Assembly: GCA_040389905.1 (NCBI GenBank)
Contig: JAZJZK010000007.1
Location: forward strand, 441,026-505,025
Direction of reading: 5' to 3'
DNA from: Gemmatimonadota bacterium
GTDB taxonomy: Bacteria > Gemmatimonadota > Gemmatimonadetes > Gemmatimonadales > Gemmatimonadaceae
Length of the DNA stretch: 64,000 bases
Within the stretch, counting starts at the first letter, position 1, and every line of letters begins with the position of its first letter. This document shows, in pieces, positions 1 to 64,000 of the stretch. The translations under genes and the position numbers were made by a program. The notes under the pieces are model-generated. The model saw only the letters and a list, made by a program, of their open reading frames with translations. It did no database searches and was not told the DNA's origin.

Positions 1-792
1 AATGCCGAGATGCTGGTAGTCGCCGACCGCCGTCGCGCCGTGCCGCTTGCTCAGCTTCTTACCGTCGAGACCGTGAATCATCGGCAAGTGAGCGAACTGC
101 GGGAGTTCTGCGCCGAGTGCTCGGTAGAGTAAAATCTGTTTCGGCGTGTTGGAGATGTGGTCATCACCGCGCATCACGAGCGTGATCGCCATCGCAATGT
201 CGTCACTGACGACCGCCATGTTGTAAATCGGCGTGCCGTCGGTACGGAGGATGATGAAATCCTCGATGTCCTTGTTCGGAAAGCTGATCGTCTCGTGCAC
301 GAGATCATCCCATTCCGTCGCGCCCTCGGGCACGCGGAAGCGCACGGTAAATGGCGAACCTGCCGCCAGATGCGCGTCGACCTCCGCCGCATCGAGCCGA
401 TCGCACCGCCGATCGTACTTGAAGCTGCCACCGGCCGCTTCCGCCGCGGCACGACGCTGCGCCAGATCCTCCTGCGTGCAGAAGCAGCGATACGCGGCAC
501 CGCTCGCGAGCAAGCGCTCGGCATCCGCCCGGTGTCGTTCCACGTTCGCGCCCTGGTAGACGACCGTCTCATCCCACGACAATCCGAGCCAGTTGAGGCC
601 ATCAAAGATCGCGCGCGTGCTTTCGTCGGTCGAGCGCGCCTTGTCCGTATCCTCCACGCGTAGCAGGAACTGGCCGCCGAACTTCTGCGCGTAGAGCCAG
701 TTAAAGAGCGCCGTGCGCGCACCGCCGACATGGAGGTATCCCGTTGGCGAGGGGGCGAAACGCAGGCGTGGTACTGACGGATTGGCGGCCAT
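1..792 (-). CDS. gltX: glutamate--tRNA ligase, N-terminal part (continues past window start)
   Basis: Manual translation MAANPSVPRLRFAPSPTGYLHVGGARTALFNWL...LLRVEDTD (HIGH-type motif) and GKKLSKRHG (KMSKS-type motif) near base 1. Absent from the ORF track because it has no stop codon in the window. Confidence 0.96.
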   Translation of the reverse strand, partial: MAANPSVPRLRFAPSPTGYLHVGGARTALFNWLYAQKFGGQFLLRVEDTDKARSTDESTRAIFDGLNWLGLSWDETVVYQGANVERHRADAERLLASGAAYRCFCTQEDLAQRRAAAEAAGGSFKYDRRCDRLDAAEVDAHLAAGSPFTVRFRVPEGATEWDDLVHETISFPNKDIEDFIILRTDGTPIYNMAVVSDDIAMAITLVMRGDDHISNTPKQILLYRALGAELPQFAHLPMIHGLDGKKLSKRHGATAVGDYQHLGI

Positions 793-852
793 GGGTGACT
801 GAGGTGCAGGCCCTGTGCTTCACTCGAGGGCGACAAAGATGGAGACAAATGA

Positions 853-885
853 CGAAAGCCCGCCGCGGGCGGCGGCGGGCTTTCG
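853..885 (-). terminator. intrinsic terminator-like hairpin downstream of tRNA-Ser(GCT)
   Basis: Perfect 14-bp inverted repeat CGAAAGCCCGCCGC...GCGGCGGGCTTTCG just 3' of the tRNA; TTTCGTCATTT on the minus strand. Confidence 0.75.
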
Positions 886-888
886 GAG

Positions 889-977
889 CGGAGAGAGAGG
901 GATTCGAACCCTCGGTAGAAGTTACCCCCTACGCCGGTTTAGCAAACCGGTGCCTTCAGCCTCTCGGCCATCTCTCC
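889..977 (-). tRNA. tRNA-Ser (anticodon GCT)
   Basis: Reverse complement GGAGAGATGGCCGAGAGGCTGAAGGCACCGGTTTGCTAAACCGGCGTAGGGGGTAACTTCTACCGAGGGTTCGAATCCCTCTCTCTCCG: cloverleaf, long variable arm, GTTCGAATC T-loop; CCA not encoded. Confidence 0.96.
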
Positions 978-1007
978 ATGAGGCAGCACGCATAGCGTGC
1001 TGCAGGG

Positions 1008-1037
1008 AATGTAACCGTTCGTTCCGCGTCGCTGCAA
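1008..1037 (-). promoter_or_regulatory. sigma70-like promoter for tRNA-Ser(GCT)
   Basis: TTGCAG-N18-TACATT on the minus strand, followed by a perfect 9-bp leader hairpin (983-1003) and then the tRNA. Confidence 0.45.
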
Positions 1038-1086
1038 CGGGCGAGACGTCGCCGTGACGTCGCGACAGGACGATAGTCGTTGCAGC

Positions 1087-4000
1087 ATGCTCATCTTTCT
1101 CTGTATCGCGTTCGTGCTCTCTGGCGCCGCAGGTCTGGTCTACGAGTCGATCTGGACTCGGTATCTGGGGCTCTTCGTCGGCCACAGCGCATACGCGCAG
1201 GTCCTCGTCCTGGTCATCTTCCTCGGCGGCATGTCGGCCGGGGCGTACCTTGTGGGCCGGCGCACTGAGCGCGTGGTGCGACCGCTCTTCTGGTACGCGA
1301 TGGTTGAACTCGCGGTCGGCGTCATCGGCCTGATGTTCCACGACGTGTTCCTGTGGGGCACGCAGATGGCGTACGATTCGCTGTTCCCCGCGCTCGGACC
1401 CGGCATCTCGCATTCGTTTGCGAAGTGGCTCATCGCCGCGCTGCTGATCCTCCCGCAATCCATCCTGCTTGGCGCGACGTTCCCGCTGATGACGGCGGGC
1501 GCTCTGCGTCGAAACGCGGAACGTTCGGGACGAACGATTTCTCTCCTGTATTTCGCGAACAGCCTCGGCGCCGCGGGGGGCGTGCTCGTCGCAGGCTTCG
1601 TGCTGATCGACCTCGCAGGCCTGCCGGGAACGCTCGCCGCCGCGGCAATCCTCAACCTCATTGTCGCGGGCGCGGTGTTCATGGTGTCGCGCCGCTTCGA
1701 GGCCAACGTGGTCGTGGACGGCGCCAACGACAACACCGGTGAGGTGCGGGTCCTTCGCTCCGCTCAGGACGACAAAGCACCCATGGTGCTGTCGGATCAC
1801 ATGGTGCAGCTGCTCCTCGCCGTCAGCTTCGGCACCGCCGTGTCGTCCTTCGTGTATGAGATCGGCTGGATTCGCATGTTGTCGCTCGTCCTCGGATCCG
1901 CAACGCATTCGTTCGAGCTCATGCTCTCGGCGTTCATCCTCGGGCTGGCCTGCGGCGCCCTCGCGATTCGAGCGAGGAACGACGGCGCGTCGTCGTCGGT
2001 GCGGACACTGGGGTACGTGCAGCTTGCCATGGGAGCGCTCGCGGTCGTGACGCTGCCCGTGTACGTCCACTCGTTCACGTGGATGGCAGACTTCATGGCG
2101 GCCTTCACGCGCGCGCCGGCCGGCTACAAGATGTTCAGCCTCTCGCGCTACTTCATCTGCCTCGTGGTCATGATACCGGCGACCTTCTGTGCGGGCATGA
2201 CGTTGCCGCTCATCACGCGGCTCCTCTTGCGTGGTGGCCGCGGCGAGCGCGCGATTGGAGAAGTGTATGCCGTCAATACCCTCGGTTCGATCGTCGGGGT
2301 GACGCTCGCGGCCCTGGTCCTGCTCCCGCTGCTCGGACTCAAGTGGTTGCTCATCGCCGGCGCGTCGATCGACGTCGCGCTGGGTGTCATCCTGATCGCG
2401 TCTGAAATCGGTACCGGTGCGCTCTGGCCTGCGCGGCGGCAGTGGGCACCGGCACTCAGCGTGGTCGCACTGTTTTTTCTCGTCGGAGCCACGACGGACT
2501 TCGATCGCGGCGTGCTCACGAGCGGCGTCTTCCGCTACGGCACCGCGCGCGCACCACGAACACCGGATATGGCATTCTACGCTGACGGGCGTACCGCGAC
2601 GGTCAGTGTGCGGCGCATCAGCTCGAGTCATGGCCTCTCCCTCTCCACCAATGGCAAGCCCGACGCATCGCTTGGACCGGAATGGTTTCGTCCGCCGGGT
2701 GAGCGCACCGTGTTCACGCACGATGCGTCGACGCAGGTGTTGCTGCCGTTGATCCTGCTCGCGCACGCTCCGCATGCACGCGTTGCCGCGGTCGTGGGGC
2801 AGGGATCAGGCATGTCATCGCACACGTTGCTTCAGGACCGGGACCTGACACGCGTGGTCACCATCGAGATCGAGCCTGAAATGATTCGGGCATCGAGGCA
2901 ATTCTATCCAGCGAATGCGAGCGTGTTCGACGATCCCCGCTCGACATTCGCCATCGAGGATGCGCGCTCCTATTTCGCGTCGCGCAACGAGCGCTTCGAC
3001 CTCATTCTTTCTGAGCCATCGACACCGTGGGTTGCCGGTGTGTCGGGGTTGTTCACGACAGAATACTACGCGCACGTCCGCAGGTTCCTGATGCCGGCGG
3101 GTGTGTTCGGTCAATGGCTCCATCTGTCGGAGATCAACGATGGCCTCGTGTTGAGCGTGATCCGCGCACTGGCCGAAAACTTCCCTTCGTATGTCGTGTA
3201 TGCGGTGGGGAATCGTGACATCCTCATCGTCGCCACCAATCAACGAACGCTGTCGGCACCAGACTGGTCGGTGTTCCAGCGCGAAGCCATCGCGAGAGAG
3301 CTGAGCCGGATTTTGCCGCTTTCTTTGCCCATTCTCGACGCGCTGCGCATGGTCAGCGGCGCAGCCCTCGCACCGCTCACCGGTGGCGGCGGTGGAAACT
3401 CCGACTTCATCCCGACGCTCGATCTCGGGGCTGAAAAGAGTCGCTTTCTGAATGAAGGCGCTGTGGGATTCGTCGGACTCGCAAGCGATCGCTTTGCGCT
3501 GGCGCCAATCCTCGAGGAGCGAAGAACGTCTGCGCTCGGCGAGACATACACGCCGATTCAGTATGTGCCACGGCTCGAGGCCATGGAGCAGTCTGCTCGC
3601 TGGCGGACGGGAAAGTTCGCCGGCGCGTCGCAGCAAATGCTTGCCGCATTCGAGCGCGCACGGTCCGTCGATCGGCTGATCGCCGCCAATGCGCCACCCG
3701 TTGACTGGCACGTGCTGGTCGGCGCCGTGGAGGAAGCCGAGGAAGTGCGGAGCGGCGGGACCTCAGGTGTCGTGGACAGTGCGTTTTTCGCAGGAGTCTT
3801 TCGGTATCTCGATGCGCAGCACGCGCCCCGAGAGGCGCATGCGGCAATCGAATTCATTCATGGGTTGTCCGCATGGGACTTTACGCAGGTGTCACAGGCG
3901 GCCGACGTTCTCATGGCTGCGGCAGAACGAAGTGACCTCTGGATGCCCGCAGACCTGCTGCGGGAGGGCACGACCGTCGCGCGCATCAAGCTCGGCGACA

Positions 4001-4131
4001 TGCGGGGCGCTCGCTCCGCCTTCAATGCGCTGGCGGCTCGCAGCACGCGCGATGCGAACGATGCCCGCCCGCAACTGTTGAACGCGTGGCTGAAGGCGGA
4101 CGAAGCGCGCGTGGTGCGCGCGAGCAAATAG
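1087..4131 (+). CDS. fused MFS-like membrane domain / spermidine synthase-like (aminopropyltransferase/SAM-dependent) protein
   Basis: About 13 hydrophobic segments with duplicated YE(S/I)xW and ANSLG/VNTLG motifs, then NGKPDAS, VGQGSGMS, IEIEPEM, EDARSY, FDLILSEPS. Start placed at ATG 1087. Confidence 0.85.
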   Translation: MLIFLCIAFVLSGAAGLVYESIWTRYLGLFVGHSAYAQVLVLVIFLGGMSAGAYLVGRRTERVVRPLFWYAMVELAVGVIGLMFHDVFLWGTQMAYDSLFPALGPGISHSFAKWLIAALLILPQSILLGATFPLMTAGALRRNAERSGRTISLLYFANSLGAAGGVLVAGFVLIDLAGLPGTLAAAAILNLIVAGAVFMVSRRFEANVVVDGANDNTGEVRVLRSAQDDKAPMVLSDHMVQLLLAVSFGTAVSSFVYEIGWIRMLSLVLGSATHSFELMLSAFILGLACGALAIRARNDGASSSVRTLGYVQLAMGALAVVTLPVYVHSFTWMADFMAAFTRAPAGYKMFSLSRYFICLVVMIPATFCAGMTLPLITRLLLRGGRGERAIGEVYAVNTLGSIVGVTLAALVLLPLLGLKWLLIAGASIDVALGVILIASEIGTGALWPARRQWAPALSVVALFFLVGATTDFDRGVLTSGVFRYGTARAPRTPDMAFYADGRTATVSVRRISSSHGLSLSTNGKPDASLGPEWFRPPGERTVFTHDASTQVLLPLILLAHAPHARVAAVVGQGSGMSSHTLLQDRDLTRVVTIEIEPEMIRASRQFYPANASVFDDPRSTFAIEDARSYFASRNERFDLILSEPSTPWVAGVSGLFTTEYYAHVRRFLMPAGVFGQWLHLSEINDGLVLSVIRALAENFPSYVVYAVGNRDILIVATNQRTLSAPDWSVFQREAIARELSRILPLSLPILDALRMVSGAALAPLTGGGGGNSDFIPTLDLGAEKSRFLNEGAVGFVGLASDRFALAPILEERRTSALGETYTPIQYVPRLEAMEQSARWRTGKFAGASQQMLAAFERARSVDRLIAANAPPVDWHVLVGAVEEAEEVRSGGTSGVVDSAFFAGVFRYLDAQHAPREAHAAIEFIHGLSAWDFTQVSQAADVLMAAAERSDLWMPADLLREGTTVARIKLGDMRGARSAFNALAARSTRDANDARPQLLNAWLKADEARVVRASK
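1742..1776. repeat. REP-like (family D) half-element lying in-frame inside the CDS
   Basis: AGGTGCGGGTCCTTCGCTCCGCTCAGGACGACAAA closely matches intergenic AGGTGCGGGCCCTTCGCTAATGCTCCGGACGACAAA at about 39769-39804 and the reverse complement of 14645-14677. Confidence 0.7.
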
Positions 4132-4137
4132 GGTTCG

Positions 4138-4680
4138 CTATTTCGGCAGCTTATCGAGCATCGCCTGCGCCATGGCCATGTGGGCCTGGAATGCGGGCGC
4201 GACCTTCGTGACGAGATCCTTGACCTCCTGATTCTTGAGCGCGGGAAGCAAGGTCGTCGTCACCGCGTCGATGACGGCCTTGTGATAGGCCACTTCGTGC
4301 GCGAGGAACACGCGATCGAACGCTGCGCCTTTTGTGGCCTTGAGCTTGGCGAGCGCCGCAATGTGGTCCTTCGCCATCGCGAAATCTTTTGGCGGCGTGG
4401 GCGTTACACCGAGCTTCTTGGCCAGGTCGCGTCCTTGTTGGCGGACCGCCTTGTGGTCGCGCACCAGCTGGGTCGCGAAGTCGCGAACCTCCTTCGAGGT
4501 ACCCTTCGTCACGGCGAGCTGGCCGGTCTCGATATCCCAGGTGTTTGCCGCGTCGAAGATCGCGACGATGGTCGGATCGTCGAGCTTTGGTGCCGCTTGG
4601 GACTGTGCCTGCTTCGCGAGAAGCGCAGAGGACAGGGTCAGGATCATCGCGGTCGTGATGCGTGCGTGGCGCAGTGACAT
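4138..4680 (-). CDS. DUF4142-type secreted ferritin-like protein
   Basis: Signal peptide, then AIFDAANTWDIETGQLA, EVRDFATQLVRDH, AFDRVFLAHEVAYH, FQAHMAMA. Confidence 0.85.
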   Translation of the reverse strand: MSLRHARITTAMILTLSSALLAKQAQSQAAPKLDDPTIVAIFDAANTWDIETGQLAVTKGTSKEVRDFATQLVRDHKAVRQQGRDLAKKLGVTPTPPKDFAMAKDHIAALAKLKATKGAAFDRVFLAHEVAYHKAVIDAVTTTLLPALKNQEVKDLVTKVAPAFQAHMAMAQAMLDKLPK

Positions 4681-4752
4681 GGGCGCAGAATCCTCTCGAA
4701 AGTGAATGCCGTCGGCGTGATTCGCGGAAATGCGATCGTCGCGGACGAGCGG

Positions 4753-4802
4753 AGGATGCACGGTCGCCAATAATTTGTCAAGTAATTACTGGTGTTATTA
4801 TT
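4753..4802. promoter_or_regulatory. AT-rich divergent promoter/operator region
   Basis: TTGACA on the minus strand (4776-4781), 17 nt from CATCCT; AATAAT...GTAATTAC...TTATTATT dyad elements between the divergent genes. Confidence 0.45.
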
Positions 4803-4840
4803 CGACGACGTATATTTGGCCGTTCACAGCGGAGGGCGCC

Positions 4841-5476
4841 ATGCGCTGGTGGGAAAAGCAGATCGGGGGAAAAACCCGCGGGCGGATCATCGCGCTGCTC
4901 CGCCGCGCGGAGCGCACGGTCGAAGAGATCGCCGCCGACCTGGGCGTGACGGACAATGCCGTGCGCGGCCAGCTTCAGTTGCTCGAGCGTGAAGGCCTGG
5001 TGTCGACGAATGGGACGCGCCCACATGCAGTTGGCGCCGGCAAGCCGTCGCTCGTCTATCGCGTAGCGCCAGGTTCCGACGCGGCGCTGTCGACAGCCTA
5101 CGCTCCGGTGTTGATCGCACTGCTCAGCACGCTGGGCGAACGTCTGACCCCTGGCGAACTCGAACGTGTGCTACGAGAGGCGGGCCAGCGACTCGCGGGC
5201 GGGGGGCCGGTTTCGAAGTCGCTCGAGGAGCGAGTTCACGCGGCCGCTCAGTTACTCACGTCGCTGGGGGCGGAACTGGATGTCGAGCAGACGGAGACTG
5301 GATACCGGCTGCGCGGGTACGCCTGTCCGCTCGCCGCAGCGGTGGAGCGGCAGCCTCTGTCGTGTGTCGCCATCCAGGAACTCGTCGCCTCGCTGACGCA
5401 GGCTGACGTGCGCGAATGCTGTGATCGCAGCAACGGGGCGCGGTGTCGCTTCGAGATCGCCGCGCGATCGGCGTAA
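4841..5476 (+). CDS. ArsR/SufR-like wHTH transcriptional regulator with Cys-rich C-terminus
   Basis: TRGRIIALLR...TVEEIAADLGVTDNAVRGQLQLLEREGLV...GKP; C-x12-C-x17-CC-x7-C. Confidence 0.85.
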   Translation: MRWWEKQIGGKTRGRIIALLRRAERTVEEIAADLGVTDNAVRGQLQLLEREGLVSTNGTRPHAVGAGKPSLVYRVAPGSDAALSTAYAPVLIALLSTLGERLTPGELERVLREAGQRLAGGGPVSKSLEERVHAAAQLLTSLGAELDVEQTETGYRLRGYACPLAAAVERQPLSCVAIQELVASLTQADVRECCDRSNGARCRFEIAARSA

Positions 5477-5479
5477 GTA

Positions 5480-5566
5480 CGGGCAGGGTGGGATTCGAAC
5501 CCACGATACCCTTGCGGGTACGCCGGTTTTCAAGACCGGTTCCTTCAACCACTCAGACACCTGCCC
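5480..5566 (-). tRNA. tRNA-Ser (anticodon TGA)
   Basis: Reverse complement GGGCAGGTGTCTGAGTGGTTGAAGGAACCGGTCTTGAAAACCGGCGTACCCGCAAGGGTATCGTGGGTTCGAATCCCACCCTGCCCG; long variable arm; no encoded CCA. Confidence 0.96.
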
Positions 5567-5672
5567 CAGGGACGCCTTCGCGCCCATCAGACGAAAAATC
5601 ACCAGTCGCGTTCTTTCGCGCCAGTGAGCGGCGAGGCGGTCAAGCATCTGACACGCAACTCAGCCGAGGTGG

Positions 5673-5799
5673 GCACCGGCACATTGAACGCGGATCGAGC
5701 GGATATAGGGCGGATCACATCTGAGGAACAACCTCAACACAGCTTGAATCAGATTTGATCAGTTTCCATTCGCTCAATCCGCGTTCAATGTGCCGGTGC
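5673..5799. repeat. MITE/REP-like palindromic element, family A copy 1
   Basis: About 32-bp terminal inverted repeats GCACCGGCACATTGAACGCGGATCGAGCGGAT / ATTCGCTCAATCCGCGTTCAATGTGCCGGTGC around an AT-richer core. Confidence 0.85.
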
Positions 5800-5836
5800 G
5801 AAGCCACCTAACGTAGAAGGCCACGACGAGGCGGAG

Positions 5837-6757
5837 TCACGCCGTGCTTGGTGCCGCTTTCTCCCTGGTCGCTGCGAGGAGCAGCGTCAGTGCCGTATAG
5901 AGCACCACGACGAGCACGAGCCACATCAGATACTTGAGCGGCATCGACTTCACGATGAACGCCGCGATGAGGACTGCCGGAAGGCCGCCGATCGCGAGCC
6001 CCAGCACCGCCTTCGCGTTGAATGCCTTCTCCTTGATGAAGCGCGCGCTCGCGACGGGCATCAGGAAGGCGCACGACCCCATCATGATCGGGAACGCGGC
6101 CTTGGGATCCATTCCGAGCAGGTAAATGAGCACCATGCAGGGCCCGTAGAGACCGATGCCAAGCGGCATCAGTGCGCCGAGGACAAAGTTGCCGGCCAAC
6201 CCGATGGCGAGCCGACTGCCTTCGAGCTTGAGGAGTGTACCTCCCTTCGGTCCGATCCCGAGCTGCCCCATCAACAGAATGGCCGAGAAGATGAGTAGCG
6301 CGAGACCCATGCTGATCTGGATGTTGCGGCGCGGCCACCCCACCGCCACGCCGGCGCCGATCCACGACCCGATGACGGCGGCGCCGATCATGAGAATGAG
6401 CGTCATCGAGTCCACCGGCACGAGCCGCGTGAAGATGTACGCCTGCGCGATCGTGGGGATGGTATGACCGATGTTGAGCGTCGCGGGAATGTGCTCATCG
6501 ATCACCATCCGCCATTGGCGGAAAATCGCGGTGGTGGTCGCGAACGAGCCAATGCCGAGCGTGTCGAAGAAGTTCGTGACGAAACCCGTGATGAGGCCCG
6601 GTGCGTCCGGACGCACGGCAGATCCCTGGTCCGCGCGCGCGACCTTGATGCCGCGGGTGAGGACCACGAGATAGAACACGCCGATCACGGCGAGGGCGAC
6701 GAAGAGAGCGGTCTTGAGGTCGAGGGCGCTGGCAGGCGCGTTCGATTGCAGAAGCAT
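5837..6757 (-). CDS. sulfite exporter TauE/SafE-family membrane protein
   Basis: Multi-TM; GFVTNFFDTLGIGSFATTT, LGIGLYGP, AFPIMMGSCAFLMP. Confidence 0.8.
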   Translation of the reverse strand: MLLQSNAPASALDLKTALFVALAVIGVFYLVVLTRGIKVARADQGSAVRPDAPGLITGFVTNFFDTLGIGSFATTTAIFRQWRMVIDEHIPATLNIGHTIPTIAQAYIFTRLVPVDSMTLILMIGAAVIGSWIGAGVAVGWPRRNIQISMGLALLIFSAILLMGQLGIGPKGGTLLKLEGSRLAIGLAGNFVLGALMPLGIGLYGPCMVLIYLLGMDPKAAFPIMMGSCAFLMPVASARFIKEKAFNAKAVLGLAIGGLPAVLIAAFIVKSMPLKYLMWLVLVVVLYTALTLLLAATREKAAPSTA

Positions 6758-6901
6758 GAATCCGCGGGCAGGGGGAAGTGCGGCGCGGGGCCGCGTGACG
6801 AGCCGGAAGGGTGGGAGTTCTCCTTACTGGATACTGCGCGCAGCGCCACTCGGCAATGGGTCAACGTTGCGGGCCAGCCCAACGTACGGGCAACGGATGT
6901 T

Positions 6902-6914
6902 GGATACCATATCC
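6902..6914. promoter_or_regulatory. candidate GntR operator palindrome
   Basis: GGATA-CCA-TATCC dyad upstream of the GntR gene. Confidence 0.4.
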
Positions 6915-6974
6915 GAATCACTGTTCTTCCCTCGAACCGCGCGTAGCTTTGTACCACATTCTTTCGAGACGCAA

Positions 6975-7751
6975 ATGACGGGACGACGCACCCTGAACGG
7001 AAAGACCGCCATCGTCAAGGACGCGATCATGCGGCCTGCGGTGGGCCGCGTTGCCGTGTTTCCCATCAAGCGCGAAACATTGACCGGCATGACCGCGGAC
7101 GCGTTGCGCGAGCGGATCCTGCGGGGCGACTACCCCGAGGGCGAGCCGCTGCGTCAGGACGCCATCGCCGATGAATTCGGCGTGAGCAGGATCCCCGTGC
7201 GGGAGGCGCTCCGTCAGCTCGAAGCCGAAGGGCTCGTCACCTTCAATCCCCATCGCGGTGCCGTCGTCTCGACGCTCTCGATTCAGGAGATTATCGAACT
7301 CTTCGAGGTACGCGCCGAGCTCGAGAGCGATCTCATTCGGCGCGCGATCCCCAACATGACCTCGCAGGACGACTCGCGTGCACGTGAGATCCTCGCCGCG
7401 TACGACGCCGCCATCCGGAACGGCGAGGTGATGTCGTGGGGTGAGCTCAACTGGCAATTCCACGCCGTCCTGTATGCCCCGTCGAACCGGCTGTTCACCC
7501 TGGGCATCGTGAACAAGCTGCACCAACAGAGCGACCGCTACATGCGCATGCTCCTCGCGCTGGCACATGTCGAGCAGCGCGCGAAGCAGGAGCACCGCGA
7601 CATTGCCGTGGCGGCCCGTGCGAGAGACGTCAAGCGCGCATCCCGCCTGATGCGCGAGCACATACTCAGCGCCGGCCGAATTCTCGTCGCGTTTCTCGAG
7701 GAGCACCGTTCCGCCAGGGCGAAAAAAACAAGGCGCCGAGCCGCACCCTGA
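6975..7751 (+). CDS. GntR-family (FadR/FCD) transcriptional regulator; start uncertain (6975/7029)
   Basis: LRERILRGDYPEGEPLRQDAIADEFGVSRIPVREALRQLEAEGLV; FCD NWQFH...EHRDI...MREHI. Confidence 0.92.
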   Translation: MTGRRTLNGKTAIVKDAIMRPAVGRVAVFPIKRETLTGMTADALRERILRGDYPEGEPLRQDAIADEFGVSRIPVREALRQLEAEGLVTFNPHRGAVVSTLSIQEIIELFEVRAELESDLIRRAIPNMTSQDDSRAREILAAYDAAIRNGEVMSWGELNWQFHAVLYAPSNRLFTLGIVNKLHQQSDRYMRMLLALAHVEQRAKQEHRDIAVAARARDVKRASRLMREHILSAGRILVAFLEEHRSARAKKTRRRAAP

Positions 7752-7813
7752 CGTTCGCGGCCGCACACGAGTCGATTCATTGGAACCCCGACAAACACGA
7801 GGACGAAACACGA

Positions 7814-8710
7814 ATGGATAAGCGCGACTGGGCCGGAGTATTCGCTGCGATCACCACGCCGTTTCACGACGACCTGTCCGTCGATCACGCTGCGTTGGCG
7901 GAACATGTCACATGGCTCATCGAGAACGGCTGCATTGGCATCGTGGCACTCGGGTCACTGGGCGAGTCGCAGACACTGTCGTCGGACGAAAAGATCCAGA
8001 TTCTCGAGACGATTCGCGCAACGCTGCCCGCGACGGTTCCGGTCATCGCCGGCATCGCTGGCCTGAGCACCGCCGATTGCGTTTCGCTCGCGCGCCGGTC
8101 GGCGGACGCCGGCTGCGATGGGCTCATGGTCCTTCCCGCCTATGTGTACAAGGGAGATTGGCGCGAGACCAAGGCGCATTACAGCGCCGTCATTGGCGCG
8201 ACCGGTTTGTCGTGCATGCTGTACAACAACCCGATTGCCTATGGCGTCGACGTCGTGCCGGATCAGCTGGCGGAGCTCGCCGAGCTACACGCGAATCTTC
8301 ATGCGGTAAAGGAATCCAGCGGAGAAGTGCGCCGCGTCACCCACGTCCGCGCGCGACTGGGCGACCGCCTGGCGATCTTCGCCGGCATGGACGACATGAT
8401 TCTCGAAAGTATTCCGATGGGGGCCGTCGGCTGGATCGCCGGACTCGTGAACGCGTTTCCAGAAGAATCGGTTCGCCTGTTCAATCTCGGTCGCGACGGC
8501 AAGATGGATGAGGCGCGTGCGCTCTACGAGTGGTTCCTTCCGCTCCTGCGACTCGATACGGTGCCAAAATTCGTCCAGCTGATCAAGCTCGTGCAGGCGG
8601 AAGTCGGGCATGGTAGCGCGACCGTTCGGCCGCCGCGGCTGGAGTTGGCTGGTGCCGAGCTCGAAGAAACGCTGGCGCTGATTCGGGAGCATCTGGCCGT
8701 GGCCCGCTAA
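7814..8710 (+). CDS. dihydrodipicolinate-synthase-family protein, resembling 1-pyrroline-4-hydroxy-2-carboxylate deaminase
   Basis: AITTPF, GSLGE (instead of DapA GTTGE), MLYNNP, Schiff-base KESS, WIAGLVNAFP. Confidence 0.85.
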   Translation: MDKRDWAGVFAAITTPFHDDLSVDHAALAEHVTWLIENGCIGIVALGSLGESQTLSSDEKIQILETIRATLPATVPVIAGIAGLSTADCVSLARRSADAGCDGLMVLPAYVYKGDWRETKAHYSAVIGATGLSCMLYNNPIAYGVDVVPDQLAELAELHANLHAVKESSGEVRRVTHVRARLGDRLAIFAGMDDMILESIPMGAVGWIAGLVNAFPEESVRLFNLGRDGKMDEARALYEWFLPLLRLDTVPKFVQLIKLVQAEVGHGSATVRPPRLELAGAELEETLALIREHLAVAR

Positions 8711-8740
8711 TTCGCGAATGAAAGCGTCTACAGTTTGAGG

Positions 8741-8808
8741 AACGGATACGAACGGATGCAACGAAAAGGGCCGGATCAGGCGCTTCCCGTTGCATCCGTT
8801 GTTTCGGT
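8741..8808. repeat. CGGAT-type palindromic repeat (family B-like)
   Basis: AACGGATACGAACGGATGCAACG ... CGTTGCATCCGTT inverted arms. Confidence 0.55.
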
Positions 8809-8832
8809 TTGGTAGCCCATGGCGCTGCAGCA

Positions 8833-8875
8833 TTGACAGCCGCAGTAGCGTGTAATTAACTATTACATAGTTAAT
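8833..8875 (+). promoter_or_regulatory. promoter with perfect operator palindrome (BlaI/MecI-type candidate)
   Basis: TTGACA at 8833-8838; perfect dyad ATTAACTAT-TAC-ATAGTTAAT at 8855-8875, overlapping TGTAAT-N5-ATTACA. Confidence 0.7.
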
Positions 8876-8903
8876 AGATGGCAACCCTTCTGGGGACCGC
8901 CTG

Positions 8904-10382
8904 ATGATTCTCGTCTGGATGATCGCGTCGGTTTTTGTCGCACTGTTGTTTGCAGCAGGCGCTGCCATCCTGACACGCGTGGGAATGTTGTATCGTGGAG
9001 TTCCGCTTCGCTTTCTGTGGGCTGGCGGCATCGTTGCCTCCGTTGCGGTTGCGGGCTGGATGGCGATACCGCGTGCCACCCGATCAGCCGCTATGGAGCG
9101 CTCGCTGGATGCGGCGACCATGCCACCCGCAAGCCCGCACGAAGCGACACGCAGGCTGCCTGAGAAGGTCGCCCAGTTTCCGCGTCCTGAGAATATCGAG
9201 GTGCCCGAATTACCAGCGAATATCGAGCTCAGTTTGCTGGCGGTGTGGGCCGCTTCGTCGGTGGGATTTATCGTTCTGCTGACACGATCTCTGCGCCGGT
9301 TGCGGCGAGATGCCCGCCTCTGGCGAGGCGCACAGGTCGCCGCGACTGACGTTCTGGTTTCAGAGGATTTCGGTCCAGCGGTCGTCGGCATCTACAGGCC
9401 GGTGATCGTCGTTCCCGAGTGGGTCCTCGCTTCGAACGAGGTGGTGCAGCGCGCAATCGTTGTCCACGAAACAGAGCACCGGCTATCCGGTGACCACGTG
9501 CTGTTGCTCACGGGAATTGCCGGCGTGGTGTTGATGCCATGGAATATCGGACTATGGCTGAGCTGGCGCGGCCTCCGGCACGCGACAGAGTTGGACTGCG
9601 ATGCGCGCGTCGTTGCGAGGGGAACCGATGCCGGGACGTATGCCGGCATACTGCTGCATGCGTTGGAGAACTCACGAGGTGGGATGCGCCTGTCCGTCGC
9701 GTTCGCCAGACGCGCCTCTGGTCTCGGTGCGCGTGTTGAACATCTATTGCGGCGGGAGCCGCGGAGAAAGGCGATGAAAACCATGATCGGTATCGCGCTC
9801 GCGGTAGTGCTCTCGGTGGCCGCAACGGCCGCGCCTGCGATTCAGGAGCGCACTCACATGCGCCCGGCGGCGCACCACCCACTTGTCATTATCGACGGCG
9901 TGAAACACGCCGAGCTGGAAGGCCTCGGTTCACCAGGAGCGCCATCCCGCGATCAGATCCTGGAAATGCAGATGCTCGAACCTCCCGTAGCCGAGGCTCG
10001 TTTTGGAGCAGCGGCGAAGTATGGCGTCGCGATTTTCTATACGAAAAAGTACGTCGCCGAGGGCGGGCAGAAGGCGGTGATTCCGGGCGCGAACCACGCG
10101 GCATTCAAGGACGAGCACGTGGGTGAGAGGAACAGCGCGATCATGAACGACTTGTTCAAGGGTATCGTGCTGAGTCAAGAAGCCATGTCCAAGGCTCGCA
10201 CGCTGATCGGTCGCGAGCGCAATGCATCTGGCAGTTATTGGGGTCCTCTACCAGTCGCCAAGCGGAAGTCGCTCATACGTCACCGCGACGAACAGCTCAG
10301 GGCGCTCCTCCGTTCCGACGACGATCGACAGCGCTTCGACGATCAGGCCGCCGCGTGGAGCACGAAGGAACTCGCTCGCTGA
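8904..10382 (+). CDS. BlaR1/M56-family membrane metallopeptidase with C-terminal plug-like extracytoplasmic region
   Basis: GPAVVGIYRPVIVVPEW, HETEH (HExxH), ELDCDARV, PLVIIDGV. Confidence 0.88.
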   Translation: MILVWMIASVFVALLFAAGAAILTRVGMLYRGVPLRFLWAGGIVASVAVAGWMAIPRATRSAAMERSLDAATMPPASPHEATRRLPEKVAQFPRPENIEVPELPANIELSLLAVWAASSVGFIVLLTRSLRRLRRDARLWRGAQVAATDVLVSEDFGPAVVGIYRPVIVVPEWVLASNEVVQRAIVVHETEHRLSGDHVLLLTGIAGVVLMPWNIGLWLSWRGLRHATELDCDARVVARGTDAGTYAGILLHALENSRGGMRLSVAFARRASGLGARVEHLLRREPRRKAMKTMIGIALAVVLSVAATAAPAIQERTHMRPAAHHPLVIIDGVKHAELEGLGSPGAPSRDQILEMQMLEPPVAEARFGAAAKYGVAIFYTKKYVAEGGQKAVIPGANHAAFKDEHVGERNSAIMNDLFKGIVLSQEAMSKARTLIGRERNASGSYWGPLPVAKRKSLIRHRDEQLRALLRSDDDRQRFDDQAAAWSTKELAR

Positions 10383-10392
10383 GGCGTACGGC

Positions 10393-10481
10393 TGTCATCC
10401 TGAGGGAAGTCGAGGGATCTGTACTGCCGCCTGTATACGGCGTGCAGACTCTTCGACTCGCTTCGCTCGCTCAGGGTGACA
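10393..10481. repeat. REP-like palindrome, family D
   Basis: TGTCATCCTGAGGGAAGTCGAGGGATCTG ... CAGACTCTTCGACTCGCTTCGCTCGCTCAGGGTGACA between convergent genes. Confidence 0.8.
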
Positions 10482-10564
10482 CTCGTGAAATAGGCAGTTT
10501 CAGGATGGCGACTAACCAACTTCGGAGAACGAAGTTCGATAGATACAGGTATTCGCGATCAACC

Positions 10565-12874
10565 TTACGGTTTCGCCGGAACCGCCTTGCTCTTGACCGT
10601 ATCTCCAAGAATCTGTGCGGCCGGCGACGGACTCGTTTCCGGCGCCGTCAACTGCATCTGCGAGAGGAGGTCGTCCAGCTTTACCCCCTTCGCCACATCG
10701 CGGGCCTGCGCCATCACTCGTGCCGCAGCGGACATGTCTCCAGTCGTTTGAAGCACCTCCGCGAGCATCAATCCTGTCGCGACGTACAGATACGGGATGC
10801 CGACCGACGGGCGATCGACCCAATCGTGTCGTGATGCGAGCGACTTCTGGCCGGTGAACACCGTGTCCCACAAGGCGCGCGTCCGCTTGAGATCGATCCA
10901 GCCCGCACCGGGCATCATCAGCGTGTCCTTTCCCGGTACTGCGGGCGGCACGAAGACCTTCGTGGCCAGACCCTGCGTGAGCAGATAGTTGCCGATGCCA
11001 AGTTCCTGACCGTAGCCGGCCGATGTGCGGCTGAGATAAATCGGCCGCTCAGCGTACGAGTCCGCGATCATGCGGAGCACGAAAATGTCCGCACGCTGCA
11101 ACACCCCTTGAATGGACAAGCGCTGCGGGTCGATCGTGGCGGTGATGGGCCCCCCTTGGCCAAACAGCATCGGCCGATCGAGCTGGATGTACGGCGGCAC
11201 AGAATCCGCCTGCGACGTGGTCATCTTGAGCGGCGAGCCCACCGGCTTCTTCCACGTGCCGTTTCTGTAGACGGCAGGACCAGCGGCCCGGTCGTACTCG
11301 TACACCGGCCGGCGGATCAGCTGTCTCGTGTACCAGTCGGTGTTCAGCAGCGATGTATTCGCCACGACGACGTCCTGCCGAATGTGCTCGACCTCCTGCG
11401 CATACCAGAGCGGGAACGTGTCGTTGTCACCGACCGTCACGAGCACGCCGTACGGCTCGACGGAGTTGAGGAGGTCGCGCGCGAAGTCGACGGTATCGGT
11501 CTGGCCGGCGCGTGACGCCGTCGTCCAGTTGGTGAACAGCGGAATGAGGGCGAGCGCCAGGATCGGCGACGCCATCTTCAATGCGCTGTGCGTGGGTCGC
11601 TCGTACGTCTCGCGTCCCTCGGTCACCGTTTCCCGTGCAATCAGCGACGCGATGGAATCCCACACCGCGACGAGGCCGAGCGCTGCCCACACCCCCCACG
11701 CCGAGAAGCTCCAGAGATAGAAATAGTCTCGGTCGCGCACTTCGCGGTTGACCCCTGAAAGCTCAGGATCCTGCGACGCGCCGTACTTGAAGTTCAGGTA
11801 GTAGATGAGCACGAGCGTCATCGTGAACATCAGCGACCCGAAGTACCAGAAACTTCGTCGGTCTCGTTGATAGTGGACGTAGCCCCCCAGCAGTCCGAGC
11901 ACCAGGAACATCGCCGCGAGGATGCTTTGCGCGAATGGGTGATCGTAATGCGCGTCACGGAGGAACTGCCACTTGTAATAGAGCCACCACATGCCGAGCT
12001 GCGCCGAGAACGGCGCCTGACGTTCGGAGAGCTCCGGCTTTCCGTACTGGCCGCGGTTGAAGTTGTACATGAAGGCGTCGTACGTCCCCGCACTGAACGT
12101 GCAGCTCACCTTCAGTCCTTCTCGGCACGCGGTGGGCTCACCCTCGTTGAGCGCGGGAAAGTGCGCAGCGCGGATGGGCTGGATCGCGAATGGCGTGATG
12201 CCGAAGAACAACGCGCCGGCGCACGCGAGGAGCAGCTTCCACCGGAGCACCGTGCGCCACCGAACAAGAATGACGGCCGCCGCGACGGCCGGGGACGCCA
12301 GCATGCCGGCCATGTGGTTGGCGTAACCAAGTCCGCAGAGGTACGCGACCAGCACCAGGATGCGATCGGCCTTCCGTCCGTCCGGCTCGTCACACCAGCG
12401 AATCATCAACCACGAGATGACCGCGATGCCGAGAAGCGAGACGGTGTACACCTTCTCGTTGACGACGCTCTGGTTCCACACCGTGAACGACGTCGCCCCG
12501 ATGAGCGCGGCGAGCGACCCGCCCAGAATGCGCTGCCACCGCTCGGCGAACCAACTGACGAGAACGCGTTCGGTGATGAGGAACCACATGCCGGCTGAGA
12601 CGGCGCTGCAGACGGCGGCCAGGATGTTGATTCGTTTGGCGACCGAGCCCGCGATGGGCAGGATCGCGAAGACCCGGCCGATCAGCACGAACAGCGGGTT
12701 TCCTGGTGGATGCGGCAACCCGAGTGTGTAGGCCGCCGTGATGTACTCGCTCGTATCCCACATCGCCGTGGAGGGGGCGAGTGTGATGAGGTACACCACG
12801 AAAACGATCGCTGTCACAATGGCCGCGGCCAGGTATGACGGGCGGTAGTCGAGATCTGACTGCGGAGAAGTCAC
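10565..12874 (-). CDS. DUF2723-type GT-C membrane glycosyltransferase (TMEM260-like)
   Basis: WDTSEYITAAYTLGLPHPPGNPLF, multiple TMs, REVRDRDYFY, GDNDTFPLWYAQEVE. Confidence 0.88.
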   Translation of the reverse strand: MTSPQSDLDYRPSYLAAAIVTAIVFVVYLITLAPSTAMWDTSEYITAAYTLGLPHPPGNPLFVLIGRVFAILPIAGSVAKRINILAAVCSAVSAGMWFLITERVLVSWFAERWQRILGGSLAALIGATSFTVWNQSVVNEKVYTVSLLGIAVISWLMIRWCDEPDGRKADRILVLVAYLCGLGYANHMAGMLASPAVAAAVILVRWRTVLRWKLLLACAGALFFGITPFAIQPIRAAHFPALNEGEPTACREGLKVSCTFSAGTYDAFMYNFNRGQYGKPELSERQAPFSAQLGMWWLYYKWQFLRDAHYDHPFAQSILAAMFLVLGLLGGYVHYQRDRRSFWYFGSLMFTMTLVLIYYLNFKYGASQDPELSGVNREVRDRDYFYLWSFSAWGVWAALGLVAVWDSIASLIARETVTEGRETYERPTHSALKMASPILALALIPLFTNWTTASRAGQTDTVDFARDLLNSVEPYGVLVTVGDNDTFPLWYAQEVEHIRQDVVVANTSLLNTDWYTRQLIRRPVYEYDRAAGPAVYRNGTWKKPVGSPLKMTTSQADSVPPYIQLDRPMLFGQGGPITATIDPQRLSIQGVLQRADIFVLRMIADSYAERPIYLSRTSAGYGQELGIGNYLLTQGLATKVFVPPAVPGKDTLMMPGAGWIDLKRTRALWDTVFTGQKSLASRHDWVDRPSVGIPYLYVATGLMLAEVLQTTGDMSAAARVMAQARDVAKGVKLDDLLSQMQLTAPETSPSPAAQILGDTVKSKAVPAKP

Positions 12875-12950
12875 GGGGTTGGGCTGAAAGGGTACAGCTT
12901 GGAAAGATGGCGAGGATGCGGCAACAGGCGCTAGTCGTACCCGAGCTCGT

Positions 12951-14483
12951 CTAGTGCCTGAACAGGCGCACGCCCGTAAAGATCATCGCGATGTCGTGCT
13001 CGTCGGCGGCCGCGATGACGTCGGCGTCACGCACAGATCCGCCGGGCTGCACGATGGCGCGTACCCCTGCGCCGGCCGCCTGATCCACGCCATCCCGAAA
13101 TGGAAAAAAGGCATCCGACCCAAGCGCCGAGCCCGCCGTTGCGTGCTCGGCGAGGCCGGCCTTGTGGACGGCGAGGAATGCGGCGTCGACGCGGGACATC
13201 TGGCCGGCTCCAATGCCGATCGTGGCGCCGTCGCGAGCCAGGACGATCGCGTTGGACTTGACGCTTGCAACCGCGCGCCACGCGAACAGGAGATCACGAC
13301 GCTCCTCGGCGGTGGGTTGCCGCTTCGTGACAACGGACCACTTGGCGTCATCGATGACGGCGGGCGGGCGCTGCTGCACGAGCAACCCGCCGCGCACCCG
13401 CTTGTAGTCCAGTGCTTTCGAACTCCACGTCGCGCGCCCCTCGAGCACGCGGAGGTTCTTTTTCCGAAGGAGTACCTCGAGTGCTGCGGGAGCGTACGCC
13501 GGCGCGACGACGCATTCAACGAACAGGCTCGACACGGCGTTGGCGGCCGCTTCGTCCACGGGCGTACTGAAGGAAATCACCGAACCGAACGCAGACACGG
13601 GGTCGCAGGCCAGCGCCTTCGTGTACGCGGAGAGCGGATCACTACCGGTCGCGAGCCCGCATGGCGTCGTGTGCTTGATGATCGCGCAGCAGGTCTCCTC
13701 GCCGAATGGCTCGATCGCGAGGAGAGCGCCCTCGAGATCCAGGAGGTTGTTGAACGAGAGCTCCTTCCCCCCGTGTTGCTTCAGCCCTGCGAGTCCGCCG
13801 CCCTTCCGTTCGACATAGAACGCTGCTGCCTGCCCGGGATTCTCCCCATACCGAAGATCCTGCGCCTTTTCGAGCGGCAAGCAGATGCGATCGGGAAAGG
13901 GATCGCTCCGCTGGCCGGCAAACCATGCGGCGATCGCGGAATCGTACGCCGCGGTGTGCTCGAACACCTTCGCCGCAAGGCGGCGGCGTGCATCGATGTC
14001 GTCCCTGCCCGACGCGAGAAGGGCGAGCACCGGAGCATAGTCGGCAGGGTCCACGACGGTCGTCACCGACGCGAAGTTCTTCGCCGCCGACCGGAGCATG
14101 CTCGGCCCGCCGATGTCGATCTGCTCGATGACGTCCTCCGGCGAGGCGTCTGCGCGAGACGCTGTTTGCTGGAACGGGTACAGGTTGACGACGACGAGAT
14201 CGATCGGTTCGATCGCATGCTCGGCGATGGCCTGCATGTGCTCGGGAAGATCGCGTCGCGCGAGCAACCCGCCATGCACCGCCGGATGTAGTGTCTTCAC
14301 GCGCCCGTCGAGCATCTCGGGGAAGTTGGTCACGTCACTGACGTCCGTGACTGGAATGCTCGCCTCGCGGATGGCGCGTGCGGTGCCGCCGGTGGAGATC
14401 AATTCCCATCCGGTGGCGTGGAGGACTCGTGCGAAATCGATGAGACCGGTCTTATCCGAAACAGAAAGGAGGGCGCGGGGCAT
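12951..14483 (-). CDS. purH: bifunctional AICAR formyltransferase/IMP cyclohydrolase
   Basis: [55 protein letters not shown]. Confidence 0.98.
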
Positions 14484-14533
14484 TTCGTTGTGGTTTAGTA
14501 GTGTGTTGCCGGGCCAGTTGCGCTAACTCGCTT

Positions 14534-14724
14534 ACCGCAGAGGGCGCAGAGGAGCAGAGGTTCGCGGAGGAACTGCGTGAGGTGCAGACCCCTCGACTCG
14601 CTTCGCTCGCTCGGGGTGACATGCTGGATGCCGTTCCGCTCGTTTTGTCGCCATGAGCGAAGCGAAGGGCCTGCACCCGCCGTTGCAGTCCTCTGCGTTC
14701 CTCTGCTCCTCTGCGCCCTGCGGT
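14534..14724. repeat. composite palindromic element: family C arms (ACCGCAGAG 9-mer repeats) enclosing family D arms
   Basis: ACCGCAGAGGGCGCAGAGGAGCAGAGG ... CTCTGCGTTCCTCTGCTCCTCTGCGCCCTGCGGT; interior CTCGACTCGCTTCGCTCGCTCGGGGTGACA...TGTCGCCATGAGCGAAGCGAAGGG. Confidence 0.85.
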
Positions 14725-14737
14725 TCAAACGACGCAA

Positions 14738-15451
14738 TCATGTACCAACCTCTATGGCCAAATCGAGCGCACGCCCAAGTGAAGCATCGTCGAGAGCTGG
14801 ATCGAAGACTGGAACGTCACCGTCGCGGAAGAATGGCGGCGTCACCACTCCATCGTCGCCAAGTCGCAAACGCCCTGACGCCACCGCCTGAATCACCCTC
14901 GGATACAAGAGATGCTCCGCCCGCAACACCCGCTCGGCAAGTGCATGATCATCGTCTCCAGCGAGCACCGGCACCGGCCAATGCGCAATAGGGGCACCGT
15001 GATCGAACACCTCATCGACAAAGTGCACCGTTGGTCCGCTCCACGGCACGCCCGCTGCGAGTACCGCCTGATGCGCACGCGACCCGTACATGCCGGTTCC
15101 ACCAAAGGCGGGCAGGGGAGCAGGGTGCACATTGACCATGCGCCCGACGAACCGGCGTGTCACATCGATCGGGATCAGCTTGAGATAGCCCGCGAGGACG
15201 ATGAGGTCCACGGAGAAGCGCGTCAACACATCGTCGAGTTGCTCGCCGGCTCGCCCGGCACTGGTCGAGAGCACGGCCGTTGCGACGCCCGCGCCTTCCG
15301 CGCGTGCGAGCGCGCCCGCCGACCCACGATCCGAGGCGACGAGGACGACGTCTCCAGCGCGCGCTGGACCAAGCCGCGCCAGGTAGTCGAGCAGCGCCTG
15401 AAGATTCGAGCCGCCTCCACTCGCGAGAACGCCAATGCGGGCACGCGTCAT
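14738..15451 (-). CDS. purN: phosphoribosylglycinamide formyltransferase
   Basis: VLASGGGSNLQAL, LIVLAGYLK, NVHP, TVHFVDEVFDHG. Confidence 0.96.
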   Translation of the reverse strand: MTRARIGVLASGGGSNLQALLDYLARLGPARAGDVVLVASDRGSAGALARAEGAGVATAVLSTSAGRAGEQLDDVLTRFSVDLIVLAGYLKLIPIDVTRRFVGRMVNVHPAPLPAFGGTGMYGSRAHQAVLAAGVPWSGPTVHFVDEVFDHGAPIAHWPVPVLAGDDDHALAERVLRAEHLLYPRVIQAVASGRLRLGDDGVVTPPFFRDGDVPVFDPALDDASLGRALDLAIEVGT

Positions 15452-16011
15452 TTATGAGGGCCGACCAGCAGCGAGACGGCAGATTTCAGGCTGTCCACGA
15501 TGGGACGATCGGCCGCCGACGCCAACGCGAGATCCGCCGCATCCGTCCGCGGCGAGCGCACCAGCGCGGCGTGACCACCAAACGCCGAAGCCGCCGCTAT
15601 GTCACGTCCCCTGTCGCCGATGTACAAACAACGCGAGAGGTCGAGGTCGTGCACGGCAGCCGCCCGTTCGTAGAGGGCGGTCGCTGGCTTGCGGCACGCG
15701 CATGGCCCGGTGAACTCCGGATGGTGTGGACAGACGAAAGTGTCCAGCATCCTTACGCCTTCGGAGGCGAGCAATTCATCGAGGCGTCGCCGAACCGCGT
15801 GATACTGCGCGATCGTCACAAGCCCTCGTGCGATGCCGGATTGATTCGTGAACACGATTGGTGAAAAGCCGGCCATCGCGAGCGTTCGGAGCGCCTCGGC
15901 GGCGCCGTCCAGCAGAACGACATCGTCGGGATCGTTCGTGTAGTCCCGATCGTGGATGATGGTTCCGTCGCGATCGAGGAGCGCCGCGGCGCGGCTCCGG
16001 CGCTCACCCAC
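15448..16011 (-). CDS. gmhB: HAD-IIIA hydrolase, D-glycero-D-manno-heptose-1,7-bisphosphate phosphatase-like
   Basis: LDRDGTI, TNQSGIARG, CPHHP...CACRKP, IGDRGRD; GTG start at 16011 overlaps the selA stop. Confidence 0.85.
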   Translation of the reverse strand: MGERRSRAAALLDRDGTIIHDRDYTNDPDDVVLLDGAAEALRTLAMAGFSPIVFTNQSGIARGLVTIAQYHAVRRRLDELLASEGVRMLDTFVCPHHPEFTGPCACRKPATALYERAAAVHDLDLSRCLYIGDRGRDIAAASAFGGHAALVRSPRTDAADLALASAADRPIVDSLKSAVSLLVGPHK

Positions 16012-17362
16012 GCGCCGTCGTGACCGCCGAGATGAGGCCGGCGACTTCGCCATCCGAGATCGCGCGGAAGTCGAGCAACAGCCGTCCGTCGTGCACGCGT
16101 CCGACAACCGCAGGTGCTCCACGACGCAGGCGCGCGGCGCATTCCTCGGCGTTGCCAGACAGCGAGATGGCGATGCTCGGAAGTTGCGCGCGCGAGAACG
16201 CACCTGCACCCACGGTCGAAATGCTGTCCACGAGCGAGCACTCCACACCAGCGTCCAGCAGGGCATTTGCCACACGGGTCGCGCGCTCGCGAAGTTCCTC
16301 GACAGGGGCGCCGAGCAGCGCGAGCGTGGGGATTTCGCGGAGCGCTCGCGCCGGCTCTCGATACAGCGCGAGCGTCGCCTCGAGCGCAGAGAGCGTGAGC
16401 TTGTCGACCCGAAATGATCGCGTGAGTGGATTGCGTCGCATGGCGTCGATCAACTGTCGCGCACCGAGTATGATGCCCGCCTGTGGCCCGCCGAGCAGCT
16501 TGTCGCCGCTCATCACCACGATTGCGGCGCCGGCAGCCAGCGCCTCGCGTGCCGTCGGCTCGCCAGTCAAGCCAATGGACGCGAGGGAAATAAGCAGGCC
16601 GCTGCCGAGATCATGAACTACCGGCAGGGCGCGCTGCCTCGCCAACGGAGCAAGATCCCGGACCGACGCCTCGGCGACGAACCCCTCCACGGCGAAGTTG
16701 CTGCGGTGCACCTTGAGAATCGCACCGGTCGCGCGACTCATCGCCTTCATGTAGTCCGCGACGTGGGTGCGGTTGGTCGATCCGACTTCGCGGAGAAAGG
16801 CTCCGCTCTTCGCCATGATCTCGTGAATGCGAAAGCTTCCGCCGATCTCCACGAGCTCACCGCGCGAGATGATCGCTTCGCGGCCCTCGGCCAACGTGTT
16901 CAGCGAGAGGACCAGCGCCGCCGCGCAGTTGTTGACGACCAGCGCATCCTCGGCACCCGTGAGCTCTCGCAAGAGCGACGCGCAGTGCACGTAGCGAGAG
17001 CCGCGGGTTCCCTCGCCGAGATTGTACTCGAGATTGCTGTATCCGCGGGCGACGCGTGCGATCGCATCCAGCGCGACGCGCGGAAGTGGTGCGCGACCGA
17101 GGTTCGTATGCAGCACGATGCCGGTTGCGTTGATCACACTGCGCAGCGACGGCTGGAGCACGAGTGCGACCCGCGCAGCAATTTCATCCACCCACGCACG
17201 ATCGTCAGCCGGATGTTCGAGCGTTTCATCGCGATACCGCCCGATGATCTCGCGCACGGCCTCCACGACGATTGTCCGTGGCGCGCGCTCGAGGAGCGCG
17301 CGCACGCCGGCGCTCTCGAGGAGCGCGTTGACGCTCGGGAGGGCGCGACGCGAATCGCTCAT
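16004..17362 (-). CDS. selA: L-seryl-tRNA(Sec) selenium transferase
   Basis: VINATGIVLHTNLGRAPL, VVNNCAAA, SRGELVEIGGSFRI, SGDKLLGGPQAG. Confidence 0.96.
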   Translation of the reverse strand: MSDSRRALPSVNALLESAGVRALLERAPRTIVVEAVREIIGRYRDETLEHPADDRAWVDEIAARVALVLQPSLRSVINATGIVLHTNLGRAPLPRVALDAIARVARGYSNLEYNLGEGTRGSRYVHCASLLRELTGAEDALVVNNCAAALVLSLNTLAEGREAIISRGELVEIGGSFRIHEIMAKSGAFLREVGSTNRTHVADYMKAMSRATGAILKVHRSNFAVEGFVAEASVRDLAPLARQRALPVVHDLGSGLLISLASIGLTGEPTAREALAAGAAIVVMSGDKLLGGPQAGIILGARQLIDAMRRNPLTRSFRVDKLTLSALEATLALYREPARALREIPTLALLGAPVEELRERATRVANALLDAGVECSLVDSISTVGAGAFSRAQLPSIAISLSGNAEECAARLRRGAPAVVGRVHDGRLLLDFRAISDGEVAGLISAVTTARG

Positions 17363-18569
17363 CGTCGCGGTGGCGCGGCGGGTCGAGGAGCGGGAGTGGC
17401 CGGCGGCTTCGCGGAGTCGGGCTTCGCGGGCGTTGGCGCCTTGGGTGTGGTGAATGTGCGATCGCTCGGCTGCTCGCGGCCGCTCAGTCCCTTGATGCCG
17501 CTCACACTCAAACGATACGGAGTATTTGGTGCGAGGGGCCGGGTGAGCTTAAGCACCACTGCCGTGAAGGGCGGCGCTCGGGACGGTTTTGGCGGCGGCG
17601 GTGGCGGCGCCTTCCCGCCAGGTGCGACTTGCGCCGGTGGCGTCGCAGGAGGCGCCGGTTTGCCGGCGAGCGAGTCGGCGCGGCGCGCCGAATCTGCCTT
17701 CGTCTTGGTGGCAATGCTGTCTTGAATCTTCACCTGCGCGGGCGACATCGCCCTGAGGAGCGGCACGTCGGCACTGTCCGCGCTCTTGAGGCGAAAGAAA
17801 CTCGATGCGATCGGTTGCGCGGGCTCGAGCGCTCGGTCGAACGTCACGTTCAGCGTCACCGAGTCCGTGATCGCGACGGTGAGGATTCGAGCGGGCAACG
17901 TGTCACGCACTGCCGTCAGCAATTCGGCGGGCGCCGCCTGGGGTACGGTGATACGTACGGTATCCGTTGCTTCGCTGCGGTCGGCGTTTCTGTTGCCGTT
18001 CTGGTCGATGGTTGCGCGAAGGAGATAACTGCCCGCCGGCAATGGGCCAACCACGAAGTGACCGAGCGAATCCGCCTGTGCCAGATAGATGATGCTGTCG
18101 GGCGTGACGGCCTCGATTAACGCACTCGGCGCGGGCCGCTCCGAGCCCCAATCGAACGCCGTACCGGTAATGCGCTCCTTCGGAATGGTGGGGCCGGTCG
18201 AGAAGACCAGAGTCGTACCCGTCTTCATCTTGTTCGACGAAAGATCGGACAGCCCCGGAAGCATTGTGATCACATAGGCCGTGTTGGGTCGGAACCCATG
18301 CCGCGGGCGAATGTCGATGCGTTTGCGGTGCCAGCTGACGTGCGGCGCTCCGTCCGACGGCGACAACAGGAAGTACGCGTCGACCTCCTGCGCGCCGCTT
18401 CCACGATCGTTGATCGTCTCGTCGAAGTAAAAGCTCGCGTTTGCGGCTGTGACGTTGAGCGCGTTCGTGTCCGGTTCCGCCTTCACGAGCATTGGTGGCG
18501 CCTTATCCTCTGGGCCGCCTGGCGGCGGCGCCGCGGATGCGCACGCCGTGAGCGTGACCAGAAGTGCAA

Positions 18570-18585
<16 letters not shown>
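17359..18585 (-). CDS. lipoprotein with bacterial Ig-like (Big_5/SbsA-type) domains and Pro-rich linkers
   Basis: GTG start MRKGLIALLVTLTA-C lipobox; PPGGPEDKAPP; FRPNTAYVITM...LSDL...VFSTG. Confidence 0.75.
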
Positions 18586-21368
<2,783 letters not shown>

Positions 21369-21417
21369 GACCCGTGAAAGCTAATCCACGGGCCATGGGG
21401 CTTGAACTGCGCGCTGG

Positions 21418-22212
21418 TTACAGAGGATCAGCGACGTGATCGGCTTTCGGCACACCGCCGGGAGCGATCGGCGAGCCGCCGGCACGATCTGCCTTCACCG
21501 CCTTCTTCTCGCGCACACGACGCTCCGCGATTCCACTGACGTCGTCGGCCGCTTCCATCAACTCCGCGTCGGCGCTGGACCAACGCTCCACCAATTCCGT
21601 CTTCGGGCTCGAATGACGATCGACATCGGCGGACGAGCCCTGCCGCGTGCGGCCGGTACCGACCGTCCGCCCTTCCCAATGCGCTTCCGTGTGTGCGTCA
21701 TCGCCCTCCGCGAACAAGCGCGCGTGATCGGCGATGCGCTCTTCCTCGTCGCCCACCGCAATGCGGTTCACGACCGTGGAGACGCCTGGGACACCGCGCG
21801 CAATCGTGACGGCGTGCTCCGATTCCTCCTCCGTAGTGACCCACCCGGCGAGCTCGATCGTCGATTCGCCGATGCCGCCGATGTCGATGGCTCGCTCGCA
21901 CAGAATGGGGTCGTTGCGAAATGCCTCGAGCACGCGCTCCTCGAGACCGGATTCGCCGCCCTGTTCCTCGATCTCGTCGTCTTCGTATTCGTCGTAGTCC
22001 GAGAAATCGTCGGCGACAGATGGCGCGGCCGCATCGGCGTCCTGCGTGCCGGCCTTCCGGCGGCGAACCTTGTTCGCCAAGCCACTGAAGCCCCCCACCC
22101 GCTGGGCGACATACATCCCGACCGCGAAACCGGCGAGCGCGCCCAACAGAACGCTCGTGACCGTCCCCGCAACGTGGGACTCTTCCTCTTCTCGAAATCG
22201 CAAAAATGACAT
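21418..22212 (-). CDS. BON-domain protein with N-terminal membrane anchor
   Basis: TM LLGALAGFAVGMYVA, acidic tract, BON LEERVLEAFRNDP...IELAGWV...ARGVPGVSTVVNRI. Confidence 0.8.
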   Translation of the reverse strand: MSFLRFREEEESHVAGTVTSVLLGALAGFAVGMYVAQRVGGFSGLANKVRRRKAGTQDADAAAPSVADDFSDYDEYEDDEIEEQGGESGLEERVLEAFRNDPILCERAIDIGGIGESTIELAGWVTTEEESEHAVTIARGVPGVSTVVNRIAVGDEEERIADHARLFAEGDDAHTEAHWEGRTVGTGRTRQGSSADVDRHSSPKTELVERWSSADAELMEAADDVSGIAERRVREKKAVKADRAGGSPIAPGGVPKADHVADPL

Positions 22213-22324
22213 AGCGGAAAGCCTGTGGCGTAGGGTCTGCCGCAAGGATAGCTTGCAGAGGGATTTTCTGCGAACTTGGGTGCAAGAAGAAGGCCCGAAT
22301 TTTTTCCCTTAACTTTTTCGGCCC

Positions 22325-22483
22325 TTGCGCATCTCGCGAATTTTCCGCACCGACGACGGTTCGCTCGACGAACCAATTCCCGTCCGCCGAATGCTCCTGT
22401 GGGCACTCGTGTGGATCGGAGTGCTCGTCGGCGTCGTCCTGTATTTCCAGTACGCACGGCTGCTGGTGCCGCTGCTCGGCTGA
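22325..22483 (+). CDS. small single-TM protein (52 aa, TTG start; alternative ATG 22391)
   Basis: MRISRIFRTDDGSLDEPIPVRRMLLWALVWIGVLVGVVLYFQYARLLVPLLG*; GC3-rich codons; ends 22 nt before thrS. Confidence 0.6.
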   Translation: MRISRIFRTDDGSLDEPIPVRRMLLWALVWIGVLVGVVLYFQYARLLVPLLG

Positions 22484-22505
22484 CGTCCCACACCCAACGT
22501 TTCAG

Positions 22506-24482
22506 ATGATCGATCGTCCCGAATCCGCCACGTCCATCAACGCTGACGTCACCCTCGTCCTGCCCGATGGCGCGACGCGCGTGGTGCCGGTTGGTACGTT
22601 GCCGGCAGAGGTCGTTCGGTCGATCGGCGAACGCTTGCTGCTCGCGGCCGTCGCTGTGTCCGTCGACGGTCAGATCCAGGACCTGATGACCCCGCTTCGT
22701 ACCGGGGGCGCATTCAAAGTTCTGACAGAGCGTGACGCAGACGCACTCGCCGTCTTGCGTCATTCGGCCGCACACGTGCTCGCTACGGCGGTGCGACGGC
22801 TGCGGCCCGACGCGAAGATCGGCTTTGGGCCGGCCATCGACGACGGCTTCTATTACGACTTCGAGGTCGCGACCCCTTTCACACCGGATGACCTCGCCGC
22901 GTTCGAGGCGGAGATGCGGAAGGTGGCGCAGGAGAAGTACCCGTTCGTGCGCGCCGAAGTGGATATGGACGAGGCGCGCGTCCGCTTTGCCGACGATCCG
23001 CTCAAGCTCGAGCGCCTCGACGACTTCACCGATCCCGCGGAGATCATCTCGACCTACACGGATGGGCCGTTCATCGATTTGTGTCGCGGTCCCCATGTGC
23101 CTGACACGGGGCGGCTCAAGCACTTCAAGCTGCTGAGCGCCGCTGCGGCCTATTGGCGTGGCGACGAGAAGCGGCAGATGCTCCAGCGCATCTACGGCAC
23201 CGCCTTCTTCAAGAAGGACGAACTGGACGCGCATCTCTTCCGCCTCGAGGAAGCGAAGAAGCGCGACCACCGGCGCCTGGGCAAGGAGCTCGACCTGTTC
23301 ATGCTCCACCCGTTTTCGCCCGGAGCGACGTTCTGGACCGAGCGCGGCACGATTCTCTACAACCTGCTCGTCGACTACGTGCGCGAGCGGCAACAGCGGA
23401 ATTTTTCGGAGATCAAGACACCGCTCCTCTATAACAAGGGGTTGTGGGAGCTGTCCGGGCATTGGGGCAAGTACAAGGAGAACATGTTCCTGGTGCTCGA
23501 CAACGAGTCGGGGGAGCATGACATCTCGCTCAAGCCGATGAACTGCCCGTCGCACTACCTCTTGTATCTCTCCAAGAAGCATTCATACCGCGAACTGCCC
23601 AAACGCTTCGTCACCTTCGATGTACTGCACCGCAATGAGATCACGGGGGCGCTTTCGGGGCTGACCCGGGTTCGGCAGTTCGCGCAGGACGACTGTCACG
23701 TGTTCCTTCGCGAAGACCAGATCGAGGCCGAGGTGAAGTTCCTGATGGACTTCATCATGGGCTACTACGAGTCGTTCGGGTTGACGGCGACGCTGAAGTT
23801 CGCCACGCGGCCTGAGTTGCGCCTGGGTGACGACGCCATGTGGGATCGGGCGGAGGGCGCCCTCAAGTCGGCGCTCGAGGCGACGGGAAAGCCGTACGCA
23901 CTCAAGGAGGGAGACGGCGCGTTCTACGGTCCGAAGATCGACTTCGACGTCACCGACTCCATCGGGCGAGCGTGGCAGCTCGGCACCATTCAACTGGACT
24001 ACGCCGCACCGGAACGCTTCGACCTCACCTACACCGGCGAGGACAACGCCACGCATCGTCCAGTCGTCATTCACCGGGCGGTCAGCGGCTCGTTCGAGCG
24101 CTTCATTGCCATCCTCATCGAGCACTTCGCGGGCGCGTTTCCAACGTGGTTGTCTCCGGAGCAGGTGCGCGTCTTGCCGATCAGCGCCGATCAGGCGGAG
24201 GTCGCTGCTGCCGTCACCGAGCGACTGGTTGCCGCAGGCATTCGCGCGCATCTCGACGATCGGTCGGAGACACTCAAGTACCGCGTGGCGGAGGGGGCTC
24301 GCATGAAGGTGCCTTACATGTGCGTAATTGGGCGGCGCGAGGTTGAAGGCGATCAGGTGGCCGTGAACACGCGCGGTGCTGGCGAAGGGCAGAAACCGGC
24401 GCCGGTAGGGGTAAATGAATTCATCGCGCGCATCCTGTCGGAAACACGGACGCGGGCTTTGACGCTCACCGCGGGCGCGTAA
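22506..24482 (+). CDS. thrS: threonine--tRNA ligase
   Basis: TGS domain, LRHSAAHVLA, DLCRGPHV, RDHRRLG, LKPMNCP, GLTRVRQFAQDD, IHRAVSGSFERF. Confidence 0.98.
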   Translation: MIDRPESATSINADVTLVLPDGATRVVPVGTLPAEVVRSIGERLLLAAVAVSVDGQIQDLMTPLRTGGAFKVLTERDADALAVLRHSAAHVLATAVRRLRPDAKIGFGPAIDDGFYYDFEVATPFTPDDLAAFEAEMRKVAQEKYPFVRAEVDMDEARVRFADDPLKLERLDDFTDPAEIISTYTDGPFIDLCRGPHVPDTGRLKHFKLLSAAAAYWRGDEKRQMLQRIYGTAFFKKDELDAHLFRLEEAKKRDHRRLGKELDLFMLHPFSPGATFWTERGTILYNLLVDYVRERQQRNFSEIKTPLLYNKGLWELSGHWGKYKENMFLVLDNESGEHDISLKPMNCPSHYLLYLSKKHSYRELPKRFVTFDVLHRNEITGALSGLTRVRQFAQDDCHVFLREDQIEAEVKFLMDFIMGYYESFGLTATLKFATRPELRLGDDAMWDRAEGALKSALEATGKPYALKEGDGAFYGPKIDFDVTDSIGRAWQLGTIQLDYAAPERFDLTYTGEDNATHRPVVIHRAVSGSFERFIAILIEHFAGAFPTWLSPEQVRVLPISADQAEVAAAVTERLVAAGIRAHLDDRSETLKYRVAEGARMKVPYMCVIGRREVEGDQVAVNTRGAGEGQKPAPVGVNEFIARILSETRTRALTLTAGA

Positions 24483-24487
24483 ACGCG

Positions 24488-25372
24488 ATGTTTGTGTGCG
24501 TTGCATTCCCGCGTCGCGGAACGGGCCTGCGGTTGGTGCTGGGGTTCATGCTGGCGATCTCGGGCAAGGGACTATCGCAGCAATCGGCAGCGGCCTGCGT
24601 CACGACGCTTTCCGCGCCGACCCGCGATTCGATTCCGCTGACGGTCGGACTGCGGGTGCACGCGCTCGATGCGCTTTCCGACCTGCCGGAGACGTATCAG
24701 CAGCTGTTCGGCGACGGCGTGCGCCAGTTTCTTCGGCCGCCGACGCCGCTGCAGCTGGATGCCTACGCGACTGAGCGCGACATGAACGATGTCGAACGCG
24801 TCGCGCACCTGACGCTGGAGGTCGCGCTCAAGGCGACCATGCGGCGGAACGGACGCATCGAGAACGTTCGCATCACGGGCGGTACGCGCACGGCGGACTT
24901 CGACGACGCGCTGCTCGCCGCCATCACGGCGATGGACACCAGCGGGGGACTGCCGCCCGTGCCGGATTCAATCGACCTCGGGTCCGACACCATCCCCATC
25001 AGCGTGACGATCCTGACGAACGATTCACGCACCAAGCTGGCGAGTGGTATCGAGGTGCCGCTCTTCCAATTCAAGACGCCGCTTCGCCCCGTCAGCCGTC
25101 CCCTGTCGACTATGCCCGGGACGGCCGCGCTCGGGTACCCGAGGAGCCTGCGCGGGAGCAACATCTCGGGAACGGCAGTGCTGTCCTACGTTGTCCGACC
25201 CGATGGGAAGGCGGACATGCCGACCATCATCGCGTGGCGGGCCGATCATCGTGAGTTCCTTCGAACCGTGATCGAAGCACTGCCGGCGTTCCGATTTGAG
25301 CCGCTCCAGGTGGAAGGATGCCCGGTCGCGCAGACGGTTCGGGAGCCATTCCGATTCAGCGTGGAGCCCTGA
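24488..25372 (+). CDS. secreted protein with two TonB C-terminal-like domains
   Basis: Signal-like N-terminus; NGRIENVRI...FDDALLAA; YPRSLRGSNISGTAVLSYVVRPDG...RFEP...PFRF. Confidence 0.7.
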   Translation: MFVCVAFPRRGTGLRLVLGFMLAISGKGLSQQSAAACVTTLSAPTRDSIPLTVGLRVHALDALSDLPETYQQLFGDGVRQFLRPPTPLQLDAYATERDMNDVERVAHLTLEVALKATMRRNGRIENVRITGGTRTADFDDALLAAITAMDTSGGLPPVPDSIDLGSDTIPISVTILTNDSRTKLASGIEVPLFQFKTPLRPVSRPLSTMPGTAALGYPRSLRGSNISGTAVLSYVVRPDGKADMPTIIAWRADHREFLRTVIEALPAFRFEPLQVEGCPVAQTVREPFRFSVEP

Positions 25373-25373
25373 T

Positions 25374-25478
25374 TGTCACCCCGAAGCGTGCGCTGTTCCG
25401 CTCGTTGTGTCGCCCCTGATCGGAGCGAAGGGCCCACACCTCCGTAGTTCCGCCCGTTCTGTCGCCCTGAGCGCAGTC
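25374..25478. repeat. degenerate tandem family D REP arms
   Basis: TGTCACCCCG..., GTTCCGCTCGTTGTGTCGCCCCTGATCGGAGCGAAGGGCC, TGTCGCCCTGAGCG; the middle part matches about 14633-14672. Confidence 0.6.
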
Positions 25479-25483
25479 GCTTC

Positions 25484-25612
25484 CGCCGGCGCACTGAACG
25501 CGGACTGAGCGGATTGAAGCGGATAAAGTCGGATACTGCGCTGTTGTTTTCTTGCTTGCGGATCAGATGTGATCCGCCTCAATCGGCTCAATCCGCGTTC
25601 AATGTTCCGGCG
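25484..25612. repeat. MITE/REP-like element, family A copy 2
   Basis: CGCCGGCGCACTGAACGCGGACTGAGCGGATTGAAGCGGAT ... ATCCGCCTCAATCGGCTCAATCCGCGTTCAATGTTCCGGCG. Confidence 0.85.
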
Positions 25613-25769
25613 CAACAGAACGTGGCACTTGACGTGGCACTTGCCGCCGCCGGAATCGACTCATAAGAGGACTGTCCGAACTGCACGGCGTTGAATGCCA
25701 CCCGTCCACCGGATAGCTTTGTGGTTTCCCCGCTGCGTTTGCGCGCGGGCTGACTCGAGCACCTGGGCA

Positions 25770-26969
25770 ATGACCGATACGTCGCGCATCCCCGTCATCG
25801 TCGCCGCCGCGCGCACGCCGATCGGGAAGTTTCTTGGCTCGCTCTCCGCGCTGTCGGCGCCCGAACTCGGCGCGATCTCCATCAGGGCCGCACTCGAACG
25901 TGCGGGAATACCCGCCTCGGAGGTGAACGAGGTGATCATGGGGAACGTCGTCCAGGGCGGCGTAGGCCAAGCCCCCGCGCGCCAGGCGATGCTCAAAGCG
26001 GGTGTGCCGTCGTCGGTCAGCGCCCTCACGATCAACAAGGTCTGCGGCTCGGGACTCAAGGCCGTCATGCTCGCCGCGCAATCGATCAAGGCGGGAGACG
26101 CTCAGGTTGTCGTCGCCGGTGGCCAGGAGTCGATGTCGAACGCGCCATACTATGTCTATGGAATGCGCAACGGCGTGAAGCTTGGCGATCAGTCCATGGT
26201 CGACGGCATGATCAAGGATGGCCTCTGGTGCTCAACGTGTGACGTGCACATGGGTGGGCATGCGGAGTACACCGCGAAGAAGGCAGGCATCACACGGCTC
26301 GAGCAGGATGAGTTTGCCGCGGCGTCTCATCGCAAGGCGGTCGAGGCACAGCAGGCCGGCCGATTCGCGGCGGAGATGGCGCCCGTCACCATCAAGGGCA
26401 GAAAGGGCGACACGATTGTCGATGCCGATGAGGGTCCGCGAGCCGATACCACAGCGGATGCCCTCGCAAAGCTGCGCCCCGCCTTCGACAAGGGCGCCGA
26501 TGCCACGGTGACCGCCGGCAACGCCAGCTCGCTCAACGATGGCGGTGCCGCGCTCGTGGTGACGTCGCAGGCATACGCCGAGGCACACGGACTCTCGGTG
26601 CTCGGTCGCATCACGGCGTACGCAACGGGTGCCGTCGATCCCAAGGAGCTGTTCTTCGCGCCGATCACGGCGGTCAACAACCTGATGAAGAAAGAAGGCA
26701 AGTCGATCGGAGAGTACGATCTGATCGAGGCCAATGAGGCGTTCGCGTCGCAGGCGCTGGCCGATGGCGCCGGTCTCCAGTGGGATTGGGACCGCGTGAA
26801 CGTCAATGGCGGCGCCATTGCGCTCGGCCACCCCATCGGCGCGAGCGGTGCCCGCGTGCTCACGACGCTCTTGTACGCCCTTCAGGATCGCAATCTCAGC
26901 AGCGGCCTCGCCACGCTCTGTCTCGGTGGCGGGGACGCAGTCGCTCTCTCTGTTTCCCGAGGATCGTAA
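25770..26969 (+). CDS. acetyl-CoA C-acetyltransferase (thiolase)
   Basis: TINKVCGSG, GNASSLNDG, EANEAFA, GGAIALGHPIGASG, CLGGG. Confidence 0.96.
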   Translation: MTDTSRIPVIVAAARTPIGKFLGSLSALSAPELGAISIRAALERAGIPASEVNEVIMGNVVQGGVGQAPARQAMLKAGVPSSVSALTINKVCGSGLKAVMLAAQSIKAGDAQVVVAGGQESMSNAPYYVYGMRNGVKLGDQSMVDGMIKDGLWCSTCDVHMGGHAEYTAKKAGITRLEQDEFAAASHRKAVEAQQAGRFAAEMAPVTIKGRKGDTIVDADEGPRADTTADALAKLRPAFDKGADATVTAGNASSLNDGGAALVVTSQAYAEAHGLSVLGRITAYATGAVDPKELFFAPITAVNNLMKKEGKSIGEYDLIEANEAFASQALADGAGLQWDWDRVNVNGGAIALGHPIGASGARVLTTLLYALQDRNLSSGLATLCLGGGDAVALSVSRGS

Positions 26970-27511
26970 TGACGACTCTTTCCGTTGCCGCACGGACGCC
27001 GCGCACACGAACGCTCGGAATTCTCCTCGCTGTCGGGGTGCTCGCCCTTGCATCGCAGTTCGCCTTGCCGATGCCGGGAACACCCGTGCCGCTGACGCTG
27101 CAGCCGCTCGTCGTGGTTCTGGCGGGTCTGTTGCTTGGTCCAGTCGACGGCGCCATCGCGATGGTGGTCTACCTCGCGGCGGGGATGGTGGGTCTCCCGG
27201 TCTTCGCGCCCATGGGGCCCCCCGGAATCTCGCGTCTGCTCGGTGCAACGGGCGGCTATCTGCTCGCGTATCCTATCGCTGCAGCCGTCGCTGGGGCCTT
27301 TGGGGCGGGGGCGACCAGTCTCGTCGCGCGCGCGCTGGCGGCTGAGGCGGGAATTCTCGTGCTGTACATCGGTGGTCTCGCGCAACTCGTGGTGCTCTCC
27401 GGGAGCTTCGGGCGTGCGGCGCTCCTCGGTGTCATCCCATTTGTGGCCGCCGATGTCGTGAAGGCGCTCGCTGCCGCCGCGATCGCAGGACTGCGGCGTC
27501 GACCCCTCTGA
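26969..27511 (+). CDS. bioY: biotin transporter BioY (ECF S-component)
   Basis: PVPLTLQ, YLAAGMVGLPVFA, TGGYLLAY; start overlaps the thiolase stop (TAATG). Confidence 0.92.
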   Translation: MTTLSVAARTPRTRTLGILLAVGVLALASQFALPMPGTPVPLTLQPLVVVLAGLLLGPVDGAIAMVVYLAAGMVGLPVFAPMGPPGISRLLGATGGYLLAYPIAAAVAGAFGAGATSLVARALAAEAGILVLYIGGLAQLVVLSGSFGRAALLGVIPFVAADVVKALAAAAIAGLRRRPL

Positions 27512-27585
27512 CGACGGAAGAACTCCCCGGTGGCCGGGCGCGCGAAATCGCGCCGACCATCGGGCGCTCGCTCGCATTCGTTGCG

Positions 27586-28386
27586 TTGCTCGTTGCCTGC
27601 TCGCTCGCGGCGTCGTCGCTCATCACTCCGTTGCTCAACCGGCTGGCATTCTTTGCAGGGCAGCCGATTCGGACCGACGTCTATGCGGAGCTCCTCTCCG
27701 TGTTCGCGGCCAGCGCAATCATGGTCCAGTCGATCGACCGGCGCTCGTGGGCGGATCTGGATCTCTCGCGCGCATCGTTCAGGGCCCGGCCGATGCTCGG
27801 CGGATGGCTCGTTGGCGCCATCGCGATTGCGGTGGTGTGCGGAACGCTTCTCGTCTCGGGCTTGCTGCTCCTCCAACCGTCGAGAACGGAATCGAGCTGG
27901 CTCGGCGCTGCCGTCCGGGTCACCATGGTGCTGCTGCCCGCGGCGCTCGCTGAAGAGATGATGTGCCGTGGATACCTGCTGTCGGTCATCCGCGAGTGCG
28001 TTGGCGTACGAAGCGCCGTGGTGCTCACGAGCGTGCTGTTCGGGTTGCTGCACCTGGGCAACCCCGATGCGACGGCACAGTCCGTTGCCGTGGTGATCCT
28101 CTCCGGATTGCTCCTTGCCACGGTGCGTCTTGCGTTCTCGAGCCTGTACGCGGCGTGGATGACGCACTTCGCGTGGAATTGGGTGATGGCAGTTCCGCTC
28201 CACGCGCCGGTAAGCGGCATTCGTTTCGAGGCGCCCGCCTATGAGGCGGTCACGCGCGAACCGGCGTGGCTGAGCGGAGGGGGTTGGGGACCCGAAGGCG
28301 GACTTGTTGCCGCACTCGGAATGCTGGGCGCATTGGGGTACTTCTACGCGCGGCGCCGCCGCGGGGACTCGGTACAGGATGGCTGA
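27586..28386 (+). CDS. CPBP/CAAX-family intramembrane protease; frame is open back to a CTG at 27508 that overlaps the bioY stop
   Basis: EEMMCRGY, FGLLH, HFAWN, GPEGG. Confidence 0.88.
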   Translation: MLVACSLAASSLITPLLNRLAFFAGQPIRTDVYAELLSVFAASAIMVQSIDRRSWADLDLSRASFRARPMLGGWLVGAIAIAVVCGTLLVSGLLLLQPSRTESSWLGAAVRVTMVLLPAALAEEMMCRGYLLSVIRECVGVRSAVVLTSVLFGLLHLGNPDATAQSVAVVILSGLLLATVRLAFSSLYAAWMTHFAWNWVMAVPLHAPVSGIRFEAPAYEAVTREPAWLSGGGWGPEGGLVAALGMLGALGYFYARRRRGDSVQDG

Positions 28387-29224
28387 GCGCATCGCGGTGA
28401 TCGGGGCGGGCCAGATGGGAAACGGCATCGCGCACGTCTTCGCGCAATCCGGGTTCGACGTCGCGATGATCGACGTCTCGGAGTCCGCGCTAGCGAAGGG
28501 GCGTGAAACGATCGCGAAGAATCTCGACCGGCAGATCAAGAAGGGGACGCTGACCGAGTCGGACAAGGGAGCGATCCTTGGGCGTCTCACGACGAGCGAT
28601 TCAGTCGACGCCGTGGCTGGAGCGGTGCTTGTGGTCGAGGCGGCGACGGAGAATCGCGATCTCAAGTTCAGGATCTTTCGCGACATCGACGCCAAGGCAG
28701 ACGCAGGCGCCGTGCTGGCGACCAACACCAGTTCCATCTCGATCACGGAGATCGCCGCCCAGACGAAGCGCCCGGAGTCGGTCATCGGCATGCACTTCAT
28801 GAATCCTGTTCCCGTGATGCATCTCGTGGAGATCATTCGGGGGCTCGCGACATCGGATTCGACCACGGAGCGCGTCACCGCCTGGAGCAAATCGGTGGGG
28901 AAGACGCCGGTGGAGGTGAACGATTTTCCGGGGTTCGTGGCGAACCGGATCCTCATGCCGATGATCAACGAGGCCGTGTATTGCGTCATGGAGGGCGTCG
29001 GCACGCCTGAGGCAATCGACACGGTGATGAAGCTCGGCATGAATCATCCGATGGGACCGCTGGCACTCGCAGACCTCATCGGGCTCGATACCTGCCTCGC
29101 CATTCTCGAAGTGTTGCACGGCGGCCTTGGTGACACCAAGTACCGGCCCTGTCCGTTGCTGCGAAAATATGTCGCCGCAGGGTGGCTCGGCCGAAAATCG
29201 GGGCGAGGCTTTTACGCGTACTAG
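28379..29224 (+). CDS. hbd: 3-hydroxybutyryl-CoA dehydrogenase
   Basis: GAGQMGNG, ATNTSS, GMHFMNP, GFVANRIL, HPMGPL. Confidence 0.93.
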   Translation: MAERIAVIGAGQMGNGIAHVFAQSGFDVAMIDVSESALAKGRETIAKNLDRQIKKGTLTESDKGAILGRLTTSDSVDAVAGAVLVVEAATENRDLKFRIFRDIDAKADAGAVLATNTSSISITEIAAQTKRPESVIGMHFMNPVPVMHLVEIIRGLATSDSTTERVTAWSKSVGKTPVEVNDFPGFVANRILMPMINEAVYCVMEGVGTPEAIDTVMKLGMNHPMGPLALADLIGLDTCLAILEVLHGGLGDTKYRPCPLLRKYVAAGWLGRKSGRGFYAY

Positions 29225-29230
29225 GCCGTT

Positions 29231-30397
29231 ATGAACCTGACTCCGCTGACCGAAACGCAGCTGGAAATCCAGTCGCTCGCGAGAAACTTCGCGAGAGAGG
29301 AGATCGCTCCGCACGCGAGCCAGTGGGATCGCGACACCTGCTTTCCGCTCGCCGTCGCGCATCGGATGGGCGCACTCGGCTTTCTCGGGATGGTGATCCC
29401 AGAGCAGTGGGACGGTCTCGGGCTCGATACCTTGTCGTACCTGCTCGCCCTCGAGGAAATCGCTGCCGCCGATGCGTCGGCGGCGGTGCTCATGAGCGTG
29501 CACAATTCGCTTCCGACGCAGATGATCCTGAATTTCGGGAACGATGCACAGCGCGAGACGCACTTGAGGCCGATGGCGCGCGGAGAAAAGATCGGCGCGT
29601 TCGCGCTCAGTGAGCCCGATGCCGGTTCCGATGCCTCGGCGCTCCGATGTCAGGCGGTGCGCGACGGCGACGATTGGGTGCTCAGCGGCACGAAGAGCTG
29701 GGTGACATCAGGTACGTTTGCCGATGTCATCATGGTCATGGCGCGCACCGACACGCCGGATGCTCGTCGCGGCTCGAAGGGAGTTTCCGCCTTCATCGTC
29801 ACGCCCGATCTCCCCGGTTTCCACGTCGGCAAGAAGGAAGACAAGATGGGCCTCCGGGCCTCGCCGACGGTGCAATTGAACTTCGATGGGCTCCGCGTGC
29901 CGGCGGCGAACCTCCTGGGCGACGAGGGGCAGGGGTTCGTGTACGCCATGCGTTCACTCGACAATGGGCGTCTCGGGATTGCCGCGCAGGCGATCGGCAT
30001 TGCACGAGCGGCGCTGCACGCGAGTCTCGACTATGCCGCCGAGCGAAAGCAGTTCGGTCAGGCGATCAAGGAGTTTCAGGCGATCCAGTTCAAGATTGCT
30101 GACATGGGCGCGCGCATCGCGTCCGCGCGAGCGCTGCTCCACGCCACCGCGGCAGCGAAGGATCGAGGGGAGTCGACGACGCAACACGGCGCGATGTGCA
30201 AGCTGCTGGCGAGCGAGACCGCGATGTTTGCGACCACCGAAGCGGTGCAGATTTTCGGAGGCTATGGGTACGTCAAGGACTACCCGGTCGAGAAGCTGTT
30301 CCGCGATGCAAAAATCACGGAGATCTACGAAGGGACGTCGGAAGTGCAGCGCATCGTGATTGCGCGGGAGCTGTTCGCTGAACAACGAGGGCGCTGA
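29231..30397 (+). CDS. acyl-CoA dehydrogenase (short/branched-chain type)
   Basis: [42 protein letters not shown]. Confidence 0.95.
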
Positions 30398-30401
30398 GGT
30401 C

Positions 30402-30567
30402 GCACCGGCACATTGAACGCGGATCGAGCGGGTCGAAAAGAAAAACAAAGATCAAGCATAAACACGAAAGGTTTTCTTCAGACTCACGCGAAAGGGTTCT
30501 GAAGCGCGTCACCCAAAGAATCAGTGTTTCGCTGTTCAAATCCGCTCAATCCGCGTTCAATGTGCCG
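30402..30567. repeat. MITE/REP-like element, family A copy 3
   Basis: GCACCGGCACATTGAACGCGGATCGAGCGG (identical to the copy 1 arm) ... TCCGCTCAATCCGCGTTCAATGTGCCG, with a different AT-rich core. Confidence 0.88.
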
Positions 30568-30651
30568 CCAGAAGAACAGCTGAATGGGGACCGCCGTAAT
30601 TGCGAACAAGGACATCACACCAATTCACTCCAGCAAATTGAGTCGATAGAT

Positions 30652-31722
30652 ATGAAGCTTTTCGATACGATCGCTGCCATGGGTCACGAACAACTTGTGA
30701 TCTGCAACGATTCCTCCGCCGGTTATCGCGGCATCATTGCCGTTCACAGCACCACCCTCGGGCCAGCGCTCGGCGGAACGCGCTTCTGGCAATATGCGAG
30801 CGATGAGGACGCCATCGTCGATGCGTTGCGCCTCGCGCGCGGGATGACCTACAAGAACGCCGTTGCCGGTCTCAATCTTGGCGGCGGCAAGTCGGTGATC
30901 ATTGGCAATAACAAGACCGTCGATCGCGAGATGATCTTTCGTGCGCATGGGCGATTCGTCGAGTCGCTCGGCGGGCGGTATATCACGGCGGAAGACGTCG
31001 GCACGAGCACGGCGGACATGGACTTCGTGCACATGGAGACGAAGAACGTGTCCGGGCTCGCGGGCCGCTCTGGCGATCCATCCCCAGTCACCGCGCACGG
31101 TGTGTTTCGCGCCATTCAGGCCTCGGCGAAGGAACGGTGGGGTAGTGATGATCTCAGCACGAAGACTGTGTCCATCCAGGGTGCCGGGCACGTCGGATAC
31201 TACCTCGCCAAGGAACTGCACGAGGCGGGCGCCACGCTCGTGGTCACGGACATCGATGGCGAGCGGGTCAAGGCCGTCGTGAACGAGTTCGGCGCGCGAG
31301 CCGTTGCACCTGCAGACATCTACGCGGCCCAGGCCGACATTTTTGCGCCGTGTGCGTTGGGTGCCATCATCAATGACACGACGATTCCGCAGTTGACGTG
31401 CGAGATCGTCGCTGGCGCGGCGAACAACGTGCTGCTCGAGGAGAGGCACGGCGTCGCGCTCGAGGAACGCGGCATTCTCTACGCGCCCGACTACGTCGCA
31501 AACGCCGGCGGCGTCATCAACGTGTATTCCGAGCTGGCCGGCTGGAGCTCGGCGCGCGCCTTCCGCAAGGCCGACGAGATCTATGACACGATTCTCAAGG
31601 TCTTCTCGATTGCGAAGTCCGATAACGTGCCCACGTACGTGGCCGCGGATCGTCTCGCGGAGCAACGCATTGCCGCCGTGGGCAAGATGGTGCGGACGTG
31701 GCCGCAGTGGCCGAACAAATAG
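30652..31722 (+). CDS. leucine (Glu/Leu/Phe/Val) dehydrogenase
   Basis: [48 protein letters not shown]. Confidence 0.93.
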
Positions 31723-31764
31723 GAGCTAGGAGTTCGGGGACTGGGGACGGGAACGGCGGAACAG

Positions 31765-31880
31765 CAACTGACGAGGAGCGGATTTAACGGATTCACCGGA
31801 TAACAGCCGGATGAAGCAACTTCAGGAAGGTGTAATCCGAGAAATCCGTCGCATCCGTAAAATCCGCTCCTTGGCAGTTG
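31765..31880. repeat. palindromic element, family B (CGGAT subrepeats at about 9-10 nt spacing)
   Basis: CAACTGACGAGGAGCGGATTTAACGGAT ... ATCCGTAAAATCCGCTCCTTGGCAGTTG; preceded by short TAGGAG/GGGGAC repeats (31720-31760). Confidence 0.8.
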
Positions 31881-31900
31881 AGAAGGCTTTGACCTGGATA

Positions 31901-32374
31901 ATGATGACAGAACGCACCGACACAATTCTGATCGCATCCGATCATGCTGGTTTCGAACTGAAAGAAAAGCTCGAAGCCGAGTTGAAGGCGCTCGGATATG
32001 CAGTCGACGATCTCGGACCGGACACCGACGCCTCGGTGGATTATGCTGATCTGGCCCATCCGCTCGCCGAACGCATCTCGAGCGGCGACGCCGACCGCGG
32101 AATCCTTATTTGCGGAACGGGACTCGGCATGTCGTACGCTGCGAACCGTCACGCGCATGTACGGGCCGCGGTGGCCTGGACGCCGGAGATCGCGGCGCTC
32201 GCCCGAGAACACAATGATGCAAACGTGCTCGTCCTCCCCGCGCGCTTTGTCGGCGAAGTGGAAGGGCGAGCCATCCTGAAAAGTTGGCTCGACACGCCAT
32301 TCGCGGGCGGGCGCCACGCGCGCCGCATCGCGAAGATCGAGCTCGATGAACAACCTACCGAGGAGAGTCGCTGA
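31901..32374 (+). CDS. rpiB: ribose-5-phosphate isomerase B
   Basis: [33 protein letters not shown]. Confidence 0.96.
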
Positions 32375-33648
32375 TGTCGTCCTGGGCTGAATGGAAGCGC
32401 TGTCCTCCCGGCGAGGCGTTGCGGCAGGCCGACCCCGACATCGCCGCGCTGATCGGTGAGGAAATCGACCGACAGAACGGGGGCATCGAGCTCATTGCCA
32501 GCGAAAACTTCGTCTCGCCTGCCGTCATGGAAGCGATGGGGTCTCCGCTCACGAACAAGTACGCCGAAGGGCTGCCGGGAAAGCGCTACTATGGCGGGTG
32601 CGAGGTCGTCGACAAAGTCGAGCAGCTCGCCATCGACCGCGTGAAGCAACTGTTCAACGCCGAACACGCGAATGTGCAGCCCCACTCGGGCGCACAGGCC
32701 AATGCCGCGGTGTTCCTCGCGTTTCTCAAGCCCGGCGACACGTTTCTCGGCATGGACCTGTCGCAGGGCGGCCATTTGACGCACGGCTCGCCGGTGAATT
32801 TTTCTGGACTGCTGTATAACGCCATTTCGTATGGGTTGACCCCCGAGGGATACATCGACTACGACGCGATGCGCGCGCAGGCACGCACGCACCGGCCGAA
32901 GATGATCATCGCGGGCTACAGCGCGTACCCTCGGGCACTGGATTTCGCGGCGTTCGCGGAGGTCGCGAAGGAAATCGGCGCGATCTTCATGGTGGACATG
33001 GCCCATTTCGCGGGACTATCCGCCACCGGAGTCTATCCGAGTCCGGTCCCGCACGCGGACGTCGTCACGTCGACGACGCACAAGACGCTCCGCGGCCCCC
33101 GTGGGGGTCTGATCCTCTGCAAGGCGCAACACGCGGCGGCAGTGAACAAGGCGGTGTTTCCGGGTACGCAGGGTGGCCCGCTGGAGCACGTGATCGCTGC
33201 GAAAGCGGTGGCGTTCAAGGAGGCGCTGGAGCCCGCATTTACGGAGTACTGCCGTCAGATCGTGGCGAACGCCCATGCACTCGCCGAGGCATTCGTTGCC
33301 CGAGGATATCAGCTGGTGTCCGGCGGCACGGACAATCATCTGATGCTCATCGACCTTCGCAACAAGGGGCTCACGGGCAAAGTCGCCGAAAAGGCGCTCG
33401 ACGTGGCGGGAATCACCGTCAACAAGAACACGGTGCCCAATGAGACCCAATCGCCATTCGTGACCAGCGGAATCCGTATTGGCACCCCTGCGGTGACGAC
33501 ACGGGGAATGCAGGAGCGCGAAATGGTGGAAATCGCCGAGCTGATTGATCGCGTGCTGGTTGCGCCCGATGATTCCACGGTCGCGGCCGCCGTCCGCACG
33601 GAGGTGCTGGCGCTGGCGAACCGCTTTCCCCTTTATCCGCGACACTAG
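32374..33648 (+). CDS. glyA: serine hydroxymethyltransferase
   Basis: [39 protein letters not shown]. Confidence 0.98.
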
Positions 33649-33697
33649 TTTCTTGGCCGCCTGCGAATTTGTCGCTCGCGCGGGCGGCGTCCCGTTA

Positions 33698-33720
33698 TTA
33701 TGTTCGGGCGACTAACAAAA
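33698..33720. promoter_or_regulatory. candidate ROK-family (XylR/NagC-like) operator
   Basis: TTATGTT-N9-AACAAAA imperfect dyad 22 nt upstream of the GH67 start, overlapping TATTAT. Confidence 0.5.
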
Positions 33721-33742
33721 TCGGCGCAGCCAAACCTCCCCT

Positions 33743-35938
33743 ATGCTCCGCAGACTTCTCTTCGCGCTTTCCGTCGTTGTTGTCGCGAGCCAGACGGCGC
33801 TCGCCGAAGACGGGTACGACCTCTGGTTGCGATACCGTCAGGTCTCGGATCCGGTACGGCTTGCGGAGTACCGCCGTCTCGTCACATCGATCACGGTCGA
33901 TGGCGCCACTGCGACGTTGAACGTCACGCGCGATGAACTCAAACGCGCACTGAAAGGGCTCCTCGGCGCGGAGGTTCCAACTGGAGCGTTCTCCGTGAAT
34001 GCCGCGGGAAGTTCGGCGCCGGAGAAGGATGGCTTTCTCCTCGCCGGCACGCAGTCGACCATCACGGTTCCTCCAGGCGTCATCAAGGATCTCGAGAAAG
34101 TTGGCGACGAGGGCTACGTCATTCGCTCGCTCACCATCGGAGGGAAGAAGGGCACCGTCATTGCCGCGAACAGCGATATCGGAGTGCTCTATGGCGCCTT
34201 TGCATTCCTCCGCGAACTGCAAACGTCGAAGCCGATCACCGCGCTGTCGATCGTCGGCCACCCGAAGATCCAGCTCCGGATGATGGATCACTGGGACAAT
34301 CTCAATCGCAGTGTCGAGCGTGGCTATGCGGGCCCGTCGCTGTGGGAGTGGGATTCGCTGCCCGGCAAGTTGTCGCCCCGCTACACGGACTATGCGCGCG
34401 CGAACGCGTCCATCGGGATCAACGGCGCCGCGCTCACGAACGTGAACGCGAACGCGCAGCAGATCACGCCGGCCTATCTCACGAAAGTGGCGGCGCTCGC
34501 GAAGGTGTTTCGCCCGTATGGCATCCGCGTCTTTCTCACCGGGCGCTTCAGTGCGCCGATCGAGATCGGTGGGCTCAAGACGGCCGACCCACTCGACCCG
34601 GCGGTGCGCGAGTGGTGGAAGAAGAAGGTCGATGAGATCTATACCCTCATTCCGGACTTCGGCGGGTTTGTTGTCAAGGCGAATTCAGAAGGACAGCCGG
34701 GCCCACAGGATTACAAGCGCACGCACGCGGACGGCGCGAACATGTTTGCCGAAGCGCTCGCGCCGCACGGTGGCATCGTGATGTGGCGTGCGTTCGTGTA
34801 TAGCAACGAAGTGCCGGTCGACCGCGTGCGCCAGGCGTACGACGAGTTCAAGCCGCTCGACGGACAGTTCCAGCAGAACGCCTTCGTCCAGGTGAAGAGC
34901 GGTGCACTGGATTTCCAGCCGCGCGAGCCATTCCATCCGTTGTTCGGCGCGATGCCGAAGACGCCCGTGATGATGGAGTTCCAGATCACGAAGGAGTATC
35001 TCGGGCAGGACACGCATCTCGCGTACATGGGGAGCTATTTCGAGGAAGTGCTGCGCGCGGACACCTATGCCAACGGCAAGGGATCTACGGTCGCACGGGT
35101 GATCGACGGTTCCGTGCACAAGTACGCACGCACCGGCATCACAGGCGTTGCCAATGTGGGCAGCGACAGCAACTGGACGGGCTCGCAATTCAATCAGGCC
35201 AACTGGTATTCCTACGGTCGTCTCGCCTGGGACCCGGAGCTGAGCTCGAAGAAGATCGCCGAGGAGTGGGTTCGCGAGACCTTCACCAACGATGCGAATG
35301 CCGTTCCGAAGATCGTGCAGATGATGATGACGTCGCGTGAGGCGGTCGTGAATTACATGACGCCGCTCGGGCTCGCGCACATCATGGCGAGCAATCACCA
35401 CTATGGCCCCGGCGCATGGGCGCGCGTGCAGCGTGCTGACCAATCGCCTCCGTACTTCCACAAGGCGGATTCCATTGGCCTCGGCTTCAACCGGACATCG
35501 ACCGGCACCAAGCAGGTGGACCAATATTTCAAGCCGGTGCGCGACAAGTACGAGAACTTGAAGACTGTCCCCGATTCGAATCTGTTGTGGTTCCACCATG
35601 TGCCGTGGAACTACAAACTAAAAACCGGGCGCACGCTGTGGGATGAGCTTGTGGTGCGTGAAAACCTCGGCGTCGATTCCGTGCGCGTCATGCAGCGCAC
35701 ATGGGACGCGGTGAAGGACGCCATCGACCCGCAGCGCTTTGCAGAAGTACAGTCGTTCCTCGCGATCCAGGAGAAGGAAGCACGCTGGTGGCGTGACGCC
35801 AACCTGTCGTACTTCCAGACCTTTTCCAAGATGCCGATCCCCGCGAAGTACGATCAACCGGCGCACAACCTTCAGTACTATCAGCAGCTCCGCTGTCCTG
35901 CGAATCGCAACAAGCCGCGCTGCGACACCATTCCCTGA
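33743..35938 (+). CDS. aguA: GH67 alpha-glucuronidase with signal peptide
   Basis: [57 protein letters not shown]. Confidence 0.95.
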
Positions 35939-35949
35939 GCCTCGTCAAC

Positions 35950-37128
35950 ATGTCTCCTTCAAATTCGCAGGACGCGCTTACCCCGCGCCCGGAGCATCGC
36001 TTCACGTTTGGACTGTGGACTGTGGGGAATCCGGGGCGCGATCCCTTCGGCGACGCCGTGCGGCCCACGCTCACCGCGCCCTATATCGTTCGGAAGCTGG
36101 GTGCGCTTGGCGCATACGGCGTGAACTTCCACGATAACGATCTCGTGCCGCGCGATGCGACCTGCGCCGAGCGCGACCAGATCGTCAAGGAATTTCGCGA
36201 GGCGCTGGACGAGACGGGGCTCAAGGTGCCGATGGCAACCACGAACCTGTTCGGCGATCCGGTCTTCCGCGACGGCGCGTTCACGAGCAACGACGCGAAG
36301 GTCCGCCGTCACGCGTTGCAGAAGACGATGCGAGCGATGGACCTCGGCAAGGAGTTCGACGCGGAGACGTACGTGTTCTGGGGCGGTCGTGAGGGCGTCG
36401 AGAGCAACGCCACCAAGGATGCGATCGAGGCGACGAAGTGGTTCCGCGATGCGATCAACTTCCTCTGCGAGTACAACATTGCGCAGGGGTACAACTACAA
36501 GTTTGCGCTCGAGCCGAAGCCCAATGAGCCGCGCGGAGACATCTTCCTTCCCACGATCGGGCACGCGCTCGCCTTCATCTACACGCTCGATCATCCGGAC
36601 ATGGTCGGCGTGAATCCCGAGGTCGCGCACGATACGATGGCCGGGATGGATTTCTCGCACGGCGTCGCGCAGGCGATCGAGGCGAACAAGCTGTTCCACA
36701 TCGACCTCAACGCGCAGAAGCCCGGCCGGTACGATCAGGATCACCGCTTCGGTAGCGAGGACATCAAGCAGGCATTCTTCCTCGTGAAGTTGCTGGAAGA
36801 TTCGGGTTACGCCGGCATGCGTCACTTCGATAGCCATGCCTACCGAACGGAAGACGAGAAGGGCGTGTGGGATTTTGCGGCGGGCAGCATGCGGACCTAT
36901 CTCATCCTCAAGGAGAAGGTCGCACGCTTCAACGCGGACACGGAGATTCAGCAGATGCTGAGCGACTTGCGGGCGCGAGGCGCCGAGCCGGGCCAGCGCA
37001 TCAGCTACGCGAAGGACTCCGCGGCCATTCGCGACGAAACGTTCGATCTCGTCGCCATGCGCAACGCCGGTTACGCGTACGAACGACTTGACCAGTTGAC
37101 CGTGGAGATCATCCTCGGAGTGCGCTGA
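35950..37128 (+). CDS. xylA: xylose isomerase (short class I type)
   Basis: [47 protein letters not shown]. Confidence 0.96.
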
Positions 37129-37129
37129 A

Positions 37130-38632
37130 GTGGCCGACGCCCGTCAGCTGTTCCTCGGACTCGACGTCGGCACCAGCGGCGTCAAGGCAATTCTCGTGGC
37201 ACTGAACGGCGACGTCGCGGCCACCGCGACGTCGCCGCTCACCATGTCGACGCCGCAACCAGGTTGGGCGGAGCAGGACCCCGCAGCGTGGTGGGACGCG
37301 ACGCTGGCCTCGATTCACGCCGTGCGTCGCGCCTGCCCGGATGCCGCCATCGCTGCGGTTGGAATCTCCGGGCAGATGCACTCGTCGGTTTTTCTCGACC
37401 GCGATGGCGCCGTCATTCGTCCGGCGCTCCTCTGGTGCGATGGACGCACGACCGCGGAATGCGCGGAAATCACGGCGGCGGTCGGCGGAGAAGAGAAGCT
37501 GCGCGATCTCGCGTGCAATCCGGCGCTCGAGGGCTTCACGCTGCCCAAGGTGCTTTGGCTGAGAAAGCACGAGCCCGCCGCATATGCGCGGCTGGCCACC
37601 GTGCTGCTTCCGAAAGACTACATCCGGTATCGACTCACCGGGCAACTCGCGACCGATCCGTCAGACGCGTCGGCGACGTTGATGTATGACACGGCGAACC
37701 TTCGCTGGAGCGACGAAATCCTCGCTGCGGTCGGCGTGCCGCGCTCCATCGTGCCCGACGTTGGTGGGTCGTCGGAGATTCTCGGCCGCATCAATGCGCA
37801 GGCGGCGGCGCTGACCACGTTGCTCGAGGGCACGCCCGTCGTTGGCGGGGGCGCAGACAACGCATGTGGCGCGGCAGGCGTCGGCGCGACGACACCTGGC
37901 GAAGTCGTATCGAGTTGGGGCACGTCTGGCACGGTGCTGGCGCCAACCGTCGTACCGCTCGTCGATCCGGGTTTGCGCGCCCACACGTTCTGTCACGTCG
38001 CCCCTGGTGCGTGGTATCTCATGGGCGTGGTGCTGTCGGCTGGTGGCGCCTTCAGCTGGTATCGCGACCAGTTTGCCCGCGATGCCGGAGACGCACGTGA
38101 CGCGGACAGGAAACTCGACGAGGAAGCGGCGAGCGTTCCGCGCGGCGCCGGCGGCGTCACCTTCCTCCCGTACCTGCAAGGGGAGCGAACGCCGCATCGG
38201 GACGCAGCGGCTCGTGGCGCGTTGCTCGGGCTGAGCCTCGCACACAGTCGCGCGCATGCGACGCGCGCGGTGCTCGAAGGCATCACCTTCGCACTCCGGG
38301 ATTCCCTGACCATTCTCCAGGACCTCAAGCTCGCGCCGAGTCACCTGCTGCTGACGGGCGGGGGAGCAAAAAGCGCGTTCATCCGTCAGTTGCAAGCGGA
38401 GGTCTTCGGACTTCCCATCACCACGGTGAATCGCGAGGAGGGTCCTGCGTACGGCGCGGCGCTGCTCGCCGCGGTTGGGGCTGGCGCCTTCGCGGATCTC
38501 GGCGCGGCGGCGACGGCAACACTGACGCGCGCGCCGCTCGAGCACCCGGCGGAGGGCGCACACGAGGCGTACGCCGCCCCCTACGCCGCGTTCCGGCGTG
38601 CCTATGGTGCCGCGCGGGTGGATTTGCTGTAG
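37130..38632 (+). CDS. xylB: xylulokinase
   Basis: GLDVGTSGVK, SGQMHS, LWCDGRT, GTSG, PYLQGERTP, GGGAKS. Confidence 0.95.
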   Translation: MADARQLFLGLDVGTSGVKAILVALNGDVAATATSPLTMSTPQPGWAEQDPAAWWDATLASIHAVRRACPDAAIAAVGISGQMHSSVFLDRDGAVIRPALLWCDGRTTAECAEITAAVGGEEKLRDLACNPALEGFTLPKVLWLRKHEPAAYARLATVLLPKDYIRYRLTGQLATDPSDASATLMYDTANLRWSDEILAAVGVPRSIVPDVGGSSEILGRINAQAAALTTLLEGTPVVGGGADNACGAAGVGATTPGEVVSSWGTSGTVLAPTVVPLVDPGLRAHTFCHVAPGAWYLMGVVLSAGGAFSWYRDQFARDAGDARDADRKLDEEAASVPRGAGGVTFLPYLQGERTPHRDAAARGALLGLSLAHSRAHATRAVLEGITFALRDSLTILQDLKLAPSHLLLTGGGAKSAFIRQLQAEVFGLPITTVNREEGPAYGAALLAAVGAGAFADLGAAATATLTRAPLEHPAEGAHEAYAAPYAAFRRAYGAARVDLL

Positions 38633-38641
38633 CATTACCGA

Positions 38642-39676
38642 ATGCATCCAGTCGTTCGCCGCCTGGTCGGCTCGCAGGAGAGTGGACTCGTTCTCGTGGT
38701 GGTGCTCGTCACCGCCGTGCTGGCGTTGCTCGCGGGTTCGCATCCGGATCGCGCGACTGGCGCGCTGATCAACAACTTCTGGAACGCGAATACGCTCATC
38801 CAGACGGCCACCGACGCCAGCTTCTTTGCGTTGATGGCCATTGGCGCGACGATGGTCATCATCTCCGGCGGGATCGACCTCTCCGTGGGATCGATTTACG
38901 CGCTGGCCGGCGTGTCGCTTGGTCTTACGATGCGCGCGGTCGGGCCCATGGGCAGCAGCGCCACCGTGCTGCTCGGTTTCGTCGTGTGCACATGCGTCGG
39001 ACTGTTGTGCGGACTGCTCAATGGCGCACTCGTCGTTGGACTGCGTGTACATCCATTCATCATCACACTCGGCACGATGTGGGTGCTGCGCGGCATCGCA
39101 TTCGTCACGACGAAGGCCGAGAGCATCATTCTGCCGACCGCACTGACGTCGTTTAGCAAGGCGCCGCTTGGGTTGCGCGCCGGTCTGTATCCGGTGCCGA
39201 TGTTGTGCATGATCGCACTCACCGTCGTCGGTGCGATCTATCTGACACGGACCGTGATGGGCCGGCACATTTTCGCCTTTGGCGGCAGCACCGAGGCAAG
39301 TCGCTTTGCCGGACTTTCCCTCGGGCGCATTCAGATCGGCGTCTTTGCCGTGTCAGGGCTGACCGCGGGTATTGCGGCATTCCTCGGCGCCGGCTTCTAC
39401 GGTTCAGTCTCCTCGGGCGATGCGCAAGGATACGAGTTGTATGTGATCGCGTCGGCGGTCGTAGGTGGCGCGAGCCTGCTGGGTGGGAAAGGCAGCGCGG
39501 TAGGTGCGATGCTTGGTGCGCTGCTGATCGTTCTGTTCAGGCAGTCGATTCGGACGCTTCATTTCGATCAGAACTACGAGTGGATCGTGATTGGGTGTGC
39601 GATCATCATTGCTGTCGTGGTGGATCAGTGGAGTACGCGGGCGACCGCTCGAAGACTGACAAAGGCGGGGCATTAG
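38642..39676 (+). CDS. sugar ABC transporter permease (RbsC-like)
   Basis: SGGIDLSVGS, PFIITLG, EASRFAG, YELYVIASAVVGG. Confidence 0.93.
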   Translation: MHPVVRRLVGSQESGLVLVVVLVTAVLALLAGSHPDRATGALINNFWNANTLIQTATDASFFALMAIGATMVIISGGIDLSVGSIYALAGVSLGLTMRAVGPMGSSATVLLGFVVCTCVGLLCGLLNGALVVGLRVHPFIITLGTMWVLRGIAFVTTKAESIILPTALTSFSKAPLGLRAGLYPVPMLCMIALTVVGAIYLTRTVMGRHIFAFGGSTEASRFAGLSLGRIQIGVFAVSGLTAGIAAFLGAGFYGSVSSGDAQGYELYVIASAVVGGASLLGGKGSAVGAMLGALLIVLFRQSIRTLHFDQNYEWIVIGCAIIIAVVVDQWSTRATARRLTKAGH

Positions 39677-39710
39677 GATTCTCGTTTACTAAAGTGGTGT
39701 TGTCATTTTC

Positions 39711-39907
39711 ACCGCAGAGGACGCAGAGGCGCAGAGGATCGCAGAGAAAAGCTGAAAGGCGCAACAGCAGGTGCGGGCCCTTCGCTAATGCTCCGGACGA
39801 CAAAACGAGCATGATGTCACCCCGAGCGAGCGAAGCGAGGGCCTCACTTTTCGAAACGAGTTTTTGAAGCCCTCTGCGCACCTCTGCGCCTCTGCGCCCT
39901 CTGCGGT
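39711..39907. repeat. composite family C/D palindromic element, inverted homologue of 14534-14724
   Basis: ACCGCAGAGGACGCAGAGGCGCAGAGG ... CCTCTGCGCACCTCTGCGCCTCTGCGCCCTCTGCGGT; interior GCAACAGCAGGTGCGGGCCCTTCGCT...GACAAAACGAGC...TGTCACCCCGAGCGAGCGAAGCGAG matches the reverse complement of the 14.6 kb interior. Confidence 0.88.
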
Positions 39908-39963
39908 AGAAAGACGGTAGATGCTCGATTGGCGGTACCAACCAAGAACCGGGAATTGACGAT

Positions 39964-41013
39964 ATGAACAATCGATTCATTCGAAGAACGGCGGCGTTGC
40001 TCGTCGTAGGCGCCTGGACCATGGCCTGCTCGAAGGGCGCCGAGAAAGCCGGTGACACCGCTGGTGTGGCGCCCGCCGCTGTGCCGGCGGCAGGCGGCAA
40101 GATCATCATCGCCGTGATCGGCAAGAGCTCCGACAACCCCGTCTTTCTCGCCGCGCGTACCGGCGCCGAGGAAACCGCGAAGAAGATCTCCGACAGTACC
40201 AAGGTGCCCGTCGAGATCATGTGGCTGACACCGGCAAAGGAAGACGCCGAGGTGCAGGCGCAGCGCATTCGCCAGGCGGTGAATGATGGTGCGGCCGCCG
40301 TTCTCCTCTCTGCGTCGGACGCCGGAAAAGTTACCGGCGCGATCAATGACGCAGTGGACCGCGGCGTTCCGGTGATGATGTTCGACAGCGACGCGCCCGC
40401 CTCCAAGCGTTTTGCGTTCTATGGAGCCGACGATGCGAAGACCGGCGCCGGGGTGATGTCGGAGCTCTCGACGCTCATGGGCGGCAAAGGCAAGGTCGCC
40501 ATCCTCGCTGGCAACCAGAACGCGCCCAATCTTCAGGCCCGCGTCAAGGGCGTGAAAGATGAAGCGGCGAAGCACCCGGGCATCAGCATCGTTGGCGTCT
40601 TCAACCACAACGAAGCCCCGCAGGACGCCGCGGCTGAAGTCGTCCGCGTCAACAACGCGTACCCCGAGATTACCGGCTGGGCGATGATCGGCGGCTGGCC
40701 GTTGTTCACGCAGACACTGCTGACCGATCTCAACCCGGCGAAGATGAAGGTCGTGTCTGTCGACGCCCTGCCCGCCGAGTTGGCGTATGTCGAAAAGGGG
40801 ATCGCGCCAGTGCTTCTGGCGCAGCCGGTCTACCTGTGGGGCTCCATCGGCGTGCAGACGCTCTTTGCCAAGGTGCACGACAAGAAGGATCCTGCGCAGC
40901 CCATCATGACGATGGACCTCATTCGCGTCACGAAGGCGAATCTCGGCGAATACTCCCGTCAGTTGAAGGCGTGGGGCTTCACGGGCATCGACGAGAAGTA
41001 CCTCAAGATGTAA
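39964..41013 (+). CDS. sugar ABC transporter substrate-binding lipoprotein
   Basis: Lipobox TMA-C; NPVF, VMMFDSD, GNQNAPNLQARVKG (RbsB-like fold). Confidence 0.9.
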   Translation: MNNRFIRRTAALLVVGAWTMACSKGAEKAGDTAGVAPAAVPAAGGKIIIAVIGKSSDNPVFLAARTGAEETAKKISDSTKVPVEIMWLTPAKEDAEVQAQRIRQAVNDGAAAVLLSASDAGKVTGAINDAVDRGVPVMMFDSDAPASKRFAFYGADDAKTGAGVMSELSTLMGGKGKVAILAGNQNAPNLQARVKGVKDEAAKHPGISIVGVFNHNEAPQDAAAEVVRVNNAYPEITGWAMIGGWPLFTQTLLTDLNPAKMKVVSVDALPAELAYVEKGIAPVLLAQPVYLWGSIGVQTLFAKVHDKKDPAQPIMTMDLIRVTKANLGEYSRQLKAWGFTGIDEKYLKM

Positions 41014-42506
41014 TGGTAAGCGAGCCCGCGGTTCGGCTGACGAACGTCAGCAAACGCTTTCCTGGCGTTCAGGCATTGAGCGGCGTCTCCATCGAGATCG
41101 CCGCGGGCTCGTGTCACGCCCTCTGCGGAGAAAACGGCGCAGGGAAAAGTACCCTCGGTAAGATCCTCGCCGGACTTCAGTCACCCGACGAGGGGCAACT
41201 CTTCGTGTTCGGTCGTGAGGTGCACTTCGCGTCGCCGCACGACGCGCTCGCCGCAGGCATCGCAATGGTGCACCAGGAGCTCGCCTTCTGCGAGAACATG
41301 ACCGTCGCCGAGAATCTCTGTCTCGGCGCCATTCCGACGCGGCGCGGCTTCGTCGACCGCGCCGAGATGCACCGGCGGGCGCTCGCGCTGCTCGCAGAGA
41401 CGGGCACGACGCTCGACGTCGACGGGCGGCTGGGTGATCTCTCGATCGGCAACCGGCAGATGGTGCAGATCGCGTCGGCAGTCGGTGGTGGTGCTCGTAT
41501 CATCGTCTTCGATGAACCGACGAGCAGCCTCAGTCAGGCCGAGGCGGAGCGGTTGTTCGCGCTGCTCGCTCGGCTGCGCGAGCGCGGCGTCACGTGCATC
41601 TACGTGTCGCATCGCATGCCGGAGATCTTTGCACTCTGCGACACGGTCAGCACCCTGCGCGACGGCGGGCACGTCGCAACGCGCGCGACGGCCGGACTTA
41701 CGGAGGGTGAACTGGTCGAGCTGATGATCGGTCGGCCCATTGCGGAGTATTTCCCACCGCACGACCAGCGGCCGCGTGGCGACGAGGTGCTTCGCGCAGA
41801 ATCGCTGAGTGTGGTCGGCCGCTTCGAAAACATTTCCCTGCGATTGAACGCTGGTGAGGTCGTCGGCTTGGCAGGCCTTATGGGCGCAGGCCGTTCAGAG
41901 GTCGCGAGCGCGTTGTTCGGCCTCGAGCCCCTCGCCGCGGGCACCATCTATCTGCGCGGCGTCGCCGTGCACATCGCCGGGCCGCAGGACGCGATTCGCG
42001 CCGGCATCGGTTTCGTGCCTGAGGATCGAAAGCGGCAGGGGCTGGTGCTTTCGGAAAGTGCGTTACACAACACGTCGCTTCCCACGTTGAAGCGTCTCTC
42101 GAAGCTGTCGTGGATTTTTCGCGCGAAGGAGCGACGCCAGGCGAGCGACCTGTTCGATCGTCTGCGCGTTCGCACGCCGTCGTTGGACGCCGTGGTGGCG
42201 GGTCTGTCTGGCGGCAACCAGCAGAAGGTCGTACTCGCGAAGTGGCTCGCGGCTCGGCCGAGTATCCTGATTCTCGATGAGCCCACGCGAGGTGTTGACG
42301 TCGGTGCAAAGGCGGAGATTCACGCGTTGATCGGCGAGCTGGCTGCGGCGGGTACGGCGATCCTCGTGATCTCGAGTGAGCTGCCGGAACTGCTCACGCT
42401 GTCGGAGCGCATCCTCGTTTTGCGCGAAGGACGGCTCGTCGGCGAGCTGCCTCGCGCCGACGCAAATCAAGCGGCGTTGCTCCGGTTGATGGCTGGCGTC
42501 GCGTAG
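41013..42506 (+). CDS. sugar ABC transporter ATP-binding protein (two NBDs, RbsA-like)
   Basis: GENGAGKST, FDEPT, LSGGNQQK, LDEPTRGVDVGAK; ATG overlaps the SBP stop. Confidence 0.95.
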   Translation: MVSEPAVRLTNVSKRFPGVQALSGVSIEIAAGSCHALCGENGAGKSTLGKILAGLQSPDEGQLFVFGREVHFASPHDALAAGIAMVHQELAFCENMTVAENLCLGAIPTRRGFVDRAEMHRRALALLAETGTTLDVDGRLGDLSIGNRQMVQIASAVGGGARIIVFDEPTSSLSQAEAERLFALLARLRERGVTCIYVSHRMPEIFALCDTVSTLRDGGHVATRATAGLTEGELVELMIGRPIAEYFPPHDQRPRGDEVLRAESLSVVGRFENISLRLNAGEVVGLAGLMGAGRSEVASALFGLEPLAAGTIYLRGVAVHIAGPQDAIRAGIGFVPEDRKRQGLVLSESALHNTSLPTLKRLSKLSWIFRAKERRQASDLFDRLRVRTPSLDAVVAGLSGGNQQKVVLAKWLAARPSILILDEPTRGVDVGAKAEIHALIGELAAAGTAILVISSELPELLTLSERILVLREGRLVGELPRADANQAALLRLMAGVA

Positions 42507-42509
42507 CGA

Positions 42510-43307
42510 ATGAGGAGCACCCGTCGCACGATCGTCATGGCCGCACTGCTATTACTGGCGTGCGCCGCGGCGGCCGCAGCGCAGCGAACCGCGCGTCTGA
42601 CCGGCATTGTCCGCGATACGGCGCACAACGTCCTCAGCGACGTCGTCGTGCAGGTGTTCTCCCAGCGCGATGAATTGCTGGCGACGACGCGAAGCGACGT
42701 GCGAGGTGTCTATAATGTCGATCTAGCCGAGCGGGGCGGGGCCCGCCTGCGTGCGCGACGACTTGGCTTCCAGGCGTTTGCCTCTGGCGACATAGTGCTC
42801 AGCGCGGATTCTGCCTCGCGACTCGACATCACCTTGGTACCAGTCGCCCAGCGGTTGGGTGAAGTGATCGTCAAGGCAGAATCGAATCGTTCGGTCTTTC
42901 TCGAGCGCGCCGCGGCCGGAGGGCGACACGCGCACTTTATCGATTCGACGTCGTTGGCAGGGAGAGACAAGCGCAGCATGCTCGTGCTCTTCAACCAGTT
43001 GTCAGGCACGAGCATCCATGTCGGCACGCCCGTGCAAGGAGGGCGGGGCGTGAGCTACCGTCCAGCTGAAGGCGGAGATGTACTCATGGGGCCCGGCAAC
43101 TGTGTGGCGACGGTGTACGTCGACGGATGGCTCACCGGCGCGGCGGAGTTGAGACGCGTTCTTCGTGCGCCCGAAGTGGCGGGCATCGAGATCTACGATG
43201 TGCCTGCGCTGGCTCCCTTTCCGTATCGCCCCGATACGCTGGCCAAATGTCCGATCGTGTTGATCTGGAGCGGCGCGGGATTCTCATGGGAGCCGCGGAA
43301 GTGGTAG
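42510..43307 (+). CDS. secreted protein: carboxypeptidase-regulatory-like domain plus TonB plug-like domain
   Basis: Signal peptide; LTGIVRD...TRSDVRGVY...ARRLGF; C-x3-YVDG...VAGIEIY...C-x-IVLIW. Confidence 0.72.
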   Translation: MRSTRRTIVMAALLLLACAAAAAAQRTARLTGIVRDTAHNVLSDVVVQVFSQRDELLATTRSDVRGVYNVDLAERGGARLRARRLGFQAFASGDIVLSADSASRLDITLVPVAQRLGEVIVKAESNRSVFLERAAAGGRHAHFIDSTSLAGRDKRSMLVLFNQLSGTSIHVGTPVQGGRGVSYRPAEGGDVLMGPGNCVATVYVDGWLTGAAELRRVLRAPEVAGIEIYDVPALAPFPYRPDTLAKCPIVLIWSGAGFSWEPRKW

Positions 43308-43357
43308 AACCTGACGCCGTCGCGAGCCGCGCGAGTTAGATAGATAGAGAGATAGCA

Positions 43358-43603
43358 TCAGCTTCCTTTCGCCCGTTCTTGATACACGCGCATCAGTTCA
43401 CTGACGAGAATCCCATGGATGCTCATGCCGCTGAGATTGGCGTTCGTGATTGATGCGCCGCTCAGATTCACGTCGTCGAAGGTCGCGCCGGCGAGGTTGA
43501 TGTTGGTGAACGTCGCCCGGTGCAGGTTGACGTCATCGAACACGGACTCCGACAGGTCGGCATCGTGAACGGCAAGCTGGTCTTTGACATGTTCGATATT
43601 CAT
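43358..43603 (-). CDS. small pentapeptide-repeat protein
   Basis: ADLSE SVFDD VNLHR ATFTN INLAG ATFDD VNLSG ASITN ANLSG. Confidence 0.85.
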   Translation of the reverse strand: MNIEHVKDQLAVHDADLSESVFDDVNLHRATFTNINLAGATFDDVNLSGASITNANLSGMSIHGILVSELMRVYQERAKGS

Positions 43604-43808
43604 GATTGCAGCTCGGTGACGGTGACTGGGCAGGGAGGGCGGCGAGTGAGCTACCAAACAGCCGCAAGCGGAGTTGTCCTGATGAACCTGGCGTGGTTGC
43701 GATCTGGTTTGTCGATGTAGGTAACTTGCCGATGTGGGTATATGCAATGAATCGCGTGCCGTGCGGCGGACGTCGTCGCGTTGGCGGCAGATTCCAGGCG
43801 ACGGCGGT

Positions 43809-44410
43809 CACGCTGCGCCAAAACGCCTGCACAACGCGTCCACGGCGTGTGGCAACGCGGACGATCTGCTCTGCAGTGCGGACGAGGTGCTCTGCGCCGC
43901 GCCATTTTCGCCGCGCGTCGCGCCTCGTCGGGTGAGCAGTGCTTCAACTGCTCGTCTACAATGCGCTTGGCTGCCTCTGCGGTGCGCACGGCCGTCTGCG
44001 CAATGCGCCAAAACATCGTTGCCGTGCGCAAAGTGCCCTTTGCGATGTTTCGGGTGTGCTGCGCACCCGGTACACGTTGCTGCGCATCGCGCCAACGTCG
44101 GTGAGCATCGCGGACGGACGCGTCAGCAGTGCGGACGAACGCTTCAACATTGCGGACGAATCGCTATGCAATGCGTCAACAACGTTCCCCACTGCGCCAG
44201 GAATGTTGGGCACCGCGGACGGCGTGCTGCGCAGTGCGGACGGCGTGGTGATCAATGCATCCGCGCCGGTGCGCATTGCGTCCGGCTTGCTCAACACCGC
44301 GCCACGTTGTGTGTGCCATGCGGACGGTTTGCTCGTCACTGCGCCTCACACACGGAGCAGTGCGCCCAAAGCGCTCATCACTGCGCACAAATTGATTGGC
44401 AGCCTGCCCA
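43809..44410. repeat. degenerate 21-bp tandem array (about 29 units) with quasi-palindromic core GCANYGC and an inverted internal block
   Basis: Cores at exact 21-nt steps: 43810-43936 (7 units), 43958-44042 (5 units, reversed), 44063-44399 (17 units). Confidence 0.88.
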
Positions 44411-44568
44411 AATCCTTTGTTCAGTGAACGCGCCGATCACCGTTCTTCCTGCCCGGATGCCGCTGCAGCCTTATCATCACACAACGTTGCCGGCGTGGCG
44501 TAGCGTCATCAACGCCTGGGGTCTGGCGCGCGAGCCACGCACCCGGCGACACAACGGCAGCAGGCGGA

Positions 44569-44632
44569 AGTCATGCGCAAATATGACCTCTTATCACCCT
44601 ATTGATTTCCCACATTGTTGGTGCGAATACTT
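44569..44632 (+). promoter_or_regulatory. conserved promoter module, copy 1 (GTCAT-N8-ATGAC, TTGATT-N18-AATACT)
   Basis: 47/64 ungapped identity to 56191-56254. Confidence 0.75.
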
Positions 44633-44750
44633 GATCCAGTCCCGAGCCGAGTGAAGGCACCGGCCCTCATTGTTCTCGCGCAATCGCTCTCGCGCGTAGC
44701 GCAATCCGACGGGATCCGCTCCGTTCGCGCCCTCGCAGTTCTTATCCACA

Positions 44751-46082
44751 ATGAAGAGTCAGAGGAGCATCGTTGTGAAGACCCTCTCCCGAAGCCCAAG
44801 GCTGGCGTTGACGCTCAGTCTGTTGGCCCTGCCCGCAAGTGCGCAGCAGAAGCTGGCCACACTGACCGTCACCCTCGACAGACCGACCAGCGGCCTCGAC
44901 GTTCCCGCCAGCTTCAATCTGGATGAACTGACAAAGCTCGACGCGCCAGGTCTTTCCCTCGTGGAAGTGTCCGGGAAGACCAAGACGCCAATTGCCTTTC
45001 AAGTGGACAAAGGCGGCAAGACCCGCATGATCTACTGGATGGTCAATCACACGTCCGATGGTGCCAAGTCCAGAACGTATGAGCTGGCGGCCGCCAAGAC
45101 CGCTGCCGCTCAGGGCGGCGTCGCGATCACGGACAAGGACGAATCGCTGGTGTTCGCCGCAGGCGGAACGGATCTTCTGTCATTCAAGTACGGCGTGCAA
45201 AAGATGCCGGCGAACTTCGTCGAACGGCCCAACGGCAAGGCGATCAACTATGCGCGTGGCGGTTTCATTCATCCGCTCAAGTCGCCGACGGGGCAGGTGC
45301 TCACACGCATCAACGCACCCGATCACTGGCATCACTACGGCATCTGGAATCCGTGGACGCATGCCCACGTGAACGGCAATCCGGAAATCGTCGATTTCTG
45401 GAATATCGGCGATGGCAAGGCAACCGTTCGCCTGGACAAGACGAAGGATGTGCTGTCAGGCCCCGTGTTCGCGGAAGCGAAGGCGGATCTCAGTGCGCTG
45501 CAGCTGAATCCCGACCGCAGCATCAAGGTCGACGCGCTGGGTGAAACGCAGACGATGCGTGTCTACCAACCGCAGGGCAAGCAGTCGTACATCTTCGACT
45601 TCACGAGTGTGTTGAGCCCCAGAGTCCCGTTCACGATCGTCGCCTATCGCTACGCGGGCTTCGGCTGGCGTGCCACACCCGAGTGGAATGCGACCAACAG
45701 TGAAATGATCACGTCGGAAGGGATCGACGTGAGATCGAAAATCAACGGAACGCGGGCGCGGTGGTGTATCGTGCAAGGAATGACGGGCGGTGAATACGCC
45801 GGAGCGGTCGTGCTTTCCAACCCAGAGAACCACAGCCATCCTGAAGCGATGCGAGTGTGGGATGAAAAGAACACCAACGCGCGCGACAGTGGACCCGGCG
45901 CCGTGTTCTTCAACTTCAACCCGGCGATGGAAGAAATCACGCCGGACTGGCCGCTCGAAGTGGGCAAGAGCTACGAACTGAAGTACCGCATGATTGTCTA
46001 TACGGGCAAGTTCACGCCGGCGATGGCGGAAAGTGCCTGGCAGTACTACGCCAAACCGGCCACAGTTGTCGCAAAGAAGTAG
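44751..46082 (+). CDS. secreted PmoA-like/DUF6807-type protein
   Basis: Signal peptide; RGGFIHPLKSPTGQVLT, DHWHHYGIW, DFWN, YRYAGFGWRA, NPENHSHPEAMRVW. Confidence 0.72.
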   Translation: MKSQRSIVVKTLSRSPRLALTLSLLALPASAQQKLATLTVTLDRPTSGLDVPASFNLDELTKLDAPGLSLVEVSGKTKTPIAFQVDKGGKTRMIYWMVNHTSDGAKSRTYELAAAKTAAAQGGVAITDKDESLVFAAGGTDLLSFKYGVQKMPANFVERPNGKAINYARGGFIHPLKSPTGQVLTRINAPDHWHHYGIWNPWTHAHVNGNPEIVDFWNIGDGKATVRLDKTKDVLSGPVFAEAKADLSALQLNPDRSIKVDALGETQTMRVYQPQGKQSYIFDFTSVLSPRVPFTIVAYRYAGFGWRATPEWNATNSEMITSEGIDVRSKINGTRARWCIVQGMTGGEYAGAVVLSNPENHSHPEAMRVWDEKNTNARDSGPGAVFFNFNPAMEEITPDWPLEVGKSYELKYRMIVYTGKFTPAMAESAWQYYAKPATVVAKK

Positions 46083-46098
46083 ACGCCAACCTCCTCTG

Positions 46099-46131
46099 GA
46101 GATCGCCCCGCGGTTCGGGGCGATTTCTTCT
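46099..46131 (+). terminator. intrinsic terminator-like hairpin
   Basis: GAGATCGCCCCG-CGGTT-CGGGGCGATTTC followed by TTCT. Confidence 0.6.
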
Positions 46132-46315
46132 GGTGAGAGTGCCAGTTTCAGGATCACTAAGAAACCAGCGGTTCAACGGTTGCGCGCGTAAGGTGATATG
46201 GTGACTCTGGAAGATCCTCGATCCAGATTCCTCTCAGCAGCTTCATTGGCGAGTCGTCTGCACGACGCCCGTCATGAAGGACTTGGTGGCTCGAAATCCC
46301 CCACGGCCCCGACTT

Positions 46316-47443
46316 ATGATTCCACCCCTTGTTTCACTGGTAACCGTCCTCGCGGCCTCGGTCGCGCCACCCGTTCCGTTGGCGGACACGGTCATCCAGA
46401 TCAGCGCAATCCAGGGAATGCACTTCAGCCTGCCTCGCTTCGAGGTCGCGCCCGGCATGAAAGTGACGATCGTCTTCCGAAATATGGATTCGCAGGCCGA
46501 CATGCCGCACAACCTGGTCATCATGCGACCGGGGACGCGGACGAAGGTGATAACCGCGGCGCTGCAGGCCACGGCAAAGCAGGAGTATATCCCTGTCACT
46601 CGTGACATCCTTTTCAAGACACCGTTGGTCGTGCAGCGTGAGAGCTTCACGCTCACCTTCACCGCACCGGCTGCCAAGGGCGCCTATCCGTATGCATGCA
46701 CCTTTCCGGGGCATGGCTTCGTGATGTACGGGGCGATGTATGTGGGCACCACGCCGCCGCCGCTGGCGACCGATGAAAATGTGCCGCCGGAACAGCGCGT
46801 CCCGCCGCCCGCTGGACGAGGTGGCGGCCGAGGCGGCCGAGGTGGCTTGCCTCCCGGTCCGCGCCCGATATCCGCCGGGGCGATCTCATACGGTTCCACG
46901 TTCCCGGCGGTGTCGCGCACCTTCCTCGCGGATAATGGCCCAGCGTCGATCGCGGTCGCGCTCACCCCGCAGCGGTCGTACAACTTCGACGCCGGCGTGT
47001 CGTATTTCCGACAGGCCTGGGACGGCGGCTTCGTCGACAACTACCCGCACTGGCGCGGAAATGGAGACGGCTACGCCGATGTCATTGGCAAGGTCTGGTA
47101 CCACAGCAAGGCGAACTTCCCCTGGCGTGTGAGCGCTCCCGACTCCATTCCGGAGGCGCGCTTCCTCGGGTATCGTCTGGTGCAGGGCGGATACCCCGAG
47201 TTCCACTACAAGATCGGTGATGCCGATGTGCGCGAACTGGTGTTGCCCCGCGAAGGCGGCTCCGGCGTCGTGCGCAATTTCGAGATCACGACCACGCATC
47301 CGTTGCGCTTCATCACGGATCCCGAGGGCGGTGCGAATTTCTCGGCATCGGCAGGCCAGATGCAGGGAAAGGTGCTCACGCTCACGCCCGAGCAGGCGCG
47401 CAAATTCAGCATCACCATGACCCCAGCCGCACCACTACCATGA
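46316..47443 (+). CDS. azurin/auracyanin-like type-1 copper domain fused to an uncharacterised beta-rich domain
   Basis: MPHNLVI...YPYACTFPGHGFVM (H, C, H, M ligands); P/G/R-rich linker; second domain RTFL...SIAV...SYNFD...AWDGGF...FLGYRL...PEFHY. Confidence 0.85.
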   Translation: MIPPLVSLVTVLAASVAPPVPLADTVIQISAIQGMHFSLPRFEVAPGMKVTIVFRNMDSQADMPHNLVIMRPGTRTKVITAALQATAKQEYIPVTRDILFKTPLVVQRESFTLTFTAPAAKGAYPYACTFPGHGFVMYGAMYVGTTPPPLATDENVPPEQRVPPPAGRGGGRGGRGGLPPGPRPISAGAISYGSTFPAVSRTFLADNGPASIAVALTPQRSYNFDAGVSYFRQAWDGGFVDNYPHWRGNGDGYADVIGKVWYHSKANFPWRVSAPDSIPEARFLGYRLVQGGYPEFHYKIGDADVRELVLPREGGSGVVRNFEITTTHPLRFITDPEGGANFSASAGQMQGKVLTLTPEQARKFSITMTPAAPLP

Positions 47444-47466
47444 CGCCAACCGTGGGAGGGCACGCG

Positions 47467-49020
47467 ATGAGAACTTGCACGCTTTCGCTCATCCTCGGGC
47501 TCGCTGTTGTCGCGACGCCCGCGGCGGTCAGCGCCCAAGGTCGTCAAGGAGCGCCACCACCGGCTCCCGGCGCAGTCGCCCAGACACCGGCGAACTACCC
47601 GTATACGATCGAGAAAATACCCACGCCGGATAGTCTCTCGGCGGAAGTGGGAGGCATCGGCTTCCTTCCCGACGGCCGCGTTGTCGCCGCGTTCCACCAC
47701 GGCGAGGTGATGATCTACGATCCGGCGAAGAAAGACTGGAAGGTCTTTGCCACGGGTCTGCACGATCCGCTCGGCCTCGTCGTCATCAGTGCGAGCGAGA
47801 TGATCGTCGGGCAGCGTCCCGAAGTCACGCGCATCAAGGATACCGACGGAGACGGGAAGGCCGACACGTTCGAGACGCTGAGCGATCAATTCGGCATGTC
47901 GGGGAACTACTCCGAGTTCCTCCACGGTCCCATCATGGACGCGGAGGGAAATCTCTTCTACTCCCTCAACACCGCGTCGAACAACGGACCGGTCCGCAAG
48001 ATCATCCGTGGCACGTACTCACCGCGTGGACGCATCGGCCGCATGTTCTCGGCCGTCGACTACCGCGGATGGGTGATGAAGATTACCCCCGACGGAAAGA
48101 CCATCCCCTACGCGGGCGGATTCCGTTCGCCGAACGGCCTCGTTCTCGATAAGGACGGTGACCTCTTCGTCACCGACAATCAGGGAGACTGGCTGGGAAG
48201 CAGCAAGCTGTACAAGGTGGATCAGGGCAAGTTCTACGGGCACACGCCCAGCCTTGCGTGGGACCCGGCGATCAACACCACCCCGACGACCATCCCCATC
48301 CCCATTCTCGACAAGATGCGCCAACGGGAGATCGTCTTCTTCCCCCACGGCATCCTGGCGAACTCGCCGACGATGCCGCAAATCGACTACACGGGCGGGA
48401 AGTTCGGACCCTTCGGCGGCCAGATGTTCGTTGGCGAGATGAACCATCCCCTGATCATGCGGGTGATGCTGGAAGAGGTGAATCACGAGTTCCAGGGGGC
48501 GGTCGCGCCATTCCTCAGCCAGCCCAACTTGCGGCTGGGGAGCAACCGTCTGGCCTTCGCCCCGGACGGCTCGCTCTGGGTGGGCCACACCGACCACGGC
48601 TGGCTCGGCGACAAGGGAATCACTCGTATCAGTTGGAATGGCCAGACGCCGCTGGATGTCTCTGCCATGAACCTGACGACACACGGCTTCGATCTCACGT
48701 TCACGAAGCCGGTGAATGCTGAGGTCGCGGCGAAGTTGGCGACGTATCAGTTCCGTAAGTACTCCTACGAATACCACCTCGATTACGGCTCCGACCGGAT
48801 GGATCAGGGACCGGTGGCTGTGACCAAGGTGGTGGTGTCGCCTGACGGCCTTCACGCTTCGCTGACGCTGGCGGAATTGCAGCCGAAGTTTGTCTATCAG
48901 CTCGATCTTGTCAGCCTGACGGGAACCGATGGGGCCCCGCTCGTGAACTCGACCATCTATTACACGATCAATCAGCTCCGTCAGCCCGGCGCGGCGCCCA
49001 CCATAGCACCTCGGCGATAA
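47467..49020 (+). CDS. secreted beta-propeller protein (sorbosone-dehydrogenase-like/DUF7133-like)
   Basis: GGGAGG RBS; signal peptide; FATGLHDPLG, DTDGDGKAD, GFRSPNG, TDNQGDW, GKFGPFGGQMFVGE, RLAFAPDGSLWVG. Confidence 0.75.
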   Translation: MRTCTLSLILGLAVVATPAAVSAQGRQGAPPPAPGAVAQTPANYPYTIEKIPTPDSLSAEVGGIGFLPDGRVVAAFHHGEVMIYDPAKKDWKVFATGLHDPLGLVVISASEMIVGQRPEVTRIKDTDGDGKADTFETLSDQFGMSGNYSEFLHGPIMDAEGNLFYSLNTASNNGPVRKIIRGTYSPRGRIGRMFSAVDYRGWVMKITPDGKTIPYAGGFRSPNGLVLDKDGDLFVTDNQGDWLGSSKLYKVDQGKFYGHTPSLAWDPAINTTPTTIPIPILDKMRQREIVFFPHGILANSPTMPQIDYTGGKFGPFGGQMFVGEMNHPLIMRVMLEEVNHEFQGAVAPFLSQPNLRLGSNRLAFAPDGSLWVGHTDHGWLGDKGITRISWNGQTPLDVSAMNLTTHGFDLTFTKPVNAEVAAKLATYQFRKYSYEYHLDYGSDRMDQGPVAVTKVVVSPDGLHASLTLAELQPKFVYQLDLVSLTGTDGAPLVNSTIYYTINQLRQPGAAPTIAPRR

Positions 49021-49062
49021 CGGCAGCGTACGAGCATTTTCAACCTCGAAAGGATACCTAGC

Positions 49063-49527
49063 ATGCGCTCTCCACGTATCGCTCTCGTGCTCGCCTTCCT
49101 GTTGGGCGGCACGTCCGTCGCGGCTCTCCACGCCTCCTCCGTCATGGACGAACTCCTGAACACCACCGTCTACCAATGGAGCACGCTTCGCGCGCAGGAG
49201 TCGGCGAGTGGGTCCACGCGTCAGTACTTTGACCGACCCACGTCATCCCTTCTCGGGCTCGCGCTCCGCGCCCGCACCGTGGCTCCTGGGGCAACGCCAC
49301 ACCCGATCGTGCCGAACTCCGGCCCGCGCGAGCTGGTGCTTATCGTGAAGGAGGGCGTGCTCGAGATCAAGCTCGGCGACAAGGCGCCGGTGAAGATCGA
49401 TGCCGGGTCGGCGGTGTTCCTCGCGTCGAATCAGGTCTACTTCATTCGCAACAAGGGCACTACGCCGGCGACGTACTACGAGTTCAACTGGTTGTCACCG
49501 GGAATGGCCGGCGAACGACAGTACTGA
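49063..49527 (+). CDS. secreted cupin-domain protein
   Basis: Signal peptide; PGATPHP...ELVLIVKEGVLEI...AGSAVFLASNQVYFIRN. Confidence 0.78.
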   Translation: MRSPRIALVLAFLLGGTSVAALHASSVMDELLNTTVYQWSTLRAQESASGSTRQYFDRPTSSLLGLALRARTVAPGATPHPIVPNSGPRELVLIVKEGVLEIKLGDKAPVKIDAGSAVFLASNQVYFIRNKGTTPATYYEFNWLSPGMAGERQY

Positions 49528-49683
49528 CGGAGTTCGAGCTCGCGTTGCAGCTTTGAGCCGGAGCCATGAGCCTGAGCGCGAGCTTCCAGCATTGAGCTGA
49601 TGAGCGCTCTAAGCTCAAGCTCCGCGTTGCTCATTACTGACGCCGTCATCGCGAACGTCGACGGCCTGATGATTGTTCCGCAT

Positions 49684-49809
49684 CTGACCGACAGCACGGT
49701 GACGAGGCTCGCGGCATTTCTGAGAGCGCTCACGGACCCGGCGGCGCGCACGCTGGCGACGACCGTTCCCTCGCGCGTGCCGAGTGGAATACCGGTCGGT
49801 CCCCCGTAG
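49684..49809 (+). pseudogene. C-terminal remnant resembling a di-haem cytochrome c peroxidase/MauG-family protein
   Basis: LTDSTVTRLAAFLRALTDPAARTLATTVPSRVPSGIPV; no upstream CxxCH-containing body. Confidence 0.5.
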
Positions 49810-49822
49810 GGGGAACGCGGGA

Positions 49823-49878
49823 TTGACACAGTCGAGCCAGGGCGCATATACTCAGAGCGCTACCATAGCGATCTAAGT
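49823..49878 (+). promoter_or_regulatory. sigma70 promoter and probable PadR operator
   Basis: TTGACA (49823)-N18-TATACT (49847); imperfect dyad CATAG-CGAT-CTAAG just before the PadR ATG. Confidence 0.6.
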
Positions 49879-49880
49879 AT

Positions 49881-50210
49881 ATGCCTCCAGCGAACTCCGC
49901 ACAGACGGCGCTCGACATGCTCGTGTTGACGATCCTCAGTCGCCGCGGGCCATCCCATGGCTACGGCATCGCCAACGCCATCCAGGACCTCTCGAAGGAT
50001 GCACTCCGCATCGACGAAGGCTCGCTCTACCCCGCGCTCCATCGCATGGAGGAGGCCGGGTGGATCGCGGCGGAATGGACGGTCACCGAAAACAAGCGCC
50101 GAGCGCGCCTGTATCACCTCAGCAAGGCCGGCGCGACGCAGCTCGAAGCAGAACGGGAGCGCTGGACAGTCTTCTCGGGGGCGGTCGCCCGAGTCCTCCG
50201 CTACGCGTAA
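49881..50210 (+). CDS. PadR-family transcriptional regulator (acidobacterial type)
   Basis: HGYGIA, EGSLYPALHRME, W-x2-TENKRRARLY. Confidence 0.93.
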   Translation: MPPANSAQTALDMLVLTILSRRGPSHGYGIANAIQDLSKDALRIDEGSLYPALHRMEEAGWIAAEWTVTENKRRARLYHLSKAGATQLEAERERWTVFSGAVARVLRYA

Positions 50211-50227
50211 CCTTAACCGAGAGAGCG

Positions 50228-52894
50228 ATGTCCTGGTTCACGCGGCTGCGTAACAGCGTCTTGCCTCAGCGAATGGACAACGATCTTCTCGAGGAGATCC
50301 GCGATCACATCGACCGGCGCGAATCTGATCTGCGCGCGAGCGGGTTGAGCGAATACGAAGCGCGGCGGCAGGCCGTGTTGGCGTTTGGCAGCGTAGCCAA
50401 CGTCCGGGCGGAGAGCCGCGCGACCAAGCTGTGGGCGAACTGCGAAGGAACGATTCAGGACACGCGTTATGCGTGGCGCGGCCTGGTTCGCAATCCGGCG
50501 TTCACCATCACAGCCGTGCTTTCGCTCGGACTCGCCATCGGCGCGAACGCCGCGATCTATGCGCTCGTCGACGCTGTCGTGCTGCGCCCGCTACCGGTTC
50601 CATCGCCCGACCGATTGTTCACGCTCGAAGTGCGTGGCCAGACTCCGTCAGGATCGCCCACGAGCAGCGAGAACGCCGCCTTCAGCTTCCCTTTGTACAC
50701 AGCACTGAACTCCGCCGCCGACGGTTCTGCGCGCATCGCCCTTTTCGGGTCTCCGTCCCGTGTCGACGTGCAGGGCAGTGACGCCGAGGCTGCGCCCGAT
50801 GCGGCGCTTCAGCAGTTCGTCTCCGTCACGGCCTTCGACGTCATCGGCGTCGCGCCTGAGGTCGGCCAGTTCTTTTCGACCGCTGAAGACCAGGCCACAT
50901 CGCCACGCGCCGTTGTCATTCTCAGCTACGACTTCTGGCGGCGTCGCTATGGCGCCGATTCCGCCGTCGTGGGCAAGCCGCTCGTGTTCGGTGGAAAGCG
51001 CCACGAGATCATCGGCGTCGCGCGCGCCGGGTTCACCGGAGTCGAAGCGGGGAAGTACATCGATGTCTGGCTTCCCATCACGCTCGCGGATCCAGGCCTT
51101 CTTGCTCAGCCCGAGGCACGAGCCTTCCAGCTGCTGGGTCGTCTCTCGCACGGGATCACGCGCGAATACCTCAGTGCGCGGCTACAACCCGTGTTTCGTC
51201 AGCATCAGGTGGAGCGGTCTGCAACGAAGACGGCGACGGAAAAGCGGGAATTGATCACGACATCGCTCGAGGCGCTGCCCGGCGCCAACGGCCTTGCGTC
51301 ATTCCGTCGTACGTGGTTGCTGCCGCTGATGACGCTCCTTGGAATCGCCGTCGGGGTACTGCTGATCGCGTGTTCCAACGTCGCCAGTCTGCTACTTGCA
51401 CGAGCCTCGGCGCGCTCCAGCGAAATCGCACTCCGGGCGGCGCTCGGTGCGGGACGCACGAGGCTCGTGCGACAGATCCTCCTCGAAAGCGTTCTGGTCG
51501 CCGTGCTCGCGACATCCCTTGGTTGGCTGACGTCTCGCGTGCTTGCGCCGATGCTTGTCTCGCTGACGTCAAGTCAAGGTGATCCCATTCGCCTGAACCT
51601 CTCGTCCGATGCGCGCGTACTTCTCTTCTGCGCAGGAATCTGCGCGCTCGCGGCGTTCATGAGCGGCGCGTTGCCTGCATGGCGTGCGACTGGAGTACAT
51701 CAGACGTCGATGCGCAGCTACATGTACGAGCACGCTGGCCGATTGCGCCTCGGACGCACAGTCGTTGGGGCGCAGGTTGCGTTCGCGTTCTGCCTCGTCG
51801 TGTGGGGCGCAGGTTTTGCGCTCAGCTTACGCACGTTGACATCCGTCGACGCAGGGTTCGATGCGACTGGCGTTGTCGTCATGACCGTTGCCAATGATCT
51901 TGGCCCGCAACAGCGTGCCCTGCAGCTTTCGCTGATGCAGCAGCTTCAGGCGCGATCGGCGTCGCTCCCCGGCTCACAAGCCGCAGCCACCGCCTGGATG
52001 CCGATGTTCTCCGGAGGCCGTCGCGCGGAGCGCGTGGTGCTGCCCGGCAGAGCGCCGTCGGCGCGCGGTGAGACGTTCTATCGCGTCTCGCCGGGATTCC
52101 TCGCAACCTTGCACACGCCGCTTCTCAGCGGCCGAGATCTGCTGGCAACAGACGACGACACCGAACCTGTCGCGACGATCGTCAATCGCACATTTGCGGT
52201 ACGCTACTTCGGAACCGAATCGGCTATTGGCCGTGAATTCCAGCGTGTCGATGGTGCGCGTCATCGCATCGTGGGCATTTCCGGCGACGCGCGGTTCGAG
52301 GACCTGAAGGGCGGTGCCGAAGCGATCGCTTACATGCCCATGAAACCGCCACGTTGGTTCACGATGTATGTGCGGTCGACGCGCGACGCTGCCTCTGTTG
52401 CCCAGATGGTGCAGCGTGAAGCGCGGGCACTTGGCTCGGGCCTGCGCGTCACTGGTGTGACGACCGTCAGCGAGTTGGTCGACAGCACGATGCGGAGAGA
52501 GCGGCTCCTTGCTGGCATCGGCGGTGTCTTTGCGTTCCTGGGGCTGGTCCTCGCCGCGATCGGCTTGTTCGGACTCTTCTCCTACTCCGTTGCACGGCGC
52601 ACGAAGGAACTTGGCATTCGGTCGGCGCTTGGCGCGGCGCGAATGAACCTGTTGCGGCTCATCTTCAAAGATGAGATGGTGGTCATCGCTGGCGGTCTGG
52701 TGGCCGGACTCGCAGTAGCATTCTCCTTCGTACGCGTCGTTCGCTCGCTGCTTTTCGGCACGCAGCTCGCCGATCCCGCAGTCATCGCTACCGCGCTCGG
52801 CGTGTTCGTAGCCGCAGCGATGATTGCGTGTGTTATTCCCGCTCTGCGAGCGACGACAATCGATCCGATACTAGCGCTGCGTCGGGAGAGCTGA
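50228..52894 (+). CDS. ADOP-type duplicated ABC permease (MacB_PCD/FtsX x2)
   Basis: EEIRDHI, QDTRYAWRGL, LAIGANAAIY, IACSNVASLLL, EIALRAALGA, RRTKELGIRSALGA. Confidence 0.92.
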   Translation: MSWFTRLRNSVLPQRMDNDLLEEIRDHIDRRESDLRASGLSEYEARRQAVLAFGSVANVRAESRATKLWANCEGTIQDTRYAWRGLVRNPAFTITAVLSLGLAIGANAAIYALVDAVVLRPLPVPSPDRLFTLEVRGQTPSGSPTSSENAAFSFPLYTALNSAADGSARIALFGSPSRVDVQGSDAEAAPDAALQQFVSVTAFDVIGVAPEVGQFFSTAEDQATSPRAVVILSYDFWRRRYGADSAVVGKPLVFGGKRHEIIGVARAGFTGVEAGKYIDVWLPITLADPGLLAQPEARAFQLLGRLSHGITREYLSARLQPVFRQHQVERSATKTATEKRELITTSLEALPGANGLASFRRTWLLPLMTLLGIAVGVLLIACSNVASLLLARASARSSEIALRAALGAGRTRLVRQILLESVLVAVLATSLGWLTSRVLAPMLVSLTSSQGDPIRLNLSSDARVLLFCAGICALAAFMSGALPAWRATGVHQTSMRSYMYEHAGRLRLGRTVVGAQVAFAFCLVVWGAGFALSLRTLTSVDAGFDATGVVVMTVANDLGPQQRALQLSLMQQLQARSASLPGSQAAATAWMPMFSGGRRAERVVLPGRAPSARGETFYRVSPGFLATLHTPLLSGRDLLATDDDTEPVATIVNRTFAVRYFGTESAIGREFQRVDGARHRIVGISGDARFEDLKGGAEAIAYMPMKPPRWFTMYVRSTRDAASVAQMVQREARALGSGLRVTGVTTVSELVDSTMRRERLLAGIGGVFAFLGLVLAAIGLFGLFSYSVARRTKELGIRSALGAARMNLLRLIFKDEMVVIAGGLVAGLAVAFSFVRVVRSLLFGTQLADPAVIATALGVFVAAAMIACVIPALRATTIDPILALRRES

Positions 52895-52953
52895 CCGGCC
52901 GCTCGGCATCGAATCGCCCGGAACCCGTACACGTATCCTCACGTAGTGCCCAC

Positions 52954-53760
52954 ATGGAATACCTGCCGGCAGGCGCGTTTTACGGCGAAACGCGGACGAC
53001 GACGCACACAGGGCAGGTGATCGTGACTGACGTGGACTACCCATCCGGTGCTCCCGGCGCCGGCTGGCACTACCACGAGCACGCGTTCTTCTGGCTGATT
53101 CTCGATGGGCACGCATCCGAAGTCACGCGCCGAGGCACGATAGACTGCCCTCGCGGCACGCTGTTGTATCAATGCGCCGAGGAACCCCATCGCAACCCGG
53201 GCTCGAGCGCGCGTCTCAGGAGCGTGTTTGTCGAGGTGAAGGATTCGTGGTTCGCGACCGTGCGCCATCTCGGAGAGGTGCTCCGCAACGTCAAGGAGAT
53301 CCGCGATCCGCGCGTCAGAATGCTCTTTCACCAGATCCACCGTGAAAGCGTTGAGCGGCTTCCCCACTCCGAACTGGTTGTCGACGGGCTGCTCGCTCGC
53401 GTGGTCGACGCGCTCGCAGCGAGTGCGAATTCCCCGCGTGCGAGCAGCAGCTTGACGAGACGTCTCGCGGACCTGCTTCGCGACTCGACCGACACCCTGA
53501 CGCTGACCGGTGTCGCCACAGAGCTGAATGTTCACCCTGTATACCTGAGTCGCTACTTTGCGCGGCAGTTCGGCTGCGGCTTTCGCGAGTACTTGCGACT
53601 GGCACGCGTGGAGAAAGCGCTCACGCTGATGCATGATCCCTCGTTGTCACTCACCGACATCGCGTTCGCGGCTGGCTTTGCCGATCAAAGCCATTTCGCG
53701 CGATGCTTCAGGGACGCTCACGGACAGACGCCATCACACTACCGGCGCGCTTTCGGTTAA
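52954..53760 (+). CDS. AraC-family transcriptional regulator
   Basis: Cupin WHYHEH; VHPVYLSRYF; SLTDIAFAAGFADQSHFARCF. Confidence 0.93.
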   Translation: MEYLPAGAFYGETRTTTHTGQVIVTDVDYPSGAPGAGWHYHEHAFFWLILDGHASEVTRRGTIDCPRGTLLYQCAEEPHRNPGSSARLRSVFVEVKDSWFATVRHLGEVLRNVKEIRDPRVRMLFHQIHRESVERLPHSELVVDGLLARVVDALAASANSPRASSSLTRRLADLLRDSTDTLTLTGVATELNVHPVYLSRYFARQFGCGFREYLRLARVEKALTLMHDPSLSLTDIAFAAGFADQSHFARCFRDAHGQTPSHYRRAFG

Positions 53761-53867
53761 GTCTGTTCTATTGTGCTCCGGTCGCCGCCTCTATGCTTCA
53801 GCAGGTGCAGGCGTGATCATCGATCGCCGCGTGCTTCTATCCCGGCTTCGGCTTTTTCAGTCAACCG

Positions 53868-55568
53868 GTGAGTGAGCTCGGTTCACTCGTTGCGATCGAC
53901 CAGGCCCATCCCTGGATCTTCAACGACGGCGTCATCGTGACGGGTACGGTGCTGTTTGTGGGCTCCTTCGGCATCGATGCGGCACTTCGGCGAAACGGTC
54001 GCAATGTGATCCTGCGCGTCCTGCTCCTGCTGATGATGACGGTCGTCGCCGGATCCACCGCAATGGTCGGCCTATTTCCGTGGCCAGACCAGCGACATGG
54101 CGGCCCCGACCCGTTCGGCGGCCCGGGAGTAGTCGCGGTCGCGTTCCTGCTCACGCCAGTGCTGTTGACGCTCGCCATGTGGAAGAGCGGCGATCGCATC
54201 CTGCGCGCGTGCCTGCTCGGAAACATCGTTCTGCTGGTCGCGCTCACGCTCGTCAGGAGTAATGTCACGGGGGTTGTGCGCGGAGGCCCGTCTGAAGGGC
54301 TCGTGCAGCAACTGTTCGCCGTCGTCACATATTTGCCAATTGGCCTGTGCTCGGCGTACCTGCTCGGCAGCGCACGCGCGTGGCGGCGGATCGGCATGAT
54401 TGCGGCAACTGGCATCGTCGCGATCGCCGGCGCATCCTCTGCGCGCGCGACTCAGGAGCGGCGCACCTTCGACGCTCACCAACAGCTTCCCAATGGAGCA
54501 GCCGACATCAGTGCCGGCCTCGACTCGATTCGCCGTCGCACGGGGATGCCGGCGTTTGCGGGCGCCGTGTTTGGGCCTCGCGGTCTGGTCGCGAGCGGCG
54601 CCACCGGCGTGCGAAAGCTCGGTGACACCACTCGCGTGTTGCCATCTGACCGCTGGCGATTGTGGTCCGATACAAAGGCGATGACGGCGGTGCTGATCGG
54701 CATGTACGTCGACGCTGGACAACTATCCTGGGACGCAACGCTGCCAACGCTGTTTCCGTCCATCGAACACATGGATCCGCGCTTCAAAGCAGTGACGCTC
54801 GCGCAGTTGCTCGCGCATCGTTCGGGCATCGGTGAAGATCCCGTTCTCCCTCCGAGCGCCAGCTATCAGTATGACTATCCAGGCGCGCGCGAGTTGCTGA
54901 GTGACTCGATGCGACCGCCGCAGGCGATTCGGGCAGCGCTAGCGAGTCTCGCACTCACGCACGCACCCTACTACGCACCCGGCTCGCGCTTCGAGTACTC
55001 CAGTTGGAATTACATCATTGCGAGCTCCATCGTGGAGCGACTCTCAGGCAAGCCGTGGGAAGAACTGCTCTCGTCGCGGATCTTTCTGCCACTCGGAATG
55101 ACGAGCTGTGGGTTTGGTTTTCCGCCCTCGCATGGGATGCCAACCGAACCGTGGGACCACCTTGGGTCCACCCCGATTTCGCCGGGAATTCACGTGGCGC
55201 CACAGTCGGACATTACTCGCACATACGGCCCGTCGTCGACGGTGGTGTGCACACTGAACGACTGGGGAAAGTTTCTCGCGCTCTTCTTTCGTGATGGTCG
55301 GCGTGACCTGATTTCGCAGACTGCCCTCGATCGTATTACGGCGCCAGCATCATCGAACAACTATGCGATGGGCTGGTTCAGTGGTCCCCGGCGGGGATTC
55401 GAGGGGACGCTCTTGTGCCATACCGGTACGAACAACCTCTCGATGGCCATGGCCTGGGTCGCGCCCGGTCGCAGTCGGGCGTACATGGTGACGGCGAATA
55501 GCTTCACGCCAGGTACATCAGAGATCGCCATGGCGACGCTCGCCAGGCTTGCACGAACATTTCCCTGA
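53868..55568 (+). CDS. beta-lactamase-family serine hydrolase fused to an N-terminal multi-TM domain
   Basis: About 6 TMs in the first 190 aa; SDTK (SxxK), LLAHRSG, YSS, HTG. Confidence 0.8.
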   Translation: MSELGSLVAIDQAHPWIFNDGVIVTGTVLFVGSFGIDAALRRNGRNVILRVLLLLMMTVVAGSTAMVGLFPWPDQRHGGPDPFGGPGVVAVAFLLTPVLLTLAMWKSGDRILRACLLGNIVLLVALTLVRSNVTGVVRGGPSEGLVQQLFAVVTYLPIGLCSAYLLGSARAWRRIGMIAATGIVAIAGASSARATQERRTFDAHQQLPNGAADISAGLDSIRRRTGMPAFAGAVFGPRGLVASGATGVRKLGDTTRVLPSDRWRLWSDTKAMTAVLIGMYVDAGQLSWDATLPTLFPSIEHMDPRFKAVTLAQLLAHRSGIGEDPVLPPSASYQYDYPGARELLSDSMRPPQAIRAALASLALTHAPYYAPGSRFEYSSWNYIIASSIVERLSGKPWEELLSSRIFLPLGMTSCGFGFPPSHGMPTEPWDHLGSTPISPGIHVAPQSDITRTYGPSSTVVCTLNDWGKFLALFFRDGRRDLISQTALDRITAPASSNNYAMGWFSGPRRGFEGTLLCHTGTNNLSMAMAWVAPGRSRAYMVTANSFTPGTSEIAMATLARLARTFP

Positions 55569-55609
55569 CGCTGAGTGAGAAGGCGCAACGGGCACGTTGG
55601 ATCGAGCGA

Positions 55610-56026
55610 TCATCCGCGCCCGTTGTAGAAGCTGGGGCGTCCGCGCAGTTGGAGAAGCGCGTGAACCACCAACTCGATCACGACGAAGCCGATTCCTGCA
55701 AGCCACCAGGCGGGCCATTGCGCCCGCTGTGGTGCCAGCAAATCAGCAGTGAGCGCCATGCAACGCACAAACGCGACGCCGGCGGCAAACCATGTGGCGA
55801 GACGCGCGATGACGAGCCGGGATCGGGTGCGTTCGAGTCGAGGACGGAGCGATGTGAGATACCAAAGCTCCACGTAATGTCCACCGAGTGAGGGCCAGAA
55901 CGCGCAGAGCGTGCCCAGCGGCCATGCGACAATTCCATGCGTCCAGCGCCCAATGGCAGCGCCGGCCGCCATCGCGATGATTGTCGTGCGCAGGAGCGTG
56001 GTGGCGAGTGGCTCGATAGATCTCAT
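55610..56026 (-). CDS. hypothetical membrane protein
   Basis: About 4 hydrophobic segments; WPSLGGHYVELWY, IELVVH...RPSFYNGRG. Confidence 0.65.
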   Translation of the reverse strand: MRSIEPLATTLLRTTIIAMAAGAAIGRWTHGIVAWPLGTLCAFWPSLGGHYVELWYLTSLRPRLERTRSRLVIARLATWFAAGVAFVRCMALTADLLAPQRAQWPAWWLAGIGFVVIELVVHALLQLRGRPSFYNGRG

Positions 56027-56190
56027 CGTCCTGTGCGATCGTGGTGAGTAAGAGTGGGCGACGCCGTCACGTTCAAGTCGGCGGAAAGGTAGATACACCT
56101 CGACCGTCCGTCGACCACAACGCGTGCGGCACCAACTTGGTTCACCACGATCAGAGGCGCGTCGCGCGTATCAGCGCGCAGCAGAGCAAA

Positions 56191-56254
56191 AGTCGTGTGC
56201 GAACATGACCTCTTGTCCGCATCTTGATTTCGCGCCTTGCCATGGCGAATACTT
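56191..56254 (+). promoter_or_regulatory. conserved promoter module, copy 2
   Basis: AGTCGTGTGCGAACATGACCTCTT-N9-TTGATTTC-N13-GCGAATACTT, collinear with 44569-44632. Confidence 0.75.
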
Positions 56255-56274
56255 CCGATTGTCCCGACACCCGA

Positions 56275-57849
56275 GTGAACACAGTGGCCATTAGTTCTTC
56301 TCGCGTACGACTCGCTGCATGTGCCCTGCTCGCCGCAGCGTGCACGACGGCCTCGCAAGCGAATCCTCCCTCAGCAGCGTCCGCCGCAGCGACGCCGTCC
56401 GGCGGTCTCACCGCGGATCAGGATCGCACGCGACTCATGAAACTCCTTGGCATGGAAAGCATGCGGCGGGGTGCGGCCGGGAGCGACACCGCGTCGCCCT
56501 ACTACGCCAACTATCATGAGGAGAAAGCGAACCCATATCCGACCCTTCCCGATCCGCTGCTGACGCAGGCGCGTGAGCGCGTCACCACACCGGAGCAGTG
56601 GTGGTCGGTTCGCCGTCCTGAGATCGTCGAGCTCATGGATCGCGAAGTCTACGGTCGCGTTCCAAAGGATGTTCCGGCGGTGACGTGGCAAGTGAAGAGC
56701 ACCACCGACACGATGTTTGGTGAAGTACCCGTCATTCGAAAGGACCTGGTTGGTCGCGCCGACAATTCCGCGTATCCCGCACTGACCGTTGAGATTCTTG
56801 CGAGCGTGACCACGCCGAAGAACGCGCGCGGGAAGGTCCCGGTCATGCTCATCTTCAGTGGCGGCGGATTTGGCGCACCAACGGCGGCGAGTGGCGGTAC
56901 GACGACTCCGGCCGCGTGCACTCCACCGCCGAATCCAAATGCACCGGCCGGCCGTGCTGGCGGGGCGGTGGGAGGTCGTACCGGTGCTCCGCCAGCCGGA
57001 GCCGCCGGCGCCGGCGGACGTGCTGGTGGCCCGCCGGCTGCCGGCGCCGCCGGTGGGCGCGCTGGTGGTCCTCCTGGAGGTGGTCGCGGCGGCCAGCAAG
57101 GCCCGTCGTGGCAGGCGCAGGCACTCTCGCGTGGGTGGGGCTTTGCGTCGCTCAACACGGGCAGCGTGCAGCGCGACAACGGATGCGGCCTGACCGCCGG
57201 CATCATCGGGCTTGCGAACAAAGGCCAACCGCGCGCCGTCGACGGCTGGGGAGTGCTCCGCGCATGGGCGTGGGGTGCGAGCCGAGTGCTGGATTATTTC
57301 GAGACGGATCCGAATGTCGATGCGAAGCGCGTCGGGCTCGAGGGTCATTCGCGCTGGGGGAAAGCGACCATCGTTGCAATGGCATACGATCCGCGCTTCT
57401 CGATCGCGTATGTCAGTTCGTCGGGTGCCGGTGGAGCGAAGCTCAACCGACGCAACTGGGGCGAGCTCGTCGAGAACGTTGCCGCCACGAGCGAATACCA
57501 TTGGATGGCGGGCAATTACATGAAGTACGCCGGTCCGCTCACGTGGGACGACATGCCGGTGGATGCGCATGAACTGATCGCGATGGCCGCGCCTCGGCCG
57601 GTGTTTATCTCAGGTGGCGCCACGCAGGGAGACGGGTGGGTGGATGCGAAGGGCATGTTCATGGCGGCGGCCGGCGCGCAGCCCGTGTACGCACTGCTTG
57701 GCCGGAAGACGATGGGTACCGACGTCTTTCCGCCGATCGAGAAGGGGCTGATGGACGGTGACATCGCGTTCCGTCAACACGCAGGCGGCCACACCGACCA
57801 GCCGAATTGGACGACGTTCCTGGCCTTCGCCGATCGCTACTGGAAATAG
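56275..57849 (+). CDS. CE15 glucuronoyl-esterase-family lipoprotein with Gly/Pro/Ala-rich insert
   Basis: Lipobox LAAA-C; GVLRAWAWGASRVLDYF, GHSRWGK, SGAGGA, GELVEN, PVDAHELIA, HAGGH. GTG start chosen because the upstream codons lie within the promoter module. Confidence 0.88.
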   Translation: MNTVAISSSRVRLAACALLAAACTTASQANPPSAASAAATPSGGLTADQDRTRLMKLLGMESMRRGAAGSDTASPYYANYHEEKANPYPTLPDPLLTQARERVTTPEQWWSVRRPEIVELMDREVYGRVPKDVPAVTWQVKSTTDTMFGEVPVIRKDLVGRADNSAYPALTVEILASVTTPKNARGKVPVMLIFSGGGFGAPTAASGGTTTPAACTPPPNPNAPAGRAGGAVGGRTGAPPAGAAGAGGRAGGPPAAGAAGGRAGGPPGGGRGGQQGPSWQAQALSRGWGFASLNTGSVQRDNGCGLTAGIIGLANKGQPRAVDGWGVLRAWAWGASRVLDYFETDPNVDAKRVGLEGHSRWGKATIVAMAYDPRFSIAYVSSSGAGGAKLNRRNWGELVENVAATSEYHWMAGNYMKYAGPLTWDDMPVDAHELIAMAAPRPVFISGGATQGDGWVDAKGMFMAAAGAQPVYALLGRKTMGTDVFPPIEKGLMDGDIAFRQHAGGHTDQPNWTTFLAFADRYWK

Positions 57850-58138
57850 CGCTTCCTGTTGCTCGGTTAGAGCTTTTGAACGCAGAAACAGGTAGCCACC
57901 GGCACAGTGCGTTGAATAGAATTGAAGCGGATAGGATCTGACGACGTCCGCGTCGCCCGGCGACAGTGCGTAAGTTGTCGCGTTCGTCGTCGCGAGCGTC
58001 GTGCTTTGGCGTCGCATGTGCCCGCGGCGTGCGCTTCGCATCGATCCCGCCGAGACACTCCGCGCGGATTAACCTCCGGCTATGTTCCGCGCGAAGGCGA
58101 AACCGACTCCATTCAGCGACACTCTCGAAACCGTTCTC

Positions 58139-59134
58139 ATGCGAACCGCGGCCATAGACAACGCGACACTCCTTCTGAGCGCGTCTCAGATCGCCGAGTT
58201 GCTGGACCACAAAGCGCTCCTGCATGGTCTCCGTGAGGCCATGCGCGCGTATGCGAACAGCGATGTTCCGCGCGGGCAGCGAGCACACAGCCCCGTGAAT
58301 GACAACGTCGCGCAGTCGGTCATGATCGTGTTTCCCGGACTCATTCCGGGAATCCCTGCCTATACAGTGAAGGTGAACGCGAAGCTTCCGTGGGCCACAC
58401 CGTCCGTGTTGGGGCTCGTGAACCTGCACGATTCCGCAACTGGGAGGCCGCTCGCGATCATGGATTCCGGGATTATCACGGAGGTTCGCACCGCACTCGT
58501 CGGTGGCATTGCGGCCGACGCGCTCGCCCGCCGCTCGATCGATACCGTTGCGATCATCGGAGCCGGCGTGCAGGGACGCGCGCAACTCCGAACGTTGCGA
58601 ATGGTGCGTGAGTTCAGCGCGGTGCGCGTATTCGATCTGCACGCCGAGCGCGCAGCGCGCCTCATCGAGGATGTCTCGCCCGTGATCGATGCGACCTTCA
58701 GCATTGTGGACTCGCCAGAGGCCGCCGTTCGAGATGCCGATGTCATCATCACGGCGACGTGGGCGAAGGCGCCGTTCCTGACGCGAGACATGATCAAGGC
58801 CGGCGCGCACATTACTGCCGTGGGCGCGGACGAACCGGGAAAGGCTGAGCTCTCCGCGGATCTCATCCTTGGGTCGCGATTCGTCTGCGACGATCCCGAT
58901 CTCGCACTGAGCATGGGAGCACTCGCCGGAGTCTCACTGGGCCGCGACGCCATCCATGCATCCCTCGGCCACGTTTTGGGCGACGCTTCGCTCGGGCGGC
59001 AGAGCGATGACGACATCACGATCTTCGGAAGCGTCGGACTCCCCTGTCAGGATCTCGCCGCAGTGTGGCAGGTCTATCAAGCTGCGCTCGAGCATGGTGC
59101 TGGCACGCATTTCACTTTTCCGGCGACCGAATAG
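58139..59134 (+). CDS. ornithine cyclodeaminase/mu-crystallin-family protein
   Basis: ITEVRTA, IIGAGVQG, GAHITAVGAD, IFGSVGLPCQDLA. Confidence 0.9.
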   Translation: MRTAAIDNATLLLSASQIAELLDHKALLHGLREAMRAYANSDVPRGQRAHSPVNDNVAQSVMIVFPGLIPGIPAYTVKVNAKLPWATPSVLGLVNLHDSATGRPLAIMDSGIITEVRTALVGGIAADALARRSIDTVAIIGAGVQGRAQLRTLRMVREFSAVRVFDLHAERAARLIEDVSPVIDATFSIVDSPEAAVRDADVIITATWAKAPFLTRDMIKAGAHITAVGADEPGKAELSADLILGSRFVCDDPDLALSMGALAGVSLGRDAIHASLGHVLGDASLGRQSDDDITIFGSVGLPCQDLAAVWQVYQAALEHGAGTHFTFPATE

Positions 59135-59192
59135 CCCGGCTCGATGAGGAACACCGGTATTCCCCGCACACCGCGCCGCCGCGGTGCAACCG

Positions 59193-60515
59193 CTATCGCT
59201 GGGGAAGCACGCATCCCTGCTTCACTCGCATGCGAACCGAATCCAACGTCGCCATTTGTCTGAAAGGGTTCTGGTCGAACGCCAGGAAACTTGCCTCGTA
59301 CCCATCGGCGAGCTTGCCGATCAGCCGACCGGGATACATCGACTGCGGCGTGCCCTCGTACCACATCCGCAGCAGTTCGCGATCGCTCCACACACCAAGT
59401 GCACGGAGCGCGTCTATTTCGCGCCGCCCAGTGGAGCCGAACATGTCCGGTCCGATCGCGAATCGCGCACCATATTTGGCGAGGAGGGCAAGGTTCTTAC
59501 GCTGGACGGCGAGGTCCCGCGCCCGTCCGATCGGATCGTTCGGTTGGAAGTCCGCCTCTACCGCGGCCGTTGGAATCACGACGATCCCTCGCTCGCCGAC
59601 CATCCGCGCCGTGGCATCACCAATCGAGAACTCCGCTTCGCGACCCTCGGGTATTCCGTATCCGATCGAATGCGCGAGGACGTCGACCCCGGCGTTCACG
59701 GCGACCTCGAAGTCATGCCGCGTATCGACATGTGCGGCGACGCGAAGTCCCGACGCGTGCGCACGTGCGACGATGGCAGGCACGAGCTCGGGACGCAGGC
59801 CCTTCACGTACCACGCATCCTTCGTCCACGACACACGTTCTGCGCCGTCTTCGGAGTAGACAAGGATGATCTTCAAGATATCCGGATGCCCCGCGACGAT
59901 CGCCGGCCATTTCGCGTTCAGGTCGGCGATGGAGTCGATAAACCAGTACGCGTCATTCTCGGCGATGCGACTTGCCTTCAACTCCGCGACCCGTGGACCG
60001 AGTGCCTGTTGCAGGTCGAAGATGCCCATCGCCTTCGACTCGGCGTTCTCGAATCCGTGACCGAGTGTGGACGTGAGCGGCCCGTGTGCCCACGCGACAT
60101 CGAGTGTACAAGGCGTGTTGAACTGCGAGCGGATCTTGTCGGATGCCGATTTCCGTTCGCCGAGTACCTGTACGTAGAACGTGCCTTCGGCGACATACTT
60201 CGCACGATACGGATCCAGCGTATTCAGGGAGCCGAGCATGTGGTTGTGCGCGTCGGCGAAGGGCGGAATGATGAAGCGGCCCTGTAGGTCAACGACGGTG
60301 TCGACGTGTGCCGGCCGCGCACTCGTCAGGATTCCGCGAACGGCGTAGAACGTTCTGTCCTCGAATGACTCGTTGGTCAGCCATCGGCCATTCGCGAACT
60401 CCATCGTGACCGCAGTTGGGTTTTCACGCACCCAGCCTGCTTCCGGAGCGGGCTTCGTTTGAATTGATCGGCAGGATGGTATGCCAAGGAGAGCGACCAA
60501 CAACACAGCGCGCAT
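59193..60515 (-). CDS. amidohydrolase-family protein, probable lipoprotein
   Basis: GIPS-C; DLQGRFIIPPFADAHNH, LKI, AAHV, LAHS, IGPD, IGKLADGYEASF. Confidence 0.85.
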   Translation of the reverse strand: MRAVLLVALLGIPSCRSIQTKPAPEAGWVRENPTAVTMEFANGRWLTNESFEDRTFYAVRGILTSARPAHVDTVVDLQGRFIIPPFADAHNHMLGSLNTLDPYRAKYVAEGTFYVQVLGERKSASDKIRSQFNTPCTLDVAWAHGPLTSTLGHGFENAESKAMGIFDLQQALGPRVAELKASRIAENDAYWFIDSIADLNAKWPAIVAGHPDILKIILVYSEDGAERVSWTKDAWYVKGLRPELVPAIVARAHASGLRVAAHVDTRHDFEVAVNAGVDVLAHSIGYGIPEGREAEFSIGDATARMVGERGIVVIPTAAVEADFQPNDPIGRARDLAVQRKNLALLAKYGARFAIGPDMFGSTGRREIDALRALGVWSDRELLRMWYEGTPQSMYPGRLIGKLADGYEASFLAFDQNPFRQMATLDSVRMRVKQGCVLPQR

Positions 60516-60609
60516 CGACGCCTATCACTCGGTGAGGGTGACCGATAGACACGTCGGGCGTGCTGAGCGTTGTCAGTGTCTGAGGAGCTGGCCACGGTCC
60601 ACGGGTAGT

Positions 60610-60645
60610 AGATCCCGACACTCGCTGCGCTCGCGCGGGATGACA
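60610..60645. repeat. family D REP half-element
   Basis: AGATCCCGACACTCGCTGCGCTCGCGCGGGATGACA resembles the right arm at about 10446-10481. Confidence 0.6.
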
Positions 60646-60840
60646 GCACTACCTCGCGCGAGTCGTGGCGCCTGGTTGCGTTCATGTAAGGTGCAACCGT
60701 GGAGGACCGACGGTATCACACCTTCGGCGATGTGACGACGGTGCAGCTGCGGAAGGAGACCGCACTCCGCGCGCTGCTGACGATGGTGCAGTGGCGGCTT
60801 CTCCAGGACAACACCGGCTCGTTCGAGGAAAAGCCCTACC

Positions 60841-61725
60841 TCAGGGCCGACTCGAGTCCGCGGCTGCTATCGCCTTGCTTATCACGAGCACCGTCCCGGC
60901 GAAGAGCAACGTATCAAACACAAAGTTGATCGCCATGATGCGCTGTTGAACGCTTCCCGCAAGGAAGAAGTCAGGCACGTAGAGCGCGAGCGTCAGCAGC
61001 GTCATGAGCAACCCGCATAGTGCGGCCCCGGCACTTGCAAATCGCTCGATGAACATTGCGATGCCGAAGACAACGAGCAGGACCCCGGTCGCATAGGCCA
61101 AAAGCTGCGGGAGTGGAACCCATGCCGCGGTGAGCACGGGGCTGGGTACGCCCGGCGTAAACTCCGGATGCATGATGTGCTGAACGCCATACAGAACGAG
61201 CACACCCGCGGTCCAGATTCTCGCGATCGCGGCAATGGTTCGCGACGTGTCTGGCCAGCGGCCTCTCGTCTCCGTGGCGAACAGCGCCAACGCCCCCATC
61301 GCGAAGGTGGCCTGTCGCGCCGCGAGCGTCCAGTTGAGAAGAACTGCGGGATGCGCAATCGCCGCGGGGAGATCCATCAAGAGAACGAACAACGCGAACA
61401 TGACTGCGAGACTGATCGCCGCCCACCGGATGTAACGCCGGGCGACGAAGCTCGATGCGGCCGCGAGGTGCGCGACGCCGACGAAGTAGGCGATGAACAG
61501 GCGCGCCGGCAGCCATTTCGGGACGATCGAGGCGATGTTTGCCGCGATCGTAAAGTGCTCGCCGGCAAAGGCAGCCAGTGCCGCAGCGACAAAGGTGGGG
61601 CCGAGTACGACGAGTCCGAACGCGTCGCGCGCCGCAGCCGCGCGGACGTCCCGCCGGTAGGTGAGGATTCCCGCGGCAAGAAAGGAAAGGCCCAATAGGG
61701 TCGGCCAGAGTACAGCAGGCGTCAT
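60841..61725 (-). CDS. membrane protein with two DoxX-like repeats
   Basis: AFAGEHF...IVPKWLPARLFIAYFVGV and LYGVQHI...WVPLPQLLAYATGV. Confidence 0.72.
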   Translation of the reverse strand: MTPAVLWPTLLGLSFLAAGILTYRRDVRAAAARDAFGLVVLGPTFVAAALAAFAGEHFTIAANIASIVPKWLPARLFIAYFVGVAHLAAASSFVARRYIRWAAISLAVMFALFVLLMDLPAAIAHPAVLLNWTLAARQATFAMGALALFATETRGRWPDTSRTIAAIARIWTAGVLVLYGVQHIMHPEFTPGVPSPVLTAAWVPLPQLLAYATGVLLVVFGIAMFIERFASAGAALCGLLMTLLTLALYVPDFFLAGSVQQRIMAINFVFDTLLFAGTVLVISKAIAAADSSRP

Positions 61726-62020
61726 GGTACCTCGTGAGAGCGGAGGGCAACGCGCGACACCCTGCGGACCAACGCAGCGTTGCGGCGGTCACTCCTTCAC
61801 CCCACCCCTACCGTGCTGTGGCGCACAGCCCGTCCAAGTGCCCGCACGTGCACCGGTCCACCAACGTGCCGGCACGTGGGCATTGCTCGAGAGTGCAGAA
61901 TCTCGGTCTGCACCGAGCGTCTAAGGAGGCCCGTCGTTGGAGAAGAATGACTCACACCGTGTCTTGACGACGACTGAATACGGTCGTAGAGTCCCGAACT
62001 CGTCGGAAATAGTTCGCGCA

Positions 62021-62081
62021 AGGTCATATTTCCTGATGACTCGCATCTGAATTGATTCGATGGTGGCAAAGCCAATGGAAT
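62021..62081 (+). promoter_or_regulatory. conserved promoter module, copy 3
   Basis: AGGTCATATTTCCTGATGACT (17/21 to the reverse complement of 44569-44589), then TTGATT (62052)-N18-TGGAAT. Confidence 0.65.
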
Positions 62082-62218
62082 TCGCGATCTCGGATTGTCG
62101 CGTCAGGAAGACGTCGAGCGCGCGAGAGGGCTGACGGCAGCGCGCCTCAATCGACGAACGCCCGCGCGTCGGCGTACTGTGATCAGCGCTGACCGGTCCA
62201 CCCTTCACAGACTCCGAC

Positions 62219-63811
62219 ATGACCCTGTCAATTGAATCCGTCGGCCGTCGGCTGGCTCGCACGCTCGGCGTCGCGGCGGCTGCCGGCGTCGCGTTGTCCG
62301 CAACTGCGGCGACCCCGTCCGTAGCAACGGCGCAAATGGACACGCAACTGGCGCTTCACGCCGATCGAGGTCGCGACACGATCAGCAAACACATTTACGG
62401 GCAGTTCGCCGAACATCTTGGTCGGCTGGTCTATGACGGTGTCTGGACTCGCTCGTCGGCGTCAGCGCCATGGCAGATTCGCCAGGACGTGCTTCAGGCG
62501 CTGAAGAAGATCCAGGTTCCGAACATTCGCTGGCCGGGTGGTTGCTTCGCCGACACATATCACTGGCGCGATGGTGTGGGGCCGCGCGAGCAACGGCCGA
62601 GCATCGTGAACACCAACTGGGGCGGCGTGACCGAGGACAACGGCGTTGGAACACACGAGTTTCTGGCGCTGACCAAGGCGCTGGGTGCGGAGCCCTTCAT
62701 TGTCGGAAATGTCGGAAGCGGCACCGTTCAGGAAATGCACGACTGGTGGGAGTATGTGAATCACCCCGGATCGAGCCCAATGGCAGACCTGCGCCGCAAG
62801 AACGGTCAGGACGAACCGTTCAAGGTTCGCTGGTGGGGAATCGGGAACGAAGCATGGGGTTGCGGTGGCAACATGCGGCCGGAGTATTACGCCGACGAAT
62901 TGAAGCGTTACGGGACGTATCTGCCGGGGTACGCGGGAACGCGTCCCTTTCGCGTCGCCGTCGGCCCGTCGGATGGCGATTACAACTGGATGGAAGTCGT
63001 GATGCGCGATGCCGGCCGGATGATCGATGGGATCGACATGCATCACTACACGATCGCGGGAACGTGGGCGGTGAAGGGGCCCGCCACCGGCTTCACCGAG
63101 ATGCAGTGGTTCCGCGCGATGCGGAGTGCGCTCGCCGTGGACGAGATGATCACGCGACACGCTGCCATCATGGACAAGTACGATGCGCGAAAGCGTGTGG
63201 CGCTGATCGTCGGCGAATGGGGCATCTGGCATGACGCGGAGCCGGGCAGTCGCCCCGGATTTCTGTATCAGCAGAACGCCATGCGCGACGCACTCGTCGC
63301 GTCGGCGTCGCTCGACATCTTCAACAGGCACGCCGATCGCGTGCGTGGCGCGAACATCGCCCAGATGGTGAACGTGCTCCAGTCGATGATTCTCACTCAG
63401 GGCAGCCAGATGGTGCTCACGCCCACGTACCACGTGTTCGAGTTCTACACCGTTCACCACGACGCGGTGCTGCTTCCGATCACCGTCACGAGCGCCGGGT
63501 GGTATCGCATGGGCACCGATTCCGTGCCGGCGGTCAGTGCGTCGGCGTCGCGTGACCGGAGCGGCAAAATGCATGTGACGATGAGCAACCTCGATCCGAA
63601 CGGTGCGCGCACCGTGACTGTCGACATCCAGGGCGCGACAGCCACCAGTGCCACCGGACGTATTCTCACCGGTCCGGCGATGGGAGCATTCAACAGCTTC
63701 GACAAGCCGGAGGTTGTGAAGCCGGAATCATTCACTGGTGCGCGCATCGCGAACGGACAGCTCACGGTCACACTTCCCGCACATTCGATTATCGTCCTCG
63801 AACTCCGGTGA
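62219..63811 (+). CDS. GH51 alpha-L-arabinofuranosidase with export signal
   Basis: IYGQFAEHLG, RWPGGCFADTYHWRDG, WGIGNEAWGCGG, GEWG, NIAQMVNVLQ. Confidence 0.95.
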   Translation: MTLSIESVGRRLARTLGVAAAAGVALSATAATPSVATAQMDTQLALHADRGRDTISKHIYGQFAEHLGRLVYDGVWTRSSASAPWQIRQDVLQALKKIQVPNIRWPGGCFADTYHWRDGVGPREQRPSIVNTNWGGVTEDNGVGTHEFLALTKALGAEPFIVGNVGSGTVQEMHDWWEYVNHPGSSPMADLRRKNGQDEPFKVRWWGIGNEAWGCGGNMRPEYYADELKRYGTYLPGYAGTRPFRVAVGPSDGDYNWMEVVMRDAGRMIDGIDMHHYTIAGTWAVKGPATGFTEMQWFRAMRSALAVDEMITRHAAIMDKYDARKRVALIVGEWGIWHDAEPGSRPGFLYQQNAMRDALVASASLDIFNRHADRVRGANIAQMVNVLQSMILTQGSQMVLTPTYHVFEFYTVHHDAVLLPITVTSAGWYRMGTDSVPAVSASASRDRSGKMHVTMSNLDPNGARTVTVDIQGATATSATGRILTGPAMGAFNSFDKPEVVKPESFTGARIANGQLTVTLPAHSIIVLELR

Positions 63812-63975
63812 TTCCGAGCGCATGGACTGCGGCGGCCGGCGTGCGGTAGCCGGACCGCTGGTGCGAGCACCAGCGCTCTCGTACGATCCCGTGTTCGACG
63901 GCGCTATGGGCGGCTAAGGGGACGGCTAAGGGCAATGCTGTTCAGTTAGGAACTGCAGCAAAACACAAAAGCTTC

Positions 63976-64000
63976 ACCGCAGAGGACGCAGAGAGGTCGT
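63976..64000. repeat. left arm of a family C element (cut by the window edge)
   Basis: ACCGCAGAGGACGCAGAG identical to the start of the copy at 39711. Confidence 0.7.

Follow-up and report, generated by a model that had tools for sequence, protein, structure and literature searches.

A gene-less array of 21-nucleotide repeats as a copy of the upstream array of a helical-protein gene module and a possible DNA docking strip

Bacterial tandem repeats that keep their length but not their sequence are a published puzzle. As far as the accessible text of their 2021 paper goes, Subirana and Messeguer describe bacterial repeats of constant 20–21-nt length, note that such a unit covers two helical turns and suggest a polymerizing protein, for which that text offers no candidate (PMC8161180). 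The same puzzle is posed by a block of DNA in the 64,000-nt stretch of a Gemmatimonadota contig analysed here (the window), which an earlier note had read chiefly as a shufflon-like element with an inverted segment: what is an array of divergent 21-nt units doing in a gap without a gene? We found that the array belongs to this repeat class, which is known but unexplained; what is new here is a parent module, apparently unpublished, and a candidate reader that can be tested. Our main reading, to which we give a probability of about 0.5, is that the block is a gene-less copy of the array of that module and serves as a DNA docking strip bound every two helical turns, with the helical protein of the module itself as the predicted reader.

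The periodicity of the array was confirmed by autocorrelation. At lags of 21, 42 and 63 nt, identity is 0.49, compared with 0.27 ± 0.013 (maximum 0.32) in 1,000 dinucleotide shuffles of 43950–44410. The count of about 29 units of 21 bp was correct: there are 29, with cores at 43810–44399, seven of them in a first 21-nt register and 22 in the next (Table 1). The 1-nt register shift described on the left side is also real, and consists of one +1 step at about 43943–43955. The array had been placed correctly at 43809–44410, although the block that is homologous to the second copy described below is slightly wider (43804–44459). The core columns, for which the pattern GCANYGC had been given, are 83–100% conserved, but the strict pattern fits only 13 of the 29 units. 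The 14-nt spacers had been called largely different; they in fact include flank columns that are 75–92% conserved, and they are therefore not CRISPR-like spacers. Tandem Repeats Finder reports just 57 nt of the array because its units are too diverged (mean pair identity 0.48). In agreement with the view that the gap holds no recognizable gene, the two array-spanning open reading frames (ORFs) that were searched had no significant match in Pfam or NCBIfam. No homologue of the array DNA was found in the 100 relatives searched, and metagenome contigs gave a single exact 22-nt match, which we judged to be due to chance. We are highly confident in the anatomy of the array as an orphan that is non-coding and not inverted.

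Table 1 Positions of the array, its parts and its flanking features in the window
Feature	Position	Strand	Remark
Block that carries the array, a copy (without gene) of the array found upstream in the helical-gene module	43804..44459	(-)	Strand given is the gene-sense strand in the twin
Seven 21-nt units, first register	43803..43949	.	Cores 43810-43936
Single 22-nt step (+1 register shift)	43943..43955	.	Common to twin
22 units of 21 nt, one register and one orientation	43951..44412	.	Cores 43958-44399; includes the five units earlier called inverted
Whole 21-nt unit	44130..44150	.	In window, missing from twin
Short non-repeat end	44413..44459	(-)	Common to twin; lies 5' when read in gene sense
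Flank: pentapeptide-repeat gene, 81 aa from inner ATG	43358..43603	(-)	PF00805, E 3.4e-12
Flank: decayed duplicate of 43011-43177 (3' part of carboxypeptidase-regulatory-like gene)	43610..43773	(+)	Outside element
Flank: DUF6807 gene	44751..46082	(+)	PF14100, E 5.3e-50

The inversion had been inferred from five units that seemed to read backwards and from palindromes at the two junctions, as would suit a shufflon or mini-cassette that diversifies by inverting at palindromic cores. Against a profile built from the other 24 units of the window array, all five disputed units favoured the forward orientation, by 4.9 to 8.3 bits; four of the same five did so in the second copy, with the fifth tied (−0.4). 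The core is indeed near-palindromic in the window lineage, with a reverse-complement profile match of 0.42 compared with 0.50 for the profile itself, and this makes single units look reversible by eye; it also allows one of the 24 undisputed units to score slightly better reversed. Palindromes of this sort belong to the normal make-up of the units: along the array, TGCGCA is found eight times, and AGCAGT-N6-ACTGCT is not retained in the second copy. That copy, 15% diverged, keeps the identical unit order, and several other arrays of the module lack palindromic cores altogether. Logan contigs of three runs, which drop rare variants, contained no strand-changing joint. The genes that flank the window array (CarboxypepD_reg, pentapeptide and DUF6807) include no site-specific recombinase, inspection of 36000–52000 revealed no recombinase-like ORF, and an integrase adjoins only one of 37 module loci scanned. 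With no inverted block, a second copy arranged alike, no joint in the contigs and hardly an integrase in the neighbourhood, the flip finds no support, and we consider a shufflon extremely improbable. Units are gained and lost whole, probably by slippage or unequal exchange and not by inversion.

The affiliation of the block is indicated by its second copy. BLAST against the source genome (G000) returned one homologue, at G000:C6:118075–118710, with 85% identity over 657 columns. This twin has its units in the same order as the window, shares the +1 step and carries exactly one 21-nt unit fewer, and the similarity ends sharply at 43804 and 44459. The C6 array ends 326 nt upstream of a minus-strand gene for a helical protein of ~230 aa (P0004). 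At the place of the promoter, leader and gene of the twin, the window has a decayed piece of a neighbouring gene and the pentapeptide-repeat gene, and a permissive profile search found no remnant of the helical gene there (E 0.65). The window copy is an orphan, without promoter, leader and gene, and it may do nothing. In Logan contigs of the probable source run, both versions of the array are found at similar depth (~13–19) and each window junction is crossed with no difference; the right junction also has an exact match in a 197-nt contig from another study. Because the longest identical stretch shared by the two copies is 35 nt, mis-phasing by the assembler is unlikely.

A second pair of paralogous arrays repeats this pattern. 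A gene-linked array (C12:194031–194851) and an orphan (G000:C53:64550–65348) share 87% identity, which is confined to the array and stops at its ends, and one of them is a whole unit longer. With homology ending at the array ends in both pairs, we infer that the array was either copied or retained as a unit. C12 also holds an identical duplicate of 1,273 nt (181754–183026 and 193300–194572) whose end falls inside the array, either through recent duplication or as an assembly artefact. The DUF6807 orthologue in another genome, G048 (83% identical), has no array upstream; this locus, the sole close DUF6807 orthologue among 54 genus members, was rejected as a clean empty site, as its upstream gene differs. 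Further gene-less 21-nt arrays with other cores lie at G000:C7:212.2k, C8:229.5k, C41:33.1k, C14:139-140k, C53:68.2k and C2:23.9k. Among these, only the C14 array keeps a faint remnant of the helical gene (E 0.003); it also adjoins a pentapeptide-repeat-like ORF.

One mobile element has a similar make-up. BrickBuilt of Porphyromonas gingivalis is, according to the accessible text, a minisatellite MITE present in 19 copies, with 23-nt units and terminal inverted repeats matching the IS5 family; it forms dispersed intergenic blocks in which short tandem units are bounded by short ends without repeats (Klein et al. 2015, PMC4596501). By contrast, the window family consists of two copies with divergent 21-nt units. 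None of the 25 longest of 54 inverted pairs formed a terminal inverted repeat joining the block ends, and inspection of the boundaries of either copy showed no direct repeat that could be a target-site duplication. A BrickBuilt-type MITE was rejected on these two grounds.

The arrays are tied to the helical gene well beyond this pair. Six intact paralogues of the gene are encoded in the source genome, and upstream of every one there is a 21-nt signal. The family was found in 25 relatives out of 101 and, across the phylum, in 49 of 201 genomes, with 1–13 copies; in the phylum set it is limited to two families of one order and is patchy in Gemmatimonadales. Named records come from Gemmatimonadaceae and Gemmatimonadales, the Atlas points to Gemmatimonadota, and a profile search collected 6,454 clusters at 50% identity; no relative was found in plasmids or viral contigs. 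Using the 99th percentile of 2,995 random genome windows as the threshold, we detected the 21-nt signal upstream of the gene in 31 of the 38 distinct loci whose flanks were long enough (25 of 32 when the six loci of the source genome were left out) and downstream in 0 of 39, counts that overstate independence because the loci are related. A fresh set of 20 loci gave 16 of 19 upstream and 0 of 16 downstream. No array exceeded the threshold at 7 of the 38 and 3 of the 19 loci. A slightly stricter threshold leaves only 28 peaks in the 5.1-Mb genome as a whole, and the 21-nt period is therefore no general property of intergenic DNA. The tallies for the family, linkage, sigma-54, pseudoknot and palindrome/skew/ECF include two unpublished genomes (G012 and G132), and no claim depends on either.

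The spacing of the units is kept across these arrays, whereas their sequence is not. Arrays hold 10–31 copies with a mean unit identity of 0.30–0.70, and the unit consensus varies by locus and is palindromic in some only. In 31 arrays, we counted 479 steps of 21 nt, 16 of 22, three of 23, one of 20 and none of 18 or 24, with in-frame steps penalized in the same way as ±2 steps; +1 slips outnumber −1 slips by 16 to 1. The proteins of C6 and C12 are 67% identical, yet their arrays share no BLAST similarity, so the cores turn over faster than the protein. Within pairs, the cores change more slowly than the variable columns: window and twin differ at 8 of 189 core positions compared with 35 of 251 in variable columns, and the C12/C53 pair at 4 of 168 compared with 37 of 237. 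The constraint on the orphan was not significant when tested against half the variable-column rate (p 0.23), and neither was that in the second pair.

The same data bear on a coding reading, in which the array would be a heptad-repeat (coiled-coil) gene, either decayed or cryptic, or else a leader peptide. The pattern [DSG]-A-[LVM]-x4 appears in one frame of the minus strand, two plus-strand frames are free of stops over 43946–44427 in both copies, and some read-through extensions of the helical protein (P0065 and P0158) look heptad-like. However, substitutions fall evenly on the three codon positions (28/26/21 between window and twin, 30/29/27 between C12 and C53). The 499 steps include 20 that break the frame and none that would keep it, all three gene-sense frames of the window copy contain stops, and frames without stops are equally common on the antisense and sense strands (12 and 13 of 21). 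A per-frame comparison of window and twin found no frame under purifying selection: pN/pS was 0.83–1.35 in all six frames over 43946–44427. Single blocks gave lower values: two frames of the right block had 0.67 and 0.72, and three frames of the middle block (115 nt, 12 differences) had 0.35–0.49, but these blocks agree on no common frame. A period-3 test of column conservation was set aside because both coding controls failed it. With substitutions that are blind to codon position and slips that break the frame, the array is therefore non-coding, and a heptad gene is very unlikely, although the heptad-like frame and extensions mean that the array may have a remote coding origin. The helical proteins with long N-terminal extensions show a 7-residue period there in five of five database representatives, as if translation had been carried through the array. 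In 19 longer homologues, neither FN3 nor any other domain was found.

Between the array and the gene lies a promoter-like motif. In the first set, a sigma-54-like site was present at −93 to −159 in eight loci. The pattern was defined on this set, and we count only its position-restricted version on the fresh set, in which 11 of 19 loci have such a site 98–137 nt before the start codon and downstream of the array, and no downstream control has one. With looser patterns, the first set gave no usable contrast (18 of 38 upstream versus 11 of 39 downstream, and 9 of 38 versus 11 of 39). RpoN is encoded in the source genome. The promoter region of the twin has no sigma-54 site (score 5.8; 95% of the null, 8.1) and instead contains two copies of another promoter-like motif with a TGTGG[AG][AT]AA box, 200 and 114 nt before the gene (L001); C12 has the motif at 194929, 195262 and 195367. 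Of 38 module genes, eight have the box in the 1 kb upstream, and none of 39 downstream regions has it; its genome rate is 0.004 per kb. Most of its copies fit the reverse complement of the DnaA-box consensus.

The leader between promoter and gene is structured in many loci. An H-type or kissing pseudoknot, in which a hairpin loop pairs with a segment ending 20–30 nt before the start codon, was found by an explicit H-type search in 14 of 38 leaders, compared with 5% of 380 shuffles and 11% of 276 control leaders. Its strands vary in sequence on both sides yet stay complementary. Minimum-free-energy folds showed it in only 1 of 38 because they used the same pairs in nested form. The pseudoknot is present in the twin and absent from the window. 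Rfam gave no match at E up to 0.5 in eight loci that hold arrays and leaders, and we regard the leader as undescribed. In 10 of 63 distinct loci (L046, L048, L050, L053 and L093 among them), a distinct type of ECF-like sigma gene precedes the helical gene by 0.1–1.05 kb, on one strand or the other; five of the ten served to build the ECF profile, and in some loci the sigma gene lies beyond the array. The source genome has no close member of these sigma genes (best 56 bits). The other neighbours of module loci, apart from the single integrase, are unrelated housekeeping genes, according to a scan of 118 of 142 listed ORFs at 37 loci with flanks of 1.5–2.5 kb; most of the omitted ORFs overlie arrays.

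This layout is also relevant to a different explanation, in which the array acts as RNA: a promoter beyond its far end would drive its transcription, and the basic helical protein would bind its units singly, as in type III toxin–antitoxin systems. In line with this explanation, the array is invariably 5' of the gene where it is detected, promoter-like TTGACT or TAGTAGG motifs precede some arrays (by eye and regex), the gene-sense strand is T-poor overall (2,161 A versus 1,601 T), and the conserved pseudoknot leader shows that the module uses RNA structure. Where a sigma-54-like site separates array and gene, as it does in the 11 fresh loci, the array is however outside the mRNA. Gibbs-sampler motif discovery before and after 21 arrays yielded nothing above shuffles, hence no common upstream motif; folding gave no consistent signal (z −0.76 for the window, mean z −0.56 over 21 arrays); and the strand skew is seen in just 20 and 22 of 31 arrays. 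In the twin, moreover, no terminator-like site lies between array and gene.

The type III systems toxIN, cptIN and tenpIN themselves have units of 31–62 nt in about 2–6 copies, followed by a terminator, in the account available to us (Blower et al. 2012, PMC3401426). They resemble the intact modules (the window copy being gene-less) in having tandem repeats upstream of a single small gene and a pseudoknotted RNA in the locus. They differ from the module as far as that account describes them, since its divergent units are 21 nt long and number 10–31, a promoter-like site follows the array and, in the twin, the one locus examined for it, there is no terminator. No ToxN/CptN/TenpN-like endoribonuclease chain was among the fold matches listed for the helical protein, the protein has no Pfam or PADLOC match, and its model is all-helical. 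We rejected a type III toxin–antitoxin locus on unit length and on the missing terminator of the twin locus, and we regard an RNA function of the array as unlikely.

The predicted reader is a basic protein of ~230 aa without a Pfam domain. AlphaFold2 gives a confident all-helical model (pLDDT 91) with two helices of ~55 residues, each of which would, by textbook rises, be about as long as 21 bp of DNA. The pI is at least 9 in 28 of 28 aligned members; arginine-rich proteins are common in GC-rich genomes, so a high pI is weak evidence. In the same 28 members, one tryptophan alone is invariant and no catalytic motif is apparent. Searches of Pfam, PADLOC and PDB sequences returned no significant match, and the fold search ended among generic helical rods (best Foldseek E 0.1; best VIA Z 9.7), with no known DNA-binding protein. 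DUF6261, an Atlas lead under 0.9, was rejected as the identity of the protein, as it has no match in the source genome. The NCBIfam family PQLLE (NF052641) has a model of similar length (211 positions) and matches 15 of 28 members weakly, at E up to 1 and in both protein halves. Its best score, by contrast, is 20.7 bits (E 2.7e-4) against a cut-off of 80, with 9.7 bits in the genome search, and PQLLE is at most a distant relative. A literature search that was thin in subscription journals found no paper on the module or its parts, or one that names the PQLLE family.

Taken together, these observations make a phased binding platform, which the earlier note had also proposed, the best reading of the array, and they give it a context: arrays upstream of promoters, tolerance of +1 slips and a cognate basic protein that is predicted to bind. 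In the intact module, the order would be array, promoter (of sigma-54 type in many loci, with the other motif in the twin), pseudoknot 5' leader and gene. Where a sigma-54 site follows, the array would sit where activators or repressors act, and its occupancy could set transcription from the adjoining promoter in a feedback control, so that the module would be autoregulated through its predicted cognate reader, with the pseudoknot as a second control. Core sequences could turn over while the spacing holds, and detached arrays such as that of the window might act as extra binding sites or be left-overs. The far greater tolerance of +1 than of −1 slips, together with the sparing of the cores, fits cooperative protein binding on one face of the helix. 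Fast core turnover, on the other hand, is hard for a sequence-specific reader, and it leaves room for another one, such as a sigma-54 activator or a nucleoid protein. The helical protein as reader of the array is thus a tentative candidate, possible but at less than even odds.

Docking has to be weighed against a minisatellite that has no function or is selfish. Its 21-nt step would stem from the copying mechanism and its core conservation from exchange between units, and it would travel with the gene, being copied or left behind as a whole. Such a minisatellite would account for the sharp-ended array-only copies in two of two paralogous pairs, the nine gene-less arrays examined versus six gene-linked ones in the source genome, the fast core turnover and the lack of significant constraint on the orphan. 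The same period and position, by contrast, recur across two families with unrelated unit sequences. Neutral bacterial DNA has a deletion bias, and the 16 slips of +1 versus one of −1 are opposite to it. Conversion between units would give an excess of own-neighbour matches and of clustered differences, but we saw neither (76 versus 80 of 256, and 15 versus 15.9 expected). We hold a functionless or selfish minisatellite to be distinctly unlikely.

The docking reading invites comparison with partition systems. In plasmid centromeres and iterons such as parC and parH, phased direct repeats adjoin a gene whose small basic product coats the repeats and is a repressor of its own promoter. The module differs in that no partition NTPase or Rep gene was found among 118 neighbouring ORFs of 37 loci with flanks of 1.5–2.5 kb, no plasmid or viral match was obtained, and the protein is modelled as a long helical rod and not as a ribbon-helix-helix or helix-turn-helix protein.

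The likeness to the constant-length repeats is closer. In the accessible text, those repeats have a fixed 21-nt unit, variable sequence, a short motif per unit, a non-coding and lineage-specific nature and several families per genome (PMC8161180). Here, 479 of 499 steps were 21 nt, and the arrays were non-coding, had a short conserved motif and different cores at other loci, and found no DNA match in 100 relatives. That text, by contrast, names no linked gene and does not mention Gemmatimonadota, whereas the present arrays are tied to one gene family with a promoter and a pseudoknot leader. The array class is now associated with one large uncharacterized protein family, a defined promoter position and an undescribed leader, and the idea of a polymerizing protein becomes testable with one purified protein and one DNA fragment. 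A bolder version is conceivable and, in our estimate, improbable: the module would be an undescribed, self-contained system in which the rod protein polymerizes on DNA in 21-bp steps chosen by spacing more than by sequence, gene-less copies would nucleate the same polymer, and the module would be the parent of the 20–21-nt repeats across bacteria. For annotators, ORFs called over such arrays and N-terminal heptad extensions of the helical gene are probably artefacts.

Other repeats were seen alongside the array. Window positions 44552–44712 and 56172–56350 are similar upstream regions (72% over 130 nt), probably a regulatory leader shared by two secreted-enzyme genes and unrelated to the array. 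Short tandem repeats of 8–9 nt occur in facing pairs at 39713–39746, 39869–39905, 14536–14560 and 14688–14719. Genes at 35950–42506 probably encode xylose isomerase, a sugar kinase and a sugar ABC transporter. Elsewhere in the genome, heptamer tandem repeats lie at G000:C66:4424-4530, C35:6475-6540 and C33:14283-14380, and short REP-like repeats are abundant and dispersed genome-wide.
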